NCBI GenBank assembly: GCA_964441065.1
Contig: CAYTWD010000001.1
Span: forward strand, 5,975 to 69,974
Source of the DNA: an uncultured Candidatus Peribacteria bacterium
GTDB lineage: Bacteria; Patescibacteriota; Gracilibacteria; UBA1369; 2-02-FULL-48-14
DNA length: 64,000 nucleotides
Reading direction: 5' to 3'
Every line of letters begins with the position of its first letter. The stretch's first letter is position 1. The position numbers and the translations under genes were made by a program. The notes beneath the pieces are model-generated. The model did no database searches, had not been told where the DNA came from, and saw only the letters and a program-made list of their open reading frames with translations. Below are positions 1 through 64,000 of the stretch, piece by piece.

Positions 1-171
1 GTTGACAACACAATCGGCCTCACAATAGACGGCCAAATCGTTATCCCAGTTCAATACGGCGACATGGTGAAAATCCGCAAATCCTCCCGCAAAATCCGCC
101 TAATCCGCGCCTCAATGATCGCCGGCAATTATTACAAGTTATTGCGCGAGAAATTGAGTTGGGGAGTGTGA
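1..171 (+). CDS. nadK: NAD kinase, C-terminal fragment (5' end lies outside the window)
   Basis: Frame 1 is open from the window edge to TGA at 169-171. The translation VDNTIGLTIDGQIVIPVQYGDMVKIRKSSRKIRLIRASMIAGNYYKLLREKLSWGV matches the conserved NadK C-terminal pattern, which ends in Y..L..KL.WG. Confidence 0.6.
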   Translation, partial: VDNTIGLTIDGQIVIPVQYGDMVKIRKSSRKIRLIRASMIAGNYYKLLREKLSWGV

Positions 172-312
172 CAGGTTGAAAAGTGTCCCCGGGAACATAT
201 TAAACAACTAAATCTATTTACATCAAGTGCCAGGCTTAAAGCACCTTATCTTTTCATCAGGATCCACTGGTCTGCGCATGACTCTGCTCATGGCCTTCCC
301 AATTCTATATTT

Positions 313-2901
313 TTAAATACAAGCCTGAGCAGCCGCCAATCTGGCAACCGGCACGCGGTAAGGTGAGCAACTAACATAATTTAAACCTATTTCTTGGCAG
401 AACATAACTGATTTTGGCTCGCCGCCGTGTTCTCCGCAAATTCCAATTTCCAATCCGGGTTTTGTCGAACGCCCCAATTTCACCGCGATTCTCATCAACT
501 GACCAACACCTTCCTGATCAATTGATTCCGTCGGATCTTGTTTATAAAGCCCGTGTTCGGTGTAGAAAGGCAGGAATGAGCCCGCGTCATCACGACTCAT
601 ACCAAATGTCATCTGAGTGAGATCATTCGTTCCAAAACTGAAGAAATCGGCCTCTTTTGCGATTTGATCTGCGGTCACACAAGCGCGCGGCAACTCAATC
701 ATCGTTCCAACTTTCCAACTGAAATTTAATTCACCCATTTCCTCGGCAATTTTGAAAATCATCTCTCTAATTCTGCGAAGCTCGGAAACATCTCCCACAA
801 GCGGAACTTCAATTTCAATCAAAGGTTTAACGCCTTCAAGTACAACTGATTTCCCTGCTTCAAAAATTGCTCGAACCTGCATTTCATAAATTTCCGGTGA
901 TGTAATTCCAAGCCTGCAACCTCTGTGCCCGAGCATTGGATTTATTTCGTGAAGCGAGCTCGCAACTTTTCTTAGCGCTTCAAATTCAACTCCCATATCT
1001 TGTGATAGCGCCTTAATTTTGGCATCTGTATCAGGTAAAAATTCGTGAAGGGGAGGATCAAGCAAACGAATCGTCACAGGCAAATCATTCATTACTTTGA
1101 AAATTCCTTTAAAATCTTCTCTTTGCATTTCTTGGAGTGCGCGAAGCGGCACTTTTCGGGCTTCGGCATCTTTTGATAAAATCATTTGTCTCACCAAATT
1201 AATTCTATCGGTGTCAAAAAACATGTGCTCCGTTCTGCACAAACCAATGCCCTCCGCGCCGAATTTTCTTGCAATCTCCGCGTCAAAAGGCGTGTCCGCG
1301 TTAGTTCGAATTTTCAATTCTCGCACCTCATCAGCCCAAGCCATCAATGTTTCAAAATCCTTTGTTAATTCCGGATCTTTCATTGGAGCCAAACCCTTAA
1401 TCACCTCTCCTGTACTGCCATTCAAAGTTATAACATCTCCTTCACCAAAAATGTGCCCGCCAATTTTTAAAGTTTTAGTTGCTTCATCTACTTGGACATC
1501 TTTACAACCCGCAATACAACACTTGCCCATTCCCCGCGCCACAACCGCCGCGTGGCTGGTCATTCCTCCTGTTGAAGTCAAAATTCCTTGAGCCGCGTGC
1601 ATTCCGTGAATGTCCTCAGGTGAAGTTTCTTTTCTAACTAAAATAACTTTTTCTCCGGTCTCGGCCATGTCATAAGCTGTGTCCGCGTTAAACACAATTT
1701 TTCCGGCCGCCGCGCCTGGAGAAGCCGGCAAACCCTTCGCAACAACCTCAAGTTTGAACTTGGAATCAATCGACGGATGCAAAAGCTGATTCAACTGATT
1801 TGGTTCGATTCGTTTCAACGCTTCATGTTTTGTAATTAAACCTTCCGCAACCATGTCTATCGCGACTTTAATCGCAGCCGCCACAGTTCTCTTCCCGTTT
1901 CTGGTTTGAAGCATGTAAAGTTTTCCTTCTTCAATTGTAAATTCAATGTCCTGCATGTCTTTGTAATGAGACTCAAGCTTCAATTGAATTTCGAAAAGTT
2001 TATCGTAAGCCGCGGGAATTTTTTCCTTTAGCATTTCAATTTTTTCAGGAGTTCTGATTCCGGCAACCACATCTTCACCCTGCGCGTTCAACAAAAATTC
2101 TCCAAAGAAATAATGTTCTCCGGTTGAAGGATTTCTAGTGAAAGCCACACCTGTTCCCGACTGCTCGCCCATGTTCCCGAAAACCATCGACTGTACATTC
2201 ACGGCTGTCCCCAAATTGTGCGCGTAACCGTGCATATTTCTATAGGTAATCGCGCGCTTGTTATTCCACGAACTGAACACAGCCTCAATCGCCATTTGCA
2301 ATTGCTCTCTCGGCTCTTCAGGGAACGCGCGCCCCGCATGTTTATTTACAATATCTTTAAAAATCATAACCAACTTTTTCCAATCTTCAGCGCTCATTTC
2401 CGTGTCCAATTCCACGCCCTTCGCTTTTTTTGCAGCATCCAATGCCTCTTCAAAATGATCATGACCAACTCCCATAACCACATTCCCGAACATAGTCACA
2501 AATCTTCTGTAAGAGTCATAACAAAATCTCGCATTGCTGGTTTTTTCTATCATCGCGGCTACCGTGTCATCATTCAAACCAAGGTTCAAAATCGTGTCCA
2601 TCATTCCGGGCATGGAAAATTTCGATCCCGATCTAACCGAAACCAGAAGAGGATTTGTTTTTGAGCCAAAACTTTTCTTAGTCGCGTGCTCCAGCTCATC
2701 CAACTTCTCATTTAAATCATGTTCAAAGCCCGCTGGATACTCGTCTTTCTCCAAAAAATAGTTGCAAACTTCAGTTGTAATTGTGAATCCCGGAGGTACC
2801 GGTAATCCCAAATTTGTCATCTCCGCAAGATTGGCACCTTTTCCGCCAAGCAAATCCTTCATCTTCTGATTTCCTTCCGAGAACGAGTAGATGTATTTCA
2901 T
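313..2901 (-). CDS. ppdK: pyruvate, phosphate dikinase
   Basis: 862 aa. The N-terminus FSEGNQKMKDLLGGKGANLAEM, the phospho-His region GGMTSHAAVVARGMG and the PEP-utilising C-terminal domain (GICGEHGG) are all typical of PPDK. Confidence 0.95.
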   Translation of the reverse strand: MKYIYSFSEGNQKMKDLLGGKGANLAEMTNLGLPVPPGFTITTEVCNYFLEKDEYPAGFEHDLNEKLDELEHATKKSFGSKTNPLLVSVRSGSKFSMPGMMDTILNLGLNDDTVAAMIEKTSNARFCYDSYRRFVTMFGNVVMGVGHDHFEEALDAAKKAKGVELDTEMSAEDWKKLVMIFKDIVNKHAGRAFPEEPREQLQMAIEAVFSSWNNKRAITYRNMHGYAHNLGTAVNVQSMVFGNMGEQSGTGVAFTRNPSTGEHYFFGEFLLNAQGEDVVAGIRTPEKIEMLKEKIPAAYDKLFEIQLKLESHYKDMQDIEFTIEEGKLYMLQTRNGKRTVAAAIKVAIDMVAEGLITKHEALKRIEPNQLNQLLHPSIDSKFKLEVVAKGLPASPGAAAGKIVFNADTAYDMAETGEKVILVRKETSPEDIHGMHAAQGILTSTGGMTSHAAVVARGMGKCCIAGCKDVQVDEATKTLKIGGHIFGEGDVITLNGSTGEVIKGLAPMKDPELTKDFETLMAWADEVRELKIRTNADTPFDAEIARKFGAEGIGLCRTEHMFFDTDRINLVRQMILSKDAEARKVPLRALQEMQREDFKGIFKVMNDLPVTIRLLDPPLHEFLPDTDAKIKALSQDMGVEFEALRKVASSLHEINPMLGHRGCRLGITSPEIYEMQVRAIFEAGKSVVLEGVKPLIEIEVPLVGDVSELRRIREMIFKIAEEMGELNFSWKVGTMIELPRACVTADQIAKEADFFSFGTNDLTQMTFGMSRDDAGSFLPFYTEHGLYKQDPTESIDQEGVGQLMRIAVKLGRSTKPGLEIGICGEHGGEPKSVMFCQEIGLNYVSCSPYRVPVARLAAAQACI

Positions 2902-2941
2902 TTGCGAAATTTATATATTAAAGCGCACCCACTTGCAATAT

Positions 2942-4192
2942 TTAATAACCTCCACGCATCTTTATTGCCTCCTCTAATCGACGCATAGCGCTTATATAAG
3001 CCGCAGCTCTCAAACTTGTATCAAACTTCAAAGCATTTTCATGCACGGCTTCCCAAGCCGCCACCATAATTGTTTTCAATTTTTGCTGAACTTCTTCAGC
3101 CGTCCAATAAAAATTCATATTATTTTGCACAAGTTCAAAGTAACTCACGGTCACACCGCCGGCATTAGCTAAAATATCCGGAATAACTTTCACGCCCATT
3201 CCCTCCAAAATCTCATCCGCTTCAGGACTAACCGGTCCGTTCGCAAGTTCCAACACAATCGAAGCTTTAACCTTCGCCGCATTGTCCGTTGTAACTTGAT
3301 TTTCCAAGGCCGATAAAATCAAAATATCACAATCGACTTCCAAAATTTGCTCGTTTGTCATCATTTCACAGGCTTCTCCGCTACCAAAACACTCGGCAAC
3401 GCTTCCAGCATCAATTTTACAGGTCATAGCATCGAGCGGGTTCAAGCCGTTTTTACAATAAAGCGCGCCTTTTGAATCTGAAACCCCGATAATTTTGAAG
3501 CCTTTTTCGTAAAGCATTCTCGCAACGTGTGAACCGGCGTTCCCAAACCCCTGAATTACAACTCTTGTATCTTTCGCTTCTTTTTTGCCATACTGCTTTA
3601 ACATTTCTTCAAGTACATAAACTCCGCCTTGGCTTGTCGCGTCAGCTCTACCCTGAGAGCCACCGATTGAAATCGCCTTTCCGGTGACAACTCCGGGAAT
3701 ATTTTTCCCGTGAATTTTTGAATACTCATCTACAATCCAAGCCATGATTTGTGGATTTGTGTAAACATCAGGAGCAGGTACATCGATATCAGGACCAATA
3801 AAATCAGAAATCGCGGCTGTATACCTTCTTGTCATTCTCTCTAGTTCTCTTGGTGAAAGTTCTTTTGGATCAACAATCACTCCGCCTTTTCCTCCTCCCA
3901 GCGGAATATTCACAACTGCGCATTTAATCGTCATCCAAGTTGCAAGCGCCTTAACTTCATCCATATCAACCCGCGGATGGTAACGAATCCCGCCTTTATA
4001 AGGGCCTCTCACATTATTATGCTGAACGCGAAAACCTCTGAAAATTCTAATTGCACCGTTGTCCATTTTAATCGGCACACTAACCTCCAAAATTCTGTCG
4101 GGATTGCTCAATACCATTTCAACATTCGGATCCAATTTCATCAACTTTCCGGCTTTTTGTATTTGTTTCAGCGTGTTCTCAAAAAGTGACAT
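2942..4192 (-). CDS. gdhA: glutamate dehydrogenase (Glu/Leu/Phe/Val dehydrogenase family)
   Basis: 416 aa. Contains the catalytic Lys motif PLGGGKGG, the KGGIRYHP motif, and a GFGNAG Rossmann dinucleotide site. Confidence 0.9.
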   Translation of the reverse strand: MSLFENTLKQIQKAGKLMKLDPNVEMVLSNPDRILEVSVPIKMDNGAIRIFRGFRVQHNNVRGPYKGGIRYHPRVDMDEVKALATWMTIKCAVVNIPLGGGKGGVIVDPKELSPRELERMTRRYTAAISDFIGPDIDVPAPDVYTNPQIMAWIVDEYSKIHGKNIPGVVTGKAISIGGSQGRADATSQGGVYVLEEMLKQYGKKEAKDTRVVIQGFGNAGSHVARMLYEKGFKIIGVSDSKGALYCKNGLNPLDAMTCKIDAGSVAECFGSGEACEMMTNEQILEVDCDILILSALENQVTTDNAAKVKASIVLELANGPVSPEADEILEGMGVKVIPDILANAGGVTVSYFELVQNNMNFYWTAEEVQQKLKTIMVAAWEAVHENALKFDTSLRAAAYISAMRRLEEAIKMRGGY

Positions 4193-4193
4193 A

Positions 4194-5711
4194 TTATTCG
4201 GTTAAATAATCTAAAGTGATTTGAGCTGCCTCCTTAATTTTTTCTGGGCTGGCATTCACTAGCGAAGCCCTAACTGAGTTCAATCTTGATTTGGTTTTTC
4301 TATCTTCCGCTGAGAAAAATAAATTTGCGGGAATATAAATCACGCCGCGTTTTGCAAGTTCACACATCTTTTCTTCAGCCGGAACCCCTTGTTTATTCGC
4401 TCCTTCAATTTCGTCCATATCAAACATCACATAGTATAGATTGTTCTTGTTTTTTAAGCCTAAAATCCCATTAAAAATTTCATGGTTCTTTTTTACTACC
4501 CCTCGATAGTCATGTCTTTCCTCGCTTCCCAATAGAATATGAGCCGCTCCCAAATATTGCGCAGGTCCGGGAACAAAAGTTGTGTGTTGCAACTCGCCCG
4601 CTCCGCTCGGTCCTTTCGCAAAAATAAATGAAGTTTTAAAATCAACACCCCCGGTCAACAAGTCCTTGAACTTCTTAGTTAAGTATTCATTTCCTTCTTT
4701 TGTAATCAAAACATCTCCAAATCGCAAACCGGTGCTTCTCTCAATTTTGGATCTAGCCTGAATTCTCACGGTTCTCTCCGGGCAAAAATCAATCATGGTC
4801 TTTTTCTCCGGGAAGAACGAGCTGTAAACTTCATCTGTCACCACTAGCGAATCGTGTTCAACCGCAAAGTCCGCGAGCATTTTCAAGTTTTCTTCAGAAA
4901 CGGAAACTCCTGTCGGATTATTCGGATCAATCAAAATCACCAATTTTATTTTTTTCAAATTCTTCAGCATCTCCGCGTTTGTAATTTCACCACTAACAGG
5001 ATCCATCGCCAAACTCACGGCCTCCAAACCAAGATGTTCCAAAATGTCGTTATAAGGCGAGTAGGCGGGTGAAAAAATCAAAACTTTATCTCCTGGATTT
5101 AAATATTGCATGCCGTCGTGTCCTAGCAATTTAAAAATCGTCCCAATTGCATGTGAAGCTCCGTTTGTAAAAATAATGTCTTCATAATTGAAATCGGTCG
5201 ATACGGTTTTTTTATGCCACCACGCCACAATCGCTCTCACCAATTTTTCACCCTGCGGATCGTGATAAGTTCCACCACTCACTGTTGAATATTTGAAAAT
5301 TTCATAAAGCACATCATATGGACTCATCTTCAAACCCTGCTCTTCACAAATTTGCACGGCTCTTTGAATGAACTCGCTTAAATCCTCCAAATATCTTTCC
5401 GCAACTGCCGGGACATAGTTCGAACGAGCAAATCCAGCAATTTCTTCCAGAATCTTCCCCTCACGCTCTTTTTTTGTTTCGACGAATCTTCTTCCGGAAT
5501 TATTCAATTTCGTGTCTAAAAACAAAAGAAATGAAAGAAACTCTCTCCCCCGAATTCCGGGAGCAAAGCCGTAACCCGGGTCTCCTCTTGAAAGATCAAT
5601 CATTGCGCCGGCTCCCACGCTCTCTTTTGCAACCTCCTGTAATAATCTAAAAATTTTAAATGGGTTGTTATGTTCAATCGAGAATCCCCATTTATTGTCG
5701 TACAGTTTCAT
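4194..5711 (-). CDS. PLP-dependent aminotransferase, class I/II fold, long form (possibly aspartate 4-decarboxylase-like)
   Basis: 505 aa. Contains LSRGDPGYGF, NPNNPTG and a SKIERSTGLRFG-type PLP-Lys region. The subfamily assignment is uncertain. Confidence 0.65.
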   Translation of the reverse strand: MKLYDNKWGFSIEHNNPFKIFRLLQEVAKESVGAGAMIDLSRGDPGYGFAPGIRGREFLSFLLFLDTKLNNSGRRFVETKKEREGKILEEIAGFARSNYVPAVAERYLEDLSEFIQRAVQICEEQGLKMSPYDVLYEIFKYSTVSGGTYHDPQGEKLVRAIVAWWHKKTVSTDFNYEDIIFTNGASHAIGTIFKLLGHDGMQYLNPGDKVLIFSPAYSPYNDILEHLGLEAVSLAMDPVSGEITNAEMLKNLKKIKLVILIDPNNPTGVSVSEENLKMLADFAVEHDSLVVTDEVYSSFFPEKKTMIDFCPERTVRIQARSKIERSTGLRFGDVLITKEGNEYLTKKFKDLLTGGVDFKTSFIFAKGPSGAGELQHTTFVPGPAQYLGAAHILLGSEERHDYRGVVKKNHEIFNGILGLKNKNNLYYVMFDMDEIEGANKQGVPAEEKMCELAKRGVIYIPANLFFSAEDRKTKSRLNSVRASLVNASPEKIKEAAQITLDYLTE

Positions 5712-5744
5712 AAGTTTTTTGGTGAAAAGAGTCTATGATGAATG

Positions 5745-6239
5745 CTATTTTCCCGCAAGCATAATGCGATTGCGTAGCCACTCAAAGACTCTTACAAATA
5801 TACTTCTTCTCTTTAGACTTAGCTCTTTTTGCAATTTTTCTATTATTGAAAACAAAAACATTTTATCTTCATAGTCTTGTCTATTAGGCAATATTTTTTC
5901 CTCTTGTATGTCAAGCACGTAAAAATCGTTTTCCTGTTGCGGTTCAAATGCAGTTCGACTATACAAATTTTCGGCTTGATAAGGCGCCACGTCTTCCACT
6001 GCTTCTTCTTGCGGCATAATCTCAGTTTGTATAGGCGAATTAGGAAACATAGGTCTTTGCGGCAAACTGTATCCCATGTGAATCAATAACTCCGGGCTAA
6101 CCACATATTGGTAACCCTGTGGAGTTTTAATTCTCCTGGCATTTAAATCACCTTTTTTAATTAATCTCCTTAGGGTTTGTATGGATTTATCCATAATCAT
6201 CGAAGCTTCTTGTAGACTTAAGTAAGACTTCCCATCCAT
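5745..6239 (-). CDS. helix-turn-helix DNA-binding protein (excisionase/MerR-like HTH at the N-terminus)
   Basis: 164 aa. The N-terminus LSLQEASMIMDKSIQTLRRLIKKGDLNARRI is a typical HTH_17-like motif. The C-terminal part is uncharacterised. Confidence 0.5.
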   Translation of the reverse strand: MDGKSYLSLQEASMIMDKSIQTLRRLIKKGDLNARRIKTPQGYQYVVSPELLIHMGYSLPQRPMFPNSPIQTEIMPQEEAVEDVAPYQAENLYSRTAFEPQQENDFYVLDIQEEKILPNRQDYEDKMFLFSIIEKLQKELSLKRRSIFVRVFEWLRNRIMLAGK

Positions 6240-6318
6240 AAAATTATACTAAAATATAATTAAAGCTTTATATCAAATCGACACTCGATTCACGGCTTAT
6301 TCTACATGAAATTTTCAA

Positions 6319-6437
6319 TTCGACTATACAAAATTAATTATGGCCAAAATATTGTATAATTCGCCTATACACTTTTTCAAAATCGACTATACAAATGAAG
6401 TGCTTTCTCTGTTCTATACTATAAAACCGCCTATACA
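6319..6437. repeat. four same-orientation copies of the 12-nt motif TTCG[A/C]CTATACA
   Basis: Read directly at 6319-6330, 6360-6371, 6382-6393 (ATCG variant) and 6426-6437 (ACCG variant). Confidence 0.85.
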
Positions 6438-6553
6438 TGTTGAATAGTTGACAGAACTTTTTCCAAAAGCTGTTGAAATATATTTTGTAGCTCATTTCGA
6501 TTGCATACTTGACCACGAGTTGCTAGGATTTTTCTGATCTTAATTTTGAAATC

Positions 6554-7111
6554 GTGGACATCAGACTTTCTTGGGACCTCTTCGTGTTGGTATTCTTCGG
6601 GATTGTAATCGCGTACAGCTTTATTATTGGCCGTAATCAAACACTTAAAGTAATTATTGCCTGTTACATGGCAATTCTTTCTGCAGACGGTTTAGGGAAC
6701 ATATTTAAACAATATGTATTTCCTCAAATGCCGACTCTTCAAGGAACAGACGCAGATAACGCTTTAATTTTCCTAAAGATTTTTGTATTCGTTTTAGCCA
6801 TCGTTTTGATTGCTATCAAAGGGGGATTTTATGTGGATATTATGTTCGAGAGATCACTAGTAACCAGATTAATGGCGACACTTACCTTCGGTTTCCTTAA
6901 CGCAGGACTGATTGTGAGCACGATTCTTGTTTATATTTCAGGCGCATCTTTCGTTGGAGGATCGATAAACATTGCAACCAGCACTAATCTCTATAAAGAA
7001 TCACAATTCGTTAAACTGATGATTGATAACTACAATATTTGGTTTGCCTTACCTGCAATTGCCCTTGTACTTATTAGTTTTTTTGAGCCAAGACAAGCGC
7101 CTCCCGCATAA
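6554..7111 (+). CDS. integral membrane protein, unknown function
   Basis: 185 aa starting at GTG, with about five hydrophobic helices. I recognise no family motif. Confidence 0.5.
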   Translation: MDIRLSWDLFVLVFFGIVIAYSFIIGRNQTLKVIIACYMAILSADGLGNIFKQYVFPQMPTLQGTDADNALIFLKIFVFVLAIVLIAIKGGFYVDIMFERSLVTRLMATLTFGFLNAGLIVSTILVYISGASFVGGSINIATSTNLYKESQFVKLMIDNYNIWFALPAIALVLISFFEPRQAPPA

Positions 7112-7115
7112 TGTC

Positions 7116-7144
7116 TTGCCTTAATCGCATCTTGCCAATAAAAT
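7116..7144 (+). promoter_or_regulatory. sigma70-like promoter for tRNA-Lys
   Basis: TTGCCT (7116-7121), a 17-nt spacer, then TAAAAT (7139-7144). The -10 element ends about 14 nt upstream of the tRNA 5' end. Confidence 0.4.
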
Positions 7145-7157
7145 ACAGCCACATTTT

Positions 7158-7233
7158 GGGTCGGTAGCTCAGTTGGTAGAGCAACAGCCTTTTAAGCTGA
7201 TGGTCCCGGGTTCGATTCCCGGCCGACCCACCA
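7158..7233 (+). tRNA. tRNA-Lys (anticodon UUU), CCA encoded
   Basis: Cloverleaf read by hand. The acceptor arms are GGGTCGG and CCGACCC, the anticodon loop is CTTTTAA, the T-arm is CCGGGTTCGATTCCCGG, and the 3' end is ACCA. Confidence 0.9.
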
Positions 7234-7236
7234 CCA

Positions 7237-7259
7237 CTCACACGGAGTGTGAGCTTTTT
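7237..7259 (+). terminator. intrinsic terminator after tRNA-Lys
   Basis: Hairpin CTCACAC-GGA-GTGTGAG followed by CTTTTT. Confidence 0.6.
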
Positions 7260-7357
7260 GTATTACGCACGTAGTGCGAGGAGTTACGCCGTAGGCGAGA
7301 ACTTTTGCACTACTTTTCAACATTCTTAGACAATGTCCAGTGTCCTCCTCGACGTCT

Positions 7358-7428
7358 AAAGTTTTGCACAATTACAGGTTATAATAAAGTTTTGCACAAC
7401 AAATAAATCATTAAAAAGTTTTGCACAA
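7358..7428. repeat. three direct copies of AAAGTTTTGCACAA at 28-29 bp spacing
   Basis: Exact 14-mers at 7358-7371, 7386-7399 and 7415-7428. A degenerate copy (AACTTTTGCACTA) lies near 7300. Confidence 0.85.
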
Positions 7429-7477
7429 CACTCGACGCAGTCGAGCTACACTAAGAAAATGCGCGTAGCGCTCCAAC

Positions 7478-8611
7478 CTAAAATATCCCATCAAAAAAAC
7501 CTTCCGACTTCACATTAACTTTGCTCTCTTTCGCCAAGTTCTCAAATAGTTCTCTCTCTTTCTTTGTAAGCTTTTCAGGGATTTTAACATTCACTTTTAA
7601 GATATGATCACCCATCTTATCTGATCTTATGTTAGGAGCTCCTTTTCCCTTAATGCTTAGTTCAGTTCCGCTCTGAATTCCAGCGGGAATCTTCAAGTCA
7701 ACTTTCCCATGCACGGTTTCAACTTTAATATTCGCACCCAAAATAGCCTGTAAAACGTGAATGTCTTCACTAGAGTGAATATTAGGACCGTCTCTCAGGA
7801 ATTTTTTATGCGCAAAAACTCTAACATGAACATATAAATCACCGTGCTTTCCACCTCTAACCCCTGCGGAGCCCTTTTCCTTAATTTTTATTGATGTCCC
7901 GTCTTCAATGCCTTTCGGAATTTTAACGGTAACCTCCTCAGTCTGCTTGGTACGCATCTGACCTCGACATTCAATGCACAATTTTTCAGGAATCTCACCT
8001 GTTCCTTGACATGTTGGACATAAATGTACACTGCTCATTTTACCCAAAATTGTCTGTCTCGTAACCCTAACCTGCCCCTGCCCGTTACATTGTCCACATT
8101 TTTTGACAGAAGTTCCGGGTTCGTTACCTTTGCCCGCACATTTTTTGCAGGTTTCAGGTTTTGTTATTTCAAGATATTTTTCAACCCCAAAAATTGCCTC
8201 TTCAAATTTAATATCAACCTGAACCTGAATGTCATTTCCCCTTATAGGTCCTGCTTTGGCAGTCTGTTCTTCTCCCCTCATATTTTCACCAAAGAAACTC
8301 TCAAAAATATCAGCAAATCCGGCAAAATCATTCGGATTAAACCCACCCTGAGCCCCATTGAATCCAAATCCACCACCTTGTGCCCCCCTTTGAGAGGCTC
8401 CTGCAGATCCAAATCTGTCATAATTAGCACGTTTTTGAGGGTCTGAAAGAATTTCATATGCCTCCTGCACAGATTTAAACTTCTTTTCGGCTTCTTTATT
8501 ATTCGGATTTTTATCGGGGTGGAACTCCTGAGCTTTCTTCCTGTAGGCTTTTTTAATTTCACCTTCAGTTGCTCCTTTGCCTACTCCCAGTGTTGAATAT
8601 AGATCGTCCAT
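7478..8611 (-). CDS. dnaJ: molecular chaperone DnaJ
   Basis: 377 aa. J domain with HPDKNP, a G/F-rich linker, and four zinc-finger repeats (three canonical CxxCxGxG, the fourth, CIECRGQM, degenerate at its last Gly). Confidence 0.95.
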
Positions 8612-8712
8612 ATTTATTTGTGTAAGGAAGTTTTATCTTACATTCATTACGTTGGCAAGCAATAAAAGGACATATTAATGACGAGTAGACAAGCCATTAA
8701 TAGAAGACAAAG

Positions 8713-9024
8713 TGTATAGCCGAAAAATGGCTACCGTATAAGGAAAAACTCAATTCGACTATACAAAAATATTTTGATAAGCTTATCAGAGTTGCGTGTA
8801 TAGGCGAAGCGACGTAGAGATATATATATTAACCTATAGATTTTGACATCAAAAAATATCAAATTTGTATATTGACACAAAGGTATTTAATGCATACCTC
8901 GAAATTAAAGAATTATATTTCCTCTTGTCAATCAGGGGAAAATGGCATATATAAAACAAGAACTCAAATTCGACTATACAAAATTTTGAGGGTTTGGATA
9001 GGCGACTCGTCGTGTATAGGCGAA
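8713..9024. repeat. duplicated ~90-nt module, each copy carrying an inverted pair of the TTCGNCTATACA motif
   Basis: Motif copies at 8713-8724 (+), 8754-8765 (-), 8797-8808 (+), 8969-8980 (-) and 9013-9024 (+), with a partial copy at 8996-9006. The segments 8721-8808 and 8936-9024 are colinear. Confidence 0.8.
8925..8953 (+). promoter_or_regulatory. sigma70-like promoter candidate upstream of tRNA-Glu
   Basis: TTGTCA (8925-8930), a 17-nt spacer, then TATATA (8948-8953). A second candidate, TTGAAA-N17-TATCTT, lies at about 9064-9092. Confidence 0.35.
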
Positions 9025-9122
9025 AAAAGGTTGTCAAGTGTAGACACGATTTTCCAAGAAAATCTTGAAAGAGTAGACAATCTTAAATATCTTATCGCTT
9101 GTCGATTCTGGCCCTAGATTCC

Positions 9123-9197
9123 GGTCCCATCGTCTAGCGGTTAGGACACCGGATTCTCATTCCGGTAACAGGGGTTCGATTCCCCTTGGGACTACCA
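9123..9197 (+). tRNA. tRNA-Glu (anticodon CUC), CCA encoded
   Basis: The acceptor arms are GGTCCCA and TGGGACT, the anticodon stem-loop is CCGGA-TTCTCAT-TCCGG, and the T-arm is AGGGGTTCGATTCCCCT. The overall sequence resembles canonical bacterial tRNA-Glu. Confidence 0.9.
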
Positions 9198-9559
9198 ATG
9201 AAACCGGAAAAAAATGTGTCAACTGGGAATGTACAAAAATATGAAACATAATGTCTAGTGTAGACGTTTCAACCCCCGACACGACAAATATTGTTTGATG
9301 ATTGTCTAAAGAGTCCTTACCTAAATATCTGACACCTTTATATACTTCGGTCCTTGAAATCACGGCCACTCGACGAAAGTCGAGCTAACTATAAAGAGAA
9401 CTTAAGCGATTTGGAGAAATCGCGAGAAAATTACTTAATTTACTGACACTGTTGCTTTTTAGGTCGGGCAACAGAGAAAACTTCTTTTAAGCTTATTCCG
9501 ACTTACATGAATCGAATTTTATTCGATTTCATTTTTTATTTCCTAATGAAAAGATTCAA

Positions 9560-12500
9560 ATGAATATCTCTTTCATATATAGGAAGTTCCGAAAATCTAT
9601 AGCTGGTATTGCTCTAACTGCACTTCTTGCGTCTTTCGTAAGTTTTGCAGCTGTTGCATCAGCGTCATTCCCTGACACTGATGGACACTGGGCATCTGAC
9701 TACATTGATGAACTAGTTTCACAAGGTGTAGTTTCCGGTTATGACAACGGTAACTTCGGTCCAGATGATTCTCTAACAAGAGGTCAATTGGCAAAAATCG
9801 CAGTTCTAGCCTTCGGGATAGAACTAGACAGCAGCTACGATGCAGGATTCGCTGATGTGGATTCAAATGCATGGTACGCTGAATACGTAAATACAGCAGC
9901 TAAGAACGGTATCGTTGGTGGTTACACTGACTCTAACGGTGTTGCAACTGGATATTTTGGTCCAGATGACACAGTTAACCGAGCTCAAGCAGCTAAAATT
10001 CTTGTAAACGCAGCTGGTCTTGCTACAGACACTACGGGAGCTCCTCATTTCGATGACGTTGCTTCAGGTGATTGGTACTACGACTACGTTGAAACAGCTT
10101 ACAACAACACAGTTGTTGATGGTTACAGCAATGGAAACTACGGTCCTGCTGATGCAGTGACTCGTGGTCAGATTTCTAAGATGACCGTTAACTCTCAGAA
10201 CCCTGTTGTTCGTGATACAACCGACGATACCACAGATGATACTACATCTGGTGATGGTACTCTAAAACTAGAGATGATCAGCATCGACGGTGGTACAGTT
10301 CCAAAGGGTGCTACAGCCGTTCCGGTTCTTGGAATTAAGGCTACAGCTTCTGGAGCAGACATGACATTGAAATCATTGGTATTGAGCCGAAGTGGAGTAG
10401 GTGCTACATCCGATATTTCAAACTTGTACTTCTACAACGGCACAGAAAGAATTGGATCAGGTCACTCTGTAAGCAGCGACACAAACACTTCAACATTCAG
10501 TTCACTTAACGTGGACGTTGCTGAAGGTGAGTCTGCTATGTTCTACATCAAATCTGATTTCTCTTCTACAGCCTCTTCAGGAAATGAACACTATTTCTCC
10601 GTACCAAGTGCAGACGTTGTTGGAGTTGATAGCGGTTCAGTGACTGGATCATACCCATTAGACGGTGATGTATTCACAGTTGGTGGTGCATCTGCAGGAA
10701 CAGTTACAATCTCAAGAAATAGCTCAGTATCTAACCCAACAATCGGTGATACAGATGCTACTGTTGCTGATTTCAAACTTGCAGGAGCTAATGAAAATAT
10801 GTCAGTTCAGCACATTGCTCTTATTGTTAAAGGAACAATCTCTACTACAGGTCTAGACATGCTTTCACTTGTTCAAAACGGTGAAGTATTGGCTACTGCC
10901 GACGTAGTAAGTGATAATCAATTGATCACTTTTGATCTTGATACTCCTTTCGAACTAAACAAGGGTGATACAAGAACATTCTCTGTAACTACAGAAGTTA
11001 CTTCAAAAGCAAGACCTGATGATACAATTAAGATTTATCTTGATGAAACAACAGATCTAGTAGCTATCGGTGAAACTTATGGCTACGGTGCTCAGGTTAC
11101 AAAGACAGATTACGACAACAGTGCCGCTGACGGTACTGATGCTAGCTGGTCAACAGTTCAGGGTGGAGACTTTACAATAGCCTTCGGAGGTCCTTCTGTA
11201 TCTAACTTTGCACCAAATGCAAAAGACGTTCAGATCTTGGATCTTACATTCTCTTCTCAAAGAGACGTTGAGGTTAGAAGACTTTCATTCCTTGTTGCCG
11301 CTACAGGTTCAGGTTTGATCGATGCTGATGGCGCTACTGCGAACTTCACAGACGTTAAACTTATTGATACTGACTCTGGTTCTACATTGATGGGGCCACA
11401 GGAATTATCAGTCACTGGTTCTGACTCAAGTCAAACAGTTGCATTCACTGATAGCTGGTATTTATCAGCAGGTGAATCAATGAGCGCGGCTCTTTCAGTA
11501 GATATTGCTAACGAATCAACCATGGACGGTTCAACCGTTACTGGTACCTTGTCTGCAGTAAGCACAACTGAAGGTGTTAAGGATTCAGGTACAGGTCAAT
11601 TCTTGACTAATATCGTTCCTTCTACAGCTATAGCTGGTTACGCGCACAACATTCAAACAGCTTCTCTAGCTGTTGCTTTAGCTTCAAGCCCGGTTTCTGA
11701 CACATTCGTGAAAGGAACTATGGGAGTTACTCTTGCAGGTTTCGTATTCACAGCTGGTTCTGCTAGCGACATCGTAATCAGTAAGATCCTACCTACACTT
11801 GATTACTGTACATCAGCTTGTACAGCAGCAGGTTCATGGACGGCTTCTGGTTCATCAGGTGCTTACTACGGTAAGACTGACGTAGGTACTTTGTACTTAT
11901 ACGACGAAGACGGTAACCAACTTGGTACTTCTGAGGCAGTTCCAAACGGTGGTAAACCTACTTTTGATGGATTTAACCTAACTGTATCTGCAGGTTCAAC
12001 TGAAACTGTGTACGTAGTTGGTGATATTTCATCATCAGCTCCAATTGACGATGGTACTTCTACTACAACTAACGTTGTTGGTGTAGATATCGAAGCTACA
12101 GGTGACGTAACTGCTGCAGACGAAGACAACAACTCAGTAACATTGACAGCTGCTGATCCAAACGGTTCAACAGATACAAATGCTACAACTGTTGCTATGA
12201 CTATCTCTACAGGTGGTTCAATCGTAGTTAGTGCTCCTTCAACTCAGGTTAATGACCAACTTCTAGCAGCTGCATCTACTGATGTATTGCTTGGAAGATT
12301 CAAAGTTAAGGCTACTAGCGAAGATTACAAAGTTGATAGAATTATGCTTTACTCAACAAACAGTGGATCTGAAGATTCATTCAAGTCAGTAAAGATCAAG
12401 TATCCAACAAGCACAAGTGCTCCAACAACTCTTGATGGATCATCTAGTGCTACATTCTCAGGTACAGCGGCTACATTCGCTAACTTGAGTTTCATGGTTC

Positions 12501-13438
12501 CAAAATCAAACGACAATGTGACATTTGAGATCTACGTATCTGCAAATACACACGCCGACGATTCTGGTGCTACAGATTCTGGAGATGATCTTCAGATGAC
12601 TCTATACCCATACGCTGCAACTACATCTACAAGCACATTCAACGCTGTAGGTCAGGGTTCTGGTGCTACATCGACAGCGGCTACAGCGAGTGTAATCCCA
12701 GCCGGAGGTCTATCTACAAACCATGCGTATGTATTTAAGACAACTCCAACAGTAACAGTTGCTGATGACTCTGCTTCTATCGTTTACGGTACTGAGGCTG
12801 AAGTATTCAGATTCACAGTTGCTGCGGGTGCGAACGGCGATATTGCTCTTCTTGGTCTTAAGTTCGATGTATCATCTTCAGGTGTCTTGACTGGTTCAAC
12901 TGGTCTTGGTGCTGTTGATACAGCTACTTACTCAAGAAACGCAGGTGATGCTCTATCCAACACTTGGAAGATGTACGAAGTTGTTAACGGTTCAGTTGAT
13001 AACTCAGTACCGGTAGGTTCAGGTCAATACTTATACGGTCCAGGAATTGGTTCTGCTCTAACAAACCTTGTATACATGCAGGTTTACCAGAACATTACTA
13101 ACTGGGCTGCTGGTACAGGTGCTTTCGAAAAAATTACTGCTGGTTCAAGCAGAACATTCGTTGTAGATGCTCCAGTACAGGATGATGGTACTTCAAACAC
13201 CAACTCCGTATCTGTACGTATCTCTACAGACAATAGCGCTCTATACCAACAATTGGCTACTGACACTATTACTACAGGTCTAGATAACTATGATGGTGTA
13301 ACCGTTCTAGGTTCATCTTCATTCATCTGGTCTGATCGACCAAACGTTTCAGGCTTTGGTACAGGTTCTTCCGCTACATACTGGAATAACGCTTACAAAG
13401 TTACTGGCGTACCTTCAAGTTACGTAACATCTACATGA
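9560..13438 (+). CDS. secreted SLH-domain surface (S-layer) protein
   Basis: 1292 aa. Signal peptide ending AAVASA|SF, followed by three SLH repeats (FPDTDGHWASDYI..., FADVDSNAWYAEYV..., FDDVASGDWYYDYV...). The remaining roughly 1050 aa are rich in Thr, Ser, Gly, Ala, Val and Asp. Codon choice is strongly T-ending, which suggests high expression. Confidence 0.85.
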   Translation: MNISFIYRKFRKSIAGIALTALLASFVSFAAVASASFPDTDGHWASDYIDELVSQGVVSGYDNGNFGPDDSLTRGQLAKIAVLAFGIELDSSYDAGFADVDSNAWYAEYVNTAAKNGIVGGYTDSNGVATGYFGPDDTVNRAQAAKILVNAAGLATDTTGAPHFDDVASGDWYYDYVETAYNNTVVDGYSNGNYGPADAVTRGQISKMTVNSQNPVVRDTTDDTTDDTTSGDGTLKLEMISIDGGTVPKGATAVPVLGIKATASGADMTLKSLVLSRSGVGATSDISNLYFYNGTERIGSGHSVSSDTNTSTFSSLNVDVAEGESAMFYIKSDFSSTASSGNEHYFSVPSADVVGVDSGSVTGSYPLDGDVFTVGGASAGTVTISRNSSVSNPTIGDTDATVADFKLAGANENMSVQHIALIVKGTISTTGLDMLSLVQNGEVLATADVVSDNQLITFDLDTPFELNKGDTRTFSVTTEVTSKARPDDTIKIYLDETTDLVAIGETYGYGAQVTKTDYDNSAADGTDASWSTVQGGDFTIAFGGPSVSNFAPNAKDVQILDLTFSSQRDVEVRRLSFLVAATGSGLIDADGATANFTDVKLIDTDSGSTLMGPQELSVTGSDSSQTVAFTDSWYLSAGESMSAALSVDIANESTMDGSTVTGTLSAVSTTEGVKDSGTGQFLTNIVPSTAIAGYAHNIQTASLAVALASSPVSDTFVKGTMGVTLAGFVFTAGSASDIVISKILPTLDYCTSACTAAGSWTASGSSGAYYGKTDVGTLYLYDEDGNQLGTSEAVPNGGKPTFDGFNLTVSAGSTETVYVVGDISSSAPIDDGTSTTTNVVGVDIEATGDVTAADEDNNSVTLTAADPNGSTDTNATTVAMTISTGGSIVVSAPSTQVNDQLLAAASTDVLLGRFKVKATSEDYKVDRIMLYSTNSGSEDSFKSVKIKYPTSTSAPTTLDGSSSATFSGTAATFANLSFMVPKSNDNVTFEIYVSANTHADDSGATDSGDDLQMTLYPYAATTSTSTFNAVGQGSGATSTAATASVIPAGGLSTNHAYVFKTTPTVTVADDSASIVYGTEAEVFRFTVAAGANGDIALLGLKFDVSSSGVLTGSTGLGAVDTATYSRNAGDALSNTWKMYEVVNGSVDNSVPVGSGQYLYGPGIGSALTNLVYMQVYQNITNWAAGTGAFEKITAGSSRTFVVDAPVQDDGTSNTNSVSVRISTDNSALYQQLATDTITTGLDNYDGVTVLGSSSFIWSDRPNVSGFGTGSSATYWNNAYKVTGVPSSYVTST

Positions 13439-13476
13439 TGACGTGATTCTAAGCTGATTAACTCAGACTTAGAGAA

Positions 13477-13506
13477 AGCCCCCCGCTTCGGCGGGGGGCT
13501 TTTTTG
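13477..13506 (+). terminator. strong intrinsic terminator of the S-layer gene
   Basis: A 10-bp GC stem, AGCCCCCCGC-TTCG-GCGGGGGGCT, followed by TTTTTG. Confidence 0.85.
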
Positions 13507-13562
13507 TTTACTGGCCGAAGGCCAGCCATTCGGTCAGCGCCGAACGGCGCGCACAGCTAAAA

Positions 13563-13579
13563 AGTGCACCCGCTGCACT
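13563..13579 (-). terminator. intrinsic terminator of the GT4 gene
   Basis: On the minus strand the sequence reads TAA-AGTGCA-GCGGG-TGCACT-TTTTA, directly abutting the stop codon at 13580-13582. Confidence 0.55.
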
Positions 13580-14641
13580 TTACAACAAATCCAAATACAA
13601 TTTCTCAAACTCATCCGCCGCCTTATCCCATGAAAAGTTTTTCTTTTCGCTAACTTTCCACTCTCCGGCTTCAGCTTTTTTCAGTGCATCAATCAACGAG
13701 GTCTTGTCTCCGCTTCTGAAAATCAAATGCTTTCCGCCGGCGATTTCAGGCAGTGAACCCGCATCGCTGAGAATAACCGGAACATCCATCGCCATCGCCT
13801 CTGCGGCGGTGAATCCAAAACCTTCCGCAAGGGAAGGTACAACAACCGCGTCGGCCTTCGCAATTTCACCGGGCAAGTCTGCACGTGCAACACTTTTCTT
13901 GACGGTCACAAAATCAGAAATTCCTGAAATCATTTTCTCAACTCTGGCAAAATCTTCATCACTACCGGAAAGTAATAATTTAAATTCTGTTTTTCCTCGG
14001 TAGTCTTTATAAAACTCTTGAAGACTTTCAATCAAAAACCAGATTCCTTTGTTGCCGGCAATTCTTCCGAAGTATAAAAATTCAAAACCTTCATGCGGGA
14101 CACTAGAAGGCGTGAACATCTCATCGATCCCATGGTAAATCACGTTAGACTTTCCTTTCAATTTTTTTTGAGTGGCTTTTGAAACCGCCACGGTGTGATC
14201 AAAATTAAATCCCAAAAGAATTTGTTCCAAAAAACCAAATAATCGAGCTTTATGGGCGTGTCTCGGAAACACATGTGTAAAGTCCGGACCCAACACCTCA
14301 TGCACGCTTAGAACAGAAGTTTTGCCATGAATTTTTGAAGCAATCCAGGCCGGTAGAACAGCGTTATACATTGTTGCATGAATTATGTCCGCCTTAGCTC
14401 CAATTTTCATAACTAGCGGAATCGATAAAAATGTAAAAGAATTTTGAGTTTTTCCTACTCGGTAAATAGTTCCGCCTTCCTCTTTTTCAACACTTGGTGC
14501 ACCGGTTTCAGCCGAAGTTATAACATCCACGTGATGCCCACGCGCAATCAGGCGTTTTCGTAGCTCAAAAAAGAACGTTTCAACTCCGCCGATGTGCGGA
14601 GGATAATGTTCGGCAACAAAAAGAATTCGAAGAGTTTTCAT
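13580..14641 (-). CDS. glycosyltransferase family 4
   Basis: 353 aa. N-terminus RILFVAEHYPPHIGGVE and C-terminal EGFGFTAAEAMAMDVPV (EX7E region). Confidence 0.85.
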   Translation of the reverse strand: MKTLRILFVAEHYPPHIGGVETFFFELRKRLIARGHHVDVITSAETGAPSVEKEEGGTIYRVGKTQNSFTFLSIPLVMKIGAKADIIHATMYNAVLPAWIASKIHGKTSVLSVHEVLGPDFTHVFPRHAHKARLFGFLEQILLGFNFDHTVAVSKATQKKLKGKSNVIYHGIDEMFTPSSVPHEGFEFLYFGRIAGNKGIWFLIESLQEFYKDYRGKTEFKLLLSGSDEDFARVEKMISGISDFVTVKKSVARADLPGEIAKADAVVVPSLAEGFGFTAAEAMAMDVPVILSDAGSLPEIAGGKHLIFRSGDKTSLIDALKKAEAGEWKVSEKKNFSWDKAADEFEKLYLDLL

Positions 14642-14979
14642 TTTTTTGGAATGTCGCGCAGGCTGTCTTCTCGAACAATTTGAGTTATCTCTCGTTCAAG
14701 AGATTCAAGTTTAACGTAAATTCTGTAGATTAAATAAAACAAAATCACAATTCCGGAGTAAACAAAAACATCCACACCACGGCCAATTCCAAATTTCTTT
14801 GCAAGAAACTCGGTTGTGTTTGGAATAAAAAGTACAATCAAAAACCCAATCCAAATCATTGACCAAAAAATCAAACCGAACAAACTAACGCTATCATCTC
14901 TGTATCTTAAAAAAACTCGACTCCAAGCAAACAAAACAAAAATCGCTCCTACAATTTGAATTAAACTTATATTGTACAT
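14638..14979 (-). CDS. small membrane protein, DUF2304-like
   Basis: 113 aa with three TM helices, a GIGRGVD motif and a C-terminal amphipathic tail. It overlaps the downstream GT4 gene by 4 nt and is separated by 1 nt from the upstream GT2 gene. Placement next to a GT2 is typical of DUF2304 proteins. Confidence 0.5.
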   Translation of the reverse strand: MYNISLIQIVGAIFVLFAWSRVFLRYRDDSVSLFGLIFWSMIWIGFLIVLFIPNTTEFLAKKFGIGRGVDVFVYSGIVILFYLIYRIYVKLESLEREITQIVREDSLRDIPKK

Positions 14980-14980
14980 A

Positions 14981-15676
14981 TTATTTGATTAAGCGATGCA
15001 TTAGTAGTCTAGCAAATGTTTTGATTCCCACAAAAAAACTTTGTCCTTTTGAGAGAGAATAATCCGTGTAAATTGCCTTAATTGGAACCTCTTTGAACCT
15101 TAAACCATGGTATCCGATCTCACGAATAATTTCACTGCTTACTTCCATTCGATTTGTTCTAATTCTAATGTGCTCTGCTGCATTTCTATTGAAACCGCGA
15201 AGGCCGGATTGGCTGTCGGTTGTCCAAACTCCAAACAAAAAATAAGTCACATAATTTGCGATTCGATTTGCGATTCTTCTTTTCATCGGCATTCCCTCCG
15301 GATCAATTAAACGTGAGCCGATTACAACATCAGCCTCACGTCGTTTCAGCGGAGAAAGAACCTTTTGAATATCTTTCGTATCGTGCTGACCATCCGCGTC
15401 AAAAGTAATTATATACTCCGCGCCCATTCTGAGCGCTCCTTGAATTCCTGTTCCCAAAGCACCTCCGAGGCCGCGATTCAACTTGTGTTTAACAACAACT
15501 TGCGCATGTTTTTTAGCGACTTCAAAAGTGTCATCTCTACTGCCGTCATCAACTACAATCGTTTTTTCATAACCGGCTTCTTTCAGATTTTTCAAAACCT
15601 TCAGAATTGTGTTCCCTTCGTTGTACGCCGGAATAACTATCCAAGTGTCATGCATAATCAAGTACCAACATCCCAA
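14981..15676 (-). CDS. glycosyltransferase family 2 (polyprenyl-phosphate sugar synthase-like)
   Basis: Contains VIPAYNEG, VVDDGSRDDT and FDADGQH motifs. The more likely start is the ATG at 15655 (MHDTW...). Confidence 0.85.
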   Translation of the reverse strand: MGCWYLIMHDTWIVIPAYNEGNTILKVLKNLKEAGYEKTIVVDDGSRDDTFEVAKKHAQVVVKHKLNRGLGGALGTGIQGALRMGAEYIITFDADGQHDTKDIQKVLSPLKRREADVVIGSRLIDPEGMPMKRRIANRIANYVTYFLFGVWTTDSQSGLRGFNRNAAEHIRIRTNRMEVSSEIIREIGYHGLRFKEVPIKAIYTDYSLSKGQSFFVGIKTFARLLMHRLIK

Positions 15677-16908
15677 GAAGACAAATATTTTTTCTGTTCT
15701 TCGGTTAATTGGTCGATTGAAACGCCCATTGCTTCCAGTTGAAGTCGAGAAATATCATCATCAATGTGCTCGGGAAGTGTGTAAACTTTTGCGCTCAAAG
15801 TCGCTTTATTTTTTACCAACCATTCGCAAGCCAAGGCCTGACCACAGAATGAAAGTGACATGACTTCGCTCGGATGACCTTCCGCTGATGCAAGATTTAT
15901 AAGTCTGCCCTCGCCGGCCAAGAAAAGAACTTTCCCGTCGAAAGCGTATTCATCAAAATAAGGTCTGATGCGGCGTTTTGTCGCCATTTTTTCAAGACCT
16001 GCAACATCGATTTCAAGATCAAAATGTCCGCTGTTAGCCATCATCGCGCCATTTTTCATAACTTTCATGTGCTCTGTTCTAATCACATGTTTATTTCCGG
16101 TCACAGTAATAAAAATATCACCTTCTTTCGCCGCGTCTTCCATTTTCATAACTCGGAATCCGTCCATCTTTGCCTGCAAGGCACGAAAAGGATTTACTTC
16201 AGTGACAATCACGTTCGCACCCATTCCTTTTGCACGAAGCGCGCAACCTTTGCCGCAACTTCCATAACCCAAAACAACAACATTTTTCCCAGCGAACAAA
16301 ATATTTGAAGCGCGAATTATTCCGTCCAAAGTCGATTGGCCGGTTCCATAATAATTGTCCATCAAATGTTTTGTGAGGTTGTCGTTCACGGCAACCATCG
16401 GAAACTTCAAAATATTATCTTTTTCCATTGCCTTTAAACGAATCACTCCGGTTGTTGTTTCTTCGCATCCGCCCAAAACTTTAGCGGCTTTTTCAGGATG
16501 TTTTGTTAAAAGTTCGGTAACCAAATCGCAACCGTCGTCAATTGTGATGTCCGGCTCAAATGCAATAACTTGATTCAAAAAATTGTAATATTCTTCGCTT
16601 GATTCGCCTTTGTGACCGAAGACTAAAACTCCTTCTTCAAGTGCCAAAGCCGCCGCCACATCGTCTTGTGTTGAAAGTGGATTGCAACCTGTTATTGCCA
16701 CCAGAGCGCCCCCGGCGCGCAAAGTTCTAACTAGAATCCCTGTCTCTTTTGTTATGTGAAGAGCCATACCGATTTTCAAACCGGCAAAAGGCTTTTCTTT
16801 AGCGAATCTTTCACGAACCTTTAGAAGCGCGTGCATATTCCTTTCCGCGAGTTCCAAATTTAACTTCCCTTGATCGGCAAGTGCCGGATTTTTAACGATT
16901 GATTCCAT
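15658..16908 (-). CDS. ahcY: adenosylhomocysteinase
   Basis: 416 aa. Contains GCNPLSTQDDVAAAL, the NAD site GYGSCGKG and HFDLEID, all typical of SAH hydrolase. Confidence 0.95.
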   Translation of the reverse strand: MESIVKNPALADQGKLNLELAERNMHALLKVRERFAKEKPFAGLKIGMALHITKETGILVRTLRAGGALVAITGCNPLSTQDDVAAALALEEGVLVFGHKGESSEEYYNFLNQVIAFEPDITIDDGCDLVTELLTKHPEKAAKVLGGCEETTTGVIRLKAMEKDNILKFPMVAVNDNLTKHLMDNYYGTGQSTLDGIIRASNILFAGKNVVVLGYGSCGKGCALRAKGMGANVIVTEVNPFRALQAKMDGFRVMKMEDAAKEGDIFITVTGNKHVIRTEHMKVMKNGAMMANSGHFDLEIDVAGLEKMATKRRIRPYFDEYAFDGKVLFLAGEGRLINLASAEGHPSEVMSLSFCGQALACEWLVKNKATLSAKVYTLPEHIDDDISRLQLEAMGVSIDQLTEEQKKYLSSWDVGT

Positions 16909-16910
16909 TT

Positions 16911-18044
16911 TTAAATTCCTTTAGATAATATTTCTGCCTTGTCTGTTTTTTCCCAAGTGAAATCGGGAAGTTCTCGCCCAAAGTGACCGTATGCCGCAGT
17001 TTGTCTGTAAATTGGTCTTCTTAGATTTAGTGAGGTAATAATTCCTTTTGGAGTTAGATCGAAGTTTTTTCTAACCAATGCCACCAAAATTTCATCTGAA
17101 ACTTTTCCTGTTCCGTGAGTATTCACATTTATTGAAACCGGTTCAGCAACTCCAATCGCATAAGAAATCTGAACCTCACATTTATCAGCCAATCCCGCAG
17201 CCACAATATTTTTTGCAACATAACGTGCCGCGTAAGCCGCGCTCCTGTCCACTTTTGAAGGATCTTTACCTGAAAAAGCGCCACCTCCGTGTCTACCCAT
17301 TCCGCCGTAGGTGTCCACAATAATTTTTCTACCGGTAAGTCCGCAATCTCCTGGAGGACCACCGATAATAAATTTTCCTGTTGGGTTTATGTGGAAAATC
17401 GTGCTCGCCGTTAAGTAATCTCCGCAAACCGGCTTAATTACTTTTTCAATCACATCTTTTTTAATCTGTTCATGGCTAACTTCCGGTCCGTGCTGAGTTG
17501 AAACTACAACTGTGTTAACGCTCTTTGGCTTCCCGTCAACATACTCAACCGTAACCTGACTTTTCCCGTCCGGTCTCAAATAAGGCAGAGTTCCGTTTTT
17601 CCTAACTTCAGCCAATTTCATTGTTAATTTGTGCGCCAACATAATTGGAAGAGGCATCAACTCTTTAGTTTCATTCACTGCAAATCCAAACATCATTCCC
17701 TGATCTCCCGCTCCTCCCGTGTCCACGCCCATTGCAATATCCGGGCTCTGTTCATCAATAGTTGTAATAACCGCGCAGGCATCACAATCGAAGCCGTAAG
17801 TCGCGTCGTTGTAACCGATTTCCTTGATGACGTTCCTTGCTATTTTTGAAATCGGAGCATAAGCCGAAGTTGTAATTTCTCCCGCGACCACAACCAAACC
17901 GGTAGTCACAAGAGTTTCACATGCCACGCGTCCGTTTGGATCGTCTTTAAAAATTGCATCCAAAACCGCGTCTGAAATTTGATCGGCAACTTTATCGGGA
18001 TGCCCTTCCGTAACAGATTCGGAAGTAAAAAGATGTGTACTCAT
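16911..18044 (-). CDS. metK: S-adenosylmethionine synthetase
   Basis: 377 aa. Contains [23 protein letters not shown] and [16 protein letters not shown]. Confidence 0.95.
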
Positions 18045-18107
18045 AATCTATAAAAAATTCTCGCACAGCATATATGAATTGCTTTTGAGAGGCAACCTTA
18101 TGTATAT

Positions 18108-18893
18108 TTGACGGCGATGTTGAAAAAAGCCAAAAATTTGCTCAAGCACTACCGGAAAAAAATAAAGATGTATGGTCCTTACTATTTTGACAAACTTCGC
18201 GGGAAAAAAATTTTTAGTTCAAATTATTATGGCATACCATTGGTGATGCACGCCGATACTCATTATCATCATCATATTTTGCGTTGGCAGAGGAATTCTT
18301 GGTATGAACCGCACATTTTGGCGGAATGGCTTGAGCTTTCAAAAGGAAAAAAATGCATTCTCGACATAGGCGGATACAATGGACTTTTTGGAATTCTTGC
18401 CGCAAAACTAAATCCTGAAGGGAAAGTTTTTATTTTCGAGCCGGATGAAATAAATTTCAAACATATCGCGAAAAATATTGAACTAAATAAACTTACAAAT
18501 GTAACACCATTGCAAATCGCTTTGAGTGACAAAGAAGGCGAAGTTGTTTTTGGAGGACACGGCGGAGGAACAGGTGCGAGAATTGGGGTCGGAACGAAAA
18601 AAGTCAAAGCAGTCAGCCTTGATACTTTTATAAAAGAAAACAACATAAAACCGGATCTGATTAAAATCGACGTTGAGGGTGCTGAAATCTTGGTTTTTGA
18701 AGGAGGAAAAGATTTTTTCTCAAGCGATTTAAAACCACAAATCCTACTCGAGGTGCACTTCGAATTTTTAAAAAACTTCAACTCCAGCGCCGAAGACCTT
18801 TTCAAAAAAATCAACAGCTACGGTCGTTTTGATCGTAAAGATCTCGAAGATAGCCGTGAAGTCACTTACACGGTGAAGCTTCAGAAAATTTAA
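18108..18893 (+). CDS. FkbM-family SAM-dependent methyltransferase
   Basis: Contains DIGGYNGLF, the KIDVEGAE motif and a glycine-rich loop. The likely start is the ATG at 18117. Confidence 0.75.
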   Translation: MTAMLKKAKNLLKHYRKKIKMYGPYYFDKLRGKKIFSSNYYGIPLVMHADTHYHHHILRWQRNSWYEPHILAEWLELSKGKKCILDIGGYNGLFGILAAKLNPEGKVFIFEPDEINFKHIAKNIELNKLTNVTPLQIALSDKEGEVVFGGHGGGTGARIGVGTKKVKAVSLDTFIKENNIKPDLIKIDVEGAEILVFEGGKDFFSSDLKPQILLEVHFEFLKNFNSSAEDLFKKINSYGRFDRKDLEDSREVTYTVKLQKI

Positions 18894-18900
18894 GTAATTT

Positions 18901-19578
18901 TTAGAGCACTATCAGTCGCCTTTTTGTGTTAGTCATTTGACATGCTAAAACCTCATCTTGATGGCAGTATTCATCATACTTTTCTTTAAAAACCCTCTTC
19001 AAATTAGACAACTCCATTTTCGGCATTTTTGTGAATAAGTCATGCAAATCTGAAAAACCAAGCCACTCGACAATTTGATTAAATCCTTTTACGTATGATC
19101 TATTTTTCTCCCTGAATCTGGGAATTGCAAACAAGGAGTCCAGGTCCTCAAATCTCCATTGTTGATTTTTTTCAAGCATGTAAATCAGCTCAATAAATAT
19201 GGGAAGATGTTCTTGTTCAACCGTGTGATGAATAATCTCGTGTATAATCTGAGACTGTTCAAACTCGGCTCTGTCTTTATCCGCAAGCGAATTTACATTT
19301 ATATCAATATCAACACCTGCGGTCCCGTGAGAACCGGAATTTTTAAGCCTCAGCATATTTTTTTTACCAAGAAGAGAGTCTTCGCCGAGAATCTGAGAAA
19401 GATATGAATAGCCACTCTGAAGAAATTCAAGTGCCAAGGCTTTTATTTCCGGTGCAACCACCATGCTGTTATTTCTGTAACCGATTTCAATCTTCATGCC
19501 GGTTTCAGGAATTACAAAGTCCTCTTCGTACCCCTTGAATTGTAGATCATCAAATGTTGTCATATTGTGATTATACAA
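18901..19578 (-). CDS. hypothetical protein with an HExxH zincin-like motif
   Basis: 225 aa. Contains IIHEIIHHTVEQEH. No signal peptide or TM segment is visible. It directly abuts the upstream ORF with a 0-nt gap. Confidence 0.4.
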   Translation of the reverse strand: MYNHNMTTFDDLQFKGYEEDFVIPETGMKIEIGYRNNSMVVAPEIKALALEFLQSGYSYLSQILGEDSLLGKKNMLRLKNSGSHGTAGVDIDINVNSLADKDRAEFEQSQIIHEIIHHTVEQEHLPIFIELIYMLEKNQQWRFEDLDSLFAIPRFREKNRSYVKGFNQIVEWLGFSDLHDLFTKMPKMELSNLKRVFKEKYDEYCHQDEVLACQMTNTKRRLIVL

Positions 19579-20385
19579 CTAAGCAATTTTCTTCTTAAAT
19601 TTAATTCTGAAGGAACTGTTCATGTAGAAAAAATCTTCTTTATAGTTCTTTGGATCCCAAACTTTTGTATCGTCCGGTGCACATCCGTATTTAGACCGAA
19701 AAGTACGCATGTCAAACAAATATTTCTCACCTCCTGTTGAAGTAAAAATCTGTAAATCCGGGTCTTTATTTTTAAACCTCATCAAATTTATTGTGTCCAA
19801 TTTTCTCGCAGGGGAATATCCTCTTTTTTTGTTTTCCAACCAATATATTAAATCTGGTTGCCCGACTTCAGCTGAAACAACTTGAGGTTTTTCCCTTTGA
19901 GAGACATATTCCTCAAAAAGTTTGAGAATTTCACTGGCGATTCCTTGTTGTCGATATAAATTACCGGTTTCTCTATGTTTCATATTCCAATCTTCAGTTT
20001 CGCCAATTTCAAACCTCGCGAAATCAAAAGTTCCTGCATAATATTTTGACCAGTCATCTTTTGAGCAGTCCGGTCGTACTAAATTTAAAGACATAACATC
20101 CTTACTTCCACGCCAGCCCCTCGTACTTTTTGAAAATTGAAGTTCAAGTTTTTTACCACTTGTTGATGGAATTTCACACACGGCAAAATCGCCATTTCCA
20201 GATGAATCATAAGAATCCATTTTTTTAAAAAGTTCTTTTTTATCTAAAGCTTTCCAATCAATTCCCAAATCAATTACATCATTAACCGCACCATTCACCG
20301 CATCTCTATTTTCTTTTAAAACCAAATCAGTCTCACGAGGAGCCTCTCCAGGTTCAAGGGTTTCAGGTTTTTCATTTGTTTCCAT
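19579..20385 (-). CDS. hypothetical protein with a GNAT-like acetyl-CoA binding core
   Basis: Contains LYRQQGIASEILKLFEEYV (an R/Q-x-x-G-x-A/G signature) and LIYWLENKKRGY. I place the start at the ATG at 20385 (METNEK...) because a consensus promoter covers the upstream GTG at 20418. Confidence 0.4.
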   Translation of the reverse strand: METNEKPETLEPGEAPRETDLVLKENRDAVNGAVNDVIDLGIDWKALDKKELFKKMDSYDSSGNGDFAVCEIPSTSGKKLELQFSKSTRGWRGSKDVMSLNLVRPDCSKDDWSKYYAGTFDFARFEIGETEDWNMKHRETGNLYRQQGIASEILKLFEEYVSQREKPQVVSAEVGQPDLIYWLENKKRGYSPARKLDTINLMRFKNKDPDLQIFTSTGGEKYLFDMRTFRSKYGCAPDDTKVWDPKNYKEDFFYMNSSFRIKFKKKIA

Positions 20386-20391
20386 CCGCTC

Positions 20392-20420
20392 ATTATACCT
20401 CAAAACAGCACTTTTCACAA
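20392..20420 (-). promoter_or_regulatory. near-consensus sigma70 promoter giving a leaderless or near-leaderless mRNA
   Basis: The minus strand reads TTGTGA (20420-20415), a 17-nt spacer, then TATAAT (20397-20392). The ATG at 20385 lies 6 nt after the -10 element. Confidence 0.5.
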
Positions 20421-20439
20421 TCCGGCTTTATTTTATAAA

Positions 20440-20457
20440 AGTGCACCCGGGTGCACT
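20440..20457. terminator. bidirectional intrinsic terminator
   Basis: Perfect 18-nt palindrome AGTGCACCCGGGTGCACT flanked by AAAA and TTTT, 2 nt after the stop codon at 20460-20462. Confidence 0.7.
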
Positions 20458-20459
20458 TT

Positions 20460-21377
20460 TCACTCTGCAAAATACTCAATAGTCTTTTTCAAACCGCTTT
20501 CCAAATCAACTTTCGGATCGAAACCCAACTCGGCACGTGCTTTTGAAATGTCCGGCTGACGAATTTTTGGATCGTCTTGTGGCAAAGGTTTGTGGATAAT
20601 CGTACTTTTGCTTCCGGTCAATTTCACAATCATTTCAGCGAGCTCCAAAATAGTTGTTTCTTTAGGATTTCCCAAATTAACAGGCCCGTCAAAATTCACG
20701 CTGTTCATGACACTCACAATTCCGTCCACCATGTCGTCGATATAACAGAATGAACGTGTTTGCTTCCCGTCGCCGTAAATTGTGATCGGATCGCCTGCCA
20801 AAGCTTCGCTCACAAAGTTTGGAATCACTCGTCCGTCATTCGCGCGCATTAGCGGTCCGTAAGTATTAAAAATCCTGAAGATTCTAGCGTTTACCCCATG
20901 AACTTTTTGATAATTCATAATCAAACTTTCTGCGAATCTTTTCCCTTCGTCGTAACAACTTCGCGGACCGTTTGGATTCACATTTCCCCAATAATCTTCT
21001 TTTTGTGGATGAACCAAGGGGTCACCATAAACTTCTGAAGTCGACGCGTGCAAAAACATCGCCTTATTTTTTCGTGCCAACTCCAGCAGATTTTTTGTAC
21101 CGGCCGCGCTAACCCACAGCGTTTCCAGCGGAATATTTTGATAATCCACAGGAGAAGCAGGACAAGCCAAATTTATAATAACTTCAAACTCACCTTCAAA
21201 AGGCTCTGTAATGTCATGATCAACAAATTTCAAATTTCCCGCTAAATGCGAAAGATTTTTCAAATTTCCTGTCACAAAATTATCAATCGCGGTCACTTCA
21301 TGACCCAAACTCAAAAGCCTTTCCACCAAGTGGCTTCCAATGAATCCCGCCCCGCCTGCAACCAAAATCTTACTCAT
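20460..21377 (-). CDS. UDP-glucuronate decarboxylase (UDP-xylose synthase)
   Basis: 305 aa SDR. Contains GGAGFIGSHL, STSEVYGDP, WGNVNPNGPRSCYDEGKR and GDGKQTRSFCY, all typical of UXS. Confidence 0.9.
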   Translation of the reverse strand: MSKILVAGGAGFIGSHLVERLLSLGHEVTAIDNFVTGNLKNLSHLAGNLKFVDHDITEPFEGEFEVIINLACPASPVDYQNIPLETLWVSAAGTKNLLELARKNKAMFLHASTSEVYGDPLVHPQKEDYWGNVNPNGPRSCYDEGKRFAESLIMNYQKVHGVNARIFRIFNTYGPLMRANDGRVIPNFVSEALAGDPITIYGDGKQTRSFCYIDDMVDGIVSVMNSVNFDGPVNLGNPKETTILELAEMIVKLTGSKSTIIHKPLPQDDPKIRQPDISKARAELGFDPKVDLESGLKKTIEYFAE

Positions 21378-21380
21378 TTG

Positions 21381-22061
21381 TTAGGATTTTACCGCCTCAA
21401 ACAGATATAGCAAGCTGAAGTTCCCCGCGTATTTTTTGTAATAAAAATTGCCAATCAAATCAAACAAAAATAATCCCGACTGGAAAATCGCCCGCAAAAA
21501 TCGAGGAGCAGGCGTGCTTTGAAAACCCAAAACAAAAGGCCCAACTCCCACTGAAACCATTTTTTTAACCTTTAAACCGTGTTTTTCAAGAATTCTTTCA
21601 AGCGCGGTGTGAGTGTATCTGTGATAATCGTCAGGATCGGCATGAAATGGATACAAAAATGGCACGCATCCAATCAATTTCCCGCCTTGTTTCATTATTT
21701 TCGCACTCTCTGAAATCAAATTGTCGGTGTTGAAAATATGCTCGATCGTGTTGAAACAAAGTACAAAATCAAAGCCGCTCAAATTTGCCGGAAAAGGTTT
21801 TTCCAGATCAATTTTCATAACTTTCGGTCCTTCGCTAAAATAATCGCAAAAATATAAATCTGCCGAATTATCTTTTTCCAAAAAACGATAATAACTCGAT
21901 TCGCCAGACTTCGCGCCCAAATCCATAACTTTGCCGCTCAACCTGTCAAAAGGATGTTTTTTCATGCTCAAATTCAGCAAAATTCTCGGCAAACTTTTGC
22001 CTTTTAAAGATTCGCGCCAAACGAATCCCAAATCCGAAAATGAAAACTTTGAATGTTGCAC
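21381..22061 (-). CDS. class I SAM-dependent methyltransferase
   Basis: Contains VMDLGAKSG (motif I), FDFVLCFNTIEHI and MKQGGKLI. Confidence 0.7.
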   Translation of the reverse strand: MQHSKFSFSDLGFVWRESLKGKSLPRILLNLSMKKHPFDRLSGKVMDLGAKSGESSYYRFLEKDNSADLYFCDYFSEGPKVMKIDLEKPFPANLSGFDFVLCFNTIEHIFNTDNLISESAKIMKQGGKLIGCVPFLYPFHADPDDYHRYTHTALERILEKHGLKVKKMVSVGVGPFVLGFQSTPAPRFLRAIFQSGLFLFDLIGNFYYKKYAGNFSLLYLFEAVKS

Positions 22062-22121
22062 GGCGCCAGCCTACCGTAAAAGCTCGACTTTTTCCAATCT
22101 CTCATTTATTCTTCCGGCACT

Positions 22122-23420
22122 ATGAAGATAACAGTAGTTGGCACAGGATACGTTGGCTTGGTCACTGGAACTTGCTTCGCGGAGCTAGGGAATGATGTTA
22201 TTTGCATAGACATAGACGAGGCAAAAATTGAAAGATTAAAAAAAGGCGAAATTCCAATTTATGAACCCGGTCTTGAAGAATTGGTTTTGCGAAATCACAA
22301 AGAAGGTCGTTTAAATTTTTCTACCGATCTCAAAACCGCGATTGAATGGTGCGAAATCATTTTCAGCGCGGTTGGAACGCCTCAGGGCGAAGATCACCGT
22401 GCCGATTTGCAATACGTACGCGCGGTCGCAAAATCTGTCGGTCAGCATTTGAACGGCTACAAAGTTTTCGTAAATAAATCGACAGTTCCGGTTGGCACAA
22501 GCAACGAAGTGAAAGAAATAATCGCGTCTCAAACAAAATTTCCTTTCGATGTGGTGGATAATCCGGAATTCCTCCGAGAGGGTTCTGCAGTTAAAGACTT
22601 TTTAAACCCTGATAGAATTGTTTGCGGAGTTGAAAGTGACAAAGCGAAAGAAGCGATGGAAAAACTTTATTCACCGCTCGTGCGCGCAGGCAGACCTCTA
22701 CTTTTCACAGACATCCACTCCGCTGAAATTATCAAATACGCTTCGAACGCATTTCTCGCGACAAAAATTTCTTTCATAAATGAAATTGCTAATTTCTGTG
22801 AAGCCGCCGGAGGCGATGTTACAAACGTGGCAAAGGGAATGGGTCTCGACGACAGAATCGGCTCAAGATTTTTGCACGCTGGAATTGGCTACGGAGGAAG
22901 TTGTTTCCCAAAAGATGTAAACGCCTTCATTCAAACCGGTCTTGATCACGGCTACGACTTCAAAATTATCAAAGCCGCGAATGAAGTTAATCAAATTCAG
23001 AAAAAAGTCATAATCAAAAAAATTCTCAAAGAATTTCCAAAGCTCGACGCTTTAACAATCGCGGTTTGGGGCTTGGCTTTTAAACCAAAAACTGACGACA
23101 TGCGCGAAGCACCGTCTCTTGAAATTCTCCCTGAACTTTTGAGCGCGGGCGCAAAACTTCAAGTTTTTGATCCTGTTGCCGCTGAAAACGCAAAGAAAAT
23201 TCTGGGCTCAAATAACATTGAATATCTCACTTCACCTTACGATGCCGCAACCGGAGCCGACATTCTTCTGATCCTCACCGAATGGGACGAATTCCGCGCA
23301 ATCGATTTGAGTCGAATTGTCTCATCAATGAAAGGAAAAACGATTTTCGACGGCCGCAATATTTATCAGCCCGCCGAAATGCAAAAACTAGGTTTTAAAT
23401 ATGTGAGCGTCGGGAGATGA
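22122..23420 (+). CDS. ugd: UDP-glucose 6-dehydrogenase
   Basis: 432 aa. Contains MKITVVGTGYVGLV, the catalytic GGSCFPKD and GLAFKPKTDDMREAPS. Confidence 0.95.
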   Translation: MKITVVGTGYVGLVTGTCFAELGNDVICIDIDEAKIERLKKGEIPIYEPGLEELVLRNHKEGRLNFSTDLKTAIEWCEIIFSAVGTPQGEDHRADLQYVRAVAKSVGQHLNGYKVFVNKSTVPVGTSNEVKEIIASQTKFPFDVVDNPEFLREGSAVKDFLNPDRIVCGVESDKAKEAMEKLYSPLVRAGRPLLFTDIHSAEIIKYASNAFLATKISFINEIANFCEAAGGDVTNVAKGMGLDDRIGSRFLHAGIGYGGSCFPKDVNAFIQTGLDHGYDFKIIKAANEVNQIQKKVIIKKILKEFPKLDALTIAVWGLAFKPKTDDMREAPSLEILPELLSAGAKLQVFDPVAAENAKKILGSNNIEYLTSPYDAATGADILLILTEWDEFRAIDLSRIVSSMKGKTIFDGRNIYQPAEMQKLGFKYVSVGR

Positions 23421-24289
23421 AAAACTATAAATCCTCCATTTTCGCCCTAATAACAGTATTTTTGTGGGCATCAACGGCGGCTATTGTTAAATTACTTTTA
23501 AATGATCTTTCGAGTATTCAAGTCACTTTTTACTCATTCATTTTTACATTAATTGGACTATTCGCGATTGTGGCTTTCGAGAAAAAATTACCACTTTTAA
23601 AAAAATATACAAAAACGGATTACCTAAGAATGATGGGGATCTCGGTTTTGGGTTGTTATTTGTATTATGTTTTTCTTTTCGGAGCACTTGAATACGCACC
23701 CGCTCAAGAAGCTTTTATTGTTAATTATTTGTGGCCGATAATGGTGGTTATTTTTGGCATTATAATTTTAAAAGAAAAATTAAGCGTCAAAAAAATATTG
23801 GGTTTGCTAGTCAGTTTCTTGGGAGTTTATTTGGTCGCCGCAAAAGGTTTTGGATTCATTTTTGAGAATCCAAAGGGAGATATTTTGGCAATTTTAGGAG
23901 CAATTTCTTACGGACTTTTTTCGATTCTTTGTAAGAAATATAAGTATGAAGCATCAACTTCCACATTAATTTATTATTTCTTTGGATTTATTCTTGTCAC
24001 AATTACCACCTTCTTTTTCTCACACATCGAAGCAGTTTCATTTTATGAAATTTTAGGTTTGGCGTGGCTTGGAATAGTTGTAAACGGAGTGGGATTTATT
24101 TTTTGGATCAAAGCACTTGAACAAGGTGAAACCGCGAAAATCGCCAACTTAATATTTTTAACGCCGTTTTTGTCGCTCGTTTACATTCATTTTTTGTTAG
24201 GCGAAAAAATCTTGATCAGCTCAATTTTGGGACTTATACTCATCATTGCAGGAGTTTTTATTCAGTCGCTAGGAAAAGAATCAGCTTGA
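23417..24289 (+). CDS. EamA/DMT-family transporter
   Basis: 290 aa with ten hydrophobic helices in two EamA-like halves. The start overlaps the ugd stop in an ATGA arrangement. Confidence 0.8.
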   Translation: MKNYKSSIFALITVFLWASTAAIVKLLLNDLSSIQVTFYSFIFTLIGLFAIVAFEKKLPLLKKYTKTDYLRMMGISVLGCYLYYVFLFGALEYAPAQEAFIVNYLWPIMVVIFGIIILKEKLSVKKILGLLVSFLGVYLVAAKGFGFIFENPKGDILAILGAISYGLFSILCKKYKYEASTSTLIYYFFGFILVTITTFFFSHIEAVSFYEILGLAWLGIVVNGVGFIFWIKALEQGETAKIANLIFLTPFLSLVYIHFLLGEKILISSILGLILIIAGVFIQSLGKESA

Positions 24290-24333
24290 TTTATATATAG
24301 TTTTAAACTATACTAAAAATAGTTATTAACTAT
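24286..24333 (+). promoter_or_regulatory. promoter plus two palindromic operators of the toxin-antitoxin operon
   Basis: TTGATT (24286-24291), a 17-nt spacer, then TATACT (24309-24314). Palindromes TATAGTTTTAAACTATA (24296-24312) and ATAGTTATTAACTAT (24319-24333) have centres 22 bp apart. Confidence 0.5.
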
Positions 24334-24337
24334 ATCT

Positions 24338-24577
24338 ATGACTACACAAGTTTCATTTGTCGCTGACCAACACTTGAAAAATCAAGCTCTTGAAAAAGCT
24401 AAAAGCGAGGGGATCACACTAAAAGCATTTCTTGTTTTTGCCATGAAAAGTTATGTTGAAGGAAAAATTTCATTGGGGATCGAATCCACAAATAACGAAG
24501 CGGATGTGGAAATAATTAGATTCAACGACAAATCAATCTACAATAAAGCTTCAAAAATCGCCAAATTACTGAAATAG
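24338..24577 (+). CDS. putative antitoxin
   Basis: 79 aa, 1 nt upstream of a RelE-like ORF. The assignment rests on position and size only. Confidence 0.45.
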   Translation: MTTQVSFVADQHLKNQALEKAKSEGITLKAFLVFAMKSYVEGKISLGIESTNNEADVEIIRFNDKSIYNKASKIAKLLK

Positions 24578-24578
24578 C

Positions 24579-24953
24579 ATGCTGATTTTGACTAGCTATA
24601 TTTTATCACATGAACTAAAGCCGCTACGCAGGTTCTTAAGTATTGATGAAATAAAAAAGAGAGCAGAAAAAGTTAGATCGGGTCTTGCTATTACAATAAA
24701 AGTTCCACAAAACATCAAGGGAATTGAATTTTATAAAGTTCGCATTGGAAGAAATAATGGAGCAAGAATGATAGTTTTTATGATCATTGAAAATAAAAAA
24801 ATTGTCCCTGTGCTCATTCGTTTGAAGAAAGACAAAATATTTGGTATGAATATGGCCATGAATAATCCTCAAGTAGAAAAGCAAATCAGCAAAAATCTCG
24901 ATCACATTTTTGAAGATATAAAATTAAAAGACTTTCAAGAATTTATACAATGA
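24579..24953 (+). CDS. RelE/ParE-superfamily toxin-like protein
   Basis: 124 aa. The core FYKVRIGRNNGARMIVFMIIENKKIVPVLIRLKKDK matches the RelE/ParE beta-sheet pattern Y.(L/V)R.G..R(I/M)I..I....I..L.I..R. Confidence 0.55.
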   Translation: MLILTSYILSHELKPLRRFLSIDEIKKRAEKVRSGLAITIKVPQNIKGIEFYKVRIGRNNGARMIVFMIIENKKIVPVLIRLKKDKIFGMNMAMNNPQVEKQISKNLDHIFEDIKLKDFQEFIQ

Positions 24954-25500
24954 CAAACATTTTCATCATTCACGGCGTTGGTGGACATCCTCAAGAAACA
25001 TGGTTTCCTTGGCTGAAAGCCGAACTGGAAAACACGGTCACAATGCTATCGTTCCACAATTTCCAACTCCTGAAGGCCAAACTTTGGAAAATTGGCTCGC
25101 GGTCCTAAAAAACTACGAAGAATTTATCACGCCCGAAACTATTTTTGTTGGGCACAGTTTGGGAGCACATTTTGTTTTAAATGTGGCGGAAAGATATAAA
25201 ATCGGCACAGCCTTTTTGGTGGCGAGTTTCTTTGAACCATCTGACAATCAGTTTGATGTAATGTTGCCGACTTTCACGCAAAAACCCTACGACTGGGAAA
25301 AAATCAAGGAAAATTGCAAAAAATTCGTAGTTATCCATTCTGACAACGACCCATATCTCAAATTGGAAAAAGGTGAAAAATTAGCAAAAATTCTAGGCGT
25401 TGATCTCATTCTTGTGCCTGGAGCAGGACACATCAACGAAGCCGCTGGCTTTCGAAAGTTCGAATTACTCTTGCAAGAGATCTTGAAAATCAAGAATTGA
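24950..25500 (+). pseudogene. alpha/beta hydrolase (YdeN/RBBP9-like serine hydrolase), split by a 1-nt frameshift
   Basis: The N-terminus MTNIFIIHGVGGHPQETWFPWLKAELEN is in one frame starting at ATG 24950. The continuation (K)HGHNAIVPQFPTPEG...GHSLGA...D...GAGHIN is in the ORF 25000-25500. The two join if the A4 run at 25029-25032 is read as A5. Confidence 0.6.
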
Positions 25501-25540
25501 GATCTGTCCTCTTTCTCTCTTTCATGCTATTTTGCGCTGG

Positions 25541-26464
25541 ATGAAAATTTTAGTAACAGGCGCGGCTGGTTTTATTGGATCGCATTCGGCGAAGGCTTTG
25601 ATTGCTCGTGGCGACACTGTCTACGGTATTGACAATTTCAATGATTACTATGAGGTTGCGCAGAAAGAGAAAAATGCCGAAGGAATAAATATTTTTCGTG
25701 TCGATATTGGCGACGAGTCTGCAATCGAGAAAATCTTTGCCGAAATTAAACCGCATGTTCTTTTGCATCTCGCGGCGCGGGCTGGAGTTCGTGCTTCAAT
25801 TGCCGATCCTGAGCTTTATCATGAAGTGAATGTGCTCGGCACAAATATTTTGTTGGAAGCGTGCAAGCGACACTCCGTGGGTCGTGTCGTGTTCGCTTCG
25901 AGCTCTTCCGTTTATGGAAATCAGAAAAAAACGCCCTTTTCAGAAACCGACGAAACCGAAAATCCAATCAGTCCTTACGCCGCAACAAAAAGAACAGCTG
26001 AAAATCTTTGCTACGCTTATTCAAAAATGTACGGTCTTCAAATAACTTGTCTTAGATTTTTCACGGTTTACGGCCCGAGCGGACGACCGGACATGGCGCC
26101 GCTAATGTTTACAAAAGCGATTGATGCGGGCGAGACAATTAAACGTTTTGGCGATGGAAGTTCAAAACGCGATTATACTTTTATTGATGATATTGTTTCC
26201 GGGATTGTTTCCGCGGTAGATAATCCTTTCAATTTTGAAATTATAAATTTGGGAAATAATAAACCCGAAGAATTGCGAACTTTGATTTCTACGATTGAAA
26301 AGAATCTCGGAAAAACCGCGAAAATTGAAGAACTTCCAATGCAGCCGGGCGACGTTGAAATGACTTACGCAGACATTAGAAAAGCCGAAAGGCTTTTGCA
26401 TTATTCCCCGCAAACCACGCTTGAGCAAGGAATCGCAAAATTAATTAAATGGTACAAAAAATGA
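25541..26464 (+). CDS. NAD-dependent sugar epimerase (UDP-glucuronate 4-epimerase-like)
   Basis: Contains MKILVTGAAGFIGSH, YAATK and FRFFTVYGPSGRPDMAP, which is typical of GAE/WcaG-type SDRs. Confidence 0.75.
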   Translation: MKILVTGAAGFIGSHSAKALIARGDTVYGIDNFNDYYEVAQKEKNAEGINIFRVDIGDESAIEKIFAEIKPHVLLHLAARAGVRASIADPELYHEVNVLGTNILLEACKRHSVGRVVFASSSSVYGNQKKTPFSETDETENPISPYAATKRTAENLCYAYSKMYGLQITCLRFFTVYGPSGRPDMAPLMFTKAIDAGETIKRFGDGSSKRDYTFIDDIVSGIVSAVDNPFNFEIINLGNNKPEELRTLISTIEKNLGKTAKIEELPMQPGDVEMTYADIRKAERLLHYSPQTTLEQGIAKLIKWYKK

Positions 26465-27360
26465 AATATTTGGTAACAGGCGGGGCGGGTTTCATTGGAT
26501 CGCATATCGCGCGAGCTCTGCTCGCGCTTGGCCACAAAGTCGCCATAATCGACGATCTTTCAAATTCAAAAAAGGAAAATGTTCCGGAAGGCGCGGAGTT
26601 TTTTCAAGGTTCAATAACAGACAAAACTTTACTAAAAGCATCGCTTCGCGATGTGGACGGAGTTTTTCATTTGGCCGCACTCGTTTCGGTTCCAAAATCA
26701 ATGGAAGATCCAAAATATACCCTTGAAGTTAACGCGCTCGGCACACTTCGAATTCTCGAAGTAATGCGTGAATTAAAAGTTAAAAAAATTGTCTACTCGG
26801 GAACTTCCGCCGCCTACGGTGATCAAGGCTCAGCAAAAAATACCGAAGACATGACTCCGCAAACTCTTTCGCCTTACGCCTACTCAAAACTTGAAAGCGA
26901 ATATTTAATAAAAACTTACGGACATCTTTACGGAATCCAATCTGTTATTTTCAGATACTTCAATGTTTTCGGTCCCGGCCAAGACCCATCTTCGCCGTAC
27001 TCCGCCGTCATCGCACTATTCACTTCTAAAATCCAAAAAGGCGAAAAAATTTCTGTCTACGGTGACGGCAAACAAACCCGCGATTTCATTTTCGTTGATG
27101 ATGTTGTTGCCGCAAATTTACTCGCGATGAACTCATCTGTAAACAACGAAGTAATCAACATCGGCCGCGGCGAATCAATTTCAATTCTCGATTTAATTTC
27201 CGTGCTCGGCAAAATCTTCAATCAAAAAATCGAACCGGAATTTAAAGCACCACGCTCGGGTGACATTCTTCATTCCTGCGCAGACGTTTCAAAAGCACGC
27301 AAGCTACTCAGCTTCGACCCGAAGGTGAATTTGGAGGAGGGATTGAGGAGATTCATATAA
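26461..27360 (+). CDS. NAD-dependent epimerase/dehydratase (UDP-hexose 4-epimerase-like)
   Basis: Contains MKYLVTGGAGFIGSH, YAYSK and GDGKQTRDFIFVDDV. The start overlaps the upstream stop in an ATGA arrangement. Confidence 0.75.
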   Translation: MKYLVTGGAGFIGSHIARALLALGHKVAIIDDLSNSKKENVPEGAEFFQGSITDKTLLKASLRDVDGVFHLAALVSVPKSMEDPKYTLEVNALGTLRILEVMRELKVKKIVYSGTSAAYGDQGSAKNTEDMTPQTLSPYAYSKLESEYLIKTYGHLYGIQSVIFRYFNVFGPGQDPSSPYSAVIALFTSKIQKGEKISVYGDGKQTRDFIFVDDVVAANLLAMNSSVNNEVINIGRGESISILDLISVLGKIFNQKIEPEFKAPRSGDILHSCADVSKARKLLSFDPKVNLEEGLRRFI

Positions 27361-27422
27361 TTTATTGAAGCATATTTTTTAGAAAAAGTCCTGAATTAAA
27401 GCTGAATTTTCACGGTCTTTCA

Positions 27423-27450
27423 TTGACGCTATTTTTGAGTGGAGTATAAA
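27423..27450 (+). promoter_or_regulatory. sigma70-like promoter
   Basis: TTGACG (27423-27428), a 16-nt spacer, then TATAAA (27445-27450). The -10 element ends 23 nt before the ATG at 27474. Confidence 0.45.
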
Positions 27451-27473
27451 GAAAATTACTCTCACAAATTTAT

Positions 27474-27824
27474 ATGGCAACAACTGCGGAGAAAATTCTC
27501 AAAGAACTTGCGAATATGGAAGCAAGAATGAACGCGAAGTTTCTAACCAAGGATGATTTAAAGGACTTTGCAAAAAAACAAGATCTACAGAGATTTGCGA
27601 CGAAGGACGACTTAAGTGCTTATGCTACTAAGGCAGATTTAAAAGGGGGGATAGGAATTTTAAGAGAAGATTTGGAGGTGTTTAAAAACGACATTATGAC
27701 AAAACTAGATACAATTTCCTCAACTTTCCAGGATACCGATGAAATGCTAATTGTATTAGGTGCAAGAACAAACGAACATGAAATTGATATTCGTAAAATA
27801 AAACATAAAGTCGGCCTTAAATAA
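27474..27824 (+). CDS. small coiled-coil protein with four 9-aa repeats
   Basis: 116 aa. The repeats are TKDDLKDFA, KKQDLQRFA, TKDDLSAYA and TKADLKGGI. The gene has its own promoter. Confidence 0.4.
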   Translation: MATTAEKILKELANMEARMNAKFLTKDDLKDFAKKQDLQRFATKDDLSAYATKADLKGGIGILREDLEVFKNDIMTKLDTISSTFQDTDEMLIVLGARTNEHEIDIRKIKHKVGLK

Positions 27825-27829
27825 AATAT

Positions 27830-28927
27830 TCAGAAGCTTTTTAACACTTCCTCCAACTTTGCCAGCCAGTTTTTGTAATCAAAATATTTAACTCGTTCCA
27901 TCGCCGCCCCCCGCATTTTTTTAAGCAAATCTGGATTTTCATAAAACATCTTTATTTTTGCGGCTAAATCTTGCACGTCACCGGCTTTGAAAGTTAAACC
28001 TGATTCTCCGGCAACCCAAGCACTTCCGCTTCCTTCGCTTGAAATAGAGGGAAGTCCATAATTCATTCCTTCCACAACAATCAATCCAAATGGCTCCGGA
28101 TCTAAAGTTGGATGCACAAGCAGTGTCGCCTTTTTGTAAAATTCGCCGACTTCATCATGACTTTTAAATCCGTGAAAAACGACTCTGTCGTCTGCAATTT
28201 TTTCCAAATTATTTTTTTCTTCGCCATCACCGACCAAATCCAATTTTATTTCTTTCGGCAAAAACTTCATTGCCTTAACAAGAATTTCAACGCCTTTATA
28301 AAGCACAAATCGACCCACAAATAATAGTCTAAATTCTTCGCCCGGCTCGCCATTTTCAGGGTGAATTTCAACAAAAGGACAAATCATTGTGGATTTTTCA
28401 TTTGGCAATCCGAACTTTTTAAAAGGCAAAATATTTACCGGTGATTGATAAATAAACCAATCAATCAATTTCAGATTTTTTTTCGCGAATAACATTTCCC
28501 AAGTTCTTTGAATAAAGAGTCCGATTCTGCGTTTTAGATTCATTGGACGACCTGCCTCACTAAACAAATTCATGCTTTCCAAATAAGAGAAAATGAAGGG
28601 CATAACTTTGCTTCCCCCACCTGATTTTTTATAAAAAGCCGCGCCCCACATAAAAAAATGCCCGTCCAAAATATAAAGATCCGTGTCCGATTCATACTTT
28701 TTCAAAATCGAAATAATTTCCGGAATATTCTTTCGCGGGTGAGTACTTGTCATGTGTTCTTCAAGCACTTCGTACGGCAAATTTTTGAAGGAATTTAAAG
28801 TGGAAAATGCTGTGATCATCTTTACTTCGTGTCCATTTTTAAGCAAAGAACTCACCAGTAAATTTATGGAGTGATTCGCACCACCACCACTCAAATTCAT
28901 TTTTGTTGTTAGATATTTAATCCTCAA
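27830..28927 (-). CDS. glycosyltransferase family 4
   Basis: 365 aa. C-terminal EPFGLIVVEGMNYGLPSI (EX7E region). Confidence 0.8.
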   Translation of the reverse strand: MRIKYLTTKMNLSGGGANHSINLLVSSLLKNGHEVKMITAFSTLNSFKNLPYEVLEEHMTSTHPRKNIPEIISILKKYESDTDLYILDGHFFMWGAAFYKKSGGGSKVMPFIFSYLESMNLFSEAGRPMNLKRRIGLFIQRTWEMLFAKKNLKLIDWFIYQSPVNILPFKKFGLPNEKSTMICPFVEIHPENGEPGEEFRLLFVGRFVLYKGVEILVKAMKFLPKEIKLDLVGDGEEKNNLEKIADDRVVFHGFKSHDEVGEFYKKATLLVHPTLDPEPFGLIVVEGMNYGLPSISSEGSGSAWVAGESGLTFKAGDVQDLAAKIKMFYENPDLLKKMRGAAMERVKYFDYKNWLAKLEEVLKSF

Positions 28928-30387
28928 ATTATGTTTTGTAAGATGCTTTTTAACGTTTCACCCGGGCCGATTTTAAAATATTTCCACATTATAAAAATAA
29001 TTGCGTTATAAATTATTCCGATTCCAATCATTGCGGATGCGTATTCAAAAATATTTCCAAATCCAACAAAACGGTTGTATCCAACGCTCAACGCGCCTGC
29101 AACAAGCGTCGCAAAACATACCGCGAAAGTACAAGGTATAAGTTTGCTTAATTTGAACTCGATTAATCTCACAACGTTATAAGTTGTGTAAATGAAGCAA
29201 AGTCCGGTCGAAATTATTAATGAATATGCGGCACCTGAAATGCCATATTTTGGAACCATAAACCAGAGCCCAAAGAATAGTGCAACAACTTGTATCAAGA
29301 TTGAATAAAAGTAGATTTTTGGCTTTCCCATGCCATTAAAAATCGGATATGTAATTGTCACAAATCCTCTGATTGTCATGGCAATCATTAGAAATTTTAG
29401 CGGAAAAACAATGTCTGCCCATTCTGCCTTCAAAACCAAACCGATTAAGTTGTTTGCCTGTGTGAAAACCAAAGCTAAAAAAGGCAAAGCGATCAACATG
29501 TTTATGTCGAATAATTTTTGTAATGCGTTTCTAACACTTTGCTTGTCTGCCTGAACTTTTGAGATTGAAGCGAAACCGATTTTAATAGCAATCTGCGAAA
29601 CGTAACTAGATGGAATTGTGGAAAAATCTCTAGCCTTGGTGTAAATGCCCAATTCTTGAGGCCCAAGCAAATGTGCCAAAAAAGTGCTGTCAATCACACT
29701 GTTTAGATAATTTGCCAAGTTACTACCAACGATCCATGAACTATAATTAAAAAGATTTCTCAAATTCTTAAAGTGAAAATCAAAACGTGGTCTATACGGA
29801 CTCAAAAAATAAGTTGATAACGTTGACCATAAATAAGAGGTGAGAGTAGCTGATGCCAAAGCCCAAACCGGACTTACAAGTTGAACCATTATCAAGCCCA
29901 TAATCATATATGCAATCGGCATTCCCAAATCGCGGAAGAAAATCATTTTGAAGTCTATATTTTTTGTGAAATAAATATGACCGATATTTGAAAGTCCTTC
30001 CGCAACCACAAATAAACCTGAAAATCTAATCACATCGACATAATCACCAACATTAAAAAATTTTGCGGCAAAAGGCGCGACAATCCAAATTATTAAAAAA
30101 ATAGCAATGGATCTCAAAATATTTAGAGTCCAAACTTTGTTTAAATACTGTACAATTCCATCTTTACTTTGAATCAAAGCCGCTTCAAATCCGGTTTGAG
30201 AAATAGTGTTCAAAAATCCAATTAAAATTGTAACGGAAGCCATAATTCCATAAGCTTCGGGCATTATTAATCGAGACAAAAGCAAAAAACTAACAATCCC
30301 CAAAACCCTTTGTATCAAAATATCCGCCGTCATCCACAGGCTTGAATTTATCGTTCTCTTGTAAACCTCGGAATTGCTTAACTCCAT
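28924..30387 (-). CDS. Wzx-type oligosaccharide flippase (MOP superfamily polysaccharide biosynthesis protein)
   Basis: 487 aa with about 12-14 TM helices. The N-terminus (...ADILIQRVLGIVSFLLLSRLIMPEAYGI) is typical of Wzx/RfbX proteins. Confidence 0.8.
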   Translation of the reverse strand: MELSNSEVYKRTINSSLWMTADILIQRVLGIVSFLLLSRLIMPEAYGIMASVTILIGFLNTISQTGFEAALIQSKDGIVQYLNKVWTLNILRSIAIFLIIWIVAPFAAKFFNVGDYVDVIRFSGLFVVAEGLSNIGHIYFTKNIDFKMIFFRDLGMPIAYMIMGLIMVQLVSPVWALASATLTSYLWSTLSTYFLSPYRPRFDFHFKNLRNLFNYSSWIVGSNLANYLNSVIDSTFLAHLLGPQELGIYTKARDFSTIPSSYVSQIAIKIGFASISKVQADKQSVRNALQKLFDINMLIALPFLALVFTQANNLIGLVLKAEWADIVFPLKFLMIAMTIRGFVTITYPIFNGMGKPKIYFYSILIQVVALFFGLWFMVPKYGISGAAYSLIISTGLCFIYTTYNVVRLIEFKLSKLIPCTFAVCFATLVAGALSVGYNRFVGFGNIFEYASAMIGIGIIYNAIIFIMWKYFKIGPGETLKSILQNII

Positions 30388-31268
30388 ATTTTTTTCAAAA
30401 TTAATTGAAAGATTTTTTTAAATCCTCTGAATCTATAATTATATTTCTTACCGTCAATCAATGTCATACCGTTAACTTTAGAAATTGTATGTAGACCATA
30501 TTTGTATATTGAATTTTCATAAGGTTCGACTTTTGTAACTTCAATTTCTTTAAACTCAGACGCGCTCAATTTTTTTATCTCACTGATTCTAACAGTTCCC
30601 CCATAAGTTTTCGAGCAATCTTGCGCTGGTCTATAAATTTTACCGTCGTGAACAAAAATTGAACCGGCCGGCCGTGAAGACTTTATATCATTTTTAACAG
30701 GATTTTTTTTATGTTCTTTCCACTCGCCAAATAAATCTTTTGCGTATCGAATATAAAGTTTTGAATGCGGTGAATCCGCCAAAGTATAAAAACAAAACCA
30801 CATTCCATTCTGCTTTAAAAAAGTCGCATCGCTCACTTTCCCTTTAAAAAGCACCTGAACCTTTTTCCACTTCCATGGAAAGTCCAAAGCTTTATAAATC
30901 GCGACTTCATTTGCCTGATTCGTTTCAGGCACACAATAAATTTCCCCATCCTCTTCTATCAAAAATGGATAAGAAGCATGAACCTCCAAATCCATCACTT
31001 TCTCATTTCTATCCCCGACTCGAGCATAAATTTCACCCAATTTGCGTTCATAATCATAATTTTCATACAAAATTCCCAGTTTCCCGTGATGCACAATCCC
31101 AAAAGGATCGGCATGAAATTCTTTCCTCATAACATTTCCAATCCACTGCACCTCCGGCTTCTTGCCATTCAAAAAATCCTCAATTGGAGCATCAACAAGG
31201 CCAATATTCCAATTTGCTCTCTCCTCGAAAAAAAGTCCGTGAATTTTTTTAAGCATATCTAGATGCAT
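30378..31268 (-). CDS. hypothetical protein, possibly GH43-like beta-propeller fold
   Basis: 296 aa. The pattern WNIG...HASYPF...GEWKEHKKNP...SRPAG...YRPAQDCSKTYGG resembles an uncharacterised family that recurs in O-antigen clusters. This call is made from memory. Confidence 0.3.
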   Translation of the reverse strand: MHLDMLKKIHGLFFEERANWNIGLVDAPIEDFLNGKKPEVQWIGNVMRKEFHADPFGIVHHGKLGILYENYDYERKLGEIYARVGDRNEKVMDLEVHASYPFLIEEDGEIYCVPETNQANEVAIYKALDFPWKWKKVQVLFKGKVSDATFLKQNGMWFCFYTLADSPHSKLYIRYAKDLFGEWKEHKKNPVKNDIKSSRPAGSIFVHDGKIYRPAQDCSKTYGGTVRISEIKKLSASEFKEIEVTKVEPYENSIYKYGLHTISKVNGMTLIDGKKYNYRFRGFKKIFQLILKKIWS

Positions 31269-31287
31269 TCTAACACAGATTAAAGAT

Positions 31288-31316
31288 TTGACAAACTAAC
31301 CATATAATGTGATAAT
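31288..31316 (+). promoter_or_regulatory. near-consensus sigma70 promoter
   Basis: TTGACA (31288-31293), a 17-nt spacer, then GATAAT (31311-31316). Confidence 0.5.
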
Positions 31317-31340
31317 GACAGCTCATTTAACAAAATTCGA

Positions 31341-32390
31341 ATGTTACCTGAAAACGAATCACTTAATTTTGAAGAAACAATCACAGAAATTGAATTACAA
31401 CTTCAAAGAGCGCCAGAGAGAAGTTCAACTGTCGAATCAATCAATGCTTTACATGAGAAAAGAAAGGCTGCAATTGCAAAACTAATGAAACCTGAGGAGG
31501 CGAGAGCAATTTTCCTCGACACCTTAATTGAAGCTAAAGAAAGTTTTGAAAGAGCAACTTTAGCTGTGGATATTGGTGATACTTATCGAAGAGAAGGAAC
31601 TCCTGAAAGTTATGAAGCGGCGGAGAAAATTTTTGAAACGGTGTCTACGACAATTGAGAAAGGTAATGGATTTGAGTCCACGATAGTCGATATAAACAGA
31701 TATGTTGCTCAAGCACTTTTATATTTTTCGAGAGATTCAAAATCTCAACCAAACGAAGCCGGAATGGCACTACTCAAAGAAGCCGCAAATGCCTCAATAG
31801 TTCTTTTGGAAAGCGGGAAGAAAGATATTTTGTCCTCAGAATTTGGGCGAAATACTCTTTCTCGCGCTATTACATTCCTTTCAAGCTACGCGATAAGAAT
31901 GGGCGACATGGCTACATTTACGGAATCAGCGGCAAATGAAAAAAAATACGGATTAGAACCAAAAAATCCGCACGATAAAGGGAACAGAGTCAATTCACTA
32001 GCGATTGCCCATCTTGACATGGTTAAGCCGGAGATGAGTGACGAGCAGAAGAGAGATCTTTTGAAGAATGCACTGCAGTATGCCAGCGAAGCCGATATGT
32101 GCTACCTTAACGCACAATCTAATGCAGGTTACGCCGCTGCAATTTTGGCACGACTGACCAAGCTCAGAATTTTTGCCGCGAAATTTAAATATAATTTGGA
32201 TCGTAACCTTACACAGACTTACATGGAGGGTGAACTAAATACACTAGGTCAGTACATCGCAAAATATTCGCAAACAGTACAACCGGACGCCCTTCGTGGA
32301 AGTTTTGAGATTCTCTCTAAAGAACTTGAAGACAGTGGCTGCAAGCATATTCGAGACGAACTCAAAACTATCTTAAATTTGCAATCATAA
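31341..32390 (+). CDS. hypothetical all-helical cytoplasmic protein
   Basis: 349 aa with no recognisable motif. It has its own promoter and sits inside the glycan island. Confidence 0.4.
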   Translation: MLPENESLNFEETITEIELQLQRAPERSSTVESINALHEKRKAAIAKLMKPEEARAIFLDTLIEAKESFERATLAVDIGDTYRREGTPESYEAAEKIFETVSTTIEKGNGFESTIVDINRYVAQALLYFSRDSKSQPNEAGMALLKEAANASIVLLESGKKDILSSEFGRNTLSRAITFLSSYAIRMGDMATFTESAANEKKYGLEPKNPHDKGNRVNSLAIAHLDMVKPEMSDEQKRDLLKNALQYASEADMCYLNAQSNAGYAAAILARLTKLRIFAAKFKYNLDRNLTQTYMEGELNTLGQYIAKYSQTVQPDALRGSFEILSKELEDSGCKHIRDELKTILNLQS

Positions 32391-32409
32391 CTTTAAAGAG
32401 TAAAATCAC

Positions 32410-33411
32410 ATGGAAAATATGCTTTCATTTCTAGACAACAAGTCAATTTTAGTAACGGGTGGAACAGGCTCGTTCGGTAAGAATTTTATAAGATTCCTTC
32501 TTGATAATTCAAAAGCGAAAAGAATTGTTGTTTTCAGTAGAGATGAATTCAAGCATTTCCAAATGCAAAAAGAATTCACTGATCCAAGACTTCGATTTTT
32601 TATTGGCGACATTAGAGACAAAGAAAGATTGATGAGAGCTTTCAAAAATGTGGATATTGTTGTGCACGCGGCGGCTTTGAAGCACGTTCCGATGTTGGAA
32701 TATAATCCTTTTGAAGCGGTTAAAACAAATATTTTGGGAACGCAAAACGTGATTGACGCGGCCATTGATTGCGGTGTTAAAAAAGTTCTTTTGATTTCAA
32801 CAGATAAAGCGGCTCTTCCTGCGAATTTATACGGATCAACAAAACTTTGCGCCGAAAAACTTTTCATCGCGGGAAATTTCTATTCTCCTGAAACAACAAA
32901 ATTTGCCGTTGTTAGATACGGAAATGTAATTGGAAGTCGTGGAAGTATTATTGAGACTCTACTTTCTCAACCCGATATTAAGAAAATTACAATTACAGAT
33001 TTGGAAATGACTCGTTTTTGGCTGAAAATTGAGGAAAGTTTCCAATTGGTTTGCTTCGCTTTGGAACAGATGGAAGGCGGAGAAACTTTCATTCCAAAAA
33101 TGCCTTCAATGAAAATCGTGGATATGTTCGATGCGATTGTACCTAACGCGGAAAAAGAAATAATTGGAATTCGACCGGGAGAAAAAATGCACGAAATTTT
33201 GCTAACCGAGCAAGAATCTGTGCGTGCAATTGAGCTGGCAAAATACTTTGTTGTCTTGCCTGAATTCAAAATCTCACCGGCCTACGACTACGAAAAATAC
33301 ACAAAAATGCGAATTGGAAATCACAAGAAATTTGAGTACAGCAGCGATAGAAATGACAAGTGGTTAACTAAAGAAGATTTGTCAAAAATCATAAAAGAAT
33401 TAATCATCTAG
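32410..33411 (+). CDS. pseB: UDP-N-acetylglucosamine 4,6-dehydratase (inverting), PseB/FlaA1-like
   Basis: 333 aa. Contains LVTGGTGSFGK, the HAAALKHVP motif and STDKAALPANLYGSTK, followed at a 1-nt gap by a DegT aminotransferase. Confidence 0.8.
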   Translation: MENMLSFLDNKSILVTGGTGSFGKNFIRFLLDNSKAKRIVVFSRDEFKHFQMQKEFTDPRLRFFIGDIRDKERLMRAFKNVDIVVHAAALKHVPMLEYNPFEAVKTNILGTQNVIDAAIDCGVKKVLLISTDKAALPANLYGSTKLCAEKLFIAGNFYSPETTKFAVVRYGNVIGSRGSIIETLLSQPDIKKITITDLEMTRFWLKIEESFQLVCFALEQMEGGETFIPKMPSMKIVDMFDAIVPNAEKEIIGIRPGEKMHEILLTEQESVRAIELAKYFVVLPEFKISPAYDYEKYTKMRIGNHKKFEYSSDRNDKWLTKEDLSKIIKELII

Positions 33412-33412
33412 C

Positions 33413-34513
33413 ATGATTCCCTACGGACGACAGTCAATTGATGAAAGCGACATTCAAGCTGTTGTTTCAGTTCTAAAAGGCGATTTTTTAACTCAAGGCC
33501 CCTCGGTTTCCGAATTTGAAAAGGCTCTTTGCGATTTTACCGGTTCAAAATTTGCGGTCGCGGTTTCAAACGGGACAACCGCGCTTCATTTGGCTTATTT
33601 GGCCGCAGGAATTTCACAAGGCGATGAACTTATAACGACCCCAAACACATTTGTTGCCACGGCAAATATGATGATTCTTTGTGGCGCAAAACCGGTTTTC
33701 TGCGATATCCGACTCGACACTTACAATATTGATGAAGAAAAAATTGAAGCTCTTATTACTCCGAAAACAAAGGCGATAGTTGCGGTGGATTTTGCGGGTC
33801 AACCATGCGAATGGAATCGACTTCATGAAATCGCCCAAAAACATAATTTGATTTTGATTGACGATGCCGCGCATTCACTTGGCGCGACTTATAAAGGCAG
33901 AAAATCCGGAACTTTGGCGAACTTGTCCACTTTAAGTTTTCATCCTGTTAAATCAATCACAACGGGTGAGGGTGGAGCGGTGTTAACCGATAACGAAGAC
34001 ATGTATAAAAAATTAAAATCAATGCGAAGCCACGGAGTCGCAAAAAATGAAAAAGGCTTCAATGTTATGACTGAAATGGGCTTCAATTATCGAATCACTG
34101 ACATACAATGTGCACTGGGAAACAGCCAGCTTAAACGACTAAATGAATTCATTGCAAAAAGAAGAAAACTTGTGGAAATTTATAAAAAAGAACTCGCAAA
34201 TGTTGATGGAATTATTTTACCGAATGAACTCGATGGCAATTTATCTTCATGGCATATTTTTGTAATTCGAGTCAAAGATCCAAACAAACGTTACGCTCTT
34301 CATGAATTTCTAAAAACAAAAGAAATTCAGTCGAATTTTCACTATCCGACTGTTTACGGACATCCTTATTATCGCCAAAACGGTTACGCAAATACCGCAC
34401 TCCCAAGCGCGGATACTTATGAAAAAACTTCTCTAACAATCCCACTTTATTTTGATTTAAAAGAAGAAGAGGTGACTTTGATTTGCGATTCGATTAAACT
34501 TTTTATGAAATGA
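33413..34513 (+). CDS. pseC: DegT-family aminotransferase, PseC-like
   Basis: 366 aa. Starts IPYGRQSIDESDI and contains the PLP-Lys motif SFHPVKSITTGEGG. Confidence 0.75.
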   Translation: MIPYGRQSIDESDIQAVVSVLKGDFLTQGPSVSEFEKALCDFTGSKFAVAVSNGTTALHLAYLAAGISQGDELITTPNTFVATANMMILCGAKPVFCDIRLDTYNIDEEKIEALITPKTKAIVAVDFAGQPCEWNRLHEIAQKHNLILIDDAAHSLGATYKGRKSGTLANLSTLSFHPVKSITTGEGGAVLTDNEDMYKKLKSMRSHGVAKNEKGFNVMTEMGFNYRITDIQCALGNSQLKRLNEFIAKRRKLVEIYKKELANVDGIILPNELDGNLSSWHIFVIRVKDPNKRYALHEFLKTKEIQSNFHYPTVYGHPYYRQNGYANTALPSADTYEKTSLTIPLYFDLKEEEVTLICDSIKLFMK

Positions 34514-35205
34514 TACTGAAAAACAAGAAAATTTTGGCATTCTTCGCACATCCGGATGATGAAACTCTCGGAGCCGGAGGAACAATCTCAAAACTTGCAA
34601 AAGCCGGCAACGAAATTTTTGTTGCCATTCCCGGTGCGGGTGTTTATGCGCGCAGAAATAAAACTGATGATAAAAAAATGAAAAATGAAAAAAATGCACT
34701 CTCAAAACATTTTGCTGAAGCAATGAAAATTCTTGGAGTGAAGTCGTCGAATATTTTTACCGGATCTTTCCCAGATAACGAAATGGACAAATGCAGTCGT
34801 TTGGAATTGAATCACTGGCTTGAAGATGTTTTGGGAAAAGTAAAACCTGATATTATTTTCACTCATCATAGATTCTGCACAAACATTGATCATCAATATT
34901 GCCATGAGGCCGCTGTTGTTGCCGCAAGACCGGGCACAAACAGCCATATCGTGGTAATCGCCTCTGAAATCCCATCAAGCACCGGTTATTTGAAGCCAAC
35001 AATGTGGGAGCCAAACTTCTATGTTGAACTTTCAAAAAGCGACCTTGAAAACAAAGTCAAAGCGATGATGGCTTACAAAAATGAAGTGCGAAAAGATCCA
35101 CATCCTCGAAGTCCTGAAGTTCTTCGAGCACTCGCAAAAGTTCGCGGGAGCGAATCCGGCTTCAACTTTGCAGAAGCTTTTATGATTTTGAGAGACTTCG
35201 CTTAA
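34510..35205 (+). CDS. PIG-L/LmbE-family N-deacetylase
   Basis: Contains AFFAHPDDETLGAGGTI and a later HxxH-containing region. The start overlaps the pseC stop in an ATGA arrangement. Confidence 0.8.
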   Translation: MILKNKKILAFFAHPDDETLGAGGTISKLAKAGNEIFVAIPGAGVYARRNKTDDKKMKNEKNALSKHFAEAMKILGVKSSNIFTGSFPDNEMDKCSRLELNHWLEDVLGKVKPDIIFTHHRFCTNIDHQYCHEAAVVAARPGTNSHIVVIASEIPSSTGYLKPTMWEPNFYVELSKSDLENKVKAMMAYKNEVRKDPHPRSPEVLRALAKVRGSESGFNFAEAFMILRDFA

Positions 35206-35777
35206 AAGCTCGGTCCAAAAGCTTTCTTATGTTTTTCGTAGAGGTCTTTGTAATACTCCTCTCTTAAAATCGCCATTCTCACAGTGTCATAGTATTTGCT
35301 ATTTCTATAAATATCATTCACGAGCACTCCTTCTTTTTTGAAACCAGCGTTTGTGTAAGCGCCTTCCGCCGCTTTATTTTCTGATGTATATCCCAAGAAA
35401 AGTCTTTGTAAATTTAACCTGTCAAATCCGTAAAAAGACAGCATTTCAATTGTTTCCGTTCCGTAACCTTTGCCCCAAAAAGATTTTTCACCAATCAAAA
35501 TTCTCACTTCGGCTTTTCGCGCGGTGAAATGAATTTCGTAAAGCCCGGCGTAACCAATTGCTTTGCCACTCTCTTTTTCACTCACCATGAATACGCAATT
35601 TTTTTCCGAATTAATATCTGCATCGAGCATTTTTTCAACCTGTTCCATAGTCATCGGTCTTTGACCGCTAAACATGTGAGCGGTAACATTTCCGTCGTTT
35701 AACCATGAGGCGATTTTTTCATAATCGGTCTTTTCAACAGGACTTAAAACTAATCTATTCGATTCTAAAAATGTCAT
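35202..35777 (-). CDS. GNAT N-acetyltransferase (RimJ/RimL-like; PseH candidate)
   Basis: 191 aa. Contains FWGKGYGTE and AEGAYTNAGFKKEG. Confidence 0.75.
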   Translation of the reverse strand: MTFLESNRLVLSPVEKTDYEKIASWLNDGNVTAHMFSGQRPMTMEQVEKMLDADINSEKNCVFMVSEKESGKAIGYAGLYEIHFTARKAEVRILIGEKSFWGKGYGTETIEMLSFYGFDRLNLQRLFLGYTSENKAAEGAYTNAGFKKEGVLVNDIYRNSKYYDTVRMAILREEYYKDLYEKHKKAFGPSF

Positions 35778-36409
35778 GATTTTTCTATTTTAATTATAAA
35801 TTTTTTCCCATTCTTCATAAAGAAAGCTGGGTATCTTTCATTGTCGCAAACTCTTAGTAATGGCAATAATTTTTTTAGCGGCATATTGATATCAAGTTCG
35901 CTGTCTTTTGGTGTTCTTTTTTTATAATAAGTGGCTTTCCCAATCTGTTTTTTCCCTCTAACATTCGGATATTTATCTATAAATTTTAGCAGTAATTTTA
36001 TGCTAATTTTCCCCTGCGCATCTTTCAATTCAGAATTGAGTTCATCTCCATTAAAGTGCAATTTTTCCTGAAAGTAAATCACACCCGAGTCAATTTCATC
36101 AGCCGCTTCGATGAGCGAAACCGGAATATCTTTCTTGCCCCCCAAAATTTGCCAAGTTAAAGGCGACCAACCTCGTCCTTTTGGCAAAGCACTTTCATGC
36201 ACAACAAGATTATGTTTGTTCAATTTTAAAATTTTACTATCAAGTTTTTTTTCACAACCGAGTAAAATACAAATATCGCCTGATTTTATCTCATCTGCAT
36301 GATTCAAAAGCTGACAACTGTGTCCACGTTTATTCAGAGTGCCACGTAAGTCTTCGGCATAAGGCATAATGAAGCTATTTTTATTGTCCACCAGAATAGT
36401 AATTTTCAT
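35774..36409 (-). CDS. formyltransferase-domain protein (sugar N-formyltransferase candidate)
   Basis: 211 aa. Contains the HESALPKGRGWSPLTWQILGG motif and an IDSGVIY segment, matching the Fmt/PurN N-terminal fold. Confidence 0.7.
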   Translation of the reverse strand: MKITILVDNKNSFIMPYAEDLRGTLNKRGHSCQLLNHADEIKSGDICILLGCEKKLDSKILKLNKHNLVVHESALPKGRGWSPLTWQILGGKKDIPVSLIEAADEIDSGVIYFQEKLHFNGDELNSELKDAQGKISIKLLLKFIDKYPNVRGKKQIGKATYYKKRTPKDSELDINMPLKKLLPLLRVCDNERYPAFFMKNGKKFIIKIEKS

Positions 36410-37323
36410 ACCATTTTATTAATTTCCAAGACTACATTTTCAGTAGCATTTTGCACCATTTTTAGCTTTTTGGCAAGAGGTTTCTCATCAATAAGTTTTT
36501 TTAGCGCGTCGGCCAAATCTTCTTTTTTGTAAACAGCCTTACTGATTCCCATTTTATTTGTAATTAGCGGATCTTTAATATTTAAACCCGGCTGATAACT
36601 CAAAGTTTTTCTACCGCAAACTGAAGCCTCAAAAAGTGCCATTGAATTCATTCCAATAACTAAAAATGAATTATCAATTAAACTTTTCGCATTTTCCTCA
36701 GTCATGCTGAATTTTCCTTCCAAAAATTCCTCATATTTCTCTCTATTTTTTGTTGTGGGGTGAAGTTTTATTTTTAAATCTTTATCAATTTTAAGTTTCT
36801 TCCAAACATCTTCAATATCCTTCAAAATTTCAAATTCATTCATTCCCAAATTATTTTCAAGTTCACTAAACGGTTGTGAAAAAAACACCGCAAAATCACC
36901 CTCAGATTTCAACTCCTTAAAAGAATCAAAATGAGGATTACCCGTGACAACGATCATATCGGGATTAAAACCCTCTTTTATCATTTCATCTTTTGCAAAC
37001 TCATCCATTACAAAAATTTTATCCGGCATCGCGTTTATAAATCTAACCTTATAATTTACCCAAAAATCCAAAACCGCCGCGCAGGGAATCCCAATTTTTT
37101 TTGCGATCCTTGTGAATCTTTTGTCCAAACTTTCATTTCCCAAACTCGTTCCGCACAAAACAAAATCAGGCTTCTCCGATTTTAAAATCTTCTCAATTTC
37201 TTCATTTGATAAAATATCTTTATGACTGAAAATCTTCCCGCCCATTTTTTCGTAAACCGGCTTGATTGAATCCATTCCACCGGGATTGTCTGCCGCAAAA
37301 ACAACTTTAATTTTTCGATTCAT
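36406..37323 (-). CDS. hypothetical protein, possibly GT-B-like fold
   Basis: 305 aa. It overlaps both neighbouring genes and I recognise no diagnostic motif. Confidence 0.3.
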   Translation of the reverse strand: MNRKIKVVFAADNPGGMDSIKPVYEKMGGKIFSHKDILSNEEIEKILKSEKPDFVLCGTSLGNESLDKRFTRIAKKIGIPCAAVLDFWVNYKVRFINAMPDKIFVMDEFAKDEMIKEGFNPDMIVVTGNPHFDSFKELKSEGDFAVFFSQPFSELENNLGMNEFEILKDIEDVWKKLKIDKDLKIKLHPTTKNREKYEEFLEGKFSMTEENAKSLIDNSFLVIGMNSMALFEASVCGRKTLSYQPGLNIKDPLITNKMGISKAVYKKEDLADALKKLIDEKPLAKKLKMVQNATENVVLEINKMV

Positions 37324-38605
37324 ATTCTTTTAATTCAGATACGTTTTTTTCGATTTTTTCAATAGCCGAAGTAAAATCATCAATATCTGAAAAACTTTGT
37401 GGTGGCTGACAGATTGCTGTGAAAAGCAGTTCTTCAAAATACATTTTTTCAGTGAAAGAACAAATTCCTTTTTGATAAGAAACATTGCTAGGAAATTCAC
37501 TTGAAACAAAAGGGAACTGTGAATTCGGAAAAATTCTTTTCTCCTGATAAATCGGCAAAAGATAGAGAGGTTTTTGATAACCTTCATTCAATTTATAACC
37601 CTCGGCAGCCATAGCCAACGCAAAAGTTTTTCTCTTTATTCCGATTTTCTCACTAAAAAATCTAAAGCCGTAAATATAATAAACATGTTTGGAATTTTCA
37701 GCATTTGAAGGATGATTTAACCATTCAAATCGCGAAAGTTTTTCACTCAAATAATCCGCCAATTTTATTCTTTCTGCATTTAATTTATCCAGTTTTTTAA
37801 ATTGTTCAATCGCAACCGCCGCGTGCAATTCACTCATTCTAAAGTTACCGCCAATCAGTGCTTCAAACTCGGCTCCGGCATCAACCATGTCGTCCATAAC
37901 AACTTCGCCATGATTTCGATAAAGCTGAGCTCTAAGCGCCATTTTATCATCATTGCACACCAAAACGCCGCCCTCGCCACACTGAACGACTTTGTGAATA
38001 TTAAAACTAAAAACTCCAATGTCTCCGATAGTTCCGGCAAATTTTCCTTTGTAAGTGGCGCCCATGGCCTGCGCGCTGTCCTCAATTATTTTCAGCCCGT
38101 GTTTCTTTGCAAGCTCCAAAATTTTTTCAAAATTCGGAGTTCTACCCATCAAATTCACAACATAAATAGCCTTGGTTTTTTCACTAATATTTTTTTCGAC
38201 AGAATCCGGATCAAGACAAAAAGTCTCATCTATATCAGCAAAAACCGGAATCGCATTATTAAATAAAACCGAAGTTGGTGTCGCGCTCATTGTAAAAGGC
38301 GGACAAATTATTTCATCCCCCGGCCCAACACCAATCGCCACAATAGCCGCTTGCAATGCGCTTGTTGCCGAGTTAAAAGTCACCGAATGTTTTACTCCAA
38401 AATAAGAATTGAAAAGACTTTCAAGTTCTTGAACATATTTACCGCCTAAAAATTTTGCTCCGGCTCTACCTAAAAAATCCGAAAGCAGTAATTTCTCGTC
38501 AAAAATACTATTCACGGCATTTTTCTCTTCATCTCCAATTGTGTAATAAGCGGGAATAGGGCTAGTTCTTACCGGCTTTCCTCCTAAAAGTGCTAATTCA
38601 GACAT
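37307..38605 (-). CDS. DegT/DnrJ/EryC1/StrS-family aminotransferase (long form)
   Basis: 432 aa. PLP-Lys motif FSFNIHKVVQCGEGG. Confidence 0.85.
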   Translation of the reverse strand: MSELALLGGKPVRTSPIPAYYTIGDEEKNAVNSIFDEKLLLSDFLGRAGAKFLGGKYVQELESLFNSYFGVKHSVTFNSATSALQAAIVAIGVGPGDEIICPPFTMSATPTSVLFNNAIPVFADIDETFCLDPDSVEKNISEKTKAIYVVNLMGRTPNFEKILELAKKHGLKIIEDSAQAMGATYKGKFAGTIGDIGVFSFNIHKVVQCGEGGVLVCNDDKMALRAQLYRNHGEVVMDDMVDAGAEFEALIGGNFRMSELHAAVAIEQFKKLDKLNAERIKLADYLSEKLSRFEWLNHPSNAENSKHVYYIYGFRFFSEKIGIKRKTFALAMAAEGYKLNEGYQKPLYLLPIYQEKRIFPNSQFPFVSSEFPSNVSYQKGICSFTEKMYFEELLFTAICQPPQSFSDIDDFTSAIEKIEKNVSELKEYESKN

Positions 38606-38606
38606 G

Positions 38607-39584
38607 TTAATTATTATTCATACAATTCGCCACGAATTTTAACGTTTTCAAGGCATCTTCACCAGAGCAAAGAGGCTCTGAACTCGTTTTTATACATTCC
38701 AAAATGCAATTCACGGAATCCATCATAAACTCCCCATCAGGTTTATTTTTGAATGGATATCCGATTTCTTTTAGCTCCTTAAATCCGCTGAAAAGTGAAT
38801 GTTCATCCGTTTCAAAAACAGATATTTCAAAACCATTTTTCTTGAATAAAATCGCGCCCTTTTCACAATAAACACAAAGTTCCAAAATCAAATAATTTTT
38901 ATTATTTTGTGGAGTAAGTGAAAAAATAATTCCGTCTTTAGACTCGGCAACAAAAGCGTAATTCGCATCATTTTCGTAACGAGATTCTATGCTTGTTTTT
39001 ATTGATGCAACTTTAGAAAATTCCGACTCGCAAAAAAACTCCGCCAAATTAATTAAATGTGATGCGTTTGTAATAAGTCCATCTCCATAATGACCTGTAA
39101 TTTTTTGAATTTTCCCCATTTTTTCGCTCTTCAAATAGTCTGCAATTTCCCGATAAGCCGGGCTAAATCTTCTCATGTAATTCACTTGCAAAATCACTTT
39201 TTTTTCACGACAAATCCTCACCATTTTCTCAGCCTCCTCAATATTTTTTGCAATCGGCTTTTCACATAAAATCGCAAGCGGTTTCGCATTCACGCATTTT
39301 TCAAGAATTTCCGCGTGACTTTCAACTTGAGTGCAAATGCTGATTATTTCAGGCTTTTCTTTTTCCAGCATCTCTTCGTAATTTTTATAAAGACCGGAAA
39401 TTTTCCATTTCGCTCCCGCTTTTTCCAATTTTTCCGAATCTGTATCGCATAGTGCAACCAACTCAATTTCAGAATTTTTTGTGTAAGCACCTGCGTGACT
39501 TGCAACAAAGATTCTTTTTGGATCGTCGTCGTATTCACTGCCGATTCTTCCACAGCCTATAATCGCGGCTTTAAATTTTTTCAT
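38607..39584 (-). CDS. Gfo/Idh/MocA-family oxidoreductase
   Basis: Contains MKKFKAAIIGCGRIGS (Rossmann fold) and a CEKPIA motif. The ORF is open up to 39617, but the ATG at 39584 fits the family N-terminus. Confidence 0.8.
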   Translation of the reverse strand: MKKFKAAIIGCGRIGSEYDDDPKRIFVASHAGAYTKNSEIELVALCDTDSEKLEKAGAKWKISGLYKNYEEMLEKEKPEIISICTQVESHAEILEKCVNAKPLAILCEKPIAKNIEEAEKMVRICREKKVILQVNYMRRFSPAYREIADYLKSEKMGKIQKITGHYGDGLITNASHLINLAEFFCESEFSKVASIKTSIESRYENDANYAFVAESKDGIIFSLTPQNNKNYLILELCVYCEKGAILFKKNGFEISVFETDEHSLFSGFKELKEIGYPFKNKPDGEFMMDSVNCILECIKTSSEPLCSGEDALKTLKFVANCMNNN

Positions 39585-39676
39585 CAATTTATTAAATTCG
39601 GAGAGAATATATCTCATTTGACCCTGTTTGACAAAGAGAAGATAATAATGTTAATTTCAATTTACTAAGTTAAAAA

Positions 39677-40732
39677 ATGCGAAGTGAAGATATAAATATT
39701 GAAGGTTTAAAAATTGGGCCAAATAATAGTCCTTGTGTTGTCGCTGAACTTTCTTGCAATCACAACCAAAGTATTGAAACCGCGTTGAGAATTGTTGATG
39801 CGGCGGCTGATGCGGGTTGTCAGGCAATAAAACTTCAAACATACAGAGCTGACACGATGACAATCCGGTCCAATAAACCCGATTTTTTGATTAAAGGTTC
39901 AAATCCCGATTGGGAAGGAAAAACTCTTTACGATCTTTATGAAAAGGCATTCACACCTTGGGAATGGCATGAGGAACTCTTCAAAAGAGCAAAAGAAAGA
40001 GGAATGATCGCCTTCAGCACACCTTTTGACCTGGAAGCCGTTGATTTTTTGGAAAAACTCAATGTCCCAGCATATAAAATTGCATCTTTCGAAAATAATT
40101 GGGTTGAACTAATTGATCGCGTTGCTCGCACAAAAAAACCGATAATTATTTCAACCGGCGTTTCTGATCTTTCAATAGTTGAACGAGCCGTGAAAACAGC
40201 CAGAGATGCGGGAAATGAACAAATCATACTACTAAAATGTACAAGCAGTTACCCTGCGGATCCTAAAAATTCCAACCTCGCGACAATTCCTGCTTTGGCG
40301 GAAAAGTTTGATGTTCAAGTCGGTATTTCAGATCACACTCTTGGGATTGGAGCTTCAATTGCGGCCGTTGCACTTGGCGCGACAATGATTGAAAAGCATC
40401 TTATTTTAGATAGAAAAGATGAAAGTTTTGATTCTTCATTTTCAATGAATCCTGATGAAATGAAACAACTGGTAGTTGAGTCTGAAAGAGCATGGCAGAG
40501 TGTTGGGCAAGTTTTTTACGGACTGACTCAGGGTGAAGAAAATTCACTTCGATTCAAGAGATCAATTTATGTGGTTGAGCCAATAAAAGCCGGCGAAACT
40601 TTTACCCGAAAAAACACGAGAGTTATCAGGCCGGGTTATTCGCTTGAGCCACGTCTTCACGGCGAAATTTTGGGTAAAGTGAGTAAGAAAGATTTGGAAA
40701 TAGGAGATAGAATTGATGAAAATTCCTTCTGA
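39677..40732 (+). CDS. pseI: nonulosonic acid synthase (NeuB/PseI family)
   Basis: 351 aa. Contains VVAELSCNHNQS, AYKIASFE, ISDHTLG and a C-terminal SAF/antifreeze-like domain. Confidence 0.85.
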   Translation: MRSEDINIEGLKIGPNNSPCVVAELSCNHNQSIETALRIVDAAADAGCQAIKLQTYRADTMTIRSNKPDFLIKGSNPDWEGKTLYDLYEKAFTPWEWHEELFKRAKERGMIAFSTPFDLEAVDFLEKLNVPAYKIASFENNWVELIDRVARTKKPIIISTGVSDLSIVERAVKTARDAGNEQIILLKCTSSYPADPKNSNLATIPALAEKFDVQVGISDHTLGIGASIAAVALGATMIEKHLILDRKDESFDSSFSMNPDEMKQLVVESERAWQSVGQVFYGLTQGEENSLRFKRSIYVVEPIKAGETFTRKNTRVIRPGYSLEPRLHGEILGKVSKKDLEIGDRIDENSF

Positions 40733-41409
40733 TGAATACAGAAAACATAGTCATTTTGAGTCGCAGGCAAGTTAATAAAGATGATTTCAATAATTGGGAT
40801 CCTCCGGCGGGTTTTTCCAAACATTTTATTGGCGATGAAAGTGCATTAACATTTGAAAATCTACAAAAACTAAATCCAAAATTTATTTTTATTCCGCATT
40901 GGTCAAAAATTATTGATGATAAAATAATTGAAAATTTTAAATGCGTAGTTTTCCACATGACCGATTTACCATTCGGACGAGGAGGAAGTCCGCTTCAAAA
41001 TCTGCTTGTTCGAGGAATTTACAAAACCAAAATTTCAGCAATTTTAGCAGTAAAAGAACTCGATGCCGGCCCGATTTATTTGAAAAAAGATTTTGATATT
41101 TCCGAAGGTTCCGCAGAAGAAATATACTCTAGAGCTTCAAAAATTATTTTTGAAATGATTGACGAAATTTTACGAAAAAATCTAAATTCCACTCCTCAAA
41201 CGGGAGAAATTACAGTTTTTAAACGCAGAACTCCGGCGGAAAGTGAAGTTCCGGAAAGTCTGAATGAAAGACAACTTTACGATTTTATTAGGATGTTGGA
41301 CGCTCCCGGCTATCCACATGCTTTTAAAATACAAAACGGCAAAAAAATCGAATTCAAAAACGCGCGTTTTGAAAACGACAAACTTATTTTCGACGAAATT
41401 TCTCAATGA
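40732..41409 (+). CDS. formyltransferase-like protein
   Basis: 225 aa. Contains HMTDLPFGRGGSPLQNLLVRG and LDAGPIY. The start overlaps the neuB stop (TGATG). Confidence 0.6.
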   Translation: MNTENIVILSRRQVNKDDFNNWDPPAGFSKHFIGDESALTFENLQKLNPKFIFIPHWSKIIDDKIIENFKCVVFHMTDLPFGRGGSPLQNLLVRGIYKTKISAILAVKELDAGPIYLKKDFDISEGSAEEIYSRASKIIFEMIDEILRKNLNSTPQTGEITVFKRRTPAESEVPESLNERQLYDFIRMLDAPGYPHAFKIQNGKKIEFKNARFENDKLIFDEISQ

Positions 41410-42176
41410 GAAACTCGCTTACGTTTTGATTTAACTCCTTTTTTTGCGAGTTCGTCATGGTAGGCCTTATTACCAGTATTGTGCATTTTATTTATTTCAG
41501 CAATTTCCGGATTTTTCTTCACAAACTCAAGAAGTTCCAACATCGATACGTCTCCCGCCAATTTCTCAAAAACCTGAGAAACAAATTCAAAATCCTCAGG
41601 ATAATCCACAGTCCATCTGTGGTGAGATAAATCCTCATGATAATCGGCATTTTTTATCTTAAATTCCTCAGGATGTTCGTAAATATAAGCAAAAGCCAAT
41701 TCTCTCCAAAACGCTTCTTTGATATTTTCCCAAACTTTTTTCATTGCCGAAACTTTTATAACTTCCACATCTAAACCATGTGGCAAAGTTGGACTGAAAT
41801 TATTGCTGACTTGATCAAAATTGCCATCTAAAAAAATCTTAATTACCCGGTCAACTTCATCAGGATCAACCAAAGGACAATCCGCCGTAATTCTCACAAT
41901 TGCGTCGGCTCCGAACTTGATTGCCGTTTGATAAAGTCTATCAACAAGATCATTTTCATCGCCCGCGTAATAATCAATTCCATTTTCTTTAGCGAATTCA
42001 ATAATCGGTTTATTTATCTCATCATTCGCGGTTGCAATTACAACTTTATCAACAAGTTTCGCCTTTTTAAAACGCTCATACAAATAAAGCATCATCGGTT
42101 TTCCGGAAATTTTTTTCAAAACTTTTCCGGGAAGTCTTGTCGAACCCATTCTCGCCTGAATAATTCCTAAAATCAT
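41403..42176 (-). CDS. CMP-sugar-type cytidylyltransferase (SpsF/PseF-like)
   Basis: 257 aa. Contains IIQARMGSTRLPGK and RITADCPLVDP. Confidence 0.75.
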   Translation of the reverse strand: MILGIIQARMGSTRLPGKVLKKISGKPMMLYLYERFKKAKLVDKVVIATANDEINKPIIEFAKENGIDYYAGDENDLVDRLYQTAIKFGADAIVRITADCPLVDPDEVDRVIKIFLDGNFDQVSNNFSPTLPHGLDVEVIKVSAMKKVWENIKEAFWRELAFAYIYEHPEEFKIKNADYHEDLSHHRWTVDYPEDFEFVSQVFEKLAGDVSMLELLEFVKKNPEIAEINKMHNTGNKAYHDELAKKGVKSKRKRVSH

Positions 42177-42979
42177 AAGCTTTTGATTATAAGTTTCGCG
42201 GCCTCTTCTGCTCCGTTTAAAAGATTTACATCTTGCGCTCTGTCTTTGTCCAGAAGTTCGACAATTTTATCTTCCAAATTTGTAAAATTAACAATGGTTT
42301 TTGAATCGCCTTCCAGCAAAATAACGTTTTCCAATTTCTTTAAATACTCAACATTATTTTTTTGATTTTCAACCTGTTCAAAAATAAATTGTGGACACCC
42401 GATTGCCGCCAATTCCATGGCGGTTTGACCGGCCGCTCCAAATGCAAATTTTGATTCACGCATCAGTTTATAAACATCTTTTGGCGAAACAAAATCAAGC
42501 CCGACAACATTAATTTTCTGAACAAATTTCGAAGCGATCGGCGTAAATTTATCCAAAAAGTTTTTGCATTTTGTTTCATCATAATATGACTTTAAAAAAA
42601 CCACCGCCTCATTCTTCACTTTTACATTTTGATCTCCAAAATACTTAACTCTCAAACAAAAATTTCTCAAAATTAAGCCGGCTTTTTCTCCAATAAAATC
42701 GATTTTATGATCTTCGAATGCCGCCAAATTCGCCCTCAAAACATTCTTGGGAAATTTCTCAATTCTATACGAATCAACAACAACAAAATCGCCATTTTCA
42801 CACTTTCCATATGACACTTTTTTTCGATAAGAATCCTCCAAAAATTCAGAAAATATTTTTTCGTTACAATCAATTCGCACTTCCTGATCCAAATCCAATA
42901 AAGCCATTGTTAATGCGGCAATTCTTGAAACGTGTCCCAAGCCGATTTCTCCTCCGAAGTCCGGAATTAATGTGATCAT
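42173..42979 (-). CDS. pseG: PseG/SpsG-like UDP-sugar hydrolase (GT28-like C-terminal domain)
   Basis: 268 aa. N-terminal GGEIGLGHVSRIAAL matches the PseG G-x-G-H-x-x-R signature. The gene is flanked by two cytidylyltransferase genes. Confidence 0.5.
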   Translation of the reverse strand: MITLIPDFGGEIGLGHVSRIAALTMALLDLDQEVRIDCNEKIFSEFLEDSYRKKVSYGKCENGDFVVVDSYRIEKFPKNVLRANLAAFEDHKIDFIGEKAGLILRNFCLRVKYFGDQNVKVKNEAVVFLKSYYDETKCKNFLDKFTPIASKFVQKINVVGLDFVSPKDVYKLMRESKFAFGAAGQTAMELAAIGCPQFIFEQVENQKNNVEYLKKLENVILLEGDSKTIVNFTNLEDKIVELLDKDRAQDVNLLNGAEEAAKLIIKSL

Positions 42980-43710
42980 ATTGGTTTCTGTTCAATGTGA
43001 GAGTTAATTTCAAAATATTCCGGATGTTCTTCAAAAACTTTCAAAACGTCATCCATGAGAAAATCAGCTTTTTTCGGCCATAATTCTTCATAAATTTTCT
43101 TAATCAATTCATAATCTTCAGCCGTGTCCAATGTCCATCTGTGCATTGAAAGATCTTTTCCATTCAAAACACCTCCGGCAAAACTTGCGGTTTTTTGTCT
43201 TATGTAGGGCGTAACATGCTCTTTTTCAGAATCCGATTCAGCATTTTTTGCAGCGTCTTCAAGTAAGGAAAACGGGAAAACTTCCACGTCCAATCCTCTC
43301 GGAAAAGTTCGTCCATCAACCGGAATATTTGAAGTATATGTTCCAGACTTCAGCTCTTCTTCAATAACTTTATCCACAATTTCCGGGTCAATAAGCGGGC
43401 AGTCGGAAGTAATTCTAACAACAAGATCCGCAGATTCTTTTTTTGCCGCTTCAAAATAACGAGAAAGCACATCATTTTGAGAACCGCGATAAATTCCAAC
43501 TTTTGAATCTTTCAAATTTTCAACAAATTTTTCCAAAACGTCGTCTTCAGCATTCACAGTGATTGCAATCACAATTTTATTTATTTTTTTGCATTTTTTT
43601 ACTCTGTTAATCACATGCCAAAGAACAGGCCTACCGCAAAGATCCATAAGAATTTTTCCGGGCAATCTGCTCGAACCCATTCTTGTTTGAATTATGCAAA
43701 CCGTATTCAT
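42976..43710 (-). CDS. CMP-sugar-type cytidylyltransferase (SpsF/PseF-like), paralog of 41403-42176
   Basis: 244 aa. Contains IIQTRMGSSRLPGK and RITSDCPLIDP. Confidence 0.75.
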   Translation of the reverse strand: MNTVCIIQTRMGSSRLPGKILMDLCGRPVLWHVINRVKKCKKINKIVIAITVNAEDDVLEKFVENLKDSKVGIYRGSQNDVLSRYFEAAKKESADLVVRITSDCPLIDPEIVDKVIEEELKSGTYTSNIPVDGRTFPRGLDVEVFPFSLLEDAAKNAESDSEKEHVTPYIRQKTASFAGGVLNGKDLSMHRWTLDTAEDYELIKKIYEELWPKKADFLMDDVLKVFEEHPEYFEINSHIEQKPI

Positions 43711-43775
43711 ATCATGCGGATTTTAATGGCTTTTCAGCTCCAGATCAAGTATAGTGCTCCAGCTAACAAAATAAA

Positions 43776-45233
43776 ATGAAGGGACTTTTCTTCTTACAAA
43801 GAAATTTCGCAAAATTTGGCCACTATATCGCGCTTGGTTTAATGAAAGAGCATGGAATGACCGAAGCTGCGGCATTTATTCAAGGTGTTAAAGCAAAAAA
43901 TTTTCTTGATTCACAGCATGATTTTAAATATTGCACTGAAGTTTTTGAAAATGAAATTCATGAAAAAGCAAAGCATGGCAAACCGGACCACGAGTTTTTA
44001 AATAAAATCGAAAAAGAATATGGAATTCCTAATTTATGGCCTTTTTATTTGGCCGATAGAATTTTGGCAATGGATCATCCGCATTTTGAATATGCCTATA
44101 CTCCAAAATATGACTACGATAGAACTTTAGTCATGATCCAAGAACGTTTTCGCGCGATAATCAAAATGTTAGAAGAGGAAAAACCAGATTTTATAATTTT
44201 ATCTTTGGTCGGCTGTATCAGCTCAATGATTATGTACAAAGTTGCAAAAAAAATGGGAATTAAAACTTATATTTTTGACCACACAAAGCTAAAAGATTAT
44301 GTCACAATGACAGAAAATGAAGAGTTCTCGGCGGCGAATAAACTTTTTGATGAAAAAGGATTTTCAGAAAGTCACATGAAAGAAGCCGAAGAAATTTTAA
44401 AATCTTATCGTGAGAAACCCGCTCCACGAAAATGGATGGAAACCTCAGGAAAAATCGGACTTTTACACGCGATTTTCAAGGAAGTTTTGGGCTTTGTAAA
44501 ATACGTAAAAGCTCATTATTCGGAGGGTCGTAATGGTGATTTTACAGAGCAATCGCCTTTTGATTACTTAAGAAATAAATTTGTGAAATTTTCTCGAAGG
44601 CTCAGCGCTCACGGTTTGGTTTATGGAAAAATGAATGAAAATGAAGACTTTGTATTTTTTCCACTTCATTTCGAACCGGAAAGAGCAACGATGTTTTTGG
44701 CGCCTTATTTCACGGATCAAATCGCCTTAGTTCACAACGTCGCAAAAGCTCTCCCGATTACAACAAAACTTTACGTTAAAGATCATCCAGCGATGATAAA
44801 TTTCCGCCCAAGATCTTATTACGATCGTTTAAAAGAAATGCCGAATATCGTTTTCATTGATCCGAATGTCTCATCTTCAAAAATAATTCCTAAAGCCAAA
44901 TGCGTCGCGACAATAACAGGAACTGCCGGGATGGAAGCAATTTTATTGGGCAAGCCTGTCATAACTTTCGGTGAGATTTTTTACAACAAATTATCCTTTG
45001 TTTATCACGTCACGGATCTCACAAAATTGGCAGATGTCTTTAAGAAAGTTTTCAAAGAAAACAAGCATGACGACAAAGAATTGATCAATTTTATTTCCTG
45101 TATTTTGGCAACTTCTTTCCCAATAAACTACTTCAAAATTTGGCACGACAGCACTCCGGAACAAATCAAAAACTCAAAAGAAATCGCTGAGTTTATCGAC
45201 TACATTGCTAAGACTGTAGGATTTCGAGCTTAA
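43776..45233 (+). CDS. capsule-polysaccharide-synthesis (KpsS/KpsC-like) family glycosyltransferase candidate
   Basis: 485 aa. FFPLHFEPERA...FTDQ...LYVKDHPAM resembles the PLQ...D.Q...K.HP pattern of the Capsule_synth family. Confidence 0.45.
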   Translation: MKGLFFLQRNFAKFGHYIALGLMKEHGMTEAAAFIQGVKAKNFLDSQHDFKYCTEVFENEIHEKAKHGKPDHEFLNKIEKEYGIPNLWPFYLADRILAMDHPHFEYAYTPKYDYDRTLVMIQERFRAIIKMLEEEKPDFIILSLVGCISSMIMYKVAKKMGIKTYIFDHTKLKDYVTMTENEEFSAANKLFDEKGFSESHMKEAEEILKSYREKPAPRKWMETSGKIGLLHAIFKEVLGFVKYVKAHYSEGRNGDFTEQSPFDYLRNKFVKFSRRLSAHGLVYGKMNENEDFVFFPLHFEPERATMFLAPYFTDQIALVHNVAKALPITTKLYVKDHPAMINFRPRSYYDRLKEMPNIVFIDPNVSSSKIIPKAKCVATITGTAGMEAILLGKPVITFGEIFYNKLSFVYHVTDLTKLADVFKKVFKENKHDDKELINFISCILATSFPINYFKIWHDSTPEQIKNSKEIAEFIDYIAKTVGFRA

Positions 45234-46206
45234 TTCTGTCTTTTTTCGCGCTTAACCTAACAAGTCCTCCAATCGGGAAAGTAAAGAACGGCGTTGTATG
45301 CCCAAAATCTGCATTGGCAATAACCGGTATTAAATCCAGTTCTTTTTTTGACTTTATAATCTTCTTCAAAAGATCCTCGTTCATTCCACTTTGATTGCGG
45401 AAACGTCCAATAACAATACCTCGAACTTTCGCAAAATCGGGAAGGTGAATTATTGACTGTAAATCTCTATCAAAAGTTGCAACATGAGCCTCTTCATCAT
45501 CTTCCAAAAACAAAATACTATTTGCTAAATTCGGCATAAATTCTGTGCCTTGTAACAGGTTTAAACTGCATTGGTTCCCGCCCAAAGAAATTCCCTCGGC
45601 TTCGCCTTCATTAATAAGCCAGTATCCTTCATTCTTTACAAAAATTCTTTTACTTTGATCACATGCAAATCCATCATTACTCCACTCTTGTGATGGCAAA
45701 ACCTCAAAACTCAAATCTTCACAAAGACATTTCTTAAAATACTCCCAAATATAATTAAAACTTTTCTCATTTTTATCTCCAAAGTTCAAAAAATGTGAGC
45801 CCGAATAAGTTACCATTCCGGTTTTCGCATAAATTGCATTTGCAAGCACGGTAATATCTGAAAAACCGCAAAATATTTTCGGATTATTTTTTATAAGTTC
45901 ATAATTTAAATATCTTAATAATTGGTTCGAATTAAAACCGCCAATAACCGTTATAATCATTTTCACATTTTGATCTGCAAAAGCATCATGAATATCCTCG
46001 ATTCGGCTATCAATCGATGAAGATGAAAAATCATCAATCTCATTCACATGTTTGCCAAAACTTAATTTAAAACCCAAGTCAGCAAACCTTTTTGTAGCTA
46101 AATTTTTTACTTCTTCAGCAATCCAAGTAGTCGTTAAACTTCTTGCAGGAGCAATCACCCTGATTTCATCTCCTTTTTTTAGTGTTGTCATGTTTAAAAT
46201 ATACAC
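45208..46206 (-). CDS. LD-carboxypeptidase (peptidase S66, MccF-like)
   Basis: 332 aa. Contains GDEIRVIAPA and the nucleophile motif CGFSDITVL, plus a C-terminal FGHT segment. Confidence 0.75.
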   Translation of the reverse strand: MYILNMTTLKKGDEIRVIAPARSLTTTWIAEEVKNLATKRFADLGFKLSFGKHVNEIDDFSSSSIDSRIEDIHDAFADQNVKMIITVIGGFNSNQLLRYLNYELIKNNPKIFCGFSDITVLANAIYAKTGMVTYSGSHFLNFGDKNEKSFNYIWEYFKKCLCEDLSFEVLPSQEWSNDGFACDQSKRIFVKNEGYWLINEGEAEGISLGGNQCSLNLLQGTEFMPNLANSILFLEDDEEAHVATFDRDLQSIIHLPDFAKVRGIVIGRFRNQSGMNEDLLKKIIKSKKELDLIPVIANADFGHTTPFFTFPIGGLVRLSAKKDRIKLEILQS

Positions 46207-46284
46207 ATATCACTTCATATTGCCAAAACCTGTTAAAATCATTACCCTCACACAAGAGCAGAGCGATTGTGCTAAATCAAAAAC

Positions 46285-47244
46285 ATGAAAACAGCTTTAA
46301 TTACAGGCATAACAGGTCAAGACGGATCTTACTTGGCGGAATATTTACTTTCGCTGGGTTATAAAGTCTATGGTTTGGTTAGACGCGCAAGCGGAAATAA
46401 TCTGGGAAGAGTTTCTCATTTGCTAGACAAAGTGGAAATTGTCTACGGTGATCTGCAAGATATGTCTTCTTTAATCACTGCGATTGAAAAGTCCAAACCT
46501 GATGAAATCTATAATCTTGCGGCGCAATCTTTTGTGGGTAGTTCTTTCACAATGCCGGTTTTAACCAGTTCAGTTACTGGATTGGGAGCACTAAATTTAT
46601 TTGAAGCGGCAAGACTAACAAAAAAAGACGCAAAAATTTATCAAGCTTCTTCAAGCGAAATGTTTGGAAAAGTTAGAGAAACACCTCAAACTGAAATGAC
46701 GCCATTCCATCCCAGAAGTCCTTACGGATTCGCTAAAGTTTTTGCGCACTTTGCGGCTATGAATTATCGGGAAAGTTATGGAATGTACATTTGCAGCGGA
46801 ATTTTATTCAATCACGAATCGCCAAGAAGAGGAGAGGAATTCGTAACGAGAAAAATAAGTATGGGAGTTGCTAAAATTAAACTTGGTTTAGCCAAAGAAA
46901 TTCATTTGGGAAATCTTGATGCAAAACGTGACTGGGGATTTGCAGGAGATTACGTGAAGGCCATGCACCTGATGCTTCAACAAGAAACCGCCGAAGATTT
47001 TGTAATCGGGATGGGTGAAACTCATAGTATTAAGGAATTTTTAGACCTAGCCTTTGCAGAAATTGGGATAAGTGACTGGAAACCCTATGTAAAAATAAAT
47101 CCCGATTTCATCCGTCCCGCGGAAGTGGATATTTTGATTGCCGACGCTTCAAACGCAAGGAAAAAACTAAACTGGTCACCTGAGTTCGACTTTGGCGATT
47201 TGGTAAAAATGATGGTCAGGGCAGATATTGAACTATTATCTTGA
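46285..47244 (+). CDS. gmd: GDP-mannose 4,6-dehydratase
   Basis: 319 aa. Contains ALITGITGQDGSYLAEYLL, QASSSEMFG, SPYGFAK and LFNHESPRRG. Confidence 0.9.
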   Translation: MKTALITGITGQDGSYLAEYLLSLGYKVYGLVRRASGNNLGRVSHLLDKVEIVYGDLQDMSSLITAIEKSKPDEIYNLAAQSFVGSSFTMPVLTSSVTGLGALNLFEAARLTKKDAKIYQASSSEMFGKVRETPQTEMTPFHPRSPYGFAKVFAHFAAMNYRESYGMYICSGILFNHESPRRGEEFVTRKISMGVAKIKLGLAKEIHLGNLDAKRDWGFAGDYVKAMHLMLQQETAEDFVIGMGETHSIKEFLDLAFAEIGISDWKPYVKINPDFIRPAEVDILIADASNARKKLNWSPEFDFGDLVKMMVRADIELLS

Positions 47245-47245
47245 T

Positions 47246-48442
47246 ATGAAATATCCCGTACAAATTGGCGTTGGATGCGCTGATATTACAGATTTGGAGA
47301 AAAAATATGTAAACGAGGTTTTAGATTCCGGTCGGCTTTCTTACGGGAAATTTTCTCAAGCTTTTGAAAGAAAATTCGCAGATGCCCATGACAGAAAATT
47401 TGCAATTGTAAGTAATAGTGGGACAAGTTCTCTACAAATTGCATTGGCGGCCATGAAGGAAAGATGGAAATGGCAAGACGATGATGAAGTTATCGTTCCT
47501 GCACTCACATTTATTGCGACTTCAAACATTGTTTTACAAAATAATATGAAGGTTGTTTTTGTTGATATCAATCCGCTTACATACAACATTGATCCCGCAA
47601 AAATCGAAGCCGCGATAAGTCCAAAAACTCGCGCGATAATTCCGGTCCATCTTTTCGGCTTACCTTGTGACATGGATGCGATTTGCGAAATCGCAAAGAA
47701 GCATAATCTAAAAATTCTGGAAGATTCATGTGAAACAATGCTGGTTTCAGCGCAAGGTCATAAAGTTGGTTCACGTGGAGATATTGCTTGTTTTTCAACT
47801 TATATGGCACATTTAATTGTCACCGGAGTAGGCGGACTTTCACTTACAAATGATGACGAACTTGCAATAATGATGAAGAGTTATTTGAATCATGGTCGGG
47901 ACTCCATTTATTTAAAAATTGACGACGACAAAGATACAAATTCATCCGAGTCACTATTTAAAATTGTAGACAGAAGATTTAGTTTTATTAGAATGGGTTA
48001 CAGTTATCGAATAACGGAAATGGAAGCGGCGCTTGGACTCGCGCAAATTGAAAGAAAAGACGAGGTAATTGAGACTCGTAAAAAGAACGCCACAAAATTA
48101 ACGGAAGGCCTTAAAGAACTGGAAAAATATCTGCAACTTCCAAGTGCACCTGACGGTTTTGAACATGCCTTCATGATGTATCCGATTGTCTTAAAAAATA
48201 GCATTGCGCGTGATCCCTTAATTATCTTCTTAGAAGAAAGAAATATAGAAACTCGCTACATGGTGCCACTGATAAACCAACCTTATTATTTGGAACTTTT
48301 TGGTGATTTAGCCCCAAAATTTCCAAATGCGGACTACGTGAACAAACATGGTTTTTATATTGGATGTCACAAGGCGATTGGAGACGCTGAAATAAAATTT
48401 ATTGTTGATACTTTCAAAGAATATTTTTCAAAAAATGCCTAA
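47246..48442 (+). CDS. colD: DegT-fold enzyme with His replacing the PLP lysine: GDP-4-keto-6-deoxymannose 3-dehydratase (ColD)-like
   Basis: The active-site segment FSTYMAHLIVTGVGG aligns with FSF..K.IT.GEGG of the other four DegT paralogs in this window. His sits at the Lys position, as in ColD and E1 3-dehydratases. The gene lies directly between gmd and an SDR. Confidence 0.6.
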   Translation: MKYPVQIGVGCADITDLEKKYVNEVLDSGRLSYGKFSQAFERKFADAHDRKFAIVSNSGTSSLQIALAAMKERWKWQDDDEVIVPALTFIATSNIVLQNNMKVVFVDINPLTYNIDPAKIEAAISPKTRAIIPVHLFGLPCDMDAICEIAKKHNLKILEDSCETMLVSAQGHKVGSRGDIACFSTYMAHLIVTGVGGLSLTNDDELAIMMKSYLNHGRDSIYLKIDDDKDTNSSESLFKIVDRRFSFIRMGYSYRITEMEAALGLAQIERKDEVIETRKKNATKLTEGLKELEKYLQLPSAPDGFEHAFMMYPIVLKNSIARDPLIIFLEERNIETRYMVPLINQPYYLELFGDLAPKFPNADYVNKHGFYIGCHKAIGDAEIKFIVDTFKEYFSKNA

Positions 48443-49343
48443 AGTTTTAATTACCGGCGGCAATGGTTTTCTTGGAAGAAATATAATTCCGGAACTTCTT
48501 GACGGGGGATTTGATATTACAAATTTATCCCTTCATCCGGTTAAAAATCCAAAAATTAAAAATATTATTTTCGACGCTTTTAAAGATGACATATCAGAAC
48601 TTTTGAAAAATATGGATTTCGATTTTGTAATCCATTTAGCGGCTTATGCGAGCCCAAAACTTGCAGATGACTTAAGTAAAACAATGGAATTGAATGTTGT
48701 GATGACAGAAAAACTTCTAAAAATCGCCTCAAATTTTTCATCTATGAAGGCATTTTTATTTTTTTCTTCAGCAACAACTTATTCTGATGAGGCGGAGCGA
48801 CCTTTAAAAGAAGATTCCGCGCAAAAACCACATGAAGGTGATAACTATGCCTTATCAAAAATTGAGGCGGAAAAAGTATGTATAAAATATATATCAAAAG
48901 GTTTGCCGGTCAAAATTTTAAGGCTTACAAATTGTTTTGGGCCGTATCAAGCTTGGCAAACAAAACCGAATCTTATTCCTCAAATCATAAAAGATGCGAT
49001 TCTCGAAAAGAAAATCACCATTTTAAACGGAAGTCACACAAGAGATTTTTTATATTCAAAAGATTTGGCGAGAATCATAAGTCTAACTTTAGTGGGAAAT
49101 AATGATTTCAATATATTAAATGTCGCCAGTGGTGAATTACATGAAGTAGGTATGATTGCGAAATTTATTTCTAAGCAGTTAAATGTACCATTGGAAGATC
49201 AAAAAAAAGAAATTAACAGATCAAAAGATCTAACATTGGATACAAATCGATTCCAAAAAATATTTCCAAATTTTATTTTTACGCCAATTGAAAAAGCGTT
49301 AAAAGAGACTCTCGATTTTTATATTTCAGAAATTGCGACATGA
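48435..49343 (+). CDS. NAD(P)-dependent epimerase/reductase (ColC/GDP-6-deoxyhexose reductase candidate)
   Basis: Contains MPKVLITGGNGFLG and YALSK. The start overlaps the upstream gene by 8 nt. Confidence 0.65.
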   Translation: MPKVLITGGNGFLGRNIIPELLDGGFDITNLSLHPVKNPKIKNIIFDAFKDDISELLKNMDFDFVIHLAAYASPKLADDLSKTMELNVVMTEKLLKIASNFSSMKAFLFFSSATTYSDEAERPLKEDSAQKPHEGDNYALSKIEAEKVCIKYISKGLPVKILRLTNCFGPYQAWQTKPNLIPQIIKDAILEKKITILNGSHTRDFLYSKDLARIISLTLVGNNDFNILNVASGELHEVGMIAKFISKQLNVPLEDQKKEINRSKDLTLDTNRFQKIFPNFIFTPIEKALKETLDFYISEIAT

Positions 49344-50065
49344 AAAAATCTTTAATAGTTATTCCAACAAAAAATGAAAAGGCAAATATCGCTTTTATGA
49401 TAAAAAGTGTATTAAAATATATGCCGCAATCCACAGTTATTGTTGTGGATGATAATTCCAGAGATCATACAGCCGACGAAGTTAGGAAATTTTCAAAAGA
49501 CAGAAGAGTTAAATTAATTGTTAGGAAATCAAAAAAGGGTAGAGGAGGAGCTGTTTTAGATGGTTTTAAGTGGGGATATATAAATGGCTCTTTCGATTAT
49601 TTTTTTGAAATGGACGCGGATTTTTCACACGACCCCAAAGATCTCCCAAGACTTTTGGAAAAACTCAAATCCGGCTTTGATGTCGTGATCGGATCTCGTT
49701 ATTTACCCGAAAGCAAGATTATAAATTGGGGCTGGAAAAGAGAGTTTTTCAGCAAATATGCTAATCTTTACACTCGTAGAATTTTAAAAGTTCCAATACA
49801 CGATTTTACTAATGGATACAGAGCATATAAAAGGGACATAGTCGGGTCATTTTTATTCAGAAAAATGATAACAAGTGGATATATTGTTTTGAGCGAATTC
49901 ATTTATATCGCATACTTAAGCGGGAAAAAAATTGGTAAAATTCCCATTGTATTTGTTAACAGAGTTAGGGGAGAATCAAATCTGACTTTGAAAGAAATTA
50001 TCTCGGCAATGTATGGTGTAATTAAACTCAGGATAAAATATAAGGAGTTAACAAAAAAAACATGA
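49340..50065 (+). CDS. GT2 polyprenyl-phosphate glycosyltransferase (Dpm1/ArnC-like)
   Basis: 241 aa. Contains VIPTKNE, VVDDNSRDHT, MDADFSHDP and IGSRY. Confidence 0.85.
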   Translation: MKKSLIVIPTKNEKANIAFMIKSVLKYMPQSTVIVVDDNSRDHTADEVRKFSKDRRVKLIVRKSKKGRGGAVLDGFKWGYINGSFDYFFEMDADFSHDPKDLPRLLEKLKSGFDVVIGSRYLPESKIINWGWKREFFSKYANLYTRRILKVPIHDFTNGYRAYKRDIVGSFLFRKMITSGYIVLSEFIYIAYLSGKKIGKIPIVFVNRVRGESNLTLKEIISAMYGVIKLRIKYKELTKKT

Positions 50066-50781
50066 AAGTTTCATTCATACTTCCAAGTTATAATGAGCAC
50101 GACCATATAGTTACATTCATTCGTGAGATTCAAAGAGCGGCGGAAAAAGAAAATGTAGATTATGAGGTTATCCTGGTTGATGATAATTCTCCAGATAAAA
50201 CCGGCGAATTTGTTGAGCAATCTTTCAAAAACTCTAAAAATGTAAAAGTCATAATAAGAAAAAATGAAAAAGGTTTAGCAACGGCGATTTTAAGAGGAAT
50301 TAATGAATCAACAGGTACACACATTGTTTTGATGGACACCGACTTTAATCACGATCCTAAATATTTAAAACAATTTTTTGAGCTATCAAAATTTTACGAC
50401 ATAGTTACAGGTTCAAGATATACCTGGGGAGGTGACATGGAAGGTGGTCGTTCAAGATATATCGGTAGCATGGTTTTCAACTACTTTTTATCTTTAATTC
50501 TTTCAATGAAATCCACCGATAATACAGGCGGCTTTGTACTTTTCAAAAAATCAATTTTGGAAAAAATGAATACTAAAAAAATATTTACAGGGTACGGCGA
50601 ATTTTATTTTAGATTTTTATTGGCGGCGCAATATTTAAATAAATCTTGCATAGAAATTCCGGTTGTTTACGGATTGCGTGCATCGGGTGACAGTAAAACA
50701 TATTTTGGCAAATACATTTTCATATATACTTTTGAAGGATTGAAACTTTTATTCTCAGGTAGGTCTTTAATTAAAAAATAA
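50062..50781 (+). CDS. GT2 polyprenyl-phosphate glycosyltransferase (Dpm1/ArnC-like), tandem paralog
   Basis: 239 aa. Contains ILPSYNE, LVDDNSPDKT, MDTDFNHDP and TGSRY. Confidence 0.85.
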   Translation: MKVSFILPSYNEHDHIVTFIREIQRAAEKENVDYEVILVDDNSPDKTGEFVEQSFKNSKNVKVIIRKNEKGLATAILRGINESTGTHIVLMDTDFNHDPKYLKQFFELSKFYDIVTGSRYTWGGDMEGGRSRYIGSMVFNYFLSLILSMKSTDNTGGFVLFKKSILEKMNTKKIFTGYGEFYFRFLLAAQYLNKSCIEIPVVYGLRASGDSKTYFGKYIFIYTFEGLKLLFSGRSLIKK

Positions 50782-51863
50782 TGGATTTTATACCTCAAAT
50801 TCAGCCATGGATTGATAACGCGGAGCTTGAAGAACTCGCAAAAGTTATCAAATCAACTTATATTAGTGAAAATGAAGCCACAAAAGAATTCGAAAGCTTA
50901 CTTCAACAAATCACGGGCGCAAAATATGTTATTGCATACGCGAACGGAACGCTCGGCCTAGCGGCCTCGCTTATGGTTTTGGGAATTGGCCAAGGTGATG
51001 AAGTAATCGTCCCCGATTTAACTTTTATCGCCACGGCAAACGCTGTAATTTTGGCGGGAGCAACACCTGTTATTTGCGATATTAATGAAAGCGGATGGCA
51101 AATGTCGCCGGCATCGCTACGTTCCAAAATTACATCCAAGACCAAGGCTGTAATCCCTGTTCATCTTTACGGCCAATCGGCTAAAATGGATGAAATAATT
51201 TCCATTGCAAAGGATCACAAGATTTTTGTGATTGAAGATGCTGCTGAAAGCATTGGAACAACTTATAATGGCAAACACGTTGGTACAATTGGTGATATTG
51301 GAATGATCTCCTTTTACGCGAACAAAATCATTACAAGTGCCGAAGGTGCCGTAATGCTCACGAACGACGAAAAACTTGCTAAAGAATTATATAAAATGAA
51401 AAACCACGGTCGTGAGAAAAAAGGAATTTTTATTCATGAAAGTATTGGTTTCAATTTTAGTTTTTCAGATATAAATGCAGCGGTTGGGATTGCGCAACTA
51501 AAAAAACTATCTAAAATTTTAACTCGAAAGAAAGAAATTAATGATAAATACTTAGCAGAATTAAAATCCATCGTAAAATTTTACGAACATCCACCGGAAA
51601 CTTCACCGGTTTATTGGTTCACAAATATTGAAATTCCTGACGCCGGAAAACTCGAAAAATTTTTAAGAGAAAATGGAATCGGTTCTAGAAGGTATTTTTA
51701 TCCTCTACACCTTCAACCTTGTTATAAAGGCAAATTTGGTACCGATTTCCCTAATGCAACAAAAGCTTATGAAACTGGATTATCTCTACCTTCCAGCTAT
51801 TCACTAACTGATGAACAACAGTCCTACGTAATCTCAAAAATAAAAGAATTTTTTAAATCATGA
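50781..51863 (+). CDS. DegT-family aminotransferase (ArnB-like)
   Basis: 360 aa. PLP-Lys motif ISFYANKIITSAEGA. Confidence 0.85.
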   Translation: MDFIPQIQPWIDNAELEELAKVIKSTYISENEATKEFESLLQQITGAKYVIAYANGTLGLAASLMVLGIGQGDEVIVPDLTFIATANAVILAGATPVICDINESGWQMSPASLRSKITSKTKAVIPVHLYGQSAKMDEIISIAKDHKIFVIEDAAESIGTTYNGKHVGTIGDIGMISFYANKIITSAEGAVMLTNDEKLAKELYKMKNHGREKKGIFIHESIGFNFSFSDINAAVGIAQLKKLSKILTRKKEINDKYLAELKSIVKFYEHPPETSPVYWFTNIEIPDAGKLEKFLRENGIGSRRYFYPLHLQPCYKGKFGTDFPNATKAYETGLSLPSSYSLTDEQQSYVISKIKEFFKS

Positions 51864-53773
51864 CAATTTTTTTTACGCCATTCGCACTTTTTTTACCCGG
51901 CTATCTTTTTTTAAAATTAATTTGGGGAAAGAATGAAAAACTGAATTTTTGGGAAGCAATGATTTTGAGCGTGACTCTTAGCTTTCTTTTTTCTTACCCA
52001 CTTGGGGTTGCAAACAATATTTTTGAGTATTCCCAAACCCCTTATCAGGTTCATATTGACACTTTATTCCCTCTTTATTTGCTACTTTCCGCCGGTTTAT
52101 ACGTCCTATCCAGAAAGAAAAAAACCTTCCATGAAAAAATAGAGCCCATAGAAAAGAAGTGGCTTTTCTTGATCCTCTCAATTCTCGGTTTTGCGATTTT
52201 TATGAGGATTTATGGCAATTCAAATCAGAATATAAATCAGGATGAGCAAGAACTCTCGCTCTATTCATACCATCTTATAGATGGGATATTTGTTGGAAGG
52301 AAGGCACTCTTTTTATCAACATCAATTCATTCCCCATTGGGCTTTTTCCTTTCTTTCATTACGTACAGCTTAATTGTCCCGTTCGGATATTTTTACTCGC
52401 CCGAATATATTGTCAGGAGTCCGATGATTATTTTTGGAATTCTTGAACTTTGTATCTTACTTCTTTTCGCAAAACGATTAAAAATTTCCAAATCAATGAC
52501 CGCCTTTGCTTTATTCCTTCTTGCAATTAACACATATGCCATTTTTGGATCTAGATTGATGATTCCGCAAGACGGCTCCATTTTTACATTTTTCGTCTTA
52601 ATTTTTTCATATTTCTACATTAAATTTTTAGACAAAAAAGATAAAACCACAAATCTTGATATTTTCTTGGTCGGCTTGCTTGCCACCGCCACCATTTTGG
52701 TAAAACTGGCTGCTGTATTTTTAATTCCTCCTTTTTTAATATTCTGGTTCTTAAAAAAGAAAGGTTTTAAAAATTTACTAAAAATTTCCTCGGTAGTTTT
52801 GTTCTTTTTTTTACCGGTAATTATTTTCAACATAATCGCATATAAAACGACAGGATATACTGATGTACCTACCGCTAAAGTCCTTAATTTCTTGGGGATT
52901 CATGCCAACTCAATAATGAATAATGAAGAGCTATATTCTTCAGCACTTCAGCCATTTTTTAAAACTCTACTGGGTTTTATTGAAATGCTCGCAGATCAAT
53001 GGTCTCTGCTAATTTCAATTAACTTCTTAGGCTCAATCCTGTTAATTTATCTTTTTAGGAAAAAATTTAAAGAGCAAAAAACCACTATAAACTTCTTTAT
53101 AACAGTATTCTTAGTTTCTATTATTTTTTTCTCATTGAACGGTTATAGAGCATATTATGCCGAATATTTGACACTTCCATTAATACTCTTGAGTCTTCTT
53201 GCCATGGAACAAATGCTTGTGAAGCATTTTATTTTGAAATATATCATAATTTTTTGGTCGTCGGTATTTACTCTAAGTTCATTTATCCACAGCATAAACA
53301 CACATATTTTAGTGATCCCAAGACCTGATTCCATTCAAATTGGTGAATTCGGTAGATTGGATCTTTATACATACGAAGAATTCAAACAACATAATTCTTT
53401 GGCTTCATGGAGTTTTTTACGCGATGACGGTTTCCCGGCACTGGCAAAATTTTTAAAGGGCAGCAGAGAATTGCTTGTGATTGAAGATAATTTTATAGAC
53501 GGATATGAACATCACTTCAGATGGTATATTGGAATCCACCGCGATGTATCTAAATATTATTTAGGAGATTTTTATAAGGATGACTACAGGTTTACCACAA
53601 TTTCAAAATATGATTATTCCGAAAACGCCATTGCAATTATAGAGTACTCACCTGAAAAGCTTAAAGAAGGTGATATTTTAATTTACAACCACAATCAGAG
53701 GCCAAAGATGATTATCAGGTATTTAAAAATGCAAGAATCTCTTTCGCCCTCTCCCTCCAAGAGTATTTTTTAA
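51860..53773 (+). CDS. GT-C fold membrane glycosyltransferase (ArnT/PMT-like)
   Basis: 637 aa with at least 10 TM helices. A DE motif (NQDEQELSLYSY) lies in an N-terminal loop between TM helices, and there is a soluble C-terminal domain. The gene overlaps the upstream aminotransferase gene. Confidence 0.6.
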   Translation: MTIFFTPFALFLPGYLFLKLIWGKNEKLNFWEAMILSVTLSFLFSYPLGVANNIFEYSQTPYQVHIDTLFPLYLLLSAGLYVLSRKKKTFHEKIEPIEKKWLFLILSILGFAIFMRIYGNSNQNINQDEQELSLYSYHLIDGIFVGRKALFLSTSIHSPLGFFLSFITYSLIVPFGYFYSPEYIVRSPMIIFGILELCILLLFAKRLKISKSMTAFALFLLAINTYAIFGSRLMIPQDGSIFTFFVLIFSYFYIKFLDKKDKTTNLDIFLVGLLATATILVKLAAVFLIPPFLIFWFLKKKGFKNLLKISSVVLFFFLPVIIFNIIAYKTTGYTDVPTAKVLNFLGIHANSIMNNEELYSSALQPFFKTLLGFIEMLADQWSLLISINFLGSILLIYLFRKKFKEQKTTINFFITVFLVSIIFFSLNGYRAYYAEYLTLPLILLSLLAMEQMLVKHFILKYIIIFWSSVFTLSSFIHSINTHILVIPRPDSIQIGEFGRLDLYTYEEFKQHNSLASWSFLRDDGFPALAKFLKGSRELLVIEDNFIDGYEHHFRWYIGIHRDVSKYYLGDFYKDDYRFTTISKYDYSENAIAIIEYSPEKLKEGDILIYNHNQRPKMIIRYLKMQESLSPSPSKSIF

Positions 53774-54794
53774 CTGCATCCATAGCTGTCTTTCCCCGTT
53801 CTTCCTCTGAGTTCAAAGCGTCCAAAATTTTTTTTCTCAAATCATCCTCATGATCCGCTTTAAAAAACCAAGCCATTTTTTCATTTAAAATTGTTTTTAA
53901 GGCAGGCACGTCGCTCGCTAAAATTTTCTTTCCGCTGGCCATATATTCAAATAATTTTAGCGGTGAAGTATCTTCAGAAAAAACTGTATCTTTTGCACTG
54001 TTTGGGATCACCAAAAGATCCGCTTCCGCAATATATTTAGGAACTTCATAATGTCTAACGTAAGGCAAAACTTTTGATTTCTTTGCAATTTTTTGAAGGT
54101 GTTTAAACTCAGCGTCATCTTTGTTCCCTCCCAAAAAAACACACTGAATGTCTTTTAAATTCTCGCATGCTTTTGCAAGTGTGAGCACTCCTTTTTCTTT
54201 ATAAGGTGAACCCGTGTACAAAACAACTTTTTTCTTGCCAGTTTTTTTAAAGTTTCCAAATAAATCAATATCGACCCCATCATGCGCAATTAAAATTTCA
54301 CCTCTGTAAATTAGCGCGTATTTTCTTGCCAAAGCTTCACTTATGCAAACCACTCCGCGCGCTTTTCTAAGAAAAATACGATGTACTAATTTGCCCCCAA
54401 AACTTTTTGGGAAAGCATGTGCCTCGAAAAACCACTTACCACTGTATCCCATCAAGGGAAGAAAAGTCCTAGAGTAGATTGTATATTTTTTGAATTGCCT
54501 TCTTATCAAAATGAAGGAAAACGCAAAAGAAAAACTTTGGAAAAAATATGCAAGCAATCTTGGAACAAAATTACTCATTAGAAAATCCAGGCACCAAATT
54601 CTTTTAACTTTTATGTCATTTTTGAGGCCATAAAATTCTTTCGGAGAACCGAGCTCAGTAATTTGTTTTCGATTTGGTACAATCAATAAAACTTCAGCTC
54701 CCTGATTCAAAAAAGCCTCGCACATCTTGGCTATCTGAAGACCATGTGCTTTTTCAGTTGGGAACCTGTTATTACTTAAATAAAGTATTTTCAT
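53715..54794 (-). CDS. glycosyltransferase family 4
   Basis: Starts MKILYLSNNRFPTEKAHG and contains the C-terminal motif SPLKLFEYMASGKKIL. The start overlaps the upstream stop in an ATGA arrangement. The ORF is open up to 54815. Confidence 0.8.
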   Translation of the reverse strand: MKILYLSNNRFPTEKAHGLQIAKMCEAFLNQGAEVLLIVPNRKQITELGSPKEFYGLKNDIKVKRIWCLDFLMSNFVPRLLAYFFQSFSFAFSFILIRRQFKKYTIYSRTFLPLMGYSGKWFFEAHAFPKSFGGKLVHRIFLRKARGVVCISEALARKYALIYRGEILIAHDGVDIDLFGNFKKTGKKKVVLYTGSPYKEKGVLTLAKACENLKDIQCVFLGGNKDDAEFKHLQKIAKKSKVLPYVRHYEVPKYIAEADLLVIPNSAKDTVFSEDTSPLKLFEYMASGKKILASDVPALKTILNEKMAWFFKADHEDDLRKKILDALNSEEERGKTAMDAVKKYSWRERAKEILAFLNT

Positions 54795-55423
54795 TGTTTT
54801 TCCGCGACAATACAAAGATAAGTTCCCATTCTTGTAAAAGGCCAGAAATTTAAAGCCGGATTTCTGTACTGCGCGGGTAAATACGGAATTGATAAATTTC
54901 TTGTAGTAACTTCAATCACCTTCAAATTATTCATTGCCAAAATATTGCAAAGCGAAAGTGGTTCCCAAAATATTTTATGATCATGATTACCCAAAAATCC
55001 CCTATAATTTTTTCTCTCGTAAGGTTTGGGTGAAAGAAACCAATACTTTAACCAATTTAAAAATCCATAACAGCAAGGAGTTGTGAGAATAAATTTACCA
55101 CCTTTTTCCAATACTCTTGAAACCTCCGCGAAACCTTTAACGCTGTCTAAAACATGCTCAACAACTTCAAGCAAAATAACCGTATCAAAAGATGCATCTT
55201 CATAAGGCATTTCCAGGAAAGAACCGACTTTTGTATTAGGAAAATTATATTTATTAACCAATTTCTCATTTGTATCTATTCCGGCCATAAATGAATCCGG
55301 ATTCATTTTCCTAAGTAATTTGTGTAATGCCGCATCTTTTTCCTCTTCACCGGCAAAGCCGATATCCAATATGCGCTTACCCAAGCTTTTTTTTGTTACC
55401 CAATCTATTCTTCCGTTGGCCAT
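54791..55423 (-). CDS. class I SAM-dependent methyltransferase
   Basis: Contains ILDIGFAG, FDTVILLEVVEHV and LEKGGKFILT. Confidence 0.7.
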   Translation of the reverse strand: MANGRIDWVTKKSLGKRILDIGFAGEEEKDAALHKLLRKMNPDSFMAGIDTNEKLVNKYNFPNTKVGSFLEMPYEDASFDTVILLEVVEHVLDSVKGFAEVSRVLEKGGKFILTTPCCYGFLNWLKYWFLSPKPYERKNYRGFLGNHDHKIFWEPLSLCNILAMNNLKVIEVTTRNLSIPYLPAQYRNPALNFWPFTRMGTYLCIVAEKQ

Positions 55424-55469
55424 GAAATTTAGATAGAATCTGCAGAATTATACAGGTATAATTCGCGAC

Positions 55470-55880
55470 ATGAAACAGCACTTAGAAAAAATCCCCGTAA
55501 GCCTCAGACAATTCATCAAATTCTGTTTCGTGGGCTTACTAAACACCGCAATTGATACATTTGCCTATATTTTTTTCACCAGGGTTCTTGGGATATTTTA
55601 CCTTTTGGCAAACATATTTGCCTTTATGATCTCCTCAACTAACAGCTATTTTTTAAATAGGGTTTTTACTTTTAAAAGCACTCACGATAAAAAGAAACTG
55701 GAGTACGGAAAGTTTATGAGTGTCTTGCTTGTTGGTTTGTTTCTGGCTGAAATTGTTCTCTTTATCTGTGTACACTTCTTTGGTCTCGATGACATTATTG
55801 GCAAGCTAAGCGCAATCGCAGTTGTTCTATTCTGGAATTTCTTTGGAAGTAAGTTTTTTGTCTTTAAAATAAAGAAGTAA
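55470..55880 (+). CDS. GtrA-family membrane protein
   Basis: 136 aa with four TM helices. Contains FIKFCFVGLLNTAID and NSYFLNRVFTFK. Confidence 0.8.
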   Translation: MKQHLEKIPVSLRQFIKFCFVGLLNTAIDTFAYIFFTRVLGIFYLLANIFAFMISSTNSYFLNRVFTFKSTHDKKKLEYGKFMSVLLVGLFLAEIVLFICVHFFGLDDIIGKLSAIAVVLFWNFFGSKFFVFKIKK

Positions 55881-56940
55881 AACTTTTTAAAATCCGCTTT
55901 TTATCAAATGATTCAACCCTTTTAAGGCCATCTTTTTTAAGTTCCTCGTAAATTTTTGCAGAACTTAAAATTTCCAAGCATTTTTCAGCACCGATTCCGG
56001 GATTTTCGAAGTCAAAAGTAAATTTTTTCTGTTTTTCCGTAAGTATAGCTTCCGCTCCCAATGTTTTTGTTGAAACAATCGGTAATCCCACCGCCATTGC
56101 CTCAATAATTACTCTTCCGAATTCCTCTTCTCTTGAAGGATTTATAAATAAATCGGCTTTTTTGAAGTAAGATAATATATCTTTATTGGCTACCGCACCG
56201 GGCATTTCAACTTCTAAGTTTCTTTTTTTAAATTCATCCTTCAGGAAAATAAAATCCGGGCCTTCTCCAACTACAATAAATTTAACACCGGCCATATTTT
56301 TTGAAATTTCAGAAAATATTTCAGGCAAAATACGGCTACCTTTTCTCGGTGAAAGCCAATGCAAAAATAAAATCGTTTTCCCGGGTTTTTTCTCTTTTAC
56401 CCTCAATTTTTCCGTATTGACCCAATTAGGTAAAACCTCAATTTTTCTCAATGGAACACTAAATTCTTTAAAATAATATTTCTTCATTTGCTCGGAACAT
56501 GTCACTAAATTTGAACAAAGCTTCAAAACCCATCTAAAAGGCCAGTCTTTTGTAATTTTTGCCGGCAAATTGCACAAATTACATGACTCCTCATATTCTT
56601 TACGCATTTCGCAGTGCCAAAAATAAAGTTTGCCAAAACTGATTCTGCAAATTAAACCCGCGATCATTGCGCTTAAATATGCGTAATGAGAATAAAAATT
56701 TTTATAGCCACAGACTCTTGCAACCCAAAAAATAAAAAATCTTTCCAAAATTCTCATGGGCAAAAAATTGAATTTTGCCACATAAATATTTTGAATATTT
56801 GATTTAAACTTTGCACCTTTTTCAATAAATAAAAATACGCGCATCTCTTTTGCAACTTCTTCCAAAAGTTCAACATTATATCTGAAATGTGTGGACGTAT
56901 CTTCATAATATTCAGGCAAAATGTAAAAAAGTTTTTTCAT
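55864..56940 (-). CDS. glycosyltransferase family 4
   Basis: 358 aa. Contains EEFGRVIIEAMAVGLPIV. Confidence 0.75.
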   Translation of the reverse strand: MKKLFYILPEYYEDTSTHFRYNVELLEEVAKEMRVFLFIEKGAKFKSNIQNIYVAKFNFLPMRILERFFIFWVARVCGYKNFYSHYAYLSAMIAGLICRISFGKLYFWHCEMRKEYEESCNLCNLPAKITKDWPFRWVLKLCSNLVTCSEQMKKYYFKEFSVPLRKIEVLPNWVNTEKLRVKEKKPGKTILFLHWLSPRKGSRILPEIFSEISKNMAGVKFIVVGEGPDFIFLKDEFKKRNLEVEMPGAVANKDILSYFKKADLFINPSREEEFGRVIIEAMAVGLPIVSTKTLGAEAILTEKQKKFTFDFENPGIGAEKCLEILSSAKIYEELKKDGLKRVESFDKKRILKSFTSLF

Positions 56941-58058
56941 AATCCCAAATAAGTTTCGGCATAATTTTTTATCGCCTTTTTATATTCAAACACGCGAACG
57001 GAGTTCGCGCCTTCCTTTCCCATTTCCCGCATTTTTTTAGGATTCTTCAGTACAAATTCCATTTTTTTCGCAATCGACTTTGCATCCCAGCCAATTTCAA
57101 TGGAATTTTTTTTATTCATCACCTCTTTCATTATTCCCACAGGTGTGGATAAAACCGGCGTTTCACAGGCCATCGCTTCAAGAGTAACTCGAGGTCCACC
57201 CTCTGAAAATGAGGGCATAATCAACGCAGCGGACTCGCTATACACTTTTGCCAAATCTTCGTGTTTTGGAAGCCAACCCAAAATTTCCACATTTAAATTT
57301 TTACTAAGCTTTTTGACCTTATTTAACAAGGTACCGTCACCAATCATTTTCAATTTTGCCTTAGGATATTTTTTTGAAACCATCTCAAGGGCGTATAGCA
57401 AAGCAAAGATATTTTTATTAGTTTCAAATCTACCGGAGTAAACAAATTGCCATTCATTTCTTTTAATTTTACGCGGTTTGAAAATTTCAAAATCAACATA
57501 AAAAGCAGGAATGAAAATCATCTTTTTCTCAGGCACACCCAAATCCAAAATAAATTTTTTAGTTTCACCAGGATTTATAACTCTAATTCTATCGAATTTT
57601 TCCCAATTCTTTTTCAAAAATTTAGCCATTGTCATTTTTTCTAAAAACTCTCGTGGCCCGCTTGCTTTTGGATATCCGGGAATATGCATTACCTCAGCAT
57701 AATGAGAAATCTTAAGTTCGCTCGCTATTTTTATCGCCGCTTTTGTTCCCGGGAAAAAAGGTGGAATCACATGTGAAATCACAAAACTTAATTTATTTTT
57801 CTTATTTATTTCAAGCGTTTTTTTTACAGCAAATTTCTCATGTTTTAAAAAATCATTTCTTAAAATTCTGCTCAAATTATTTGGATGTACATGTACATTT
57901 TTATGAATTGTAAAACTTTTACCAACTCCATTTGAACCTGTAATAACATGCACGTTGTCAAAATATTTGGAAAATTCTTTTAGCATTTCAAAAAAAATAT
58001 TATGCTTTCCGTGGGCGATTCCGCTGTCGCCGCTAATCATCAAAATATTTTTTTTCAT
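56937..58058 (-). CDS. glycosyltransferase family 4
   Basis: 373 aa. Contains EGGPRVTLEAMACETPVL. Confidence 0.8.
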   Translation of the reverse strand: MKKNILMISGDSGIAHGKHNIFFEMLKEFSKYFDNVHVITGSNGVGKSFTIHKNVHVHPNNLSRILRNDFLKHEKFAVKKTLEINKKNKLSFVISHVIPPFFPGTKAAIKIASELKISHYAEVMHIPGYPKASGPREFLEKMTMAKFLKKNWEKFDRIRVINPGETKKFILDLGVPEKKMIFIPAFYVDFEIFKPRKIKRNEWQFVYSGRFETNKNIFALLYALEMVSKKYPKAKLKMIGDGTLLNKVKKLSKNLNVEILGWLPKHEDLAKVYSESAALIMPSFSEGGPRVTLEAMACETPVLSTPVGIMKEVMNKKNSIEIGWDAKSIAKKMEFVLKNPKKMREMGKEGANSVRVFEYKKAIKNYAETYLGL

Positions 58059-59257
58059 ATCAATTTTTTGAGCTTCTCAATGTGAGTATTCCATGAAAAC
58101 TCACTCTTGAGTAGCTTGACACCATTGATGCAATGTCTTTCTCTTCTTTTCTTATCCCAAGATAAATTTCTAATTGCCTCCGCTAATCTTTTTGGATTTT
58201 CCGACTCGGCCAAAACCGCGGTTTGATCATCAATTGCAACTTCATTCGTACCCAAAATATTTGAAGCCACGACGGGACATCTCGCCGCAAATGCCTCTAA
58301 AATCACATGTGGTAAACCTTCGTAACTTGAATATAAAATGAACATTTCATGTTTTTCCATCGCACGTGAAAGTTCACTATGTGAAACATTACCAAAAAAT
58401 TTGACACGATCTCCCAGCTCGGCCGCTATACCTATTAATTTTTCTTTTTCCGGCCCGCTCCCGTAAACATCCAAAGTATATTTTTCAGGAAGCAATTTCA
58501 TCGCTTCAATAATTAAATTCACATTTTTATGAGGAACAAGCCTACCTCCACACATTAATTTGTAAGCCCTTTCCCCATGTTTTTTTTCGACATTCCTATA
58601 TTCAAATGCATTATAAACTCTTGTAATTTTAGATTCAGACACATCGTAGTACTTCATTAGTAAATCTTTCAAATATTGTGATGGCACAAGAATTTTATCA
58701 ACATTTTCAAAACTTTTTTTCTGTACCCACTGTAAGATTTTAGATTTCAAATCTTTATTTTCCGTTTTGAGCCATTCATTCAAATCCAAACTGGTTTTTC
58801 TGCTTCTGGAAGCTTCTTCCCAAGCAATATCACCCACAAATTTCAGCATGGATTTAATTCCAAATCTTCTTGCAAAAAAAGATGATACAAAGCCAACTAC
58901 CACTGGTCCTTGAATATAAATAAAATCAGCTCGGCGTGAGTGTTTCCATAAATTTTTTAATAATCTTAACTGTCTGCCCAAAAAACCGTGTTTACGGGGG
59001 TTGATTATGTGAATATCTATATTTTTCATAAGAATGGGCTTTGTTTCACAGAAAGCAATCACGCTAATATCAAAATCGTCTTTTAAACGTTGACCCAGTT
59101 CATACACATAAGAAGCCGGACCTCCAATATCAGGAGGAAAAATCGGGCTCACAATAGTCAATTTAGACAGTTTTTTGTTTTTCCAATTGTTCATTTTCGT
59201 TTCGAATATTTCTTTGACCTCGAAGCTTTCCGCTAAAGTTTTCAAATAAACTTTCAT
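58055..59257 (-). CDS. glycosyltransferase family 4
   Basis: Contains PPDIGGPASY and EGLPHVILEAFAARCPVV. The real start may be the ATG at 59194 (MNNWKNKK...). In either case the gene overlaps the 3' end of the upstream SDR gene. Confidence 0.8.
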   Translation of the reverse strand: MKVYLKTLAESFEVKEIFETKMNNWKNKKLSKLTIVSPIFPPDIGGPASYVYELGQRLKDDFDISVIAFCETKPILMKNIDIHIINPRKHGFLGRQLRLLKNLWKHSRRADFIYIQGPVVVGFVSSFFARRFGIKSMLKFVGDIAWEEASRSRKTSLDLNEWLKTENKDLKSKILQWVQKKSFENVDKILVPSQYLKDLLMKYYDVSESKITRVYNAFEYRNVEKKHGERAYKLMCGGRLVPHKNVNLIIEAMKLLPEKYTLDVYGSGPEKEKLIGIAAELGDRVKFFGNVSHSELSRAMEKHEMFILYSSYEGLPHVILEAFAARCPVVASNILGTNEVAIDDQTAVLAESENPKRLAEAIRNLSWDKKRRERHCINGVKLLKSEFSWNTHIEKLKKLI

Positions 59258-60263
59258 TCGCGGAAATCCATGTAATTAATTTTTTAAGCCCTTCTGCAGG
59301 CGTGAATTCAGGCTTCCATCCAAATTCTGACTCCGCTTTTCGAATATCGGAGATATAAACTTGCTGATCTCCCGGTCTCCAATCGGTAAATTTCCTTTCA
59401 ATTTTTTTGCCAAAATATTTTTCCAAATAATCTAAAAGTTCCAAAAGAGAAAGCGTCTTTTCAGGGCCGCCCCCCACATTGTAGACTTGCCCCGCAGTTT
59501 TATCGATGTTCTGAATAGACAAATCGTAAGCTTTCATCAAATCTTCAATAAAAAGTACATCTCGAACCTGTCTACCATCCCCAAAAATCGTTAATTCTTT
59601 GTCAAACATGGCCGCAATTGCAAACCATGCAACCCAACCTTGATCTTCAACTCCGAATTGTCTGTATCCGTAAATGCAGGACTGTCTCAAAACAATAGTT
59701 CTCAAACCATAAATTCTGAAATAATCACGGAAATATTGATCCGCGCCGCCCTTTGAACAGCCGTAAGGAGAGTGAAAATCAAGCCCGCGTTCTTCTGAAA
59801 CACCCATCGGCAAATTTTCATAGGCGTATCTTCCATCTTTTTCAACAATCTTAGCGTCTTCCATTCCGCCATAAACTTTATTTGTTGAGGAATAAAGTAC
59901 AATCGGCATAGGATCTAATTTTCGACAAGCCTCCAACACATTAAAACTTCCCAAAGCATTTATTTCAAAATCGTTTCGCGGATCTGTTACAGAGGTAGTT
60001 ACCGCAACCTGTCCTGCCAAATGAATTACTATTTCCGCTCCCGAAATCGCTTTTTCCAAAGTCGCAGGGTCTCTAACATCGCCCTCCACAACTTTAATTT
60101 TTGGATATTCATTCAAAAGCCATTCGGAATTTTTTCGCGTTCCCTCCCTCGAAAAATTATCAAAAATCGTAACCTCATCGCCCTTCTTGCTAAAGTATGC
60201 CGCCGCATTAGATCCAATGAAGCCTGCTCCACCCGTAATAAAAACTTTTCTCATAGCCGGCAA
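59163..60263 (-). CDS. NAD-dependent epimerase (CDP-paratose 2-epimerase-like SDR)
   Basis: 366 aa. Contains VFITGGAGFIGSN, DNFSREGTRKNSEWL, YGCSK and GDGRQVRDVLF. Confidence 0.75.
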   Translation of the reverse strand: MPAMRKVFITGGAGFIGSNAAAYFSKKGDEVTIFDNFSREGTRKNSEWLLNEYPKIKVVEGDVRDPATLEKAISGAEIVIHLAGQVAVTTSVTDPRNDFEINALGSFNVLEACRKLDPMPIVLYSSTNKVYGGMEDAKIVEKDGRYAYENLPMGVSEERGLDFHSPYGCSKGGADQYFRDYFRIYGLRTIVLRQSCIYGYRQFGVEDQGWVAWFAIAAMFDKELTIFGDGRQVRDVLFIEDLMKAYDLSIQNIDKTAGQVYNVGGGPEKTLSLLELLDYLEKYFGKKIERKFTDWRPGDQQVYISDIRKAESEFGWKPEFTPAEGLKKLITWISANESLFENFSGKLRGQRNIRNENEQLEKQKTV

Positions 60264-60396
60264 TCTACCAGATCAGGTTGGCTTTGACAAGCCTAAACCT
60301 CAACTGTTGTCACAGTTCTGACAACACTATTTGAATCTGATTATTGATAATTATATTTTGCAAAAAGAATCTAATAATCTATAAATTAATCGGTTA

Positions 60397-60435
60397 TTGC
60401 ATATGTAGCCATAATAATATATAATGTAGCTATAA
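60397..60435 (+). promoter_or_regulatory. consensus-like promoter with two direct operator-like repeats upstream of hicA
   Basis: TTGCAT (60397-60402), a 17-nt spacer, then TATAAT (60420-60425). The repeats are ATGTAGCCATAA (60403-60414) and ATGTAGCTATAA (60424-60435). The ATG at 60437 lies 11 nt after the -10 element. Confidence 0.5.
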
Positions 60436-60436
60436 A

Positions 60437-60682
60437 ATGACTAGTAAAGAGAAGCTTTTAAGTAAATTTTTTAATAATCCAATCTCTCTAAAATACAAAG
60501 AAATTGAATATCTACTGCTTGAAAGCGGATTCCATAAAATAGAAGCAAAAGGAAGTCATATAAAATTTAAACATTATTTGTTGCCAAGAAATCTAATAAT
60601 TCCAATACACGATAATGACTGCAAAAATTTCTACAAAAAATACGCCAGTAAAATCCTTAAATCACTTCGTTACATTGAATAA
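60437..60682 (+). CDS. hicA: HicA-family mRNA interferase toxin
   Basis: 81 aa. Contains GFHKIEAKGSHIKFKH, which matches the YcfA/HicA G-S-H motif. Confidence 0.7.
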   Translation: MTSKEKLLSKFFNNPISLKYKEIEYLLLESGFHKIEAKGSHIKFKHYLLPRNLIIPIHDNDCKNFYKKYASKILKSLRYIE

Positions 60683-60962
60683 CAGGAAATATTTTTATTC
60701 TTTAAGAAAAGTTAATTCAAAAACGACGTACTTTGAATGTGAAGCCGCAAACATTTCTCAACCTTTCCAGAATGAAGATATAGCCGAACTTTTAATTGAT
60801 CTGCCAAATTTAATTTTATCTGAAAAAGAATATCTTGAAAAACAAAATATAGTTATCAGATTTAGAGTAAATGTTAATGATAAAAAACTTATTGAAGAAA
60901 AAGCTTCAAAAAACGGATTTAAAACCATATCGGATTATTTAAGAGAAGTCGCAACCAAATAA
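60615..60962 (+). CDS. putative cognate antitoxin (C-terminal ribbon-helix-helix-like segment); start uncertain
   Basis: The C-terminus VNVNDKKLIEEKASKNGFKTISDYLREVA resembles RHH/CopG antitoxins. The ORF as drawn overlaps hicA by 68 nt and has no internal ATG. Confidence 0.35.
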   Translation: MTAKISTKNTPVKSLNHFVTLNNRKYFYSLRKVNSKTTYFECEAANISQPFQNEDIAELLIDLPNLILSEKEYLEKQNIVIRFRVNVNDKKLIEEKASKNGFKTISDYLREVATK

Positions 60963-62074
60963 GCCTCCTCAACTTTGTTTGCGATATTTCTCCAGTCGTA
61001 ACTTTGTTCAACCAAAATTCTCGCGTTTTTAACTATTGATTTCATCATGCTCTCATTCACAAACGCAAAAATAATTTTTTGAGCCAAAGCATCTGCGTCA
61101 TCAACAGGAGCAAGTAAACCAGTTTCCCCGTCTCTCAAGAAATCTACAATTCCGCCCACAGGGCAGGTAACAACCGGGGTACCCAGTGCCATAGCTTCAA
61201 TAAACGAAACCCCAAAGCCCTCAAATCGTGACGGCCTAACAAACAGATGCGATTTCTTCACGAGTTCCGGAATTTCATCGTGCTTAAGAGTTCCCAAAAA
61301 CTCCACTTTTATTCCAAGCCTTTCAGCTATTTTTTTCAAATCCTCTTGCATAGGTCCTTCACCCGCAATCTTTAATTTTGCCATTGGAAATTCAGCCGTG
61401 ACGGCGGGCATTGCTTCAATTAAAACATCAATCCCGTTTCGTGGAATTAAGGTTGAAGTTGTGCAAATTTCAAACATATTTCTTTCTCCTTCGTAAAGTT
61501 GAAATTTTTCCAAATCGATTCCATTTGGAATTAAAACGCAATTTTTGGCACCCATTTTTTCAGCCGCATTTTTTGAAAAATTACTGACGCAAGCGCAAAC
61601 ATCGGCATTTTTCAGCGCGCTTTTCACCCAAAAACCCAAGAAAAACAAAAATGGTTTTAATAGAGTTCCCAAAAATCCTTTCAAAATCATTTCTTCCTTG
61701 TAAGCCAAGGGATTTTGAACCGTAACATAAAGCGGAATTCCCAATTTTTTCTTTAATTTCGCGCCCGCGATTGCTTGAGGATAAACCTGTTTCGCGTGTA
61801 ATAAATCAAATTTTATTCCACAATTCATAATTTCTTTAATAACAGCTTTTTCAAAAGCCCAAGAATTAAAATTCCCGATTTTTTTATATTGAACCGCGTG
61901 CACAAATACATTCTCAGCAAAAAGTGATTTCGCTGAATCGTCATTTCCAACAAAAAGATGCATCTCATATCCTTTTTTTGCAAGCTCACTCACAATTTCA
62001 ACAATATGCACCTCAGCACCGCCCAAATCATTTGGATTTAGATCCGCGCAAATTACAGCAACTTTGACACTCAT
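60935..62074 (-). CDS. glycosyltransferase family 4
   Basis: 379 aa. Contains DLGGAEVH and EGFGVSFIEAMALGTPVV. Confidence 0.85.
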   Translation of the reverse strand: MSVKVAVICADLNPNDLGGAEVHIVEIVSELAKKGYEMHLFVGNDDSAKSLFAENVFVHAVQYKKIGNFNSWAFEKAVIKEIMNCGIKFDLLHAKQVYPQAIAGAKLKKKLGIPLYVTVQNPLAYKEEMILKGFLGTLLKPFLFFLGFWVKSALKNADVCACVSNFSKNAAEKMGAKNCVLIPNGIDLEKFQLYEGERNMFEICTTSTLIPRNGIDVLIEAMPAVTAEFPMAKLKIAGEGPMQEDLKKIAERLGIKVEFLGTLKHDEIPELVKKSHLFVRPSRFEGFGVSFIEAMALGTPVVTCPVGGIVDFLRDGETGLLAPVDDADALAQKIIFAFVNESMMKSIVKNARILVEQSYDWRNIANKVEEAYLVATSLK

Positions 62075-62910
62075 CTTATATATTTAAATAAAATCCTTGA
62101 CGCCATTGATAGCACGGAAACAGGTAGAAAAGCCATCAATTTTGCCGGTAGACGACTTCTTTTCCCATGGCGAATTTGTCCTTTTTGAACTGTCCACACC
62201 GGTATTTTTTTTGTTCCGAATCTTGATTTGAAAAATGCCAACGAAGAACTTTCTTCACTGTTCCCAAAATCCACTTCCAAGCCATTTTCACACGCAAATT
62301 TTATTACATCCGCGTAAGTTTTCATATTAGCTGATGACAGACGAGCCTCTTTGGACTGTCCGTTACTCCAAATGTGAAGCCTATTACCATTTCGCAGTGC
62401 CACAATCCCGGAAACATCTTTGCCATTCAATTTACTCAAAAATAAAATAAAGTCTTTGCCAAACTCTTTTCTTGCCGCGGAAAAAAGTTCAAAACTTTGT
62501 GGAATAGCCCCAATCCCGCACATACTTCGAACATACATTTTATAATATTCCCAAAGCGACTCTTCATCATTGGCAATTTCAGTCACAACTCCGTTTTTCT
62601 CGGCTTTATAAATCAAATTTCTGCTTTTTTGATGTATGTCCTCTTTCAAAATTCTCTCAAAGCTTTTATCACATTTTAACCTGTAAGTTTCCAATCCGCT
62701 CTCAAAATTCCAATATTTTGGTTTTGAATCGACACGAATAATGGCATTCGCCTTTTCAAAAAAATCCGCATTTGGCATTTCAATATAATCACCCACAAAA
62801 TTCATTTCCATTCCGCCGCGAGTTTCAAAAAGCCAAACCCCGCAAATCTTTTCGGAGCGAATTCCATAAGCGTCTTTCAAAATTTTTGACCACTCATCAC
62901 GATTAAACAT
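62071..62910 (-). CDS. FemAB/GNAT-fold acyl- or aminoacyl-transferase-like protein
   Basis: 279 aa. The segment LSKLNGKDVSGIVALRNGNRLHIWSNGQSKE...FKSRFG resembles the FemAB/BioF2-like acetyltransferase family. Confidence 0.4.
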   Translation of the reverse strand: MFNRDEWSKILKDAYGIRSEKICGVWLFETRGGMEMNFVGDYIEMPNADFFEKANAIIRVDSKPKYWNFESGLETYRLKCDKSFERILKEDIHQKSRNLIYKAEKNGVVTEIANDEESLWEYYKMYVRSMCGIGAIPQSFELFSAARKEFGKDFILFLSKLNGKDVSGIVALRNGNRLHIWSNGQSKEARLSSANMKTYADVIKFACENGLEVDFGNSEESSSLAFFKSRFGTKKIPVWTVQKGQIRHGKRSRLPAKLMAFLPVSVLSMASRILFKYIR

Positions 62911-63943
62911 TTTTAAGTAAGTTACAAATGATTTTCACGTCTTTTCCTGTCATAAATTTGTTGACCGGCAAAATCAAAACTCTTTTTGCGAAACCGCATG
63001 CCGAATTGTACCAGATTCTATCTCCAAATATGCCATAAACTCTTAATTTACCCAAAACCTCATTGCGATTTTTATCTTTTGGAACAAGAATAGGGAAGTT
63101 AAAAAAATCATCAACAGGCTCCTTTAAAACAGCTCTATATTCTTTTGGCAGATTTTCAAAATATGACTTATAAACCGCCTCACAATTATTGAGCATTTTT
63201 AATCTTCTCATTAAAAGTCTTTTTGAACCTTCGCTCGCGGACTTAAAAGCGGAATATTTTTTATCATTTTCTTCGTCATTATCTATAGGGAGTTTTTTTG
63301 TGGAACGATATAAATTTAATACGGGTCTAATCAATCCAATTTTTAGAATTACTGAAACTAAACCTGAAAAAAATGAAGCATGTTTTCCCAATTGAGGAAA
63401 ATGTATAGACTCCGAAATCAAAATTCCACCTTGAGAATTCGCAATTCTTTTCGCGAAATGAAACAACACAAAATCACCAAAAGTTTTTTCAATGCTCAAA
63501 GAATGAGCGCAATCCTCAATCAAAAAAAGTTTCTTTTCTTTGCAAAGCGCAGAAATTTTTTCAACATCTCCCTTATTTCCAAAAGTTCTAACAAAAAATA
63601 CTCCGCCAAAATCTTCCAACAGCATCTTTTTCAGTTCTTCATAGTCTAAGATTCCTTCTGAATTTACTTCACAATAATCAACTTTTATACCGGCTCTTTC
63701 GGCAGCGCGTGTAACTGAACCGCAAATGTATTTTGGGAAAATAACTCGTCGTTTCTCCATTTCCAAATTTTTGAAAAGGAATTCAACAGCGCCTCGCAAA
63801 TGAGCAAAACTTTGTGCATATTTAAACTTCCTCCCACCCATAAGTTTTTCCGCAACTTCAAAATCGGAAAAGTTTTTTGACTTCACCATGAGGCATTGAA
63901 TGTCGCGCCAATCGGAGACGGGCATCACATCAGGAATCGGCAT
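62903..63943 (-). CDS. divergent DegT-family PLP enzyme
   Basis: 346 aa. The segment LIEDCAHSL...FHFAKRIANSQGG retains the Lys, but the GEGG motif is degenerate. Confidence 0.5.
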   Translation of the reverse strand: MPIPDVMPVSDWRDIQCLMVKSKNFSDFEVAEKLMGGRKFKYAQSFAHLRGAVEFLFKNLEMEKRRVIFPKYICGSVTRAAERAGIKVDYCEVNSEGILDYEELKKMLLEDFGGVFFVRTFGNKGDVEKISALCKEKKLFLIEDCAHSLSIEKTFGDFVLFHFAKRIANSQGGILISESIHFPQLGKHASFFSGLVSVILKIGLIRPVLNLYRSTKKLPIDNDEENDKKYSAFKSASEGSKRLLMRRLKMLNNCEAVYKSYFENLPKEYRAVLKEPVDDFFNFPILVPKDKNRNEVLGKLRVYGIFGDRIWYNSACGFAKRVLILPVNKFMTGKDVKIICNLLKNV

Positions 63944-64000
63944 AAATTGTGGTACAAAGCTCGGTTAAAGTCATGAATTCAAGATCCATATGTCCCTTAA
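63930..64000 (-). CDS. 3' end of an unidentified CDS that continues beyond the window
   Basis: A minus-strand frame is open from the window edge (...KGHMDLEFMTLTELCTTIYADS) to TGA at 63930-63932, overlapping the next start by 14 nt. Confidence 0.3.
   Translation of the reverse strand, partial: KGHMDLEFMTLTELCTTIYADS

Follow-up and report, generated by a model that had tools for sequence, protein, structure and literature searches.

A pseudaminic-acid-type nonulosonic acid gene cluster with two widespread candidate add-on modules

What would a surface-sugar locus make with two cytidylyltransferases, two formyltransferase-fold proteins and a second DegT-family aminotransferase? The initial annotation listed 14 genes here and interpreted them as a pathway to a non-canonical, possibly N-formylated pseudaminic acid (Pse)-like nonulosonic acid (NulO). 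We followed up this interpretation in the window, which is the whole 64-kb stretch of DNA analysed. All 14 open reading frames are found (32410-45233), and their domain assignments hold in profile searches (Table 1). The interpretation stands in part: the Pse-type core and the production of two NulOs are supported, whereas the catalytic asparagine expected of formyltransferases and the claimed rarity of the gene set are not. Judged from its sequence, the region is a genuine cluster of genes for a cell-surface sugar of the pseudaminic acid type, with two widespread candidate add-on modules attached. The locus thus exemplifies recurrent, widespread gene sets and is not a one-off oddity. The duplicated genes are best read as serving two activated nonulosonic acids, or one nonulosonic acid that is further aminated.

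Table 1 Genes of the nonulosonic acid locus and the evidence for their assignment.
Feature	Position	Strand	Evidence
PseB, UDP-GlcNAc 4,6-dehydratase (inverting)	32410..33411	+	TIGR03589
PseC, C4 aminotransferase	33413..34513	+	TIGR03588
PIG-L/LmbE-family N-deacetylase	34510..35205	+	PF02585, 84.7 bits
GNAT (Acetyltransf_3) N-acetyltransferase	35202..35777	-	PF13302, 85.8 bits
FT1, formyltransferase-fold protein without catalytic Asn	35774..36409	-	PF00551, 33 bits
u305, 305-aa divergent UDP-GlcNAc 2-epimerase (Epimerase_2) fold	36406..37323	-	AF2 and Foldseek
DegT2, 432-aa DegT-family aminotransferase, cassette anchor	37307..38605	-	PF01041, 284 bits
GFO, Gfo/Idh/MocA oxidoreductase	38607..39617	-	PF01408, 92 bits
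PseI, pseudaminic acid synthase	39677..40732	+	TIGR03586
FT2, formyltransferase-fold protein (1ZGH/PF21553 family) without catalytic Asn	40732..41409	+	PF21553, 55.6 bits
CT1, CTP_transf_3 cytidylyltransferase, SpsF/6OEW type	41403..42176	-	PF02348, 106 bits
u268, PseG-like 268-aa protein, UDP-sugar hydrolase candidate	42173..42979	-	weak TIGR03590
CT2, CTP_transf_3 cytidylyltransferase	42976..43710	-	PF02348, 105 bits
K485, KpsC/KpsS-like GT-B glycosyltransferase (Capsule_synth)	43776..45233	+	PF05159, 40.8 bits

The pseudaminic acid core

The 14 genes form five alternating transcription units, with eight or nine genes on the minus strand, and are enclosed in a glycan locus of ~45 kb adjoined by an SLH-domain surface protein. 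The window also encodes a UDP-sugar 6-dehydrogenase (22122-23420).

PseB, PseC and PseI belong by sequence to the families after which they are named. Each exceeds the NCBI curated equivalog cut-off, and the core is therefore of the Pse type, not the legionaminic or sialic acid type. PseB, which carries the motifs TGGTGSFG and YGSTK, scores 442.7 bits (cut-off 407.75) versus 69 bits for LegB, and PseC scores 434.9 bits (cut-off 423.5) versus 251 bits for LegC. PseI reaches 464.8 bits (cut-off 340.25) versus 277 bits for NeuB_NnaB, placing the NeuB homologue with the Pse synthases. It is the sole NeuB-family gene of the window, as tblastn across the 64 kb detects no second one.

The proposal that all six steps of Pse synthesis have candidates holds firmly for these three enzymes, whereas the GNAT, u268 and both cytidylyltransferases fall below the PseH, PseG and PseF cut-offs. 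The GNAT (43.3 bits, cut-off 93.1) is not a PseH equivalog. The u268 protein matches only the C-terminal part of the PseG profile (E 4e-11, 43 bits, cut-off 153.55); it shares 28% identity with the Glyco_tran_28_C gene that occupies the PseG position after PseB-PseC in locus L009, and 40% with a gene of locus L010, and is a putative hydrolase of the core.

The two cytidylyltransferases score 37.5 and 25.7 bits as PseF (cut-off 205.7), and each has a match in 6OEW, an uncharacterised PDB entry (CT1, E 1.7e-40; CT2, E 2.6e-40). They share 37% identity, and in close relatives their genes stand in tandem. Across loci, 55 cytidylyltransferase genes lie ≤1.6 kb from genes of the cassette described below. 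Where a cytidylyltransferase adjoins PseB/PseC orthologues, it is CT2-like in 20 of 21 cases. CT2 also shares 49% identity with the cytidylyltransferase found in the Pse-type flagellin island of Crassaminicella. Two or more cytidylyltransferases occur in 23 of 32 loci with a PseB orthologue, but in 5 of the 21 that lack PseB (p = 8e-4, for loci that are not phylogenetically independent). With adjacency statistics as the basis of both allocations, we tentatively regard CT2 as the PseF equivalent and CT1 as the activating enzyme of the cassette. PseB, PseC, u268, PseI and a cytidylyltransferase, probably CT2, would together convert UDP-GlcNAc into the pseudaminic-acid skeleton.

A proposed N-acyl editing set

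PIG-L contains the motif AHPDDE, and its start overlaps the PseC stop. Its best PDB relatives are diacetylchitobiose deacetylases and GlcNAc-malate deacetylases, and orthologues with 35-43% identity are present in all eight of the FT1- or FT2-anchored loci checked. FT2, whose start overlaps the PseI stop (TGATG), adjoins PIG-L in every FT2-bearing locus examined (L001-L004, L007 and L010).

Both FT1 and FT2 are related to formyltransferases in fold. The AF2 model of FT1 (pLDDT 95.3) shows a complete formyltransferase fold; its best matches are 1ZGH (TMq 0.80), ArnA, WbkC, VioF and HypX, and the hydrolase domain of 10-formyl-THF dehydrogenase is also among the close ones. FT2 matches PF00551 with 31.9 bits and 1ZGH with E 1.9e-59. 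Neither protein groups with the housekeeping enzymes Fmt or PurN; instead, FT1 and FT2 represent dedicated families that occur in NulO clusters.

Characterised formyltransferases conserve an Asn-His-Asp triad, whereas FT1 and FT2 keep the His and Asp and have the Asn replaced. The histidine and aspartate are invariant in both families (H71 and D107 in FT1, H75 and D111 in FT2), and so is an SxLPxxRG-type folate loop (120 homologues each). The Asn position, two residues before the His, is Val in both proteins and Val or Ile in 120/120 homologues of either family, which weakens their designation as formyltransferases. As the Asn is absent family-wide while the His, Asp and folate loop are invariant, formyl transfer by FT1 and FT2 is plausible but unproven. 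We found no characterised member of either family in the literature, where 1ZGH is cited by one unrelated paper, and a literature search for a NulO N-formyltransferase returned no paper.

The occurrence of two such proteins in one cluster was considered notable. This claim fails because both families are very large (at least 1,445 FT1 and 7,979 FT2 homologues) and co-occur in other genomes, for example in Fodinibius roseus and the metagenomic locus L010. Among the top 120 FT2 homologues, 13 are fused to a GNAT. FT1 orthologues are also found in Pse-like clusters without a GNAT (L006-L008), where they are the only candidate N-acyltransferases. Some FT-bearing Pse-like loci (L003 and L008) have no recognisable PseG.

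The idea of deacetylation followed by re-acylation fits the FT2/PIG-L adjacency and is in line with a precedent in Kuenenia (2026), where a CMP-NulO was detected that bears a formyl group as well as one free amine; among the genes of the Kuenenia cluster are those for a deacetylase, a formyltransferase and two cytidylyltransferases of the LegF type. In the proposed pathway, FT1 would replace PseH and acylate the PseC-made amine, which becomes N7, the acyl group being most simply formyl. PIG-L would remove the GlcNAc-derived acetyl group at N5 of the sugar, and FT2, translationally coupled to PseI, would re-acylate the amine thus freed.

A recurrent cassette around the second aminotransferase

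DegT2 scores 211 bits against the PseC profile (cut-off 423.5), is 29% identical to PseC and carries its PLP lysine within FNIHK. Searches of the PDB place it nearest to perosamine synthase and to the Kdo8N transaminase 5K8B (E ~1e-55 in each case). The adjacent GFO, whose true start may be an internal Met near 39584, is closest in the PDB to inositol 2-dehydrogenase and DgpA. The u305 protein, previously left unassigned, is on its AF2 model (pLDDT 95.4) a divergent UDP-GlcNAc-2-epimerase-fold protein: the top Foldseek matches are WecB, NeuC and WbpI-type 2-epimerases (TMq 0.62-0.73, E down to 9e-13). It contains the motifs VTGNPHFD and LHP, with H188 and P189 invariant, and at E ≤ 1e-30 its family counts 2,741 representative clusters. 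The GNAT is 58-63% identical to its orthologues in L009-L011.

These genes travel together, linked to NeuB and cytidylyltransferase genes. A scan of GTDB species genomes yielded 91 DegT2 relatives, and the 53 DegT2-anchored loci with full flanks come from many phyla, although they are not phylogenetically independent (about a dozen are from Nostoc). Of these 53, 52 contain a cytidylyltransferase, 50 GFO, 47 NeuB, 47 u305 and 39 a GNAT. DegT2 is adjoined on the same strand by u305 in 61 of 71 loci and is next to GFO in 55 of 70. Stand-alone six-gene operons of the order GNAT-CT-GFO-DegT2-u305-NeuB are present in L034, L037 and L026, one u305-CT fusion is found (P0269), and in Nostoc a complete Pse set is followed by CT-GFO-DegT2-u305. 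The editing genes are rare in this setting (PIG-L in 8, FT1 in 3 and FT2 in 5 of 80 DegT2-anchored loci), which marks the editing set and the cassette as separate modules and not as parts of a single pathway.

The cassette would oxidise a hydroxyl, transaminate the resulting ketone, N-acetylate the new amine and then activate the product. It could introduce a third amino group into the nonulosonate, following the logic of Kdo8N, and in chemical terms a nonulosonic acid with an 8-amino group is known; if the cassette tailors a finished nonulosonate in this manner, no role is obvious for u305 with its epimerase fold. Alternatively, the cassette could build a second nonulosonate by a dehydratase-free route. 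Since the window holds one PseI-type NeuB, such a parallel u305 pathway would depend on PseI being promiscuous or on a synthase gene elsewhere in the genome. Under either option the cell would hold two different CMP-sugars.

Proposed activated products and their transfer

We think it fairly probable that the locus is a composite for CMP-activated nonulosonic acids, in which a Pse core, N-acyl editing, the cassette and a transfer step lead to two different CMP-sugars. That two activated nonulosonic acids are made had been one of the suggestions of the initial annotation, and it fits well with DegT2, GFO, u305, one cytidylyltransferase and the GNAT being one conserved cassette. The locus could instead make a single non-canonical Pse whose N-acetyl groups are exchanged for formyl by PIG-L and two true N10-formyl-THF-dependent N-formyltransferases, the other duplicates being redundant. 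This has in its favour the fold and folate loop of FT1 and FT2, the linkage of PIG-L with FT2, the Kuenenia sugar and the N-formyl derivatives of Pse that are known as natural products. We nevertheless judge it unlikely: both FT families lack the catalytic Asn, the identities within the CT1/CT2 and DegT2/PseC pairs are not those of redundant copies, and the duplicates are part of a cassette that is conserved in its own right and in most loci occurs without any FT or PIG-L. It is only somewhat unlikely that FT1 and FT2 are not formyltransferases at all and use their His and Asp for another activity (they might transfer a different acyl group, or hydrolyse an acyl or nucleotide intermediate), or act as non-catalytic partners of the GNAT or PIG-L. 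The family-wide Val/Ile, the frequent GNAT fusions, the PseG-less loci and the near matches to HypX and the dehydrogenase hydrolase domain, neither of which is an amine formyltransferase, point that way. The invariant His, Asp and folate-binding loop argue against it, as do the GNAT-less clusters, where FT1 is the sole candidate for acylating the C4 amine of the canonical pathway, and the formylated CMP-NulO of Kuenenia, where deacetylase and formyltransferase genes stand together in the cluster.

GFO, DegT2, the GNAT and u305 could also form a merely co-located pathway to a UDP-2,3-diacetamido-2,3-dideoxy hexose or hexuronic acid, since the four enzyme types mirror WbpB, WbpE, WbpD and WbpI. 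The WbpI-type fold matches of u305, a weak match of GFO to an archaeal UDP-GlcNAc 3-dehydrogenase (91 bits) and the nearby UDP-sugar 6-dehydrogenase gene agree with this scheme. We consider it improbable in view of the near-constant company of CTP_transf_3 and NeuB genes in the full-flank loci, the tight six-gene operons and the u305-CT fusion. Moreover, DegT2 reaches 190 bits with the Kdo8N transaminase and with perosamine synthase versus 132 bits with WbpE, and the acetyltransferase is a GNAT, whereas WbpD is of the LbH type.

In the composite locus that we favour, K485 would pass the sugar acid to a surface glycan, and by sequence it is a candidate nonulosonic-acid transferase. The role once suggested for this KpsS-like protein is supported by its kinship with CMP-ulosonic-acid transferases: it matches KpsC structures (E 6e-6) and, weakly, WbbB, and it shows a weak match to the BFO_1060 NulO-transferase family. 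K485 has the HP motif KDHPAM, with homologues in L009 and L028 (44% each) and in L007, and it resembles the KpsC β-Kdo transferases.

Pseudaminic acid core and surroundings of the locus

The nonulosonic acid (NulO) locus is composed of 14 genes arranged in five alternating transcription units, with several stop/start codon overlaps such as that between PseI and FT2 (TGATG). Every gene named in the initial annotation was recovered in our ORF list, and the families were confirmed by Pfam and NCBIfam. Besides the pseudaminic acid (Pse) genes, they include a PIG-L protein, a GNAT protein, two Formyl_trans_N proteins (FT1 and FT2), a Gfo/Idh/MocA oxidoreductase (GFO), a 432-aa DegT protein (DegT2), two CTP_transf_3 cytidylyltransferases (CT1 and CT2) and a Capsule_synth protein (K485). 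All 14 ORFs show significant family matches or have conserved orthologues, ruling out chance ORFs and pseudogenes.

Features of the NulO locus and its surroundings (window positions)
Feature	Position	Strand	Remarks
tRNA-Lys(UUU)	7158-7233	+	flanks DnaJ gene, upstream of SLH protein
tRNA-Glu(CUC)	9123-9197	+	flanks DnaJ gene, upstream of SLH protein
SLH protein, 1,292 aa	9560-13438	+	three N-terminal SLH domains; directly upstream of glycan locus
S-adenosylhomocysteine hydrolase and SAM synthetase	15658-18044	-	adjoin glycan locus
Methyltransferase	21381-22061		glycan locus
Wzx-type flippase	28924-30387		glycan locus
296-aa protein	30378-31268	-	N-terminal domain of eukaryotic-type GINT1 (glucosamine inositolphosphorylceramide transferase 1), E 4e-40
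349-aa protein	31341-32390	+	immediately upstream of PseB; no Pfam or NCBIfam match
PseB	32410-33411		
PseC	33413-34513		
PIG-L	34510-35205	+	
GNAT	35202-35777		
FT1	35774-36409	-	
u305	36406-37323		305 aa
DegT2	37307-38605		
GFO	38607-39617		
PseI	39677-40732		
FT2	40732-41409	+	
CT1	41403-42176		
u268	42173-42979		PseG-like
CT2	42976-43710		
K485	43776-45233		KpsC/KpsS-like
LD-carboxypeptidase (Peptidase_S66)	45208-46206	-	3' end overlaps K485 end by 26 bases
GDP-mannose 4,6-dehydratase set	46285-53773	+	dehydratase 427.5 bits vs equivalog cut-off 415
Methyltransferase	54791-55423		glycan locus

Three core enzymes score above their equivalog cut-offs: PseB (TIGR03589, 442.7 bits, cut-off 407.75; LegB model 69.3 bits), PseC (TIGR03588, 434.9 bits, cut-off 423.5; LegC model 251.2 bits) and the synthase PseI (TIGR03586, 464.8 bits, cut-off 340.25; NeuB_NnaB 277 bits, cut-off 399.65). 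Since the models for legionaminic acid (Leg) and Neu score far lower than the Pse ones, the core is of the pseudaminic acid type. This profile comparison, proposed in the initial annotation, rules out a Leg or sialic acid pathway for the core, and the synthase is not of the sialic type. The initial annotation had listed candidates for all six Pse steps; PseB, PseC and PseI stand, whereas the PseH, PseG and PseF candidates all fall below their cut-offs. GNAT reaches 43.3 bits against 93.1 for PseH and lies nearer to SpeG-type enzymes, and its orthologues travel with the DegT2 cassette in our locus survey. For the 268-aa protein u268, the match to the PseG model TIGR03590 is confined to the last 62 positions at its C-terminal end (43 bits, cut-off 153.55); u268 is homologous to the Glyco_tran_28_C gene occupying the PseG position in the related locus L009. 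Neither cytidylyltransferase attains the PseF cut-off of 205.7 (CT1 37.5 bits, CT2 25.7 bits). The two are 37% identical, belong to the SpsF/6OEW type of CTP_transf_3 proteins and both resemble the uncharacterised PDB entry 6OEW (E ~1e-40); from the gene context, we infer a PseF-equivalent function for a cytidylyltransferase. PDB sequence searches with u268 and u305 returned nothing useful. PseI is the sole NeuB-family gene found within the 64-kb window, and the Pse core as such is ordinary.

The NulO region is enclosed by a larger glycan locus, which spans from ~13.5 kb to the end of the window and encodes many GT2 and GT4 glycosyltransferases, methyltransferases and a UDP-sugar dehydrogenase. 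The SLH protein probably belongs to the S-layer or the cell surface and could serve as acceptor for the NulO glycan, and the neighbouring SAM genes may provide a local SAM-recycling supply for glycan methylation. After the GDP-mannose 4,6-dehydratase come an RfbH/PseC-like DegT, an SDR epimerase, two GT2 proteins, a further DegT and a protein of 637 aa that lacks any Pfam match, suggesting a second sugar pathway for a GDP-perosamine-like or other 4-amino-6-deoxy sugar. The Peptidase_S66 gene is an odd insertion between the NulO genes and the GDP-sugar genes, and the two tRNA genes are ordinary. The window is part of a 141-kb contig. Several cluster genes find their best matches in Patescibacteria MAGs, with DegT2 at 68% to Peribacteria, which hints at the origin but falls short of proof, given the horizontal mobility of glycan genes.

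Formyltransferase families and N-acyl editing

FT2 aligns with PDB 1ZGH over residues 26-221 (E = 1.9e-59), including the segment VVFHMTDLPFGRGGSPLQNL, and FT1 belongs, more remotely, to this group as well (E = 5.9e-14 to 1ZGH; 32% identity to FT2). The AlphaFold model of FT1 (pLDDT 95.3) displays a complete formyltransferase fold, with TMq values of 0.70-0.80 to 1ZGH (0.80), ArnA, WbkC, VioF, Rv3404c, HypX and the hydrolase domain of 10-formyl-THF dehydrogenase. HMMER alignments of both proteins to ArnA and Fmt show the catalytic His and Asp conserved and Val at the Asn position. H71 and D107 are invariant among 120 FT1 homologues, as are H75 and D111 among 120 FT2 homologues; the residue two before His is Val (115) or Ile (5) in the former and Ile, Val, Leu, Met or Cys in the latter. 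Neither protein possesses the canonical Asn-His-Asp triad: His and Asp are present, but Asn is absent family-wide. Lack of the catalytic residues had been named in the initial annotation as one of the findings that would refute its interpretation. A folate-loop motif (HxSLLPxxRG-like) is also kept, reading HESALPKGRG and HMTDLPFGRG in the two proteins, and together with the invariant His and Asp it argues against a dead enzyme.

A housekeeping Fmt or PurN identity, named in the initial annotation as another possible refutation, is ruled out by the short length of FT1 and FT2, their setting in NulO clusters and 1ZGH as their closest relative. The FT2 family comprises at least 7,979 homologues (E<=1e-5, out of at most 8,000 candidates), 13 of the 120 best matches being fused to a GNAT domain, and the FT1 family at least 1,445. 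Our literature search found no biochemical study or characterised member of either family, and the literature on 1ZGH, NulO formyltransferases and Gfo/Idh/MocA enzymes in NulO clusters yielded no functional description of them. Formyltransferase genes in NulO islands were previously noted in Geobacillus and Halorubrum.

PIG-L matches PF02585 with 84.7 bits (cut-off 28.2) and carries the metal-binding AHPDDE motif (FFAHPDDETLG), which places it by sequence in the PIG-L/LmbE N-deacetylase family. Its orthologues (35-43% identity) are found in all FT1- or FT2-bearing loci examined. FT2 orthologues recur in a set of GNAT, FT2 and PIG-L beside PseB, PseC, a cytidylyltransferase and NeuB (L001-L004), sometimes joined by a sugar-phosphate-isomerase-like (AP_endonuc_2) gene. 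FT1 orthologues (54-58% identity) are located in Pse-like clusters devoid of any GNAT, for instance in Fodinibius roseus (L007), on a contig of Parcubacteria (L008) and in the island for flagellin glycosylation of Crassaminicella indica (L006). FT1, FT2 and PIG-L occur together in Fodinibius and in the related locus L010, so two formyltransferases per cluster, singled out as notable in the initial annotation, constitute a recurring arrangement, and neither family is rare. No PseG-type hydrolase is recognisable in L003 and L008, two Pse-like clusters bearing FT and PIG-L genes. Five loci (L003, L008, L009, L016 and L019) contain an accessory set absent from the window, composed of a class III aminotransferase (Aminotran_3) and an aldo-keto reductase, sometimes with DUF218 or ATP-grasp; in Pse-like clusters this set probably makes or attaches another N-acyl group.

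The simplest reading of these genes is a three-step editing of the N-acyl groups. FT1 would acylate the amine made by PseC (the future N7), thereby replacing PseH, PIG-L would strip the acetyl group inherited from GlcNAc (the future N5), and FT2 would re-acylate the amine thus freed. A 2026 preprint (10.64898/2026.04.20.719630) measured CMP-NulOs in Ca. Kuenenia in which one amine is formylated and the other free, and linked them to a gene cluster encoding a deacetylase, a formyltransferase and two homologues of LegF.

The GFO-DegT2-u305-cytidylyltransferase cassette

The second DegT and the oxidoreductase, u305 and the second cytidylyltransferase form one cassette. Nearly the whole gene set of the window is repeated in three contigs (L009-L011), with identities of 54-71% for DegT2, 34-62% for GFO, 39-50% for u305, 58-63% for GNAT, 43-63% for CT1 and 37-53% for CT2. 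In addition, PIG-L (41-42%), FT1 (54-62%) and u268 (28-40%) are shared with L009 and L010, FT2 (46%) with L010, and K485 (35-44%) with L009 and L011. A wider survey, in which a DegT2 alignment served to search one genome per GTDB species, revealed 91 relatives, distributed over Patescibacteria, DPANN archaea, Omnitrophota, Desulfosporosinus, Nostoc/Calothrix, Solirubrobacterales, Planctomycetes, Desulfobacterota and others. Orthology was assigned by best BLAST match to the window proteins, starting from stop-to-stop ORFs. Of the 53 loci whose 10-kb flanks are complete, 52 contain a cytidylyltransferase, 50 GFO, 47 NeuB, 47 u305 and 39 GNAT, these survey counts being biased by related genomes. 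In 61 of 71 loci, u305 lies next to DegT2 in the same orientation, and GFO and DegT2 are neighbours in 55 of 70. The editing genes are scarce in DegT2-anchored loci (PIG-L 8/80, FT2 5/80, FT1 3/80), indicating that they and the cassette are independent modules.

Two or more cytidylyltransferases occur in 23 of 32 loci with a PseB orthologue and in 5 of 21 without (Fisher p = 8e-4, the loci being phylogenetically non-independent), and 20 of the 21 cytidylyltransferases adjoining PseB/PseC are CT2-like. These figures point to roughly one cytidylyltransferase per pathway, lending support to the alternative offered in the initial annotation that two activated sugars are produced. Stand-alone operons of the order GNAT-CT-GFO-DegT2-u305-NeuB, with no PseB/PseC orthologue, are found in L026, L034 and L037; their NeuB proteins score higher with the NeuB model than with the PseI model, both below the cut-offs. 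Nostoc paludosum carries a full Pse set (PseB, PseC, cytidylyltransferase, Glyco_tran_28_C PseG, GNAT and PseI with 506 bits) followed by CT-GFO-DegT2-u305, and no second NeuB lies in range. Directly after this cassette (L060:12223-15762), a 1,180-aa protein combines a polysialyltransferase-like region with a GT41 domain, and may be a NulO transferase fused to an O-GlcNAc-transferase-like domain.

The model of u305 (pLDDT 95.4) finds its best Foldseek matches exclusively among 2-epimerases of the WecB, NeuC and WbpI types (TMq 0.62-0.73), and the motifs VTGNPHFD and LHP (VTGNPxFD and HP at the family level) are like those of the family. On account of these matches and motifs, u305 is a divergent UDP-GlcNAc 2-epimerase-fold (GT-B) protein, its divergence within the superfamily being reflected in a Pfam Epimerase_2 score of 22.3 bits, under the cut-off of 30.6. 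Weak polyST/BFO_1060 matches and the HP motif had raised a sialyltransferase-like NulO transferase as a candidate, which the fold search contradicts; a paralogous relation to u268 was also considered, and no similarity was found. Word-indexed search retrieved 54 homologues, one of them fused to a CTP_transf_3 domain, and a full profile search 2,741 representative clusters (50% identity, E<=1e-30).

Among structures, DegT2 comes closest to perosamine synthase, to KdnA (5K8B), which is the Kdo8N transaminase, and to inosose aminotransferases (E 1e-55 to 1e-50), with WbpE and PseC clearly farther away. The closest structural counterparts of GFO are inositol 2-dehydrogenase and DgpA. Two chemistries may be considered for the cassette. 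In a Kdo8N-like scheme, it would oxidise and transaminate a hydroxyl of the NulO and acetylate the new amine, after which the dedicated cytidylyltransferase would activate the product to give a triamino acid. Flexibacter/Tenacibaculum maritimus provides a known example of an 8-amino nonulosonic acid; u305 has no role assigned in this scheme. Alternatively, the cassette could serve a six-step route parallel to that of Leg, in which GFO and DegT2 would replace the dehydratase and aminotransferase and u305 would act as the hydrolysing 2-epimerase. Such a route assigns a function to each gene of the cassette and accounts for the stand-alone operons, but in the window and in Nostoc it calls for a synthase that differs from PseI or is more promiscuous. 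The enzyme types would also suit a WbpB/WbpE/WbpD/WbpI-like route to UDP-2,3-diacetamido sugars, which leaves the near-obligate linkage to NeuB (47/53) and to a cytidylyltransferase (52/53) unexplained and sits poorly with the similarity of DegT2 to KdnA and perosamine synthase, which exceeds that to WbpE.

The cassette, with GNAT as an optional member, may constitute an undescribed and widespread pathway with one of two products. The first is a triamino NulO, in which C8 or C4 would receive the third amino group, comparable to the 8-amino sugar known from Tenacibaculum maritimum; the second is a new diamino NulO that keeps its 9-hydroxyl and would be produced with no 4,6-dehydratase. FT1 and FT2, for their part, could be the missing Pse/Leg N-formyltransferases, working through a His-Asp dyad without Asn. 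This combined reading is possible but less likely than not.

Significance and relation to known systems

Flagella, S-layers, capsules and O-antigens all bear nonulosonic acids, which influence how immune systems recognise the cell and how phages attach to it. Chemical work has established well how varied their N-acyl groups are (formyl, free amine, hydroxybutyryl and others); to our knowledge, few of the genes responsible have been identified. The locus unites three large families of putative function almost confined to NulO clusters (FT1, FT2/1ZGH and u305), together with a cassette whose conservation extends over phyla of both bacteria and archaea. Knowing what these genes do would let thousands of genomes be annotated, many of them from uncultivated lineages, and could yield enzymes for preparing modified donors of Pse or Leg. 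Rather than being unique, the locus is a convenient and complete example, bringing the three families into one testable unit. Three points appear undescribed in the literature searched: that FT1 and FT2 have lost the catalytic Asn throughout their families, that u305 represents a family with an epimerase fold, and that the cassette is conserved and broadly distributed.

1ZGH, a structural-genomics 'methionyl-tRNA formyltransferase' from Clostridium thermocellum, is the structural representative of the PF21553-containing FT2 family, its Fmt name being an automatic label. Unlike true Fmt and ArnA, this family is without their Asn, and it is located in NulO clusters rather than near translation genes.

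K485 was put forward in the initial annotation as a KpsS-like NulO transferase. It has an HP motif and a Capsule_synth domain (PF05159, 40.8 bits, cut-off 20), and it matches KpsC, one of the KpsC/KpsS beta-Kdo transferases, and, weakly, the BFO_1060 model, to whose family GtfS of Tannerella forsythia belongs. The BFO_1060 family is named after the Tannerella NulO transferase gene, and GtfS-type enzymes carry the HP motif. The match to KpsC structures covers ~80 residues (E = 6e-6), and homologues are present in L007, L009 and L028. However, the scores lie far under the family cut-offs (KpsS equivalog 23.7 bits vs 600; BFO_1060 35.3 bits vs 200) and do not establish family membership; K485 is a plausible candidate for transfer of the sugar acid.

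The Kdo8N pathway of Shewanella employs an oxidase, then the transaminase KdnA (PDB 5K8B), then CMP activation. The cassette resembles it in that an ulosonic acid would be oxidised, transaminated and cytidylylated, and DegT2 matches 5K8B at E 5e-55. It differs in having a Gfo/Idh/MocA-type oxidase, a NeuB-made sugar acid of nine carbons, and an epimerase-fold protein and GNAT in the set.

Clusters with a deacetylase and a formyltransferase have already been noticed, among them that of Ca. Kuenenia in the SugarBase preprint (10.64898/2026.04.20.719630). As described there, genes for a deacetylase and a formyltransferase likewise separate NeuB from the dehydratase/aminotransferase genes in the Ca. 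Kuenenia stuttgartiensis cluster, which also contains two cytidylyltransferases (LegF homologues) and an epimerase-family gene, a likeness drawn from gene descriptions. That cluster is described as Leg-related, whereas the one here is of Pse type, and the Gfo/Idh/MocA-DegT pair present here finds no mention in the passages of the preprint consulted.

Compared with the canonical CMP-Pse pathway of Campylobacter jejuni and Helicobacter pylori (PseB, PseC, PseH, PseG, PseI, PseF), the locus retains equivalog-level PseB, PseC and PseI, a PseG-like protein and CTP_transf_3 cytidylyltransferases. It lacks a PseH equivalog, the acyltransferase candidates being FT1 and the cassette-linked GNAT, its cytidylyltransferases are of the SpsF/6OEW type rather than PseF equivalogs, and eight extra genes are interleaved with the core.
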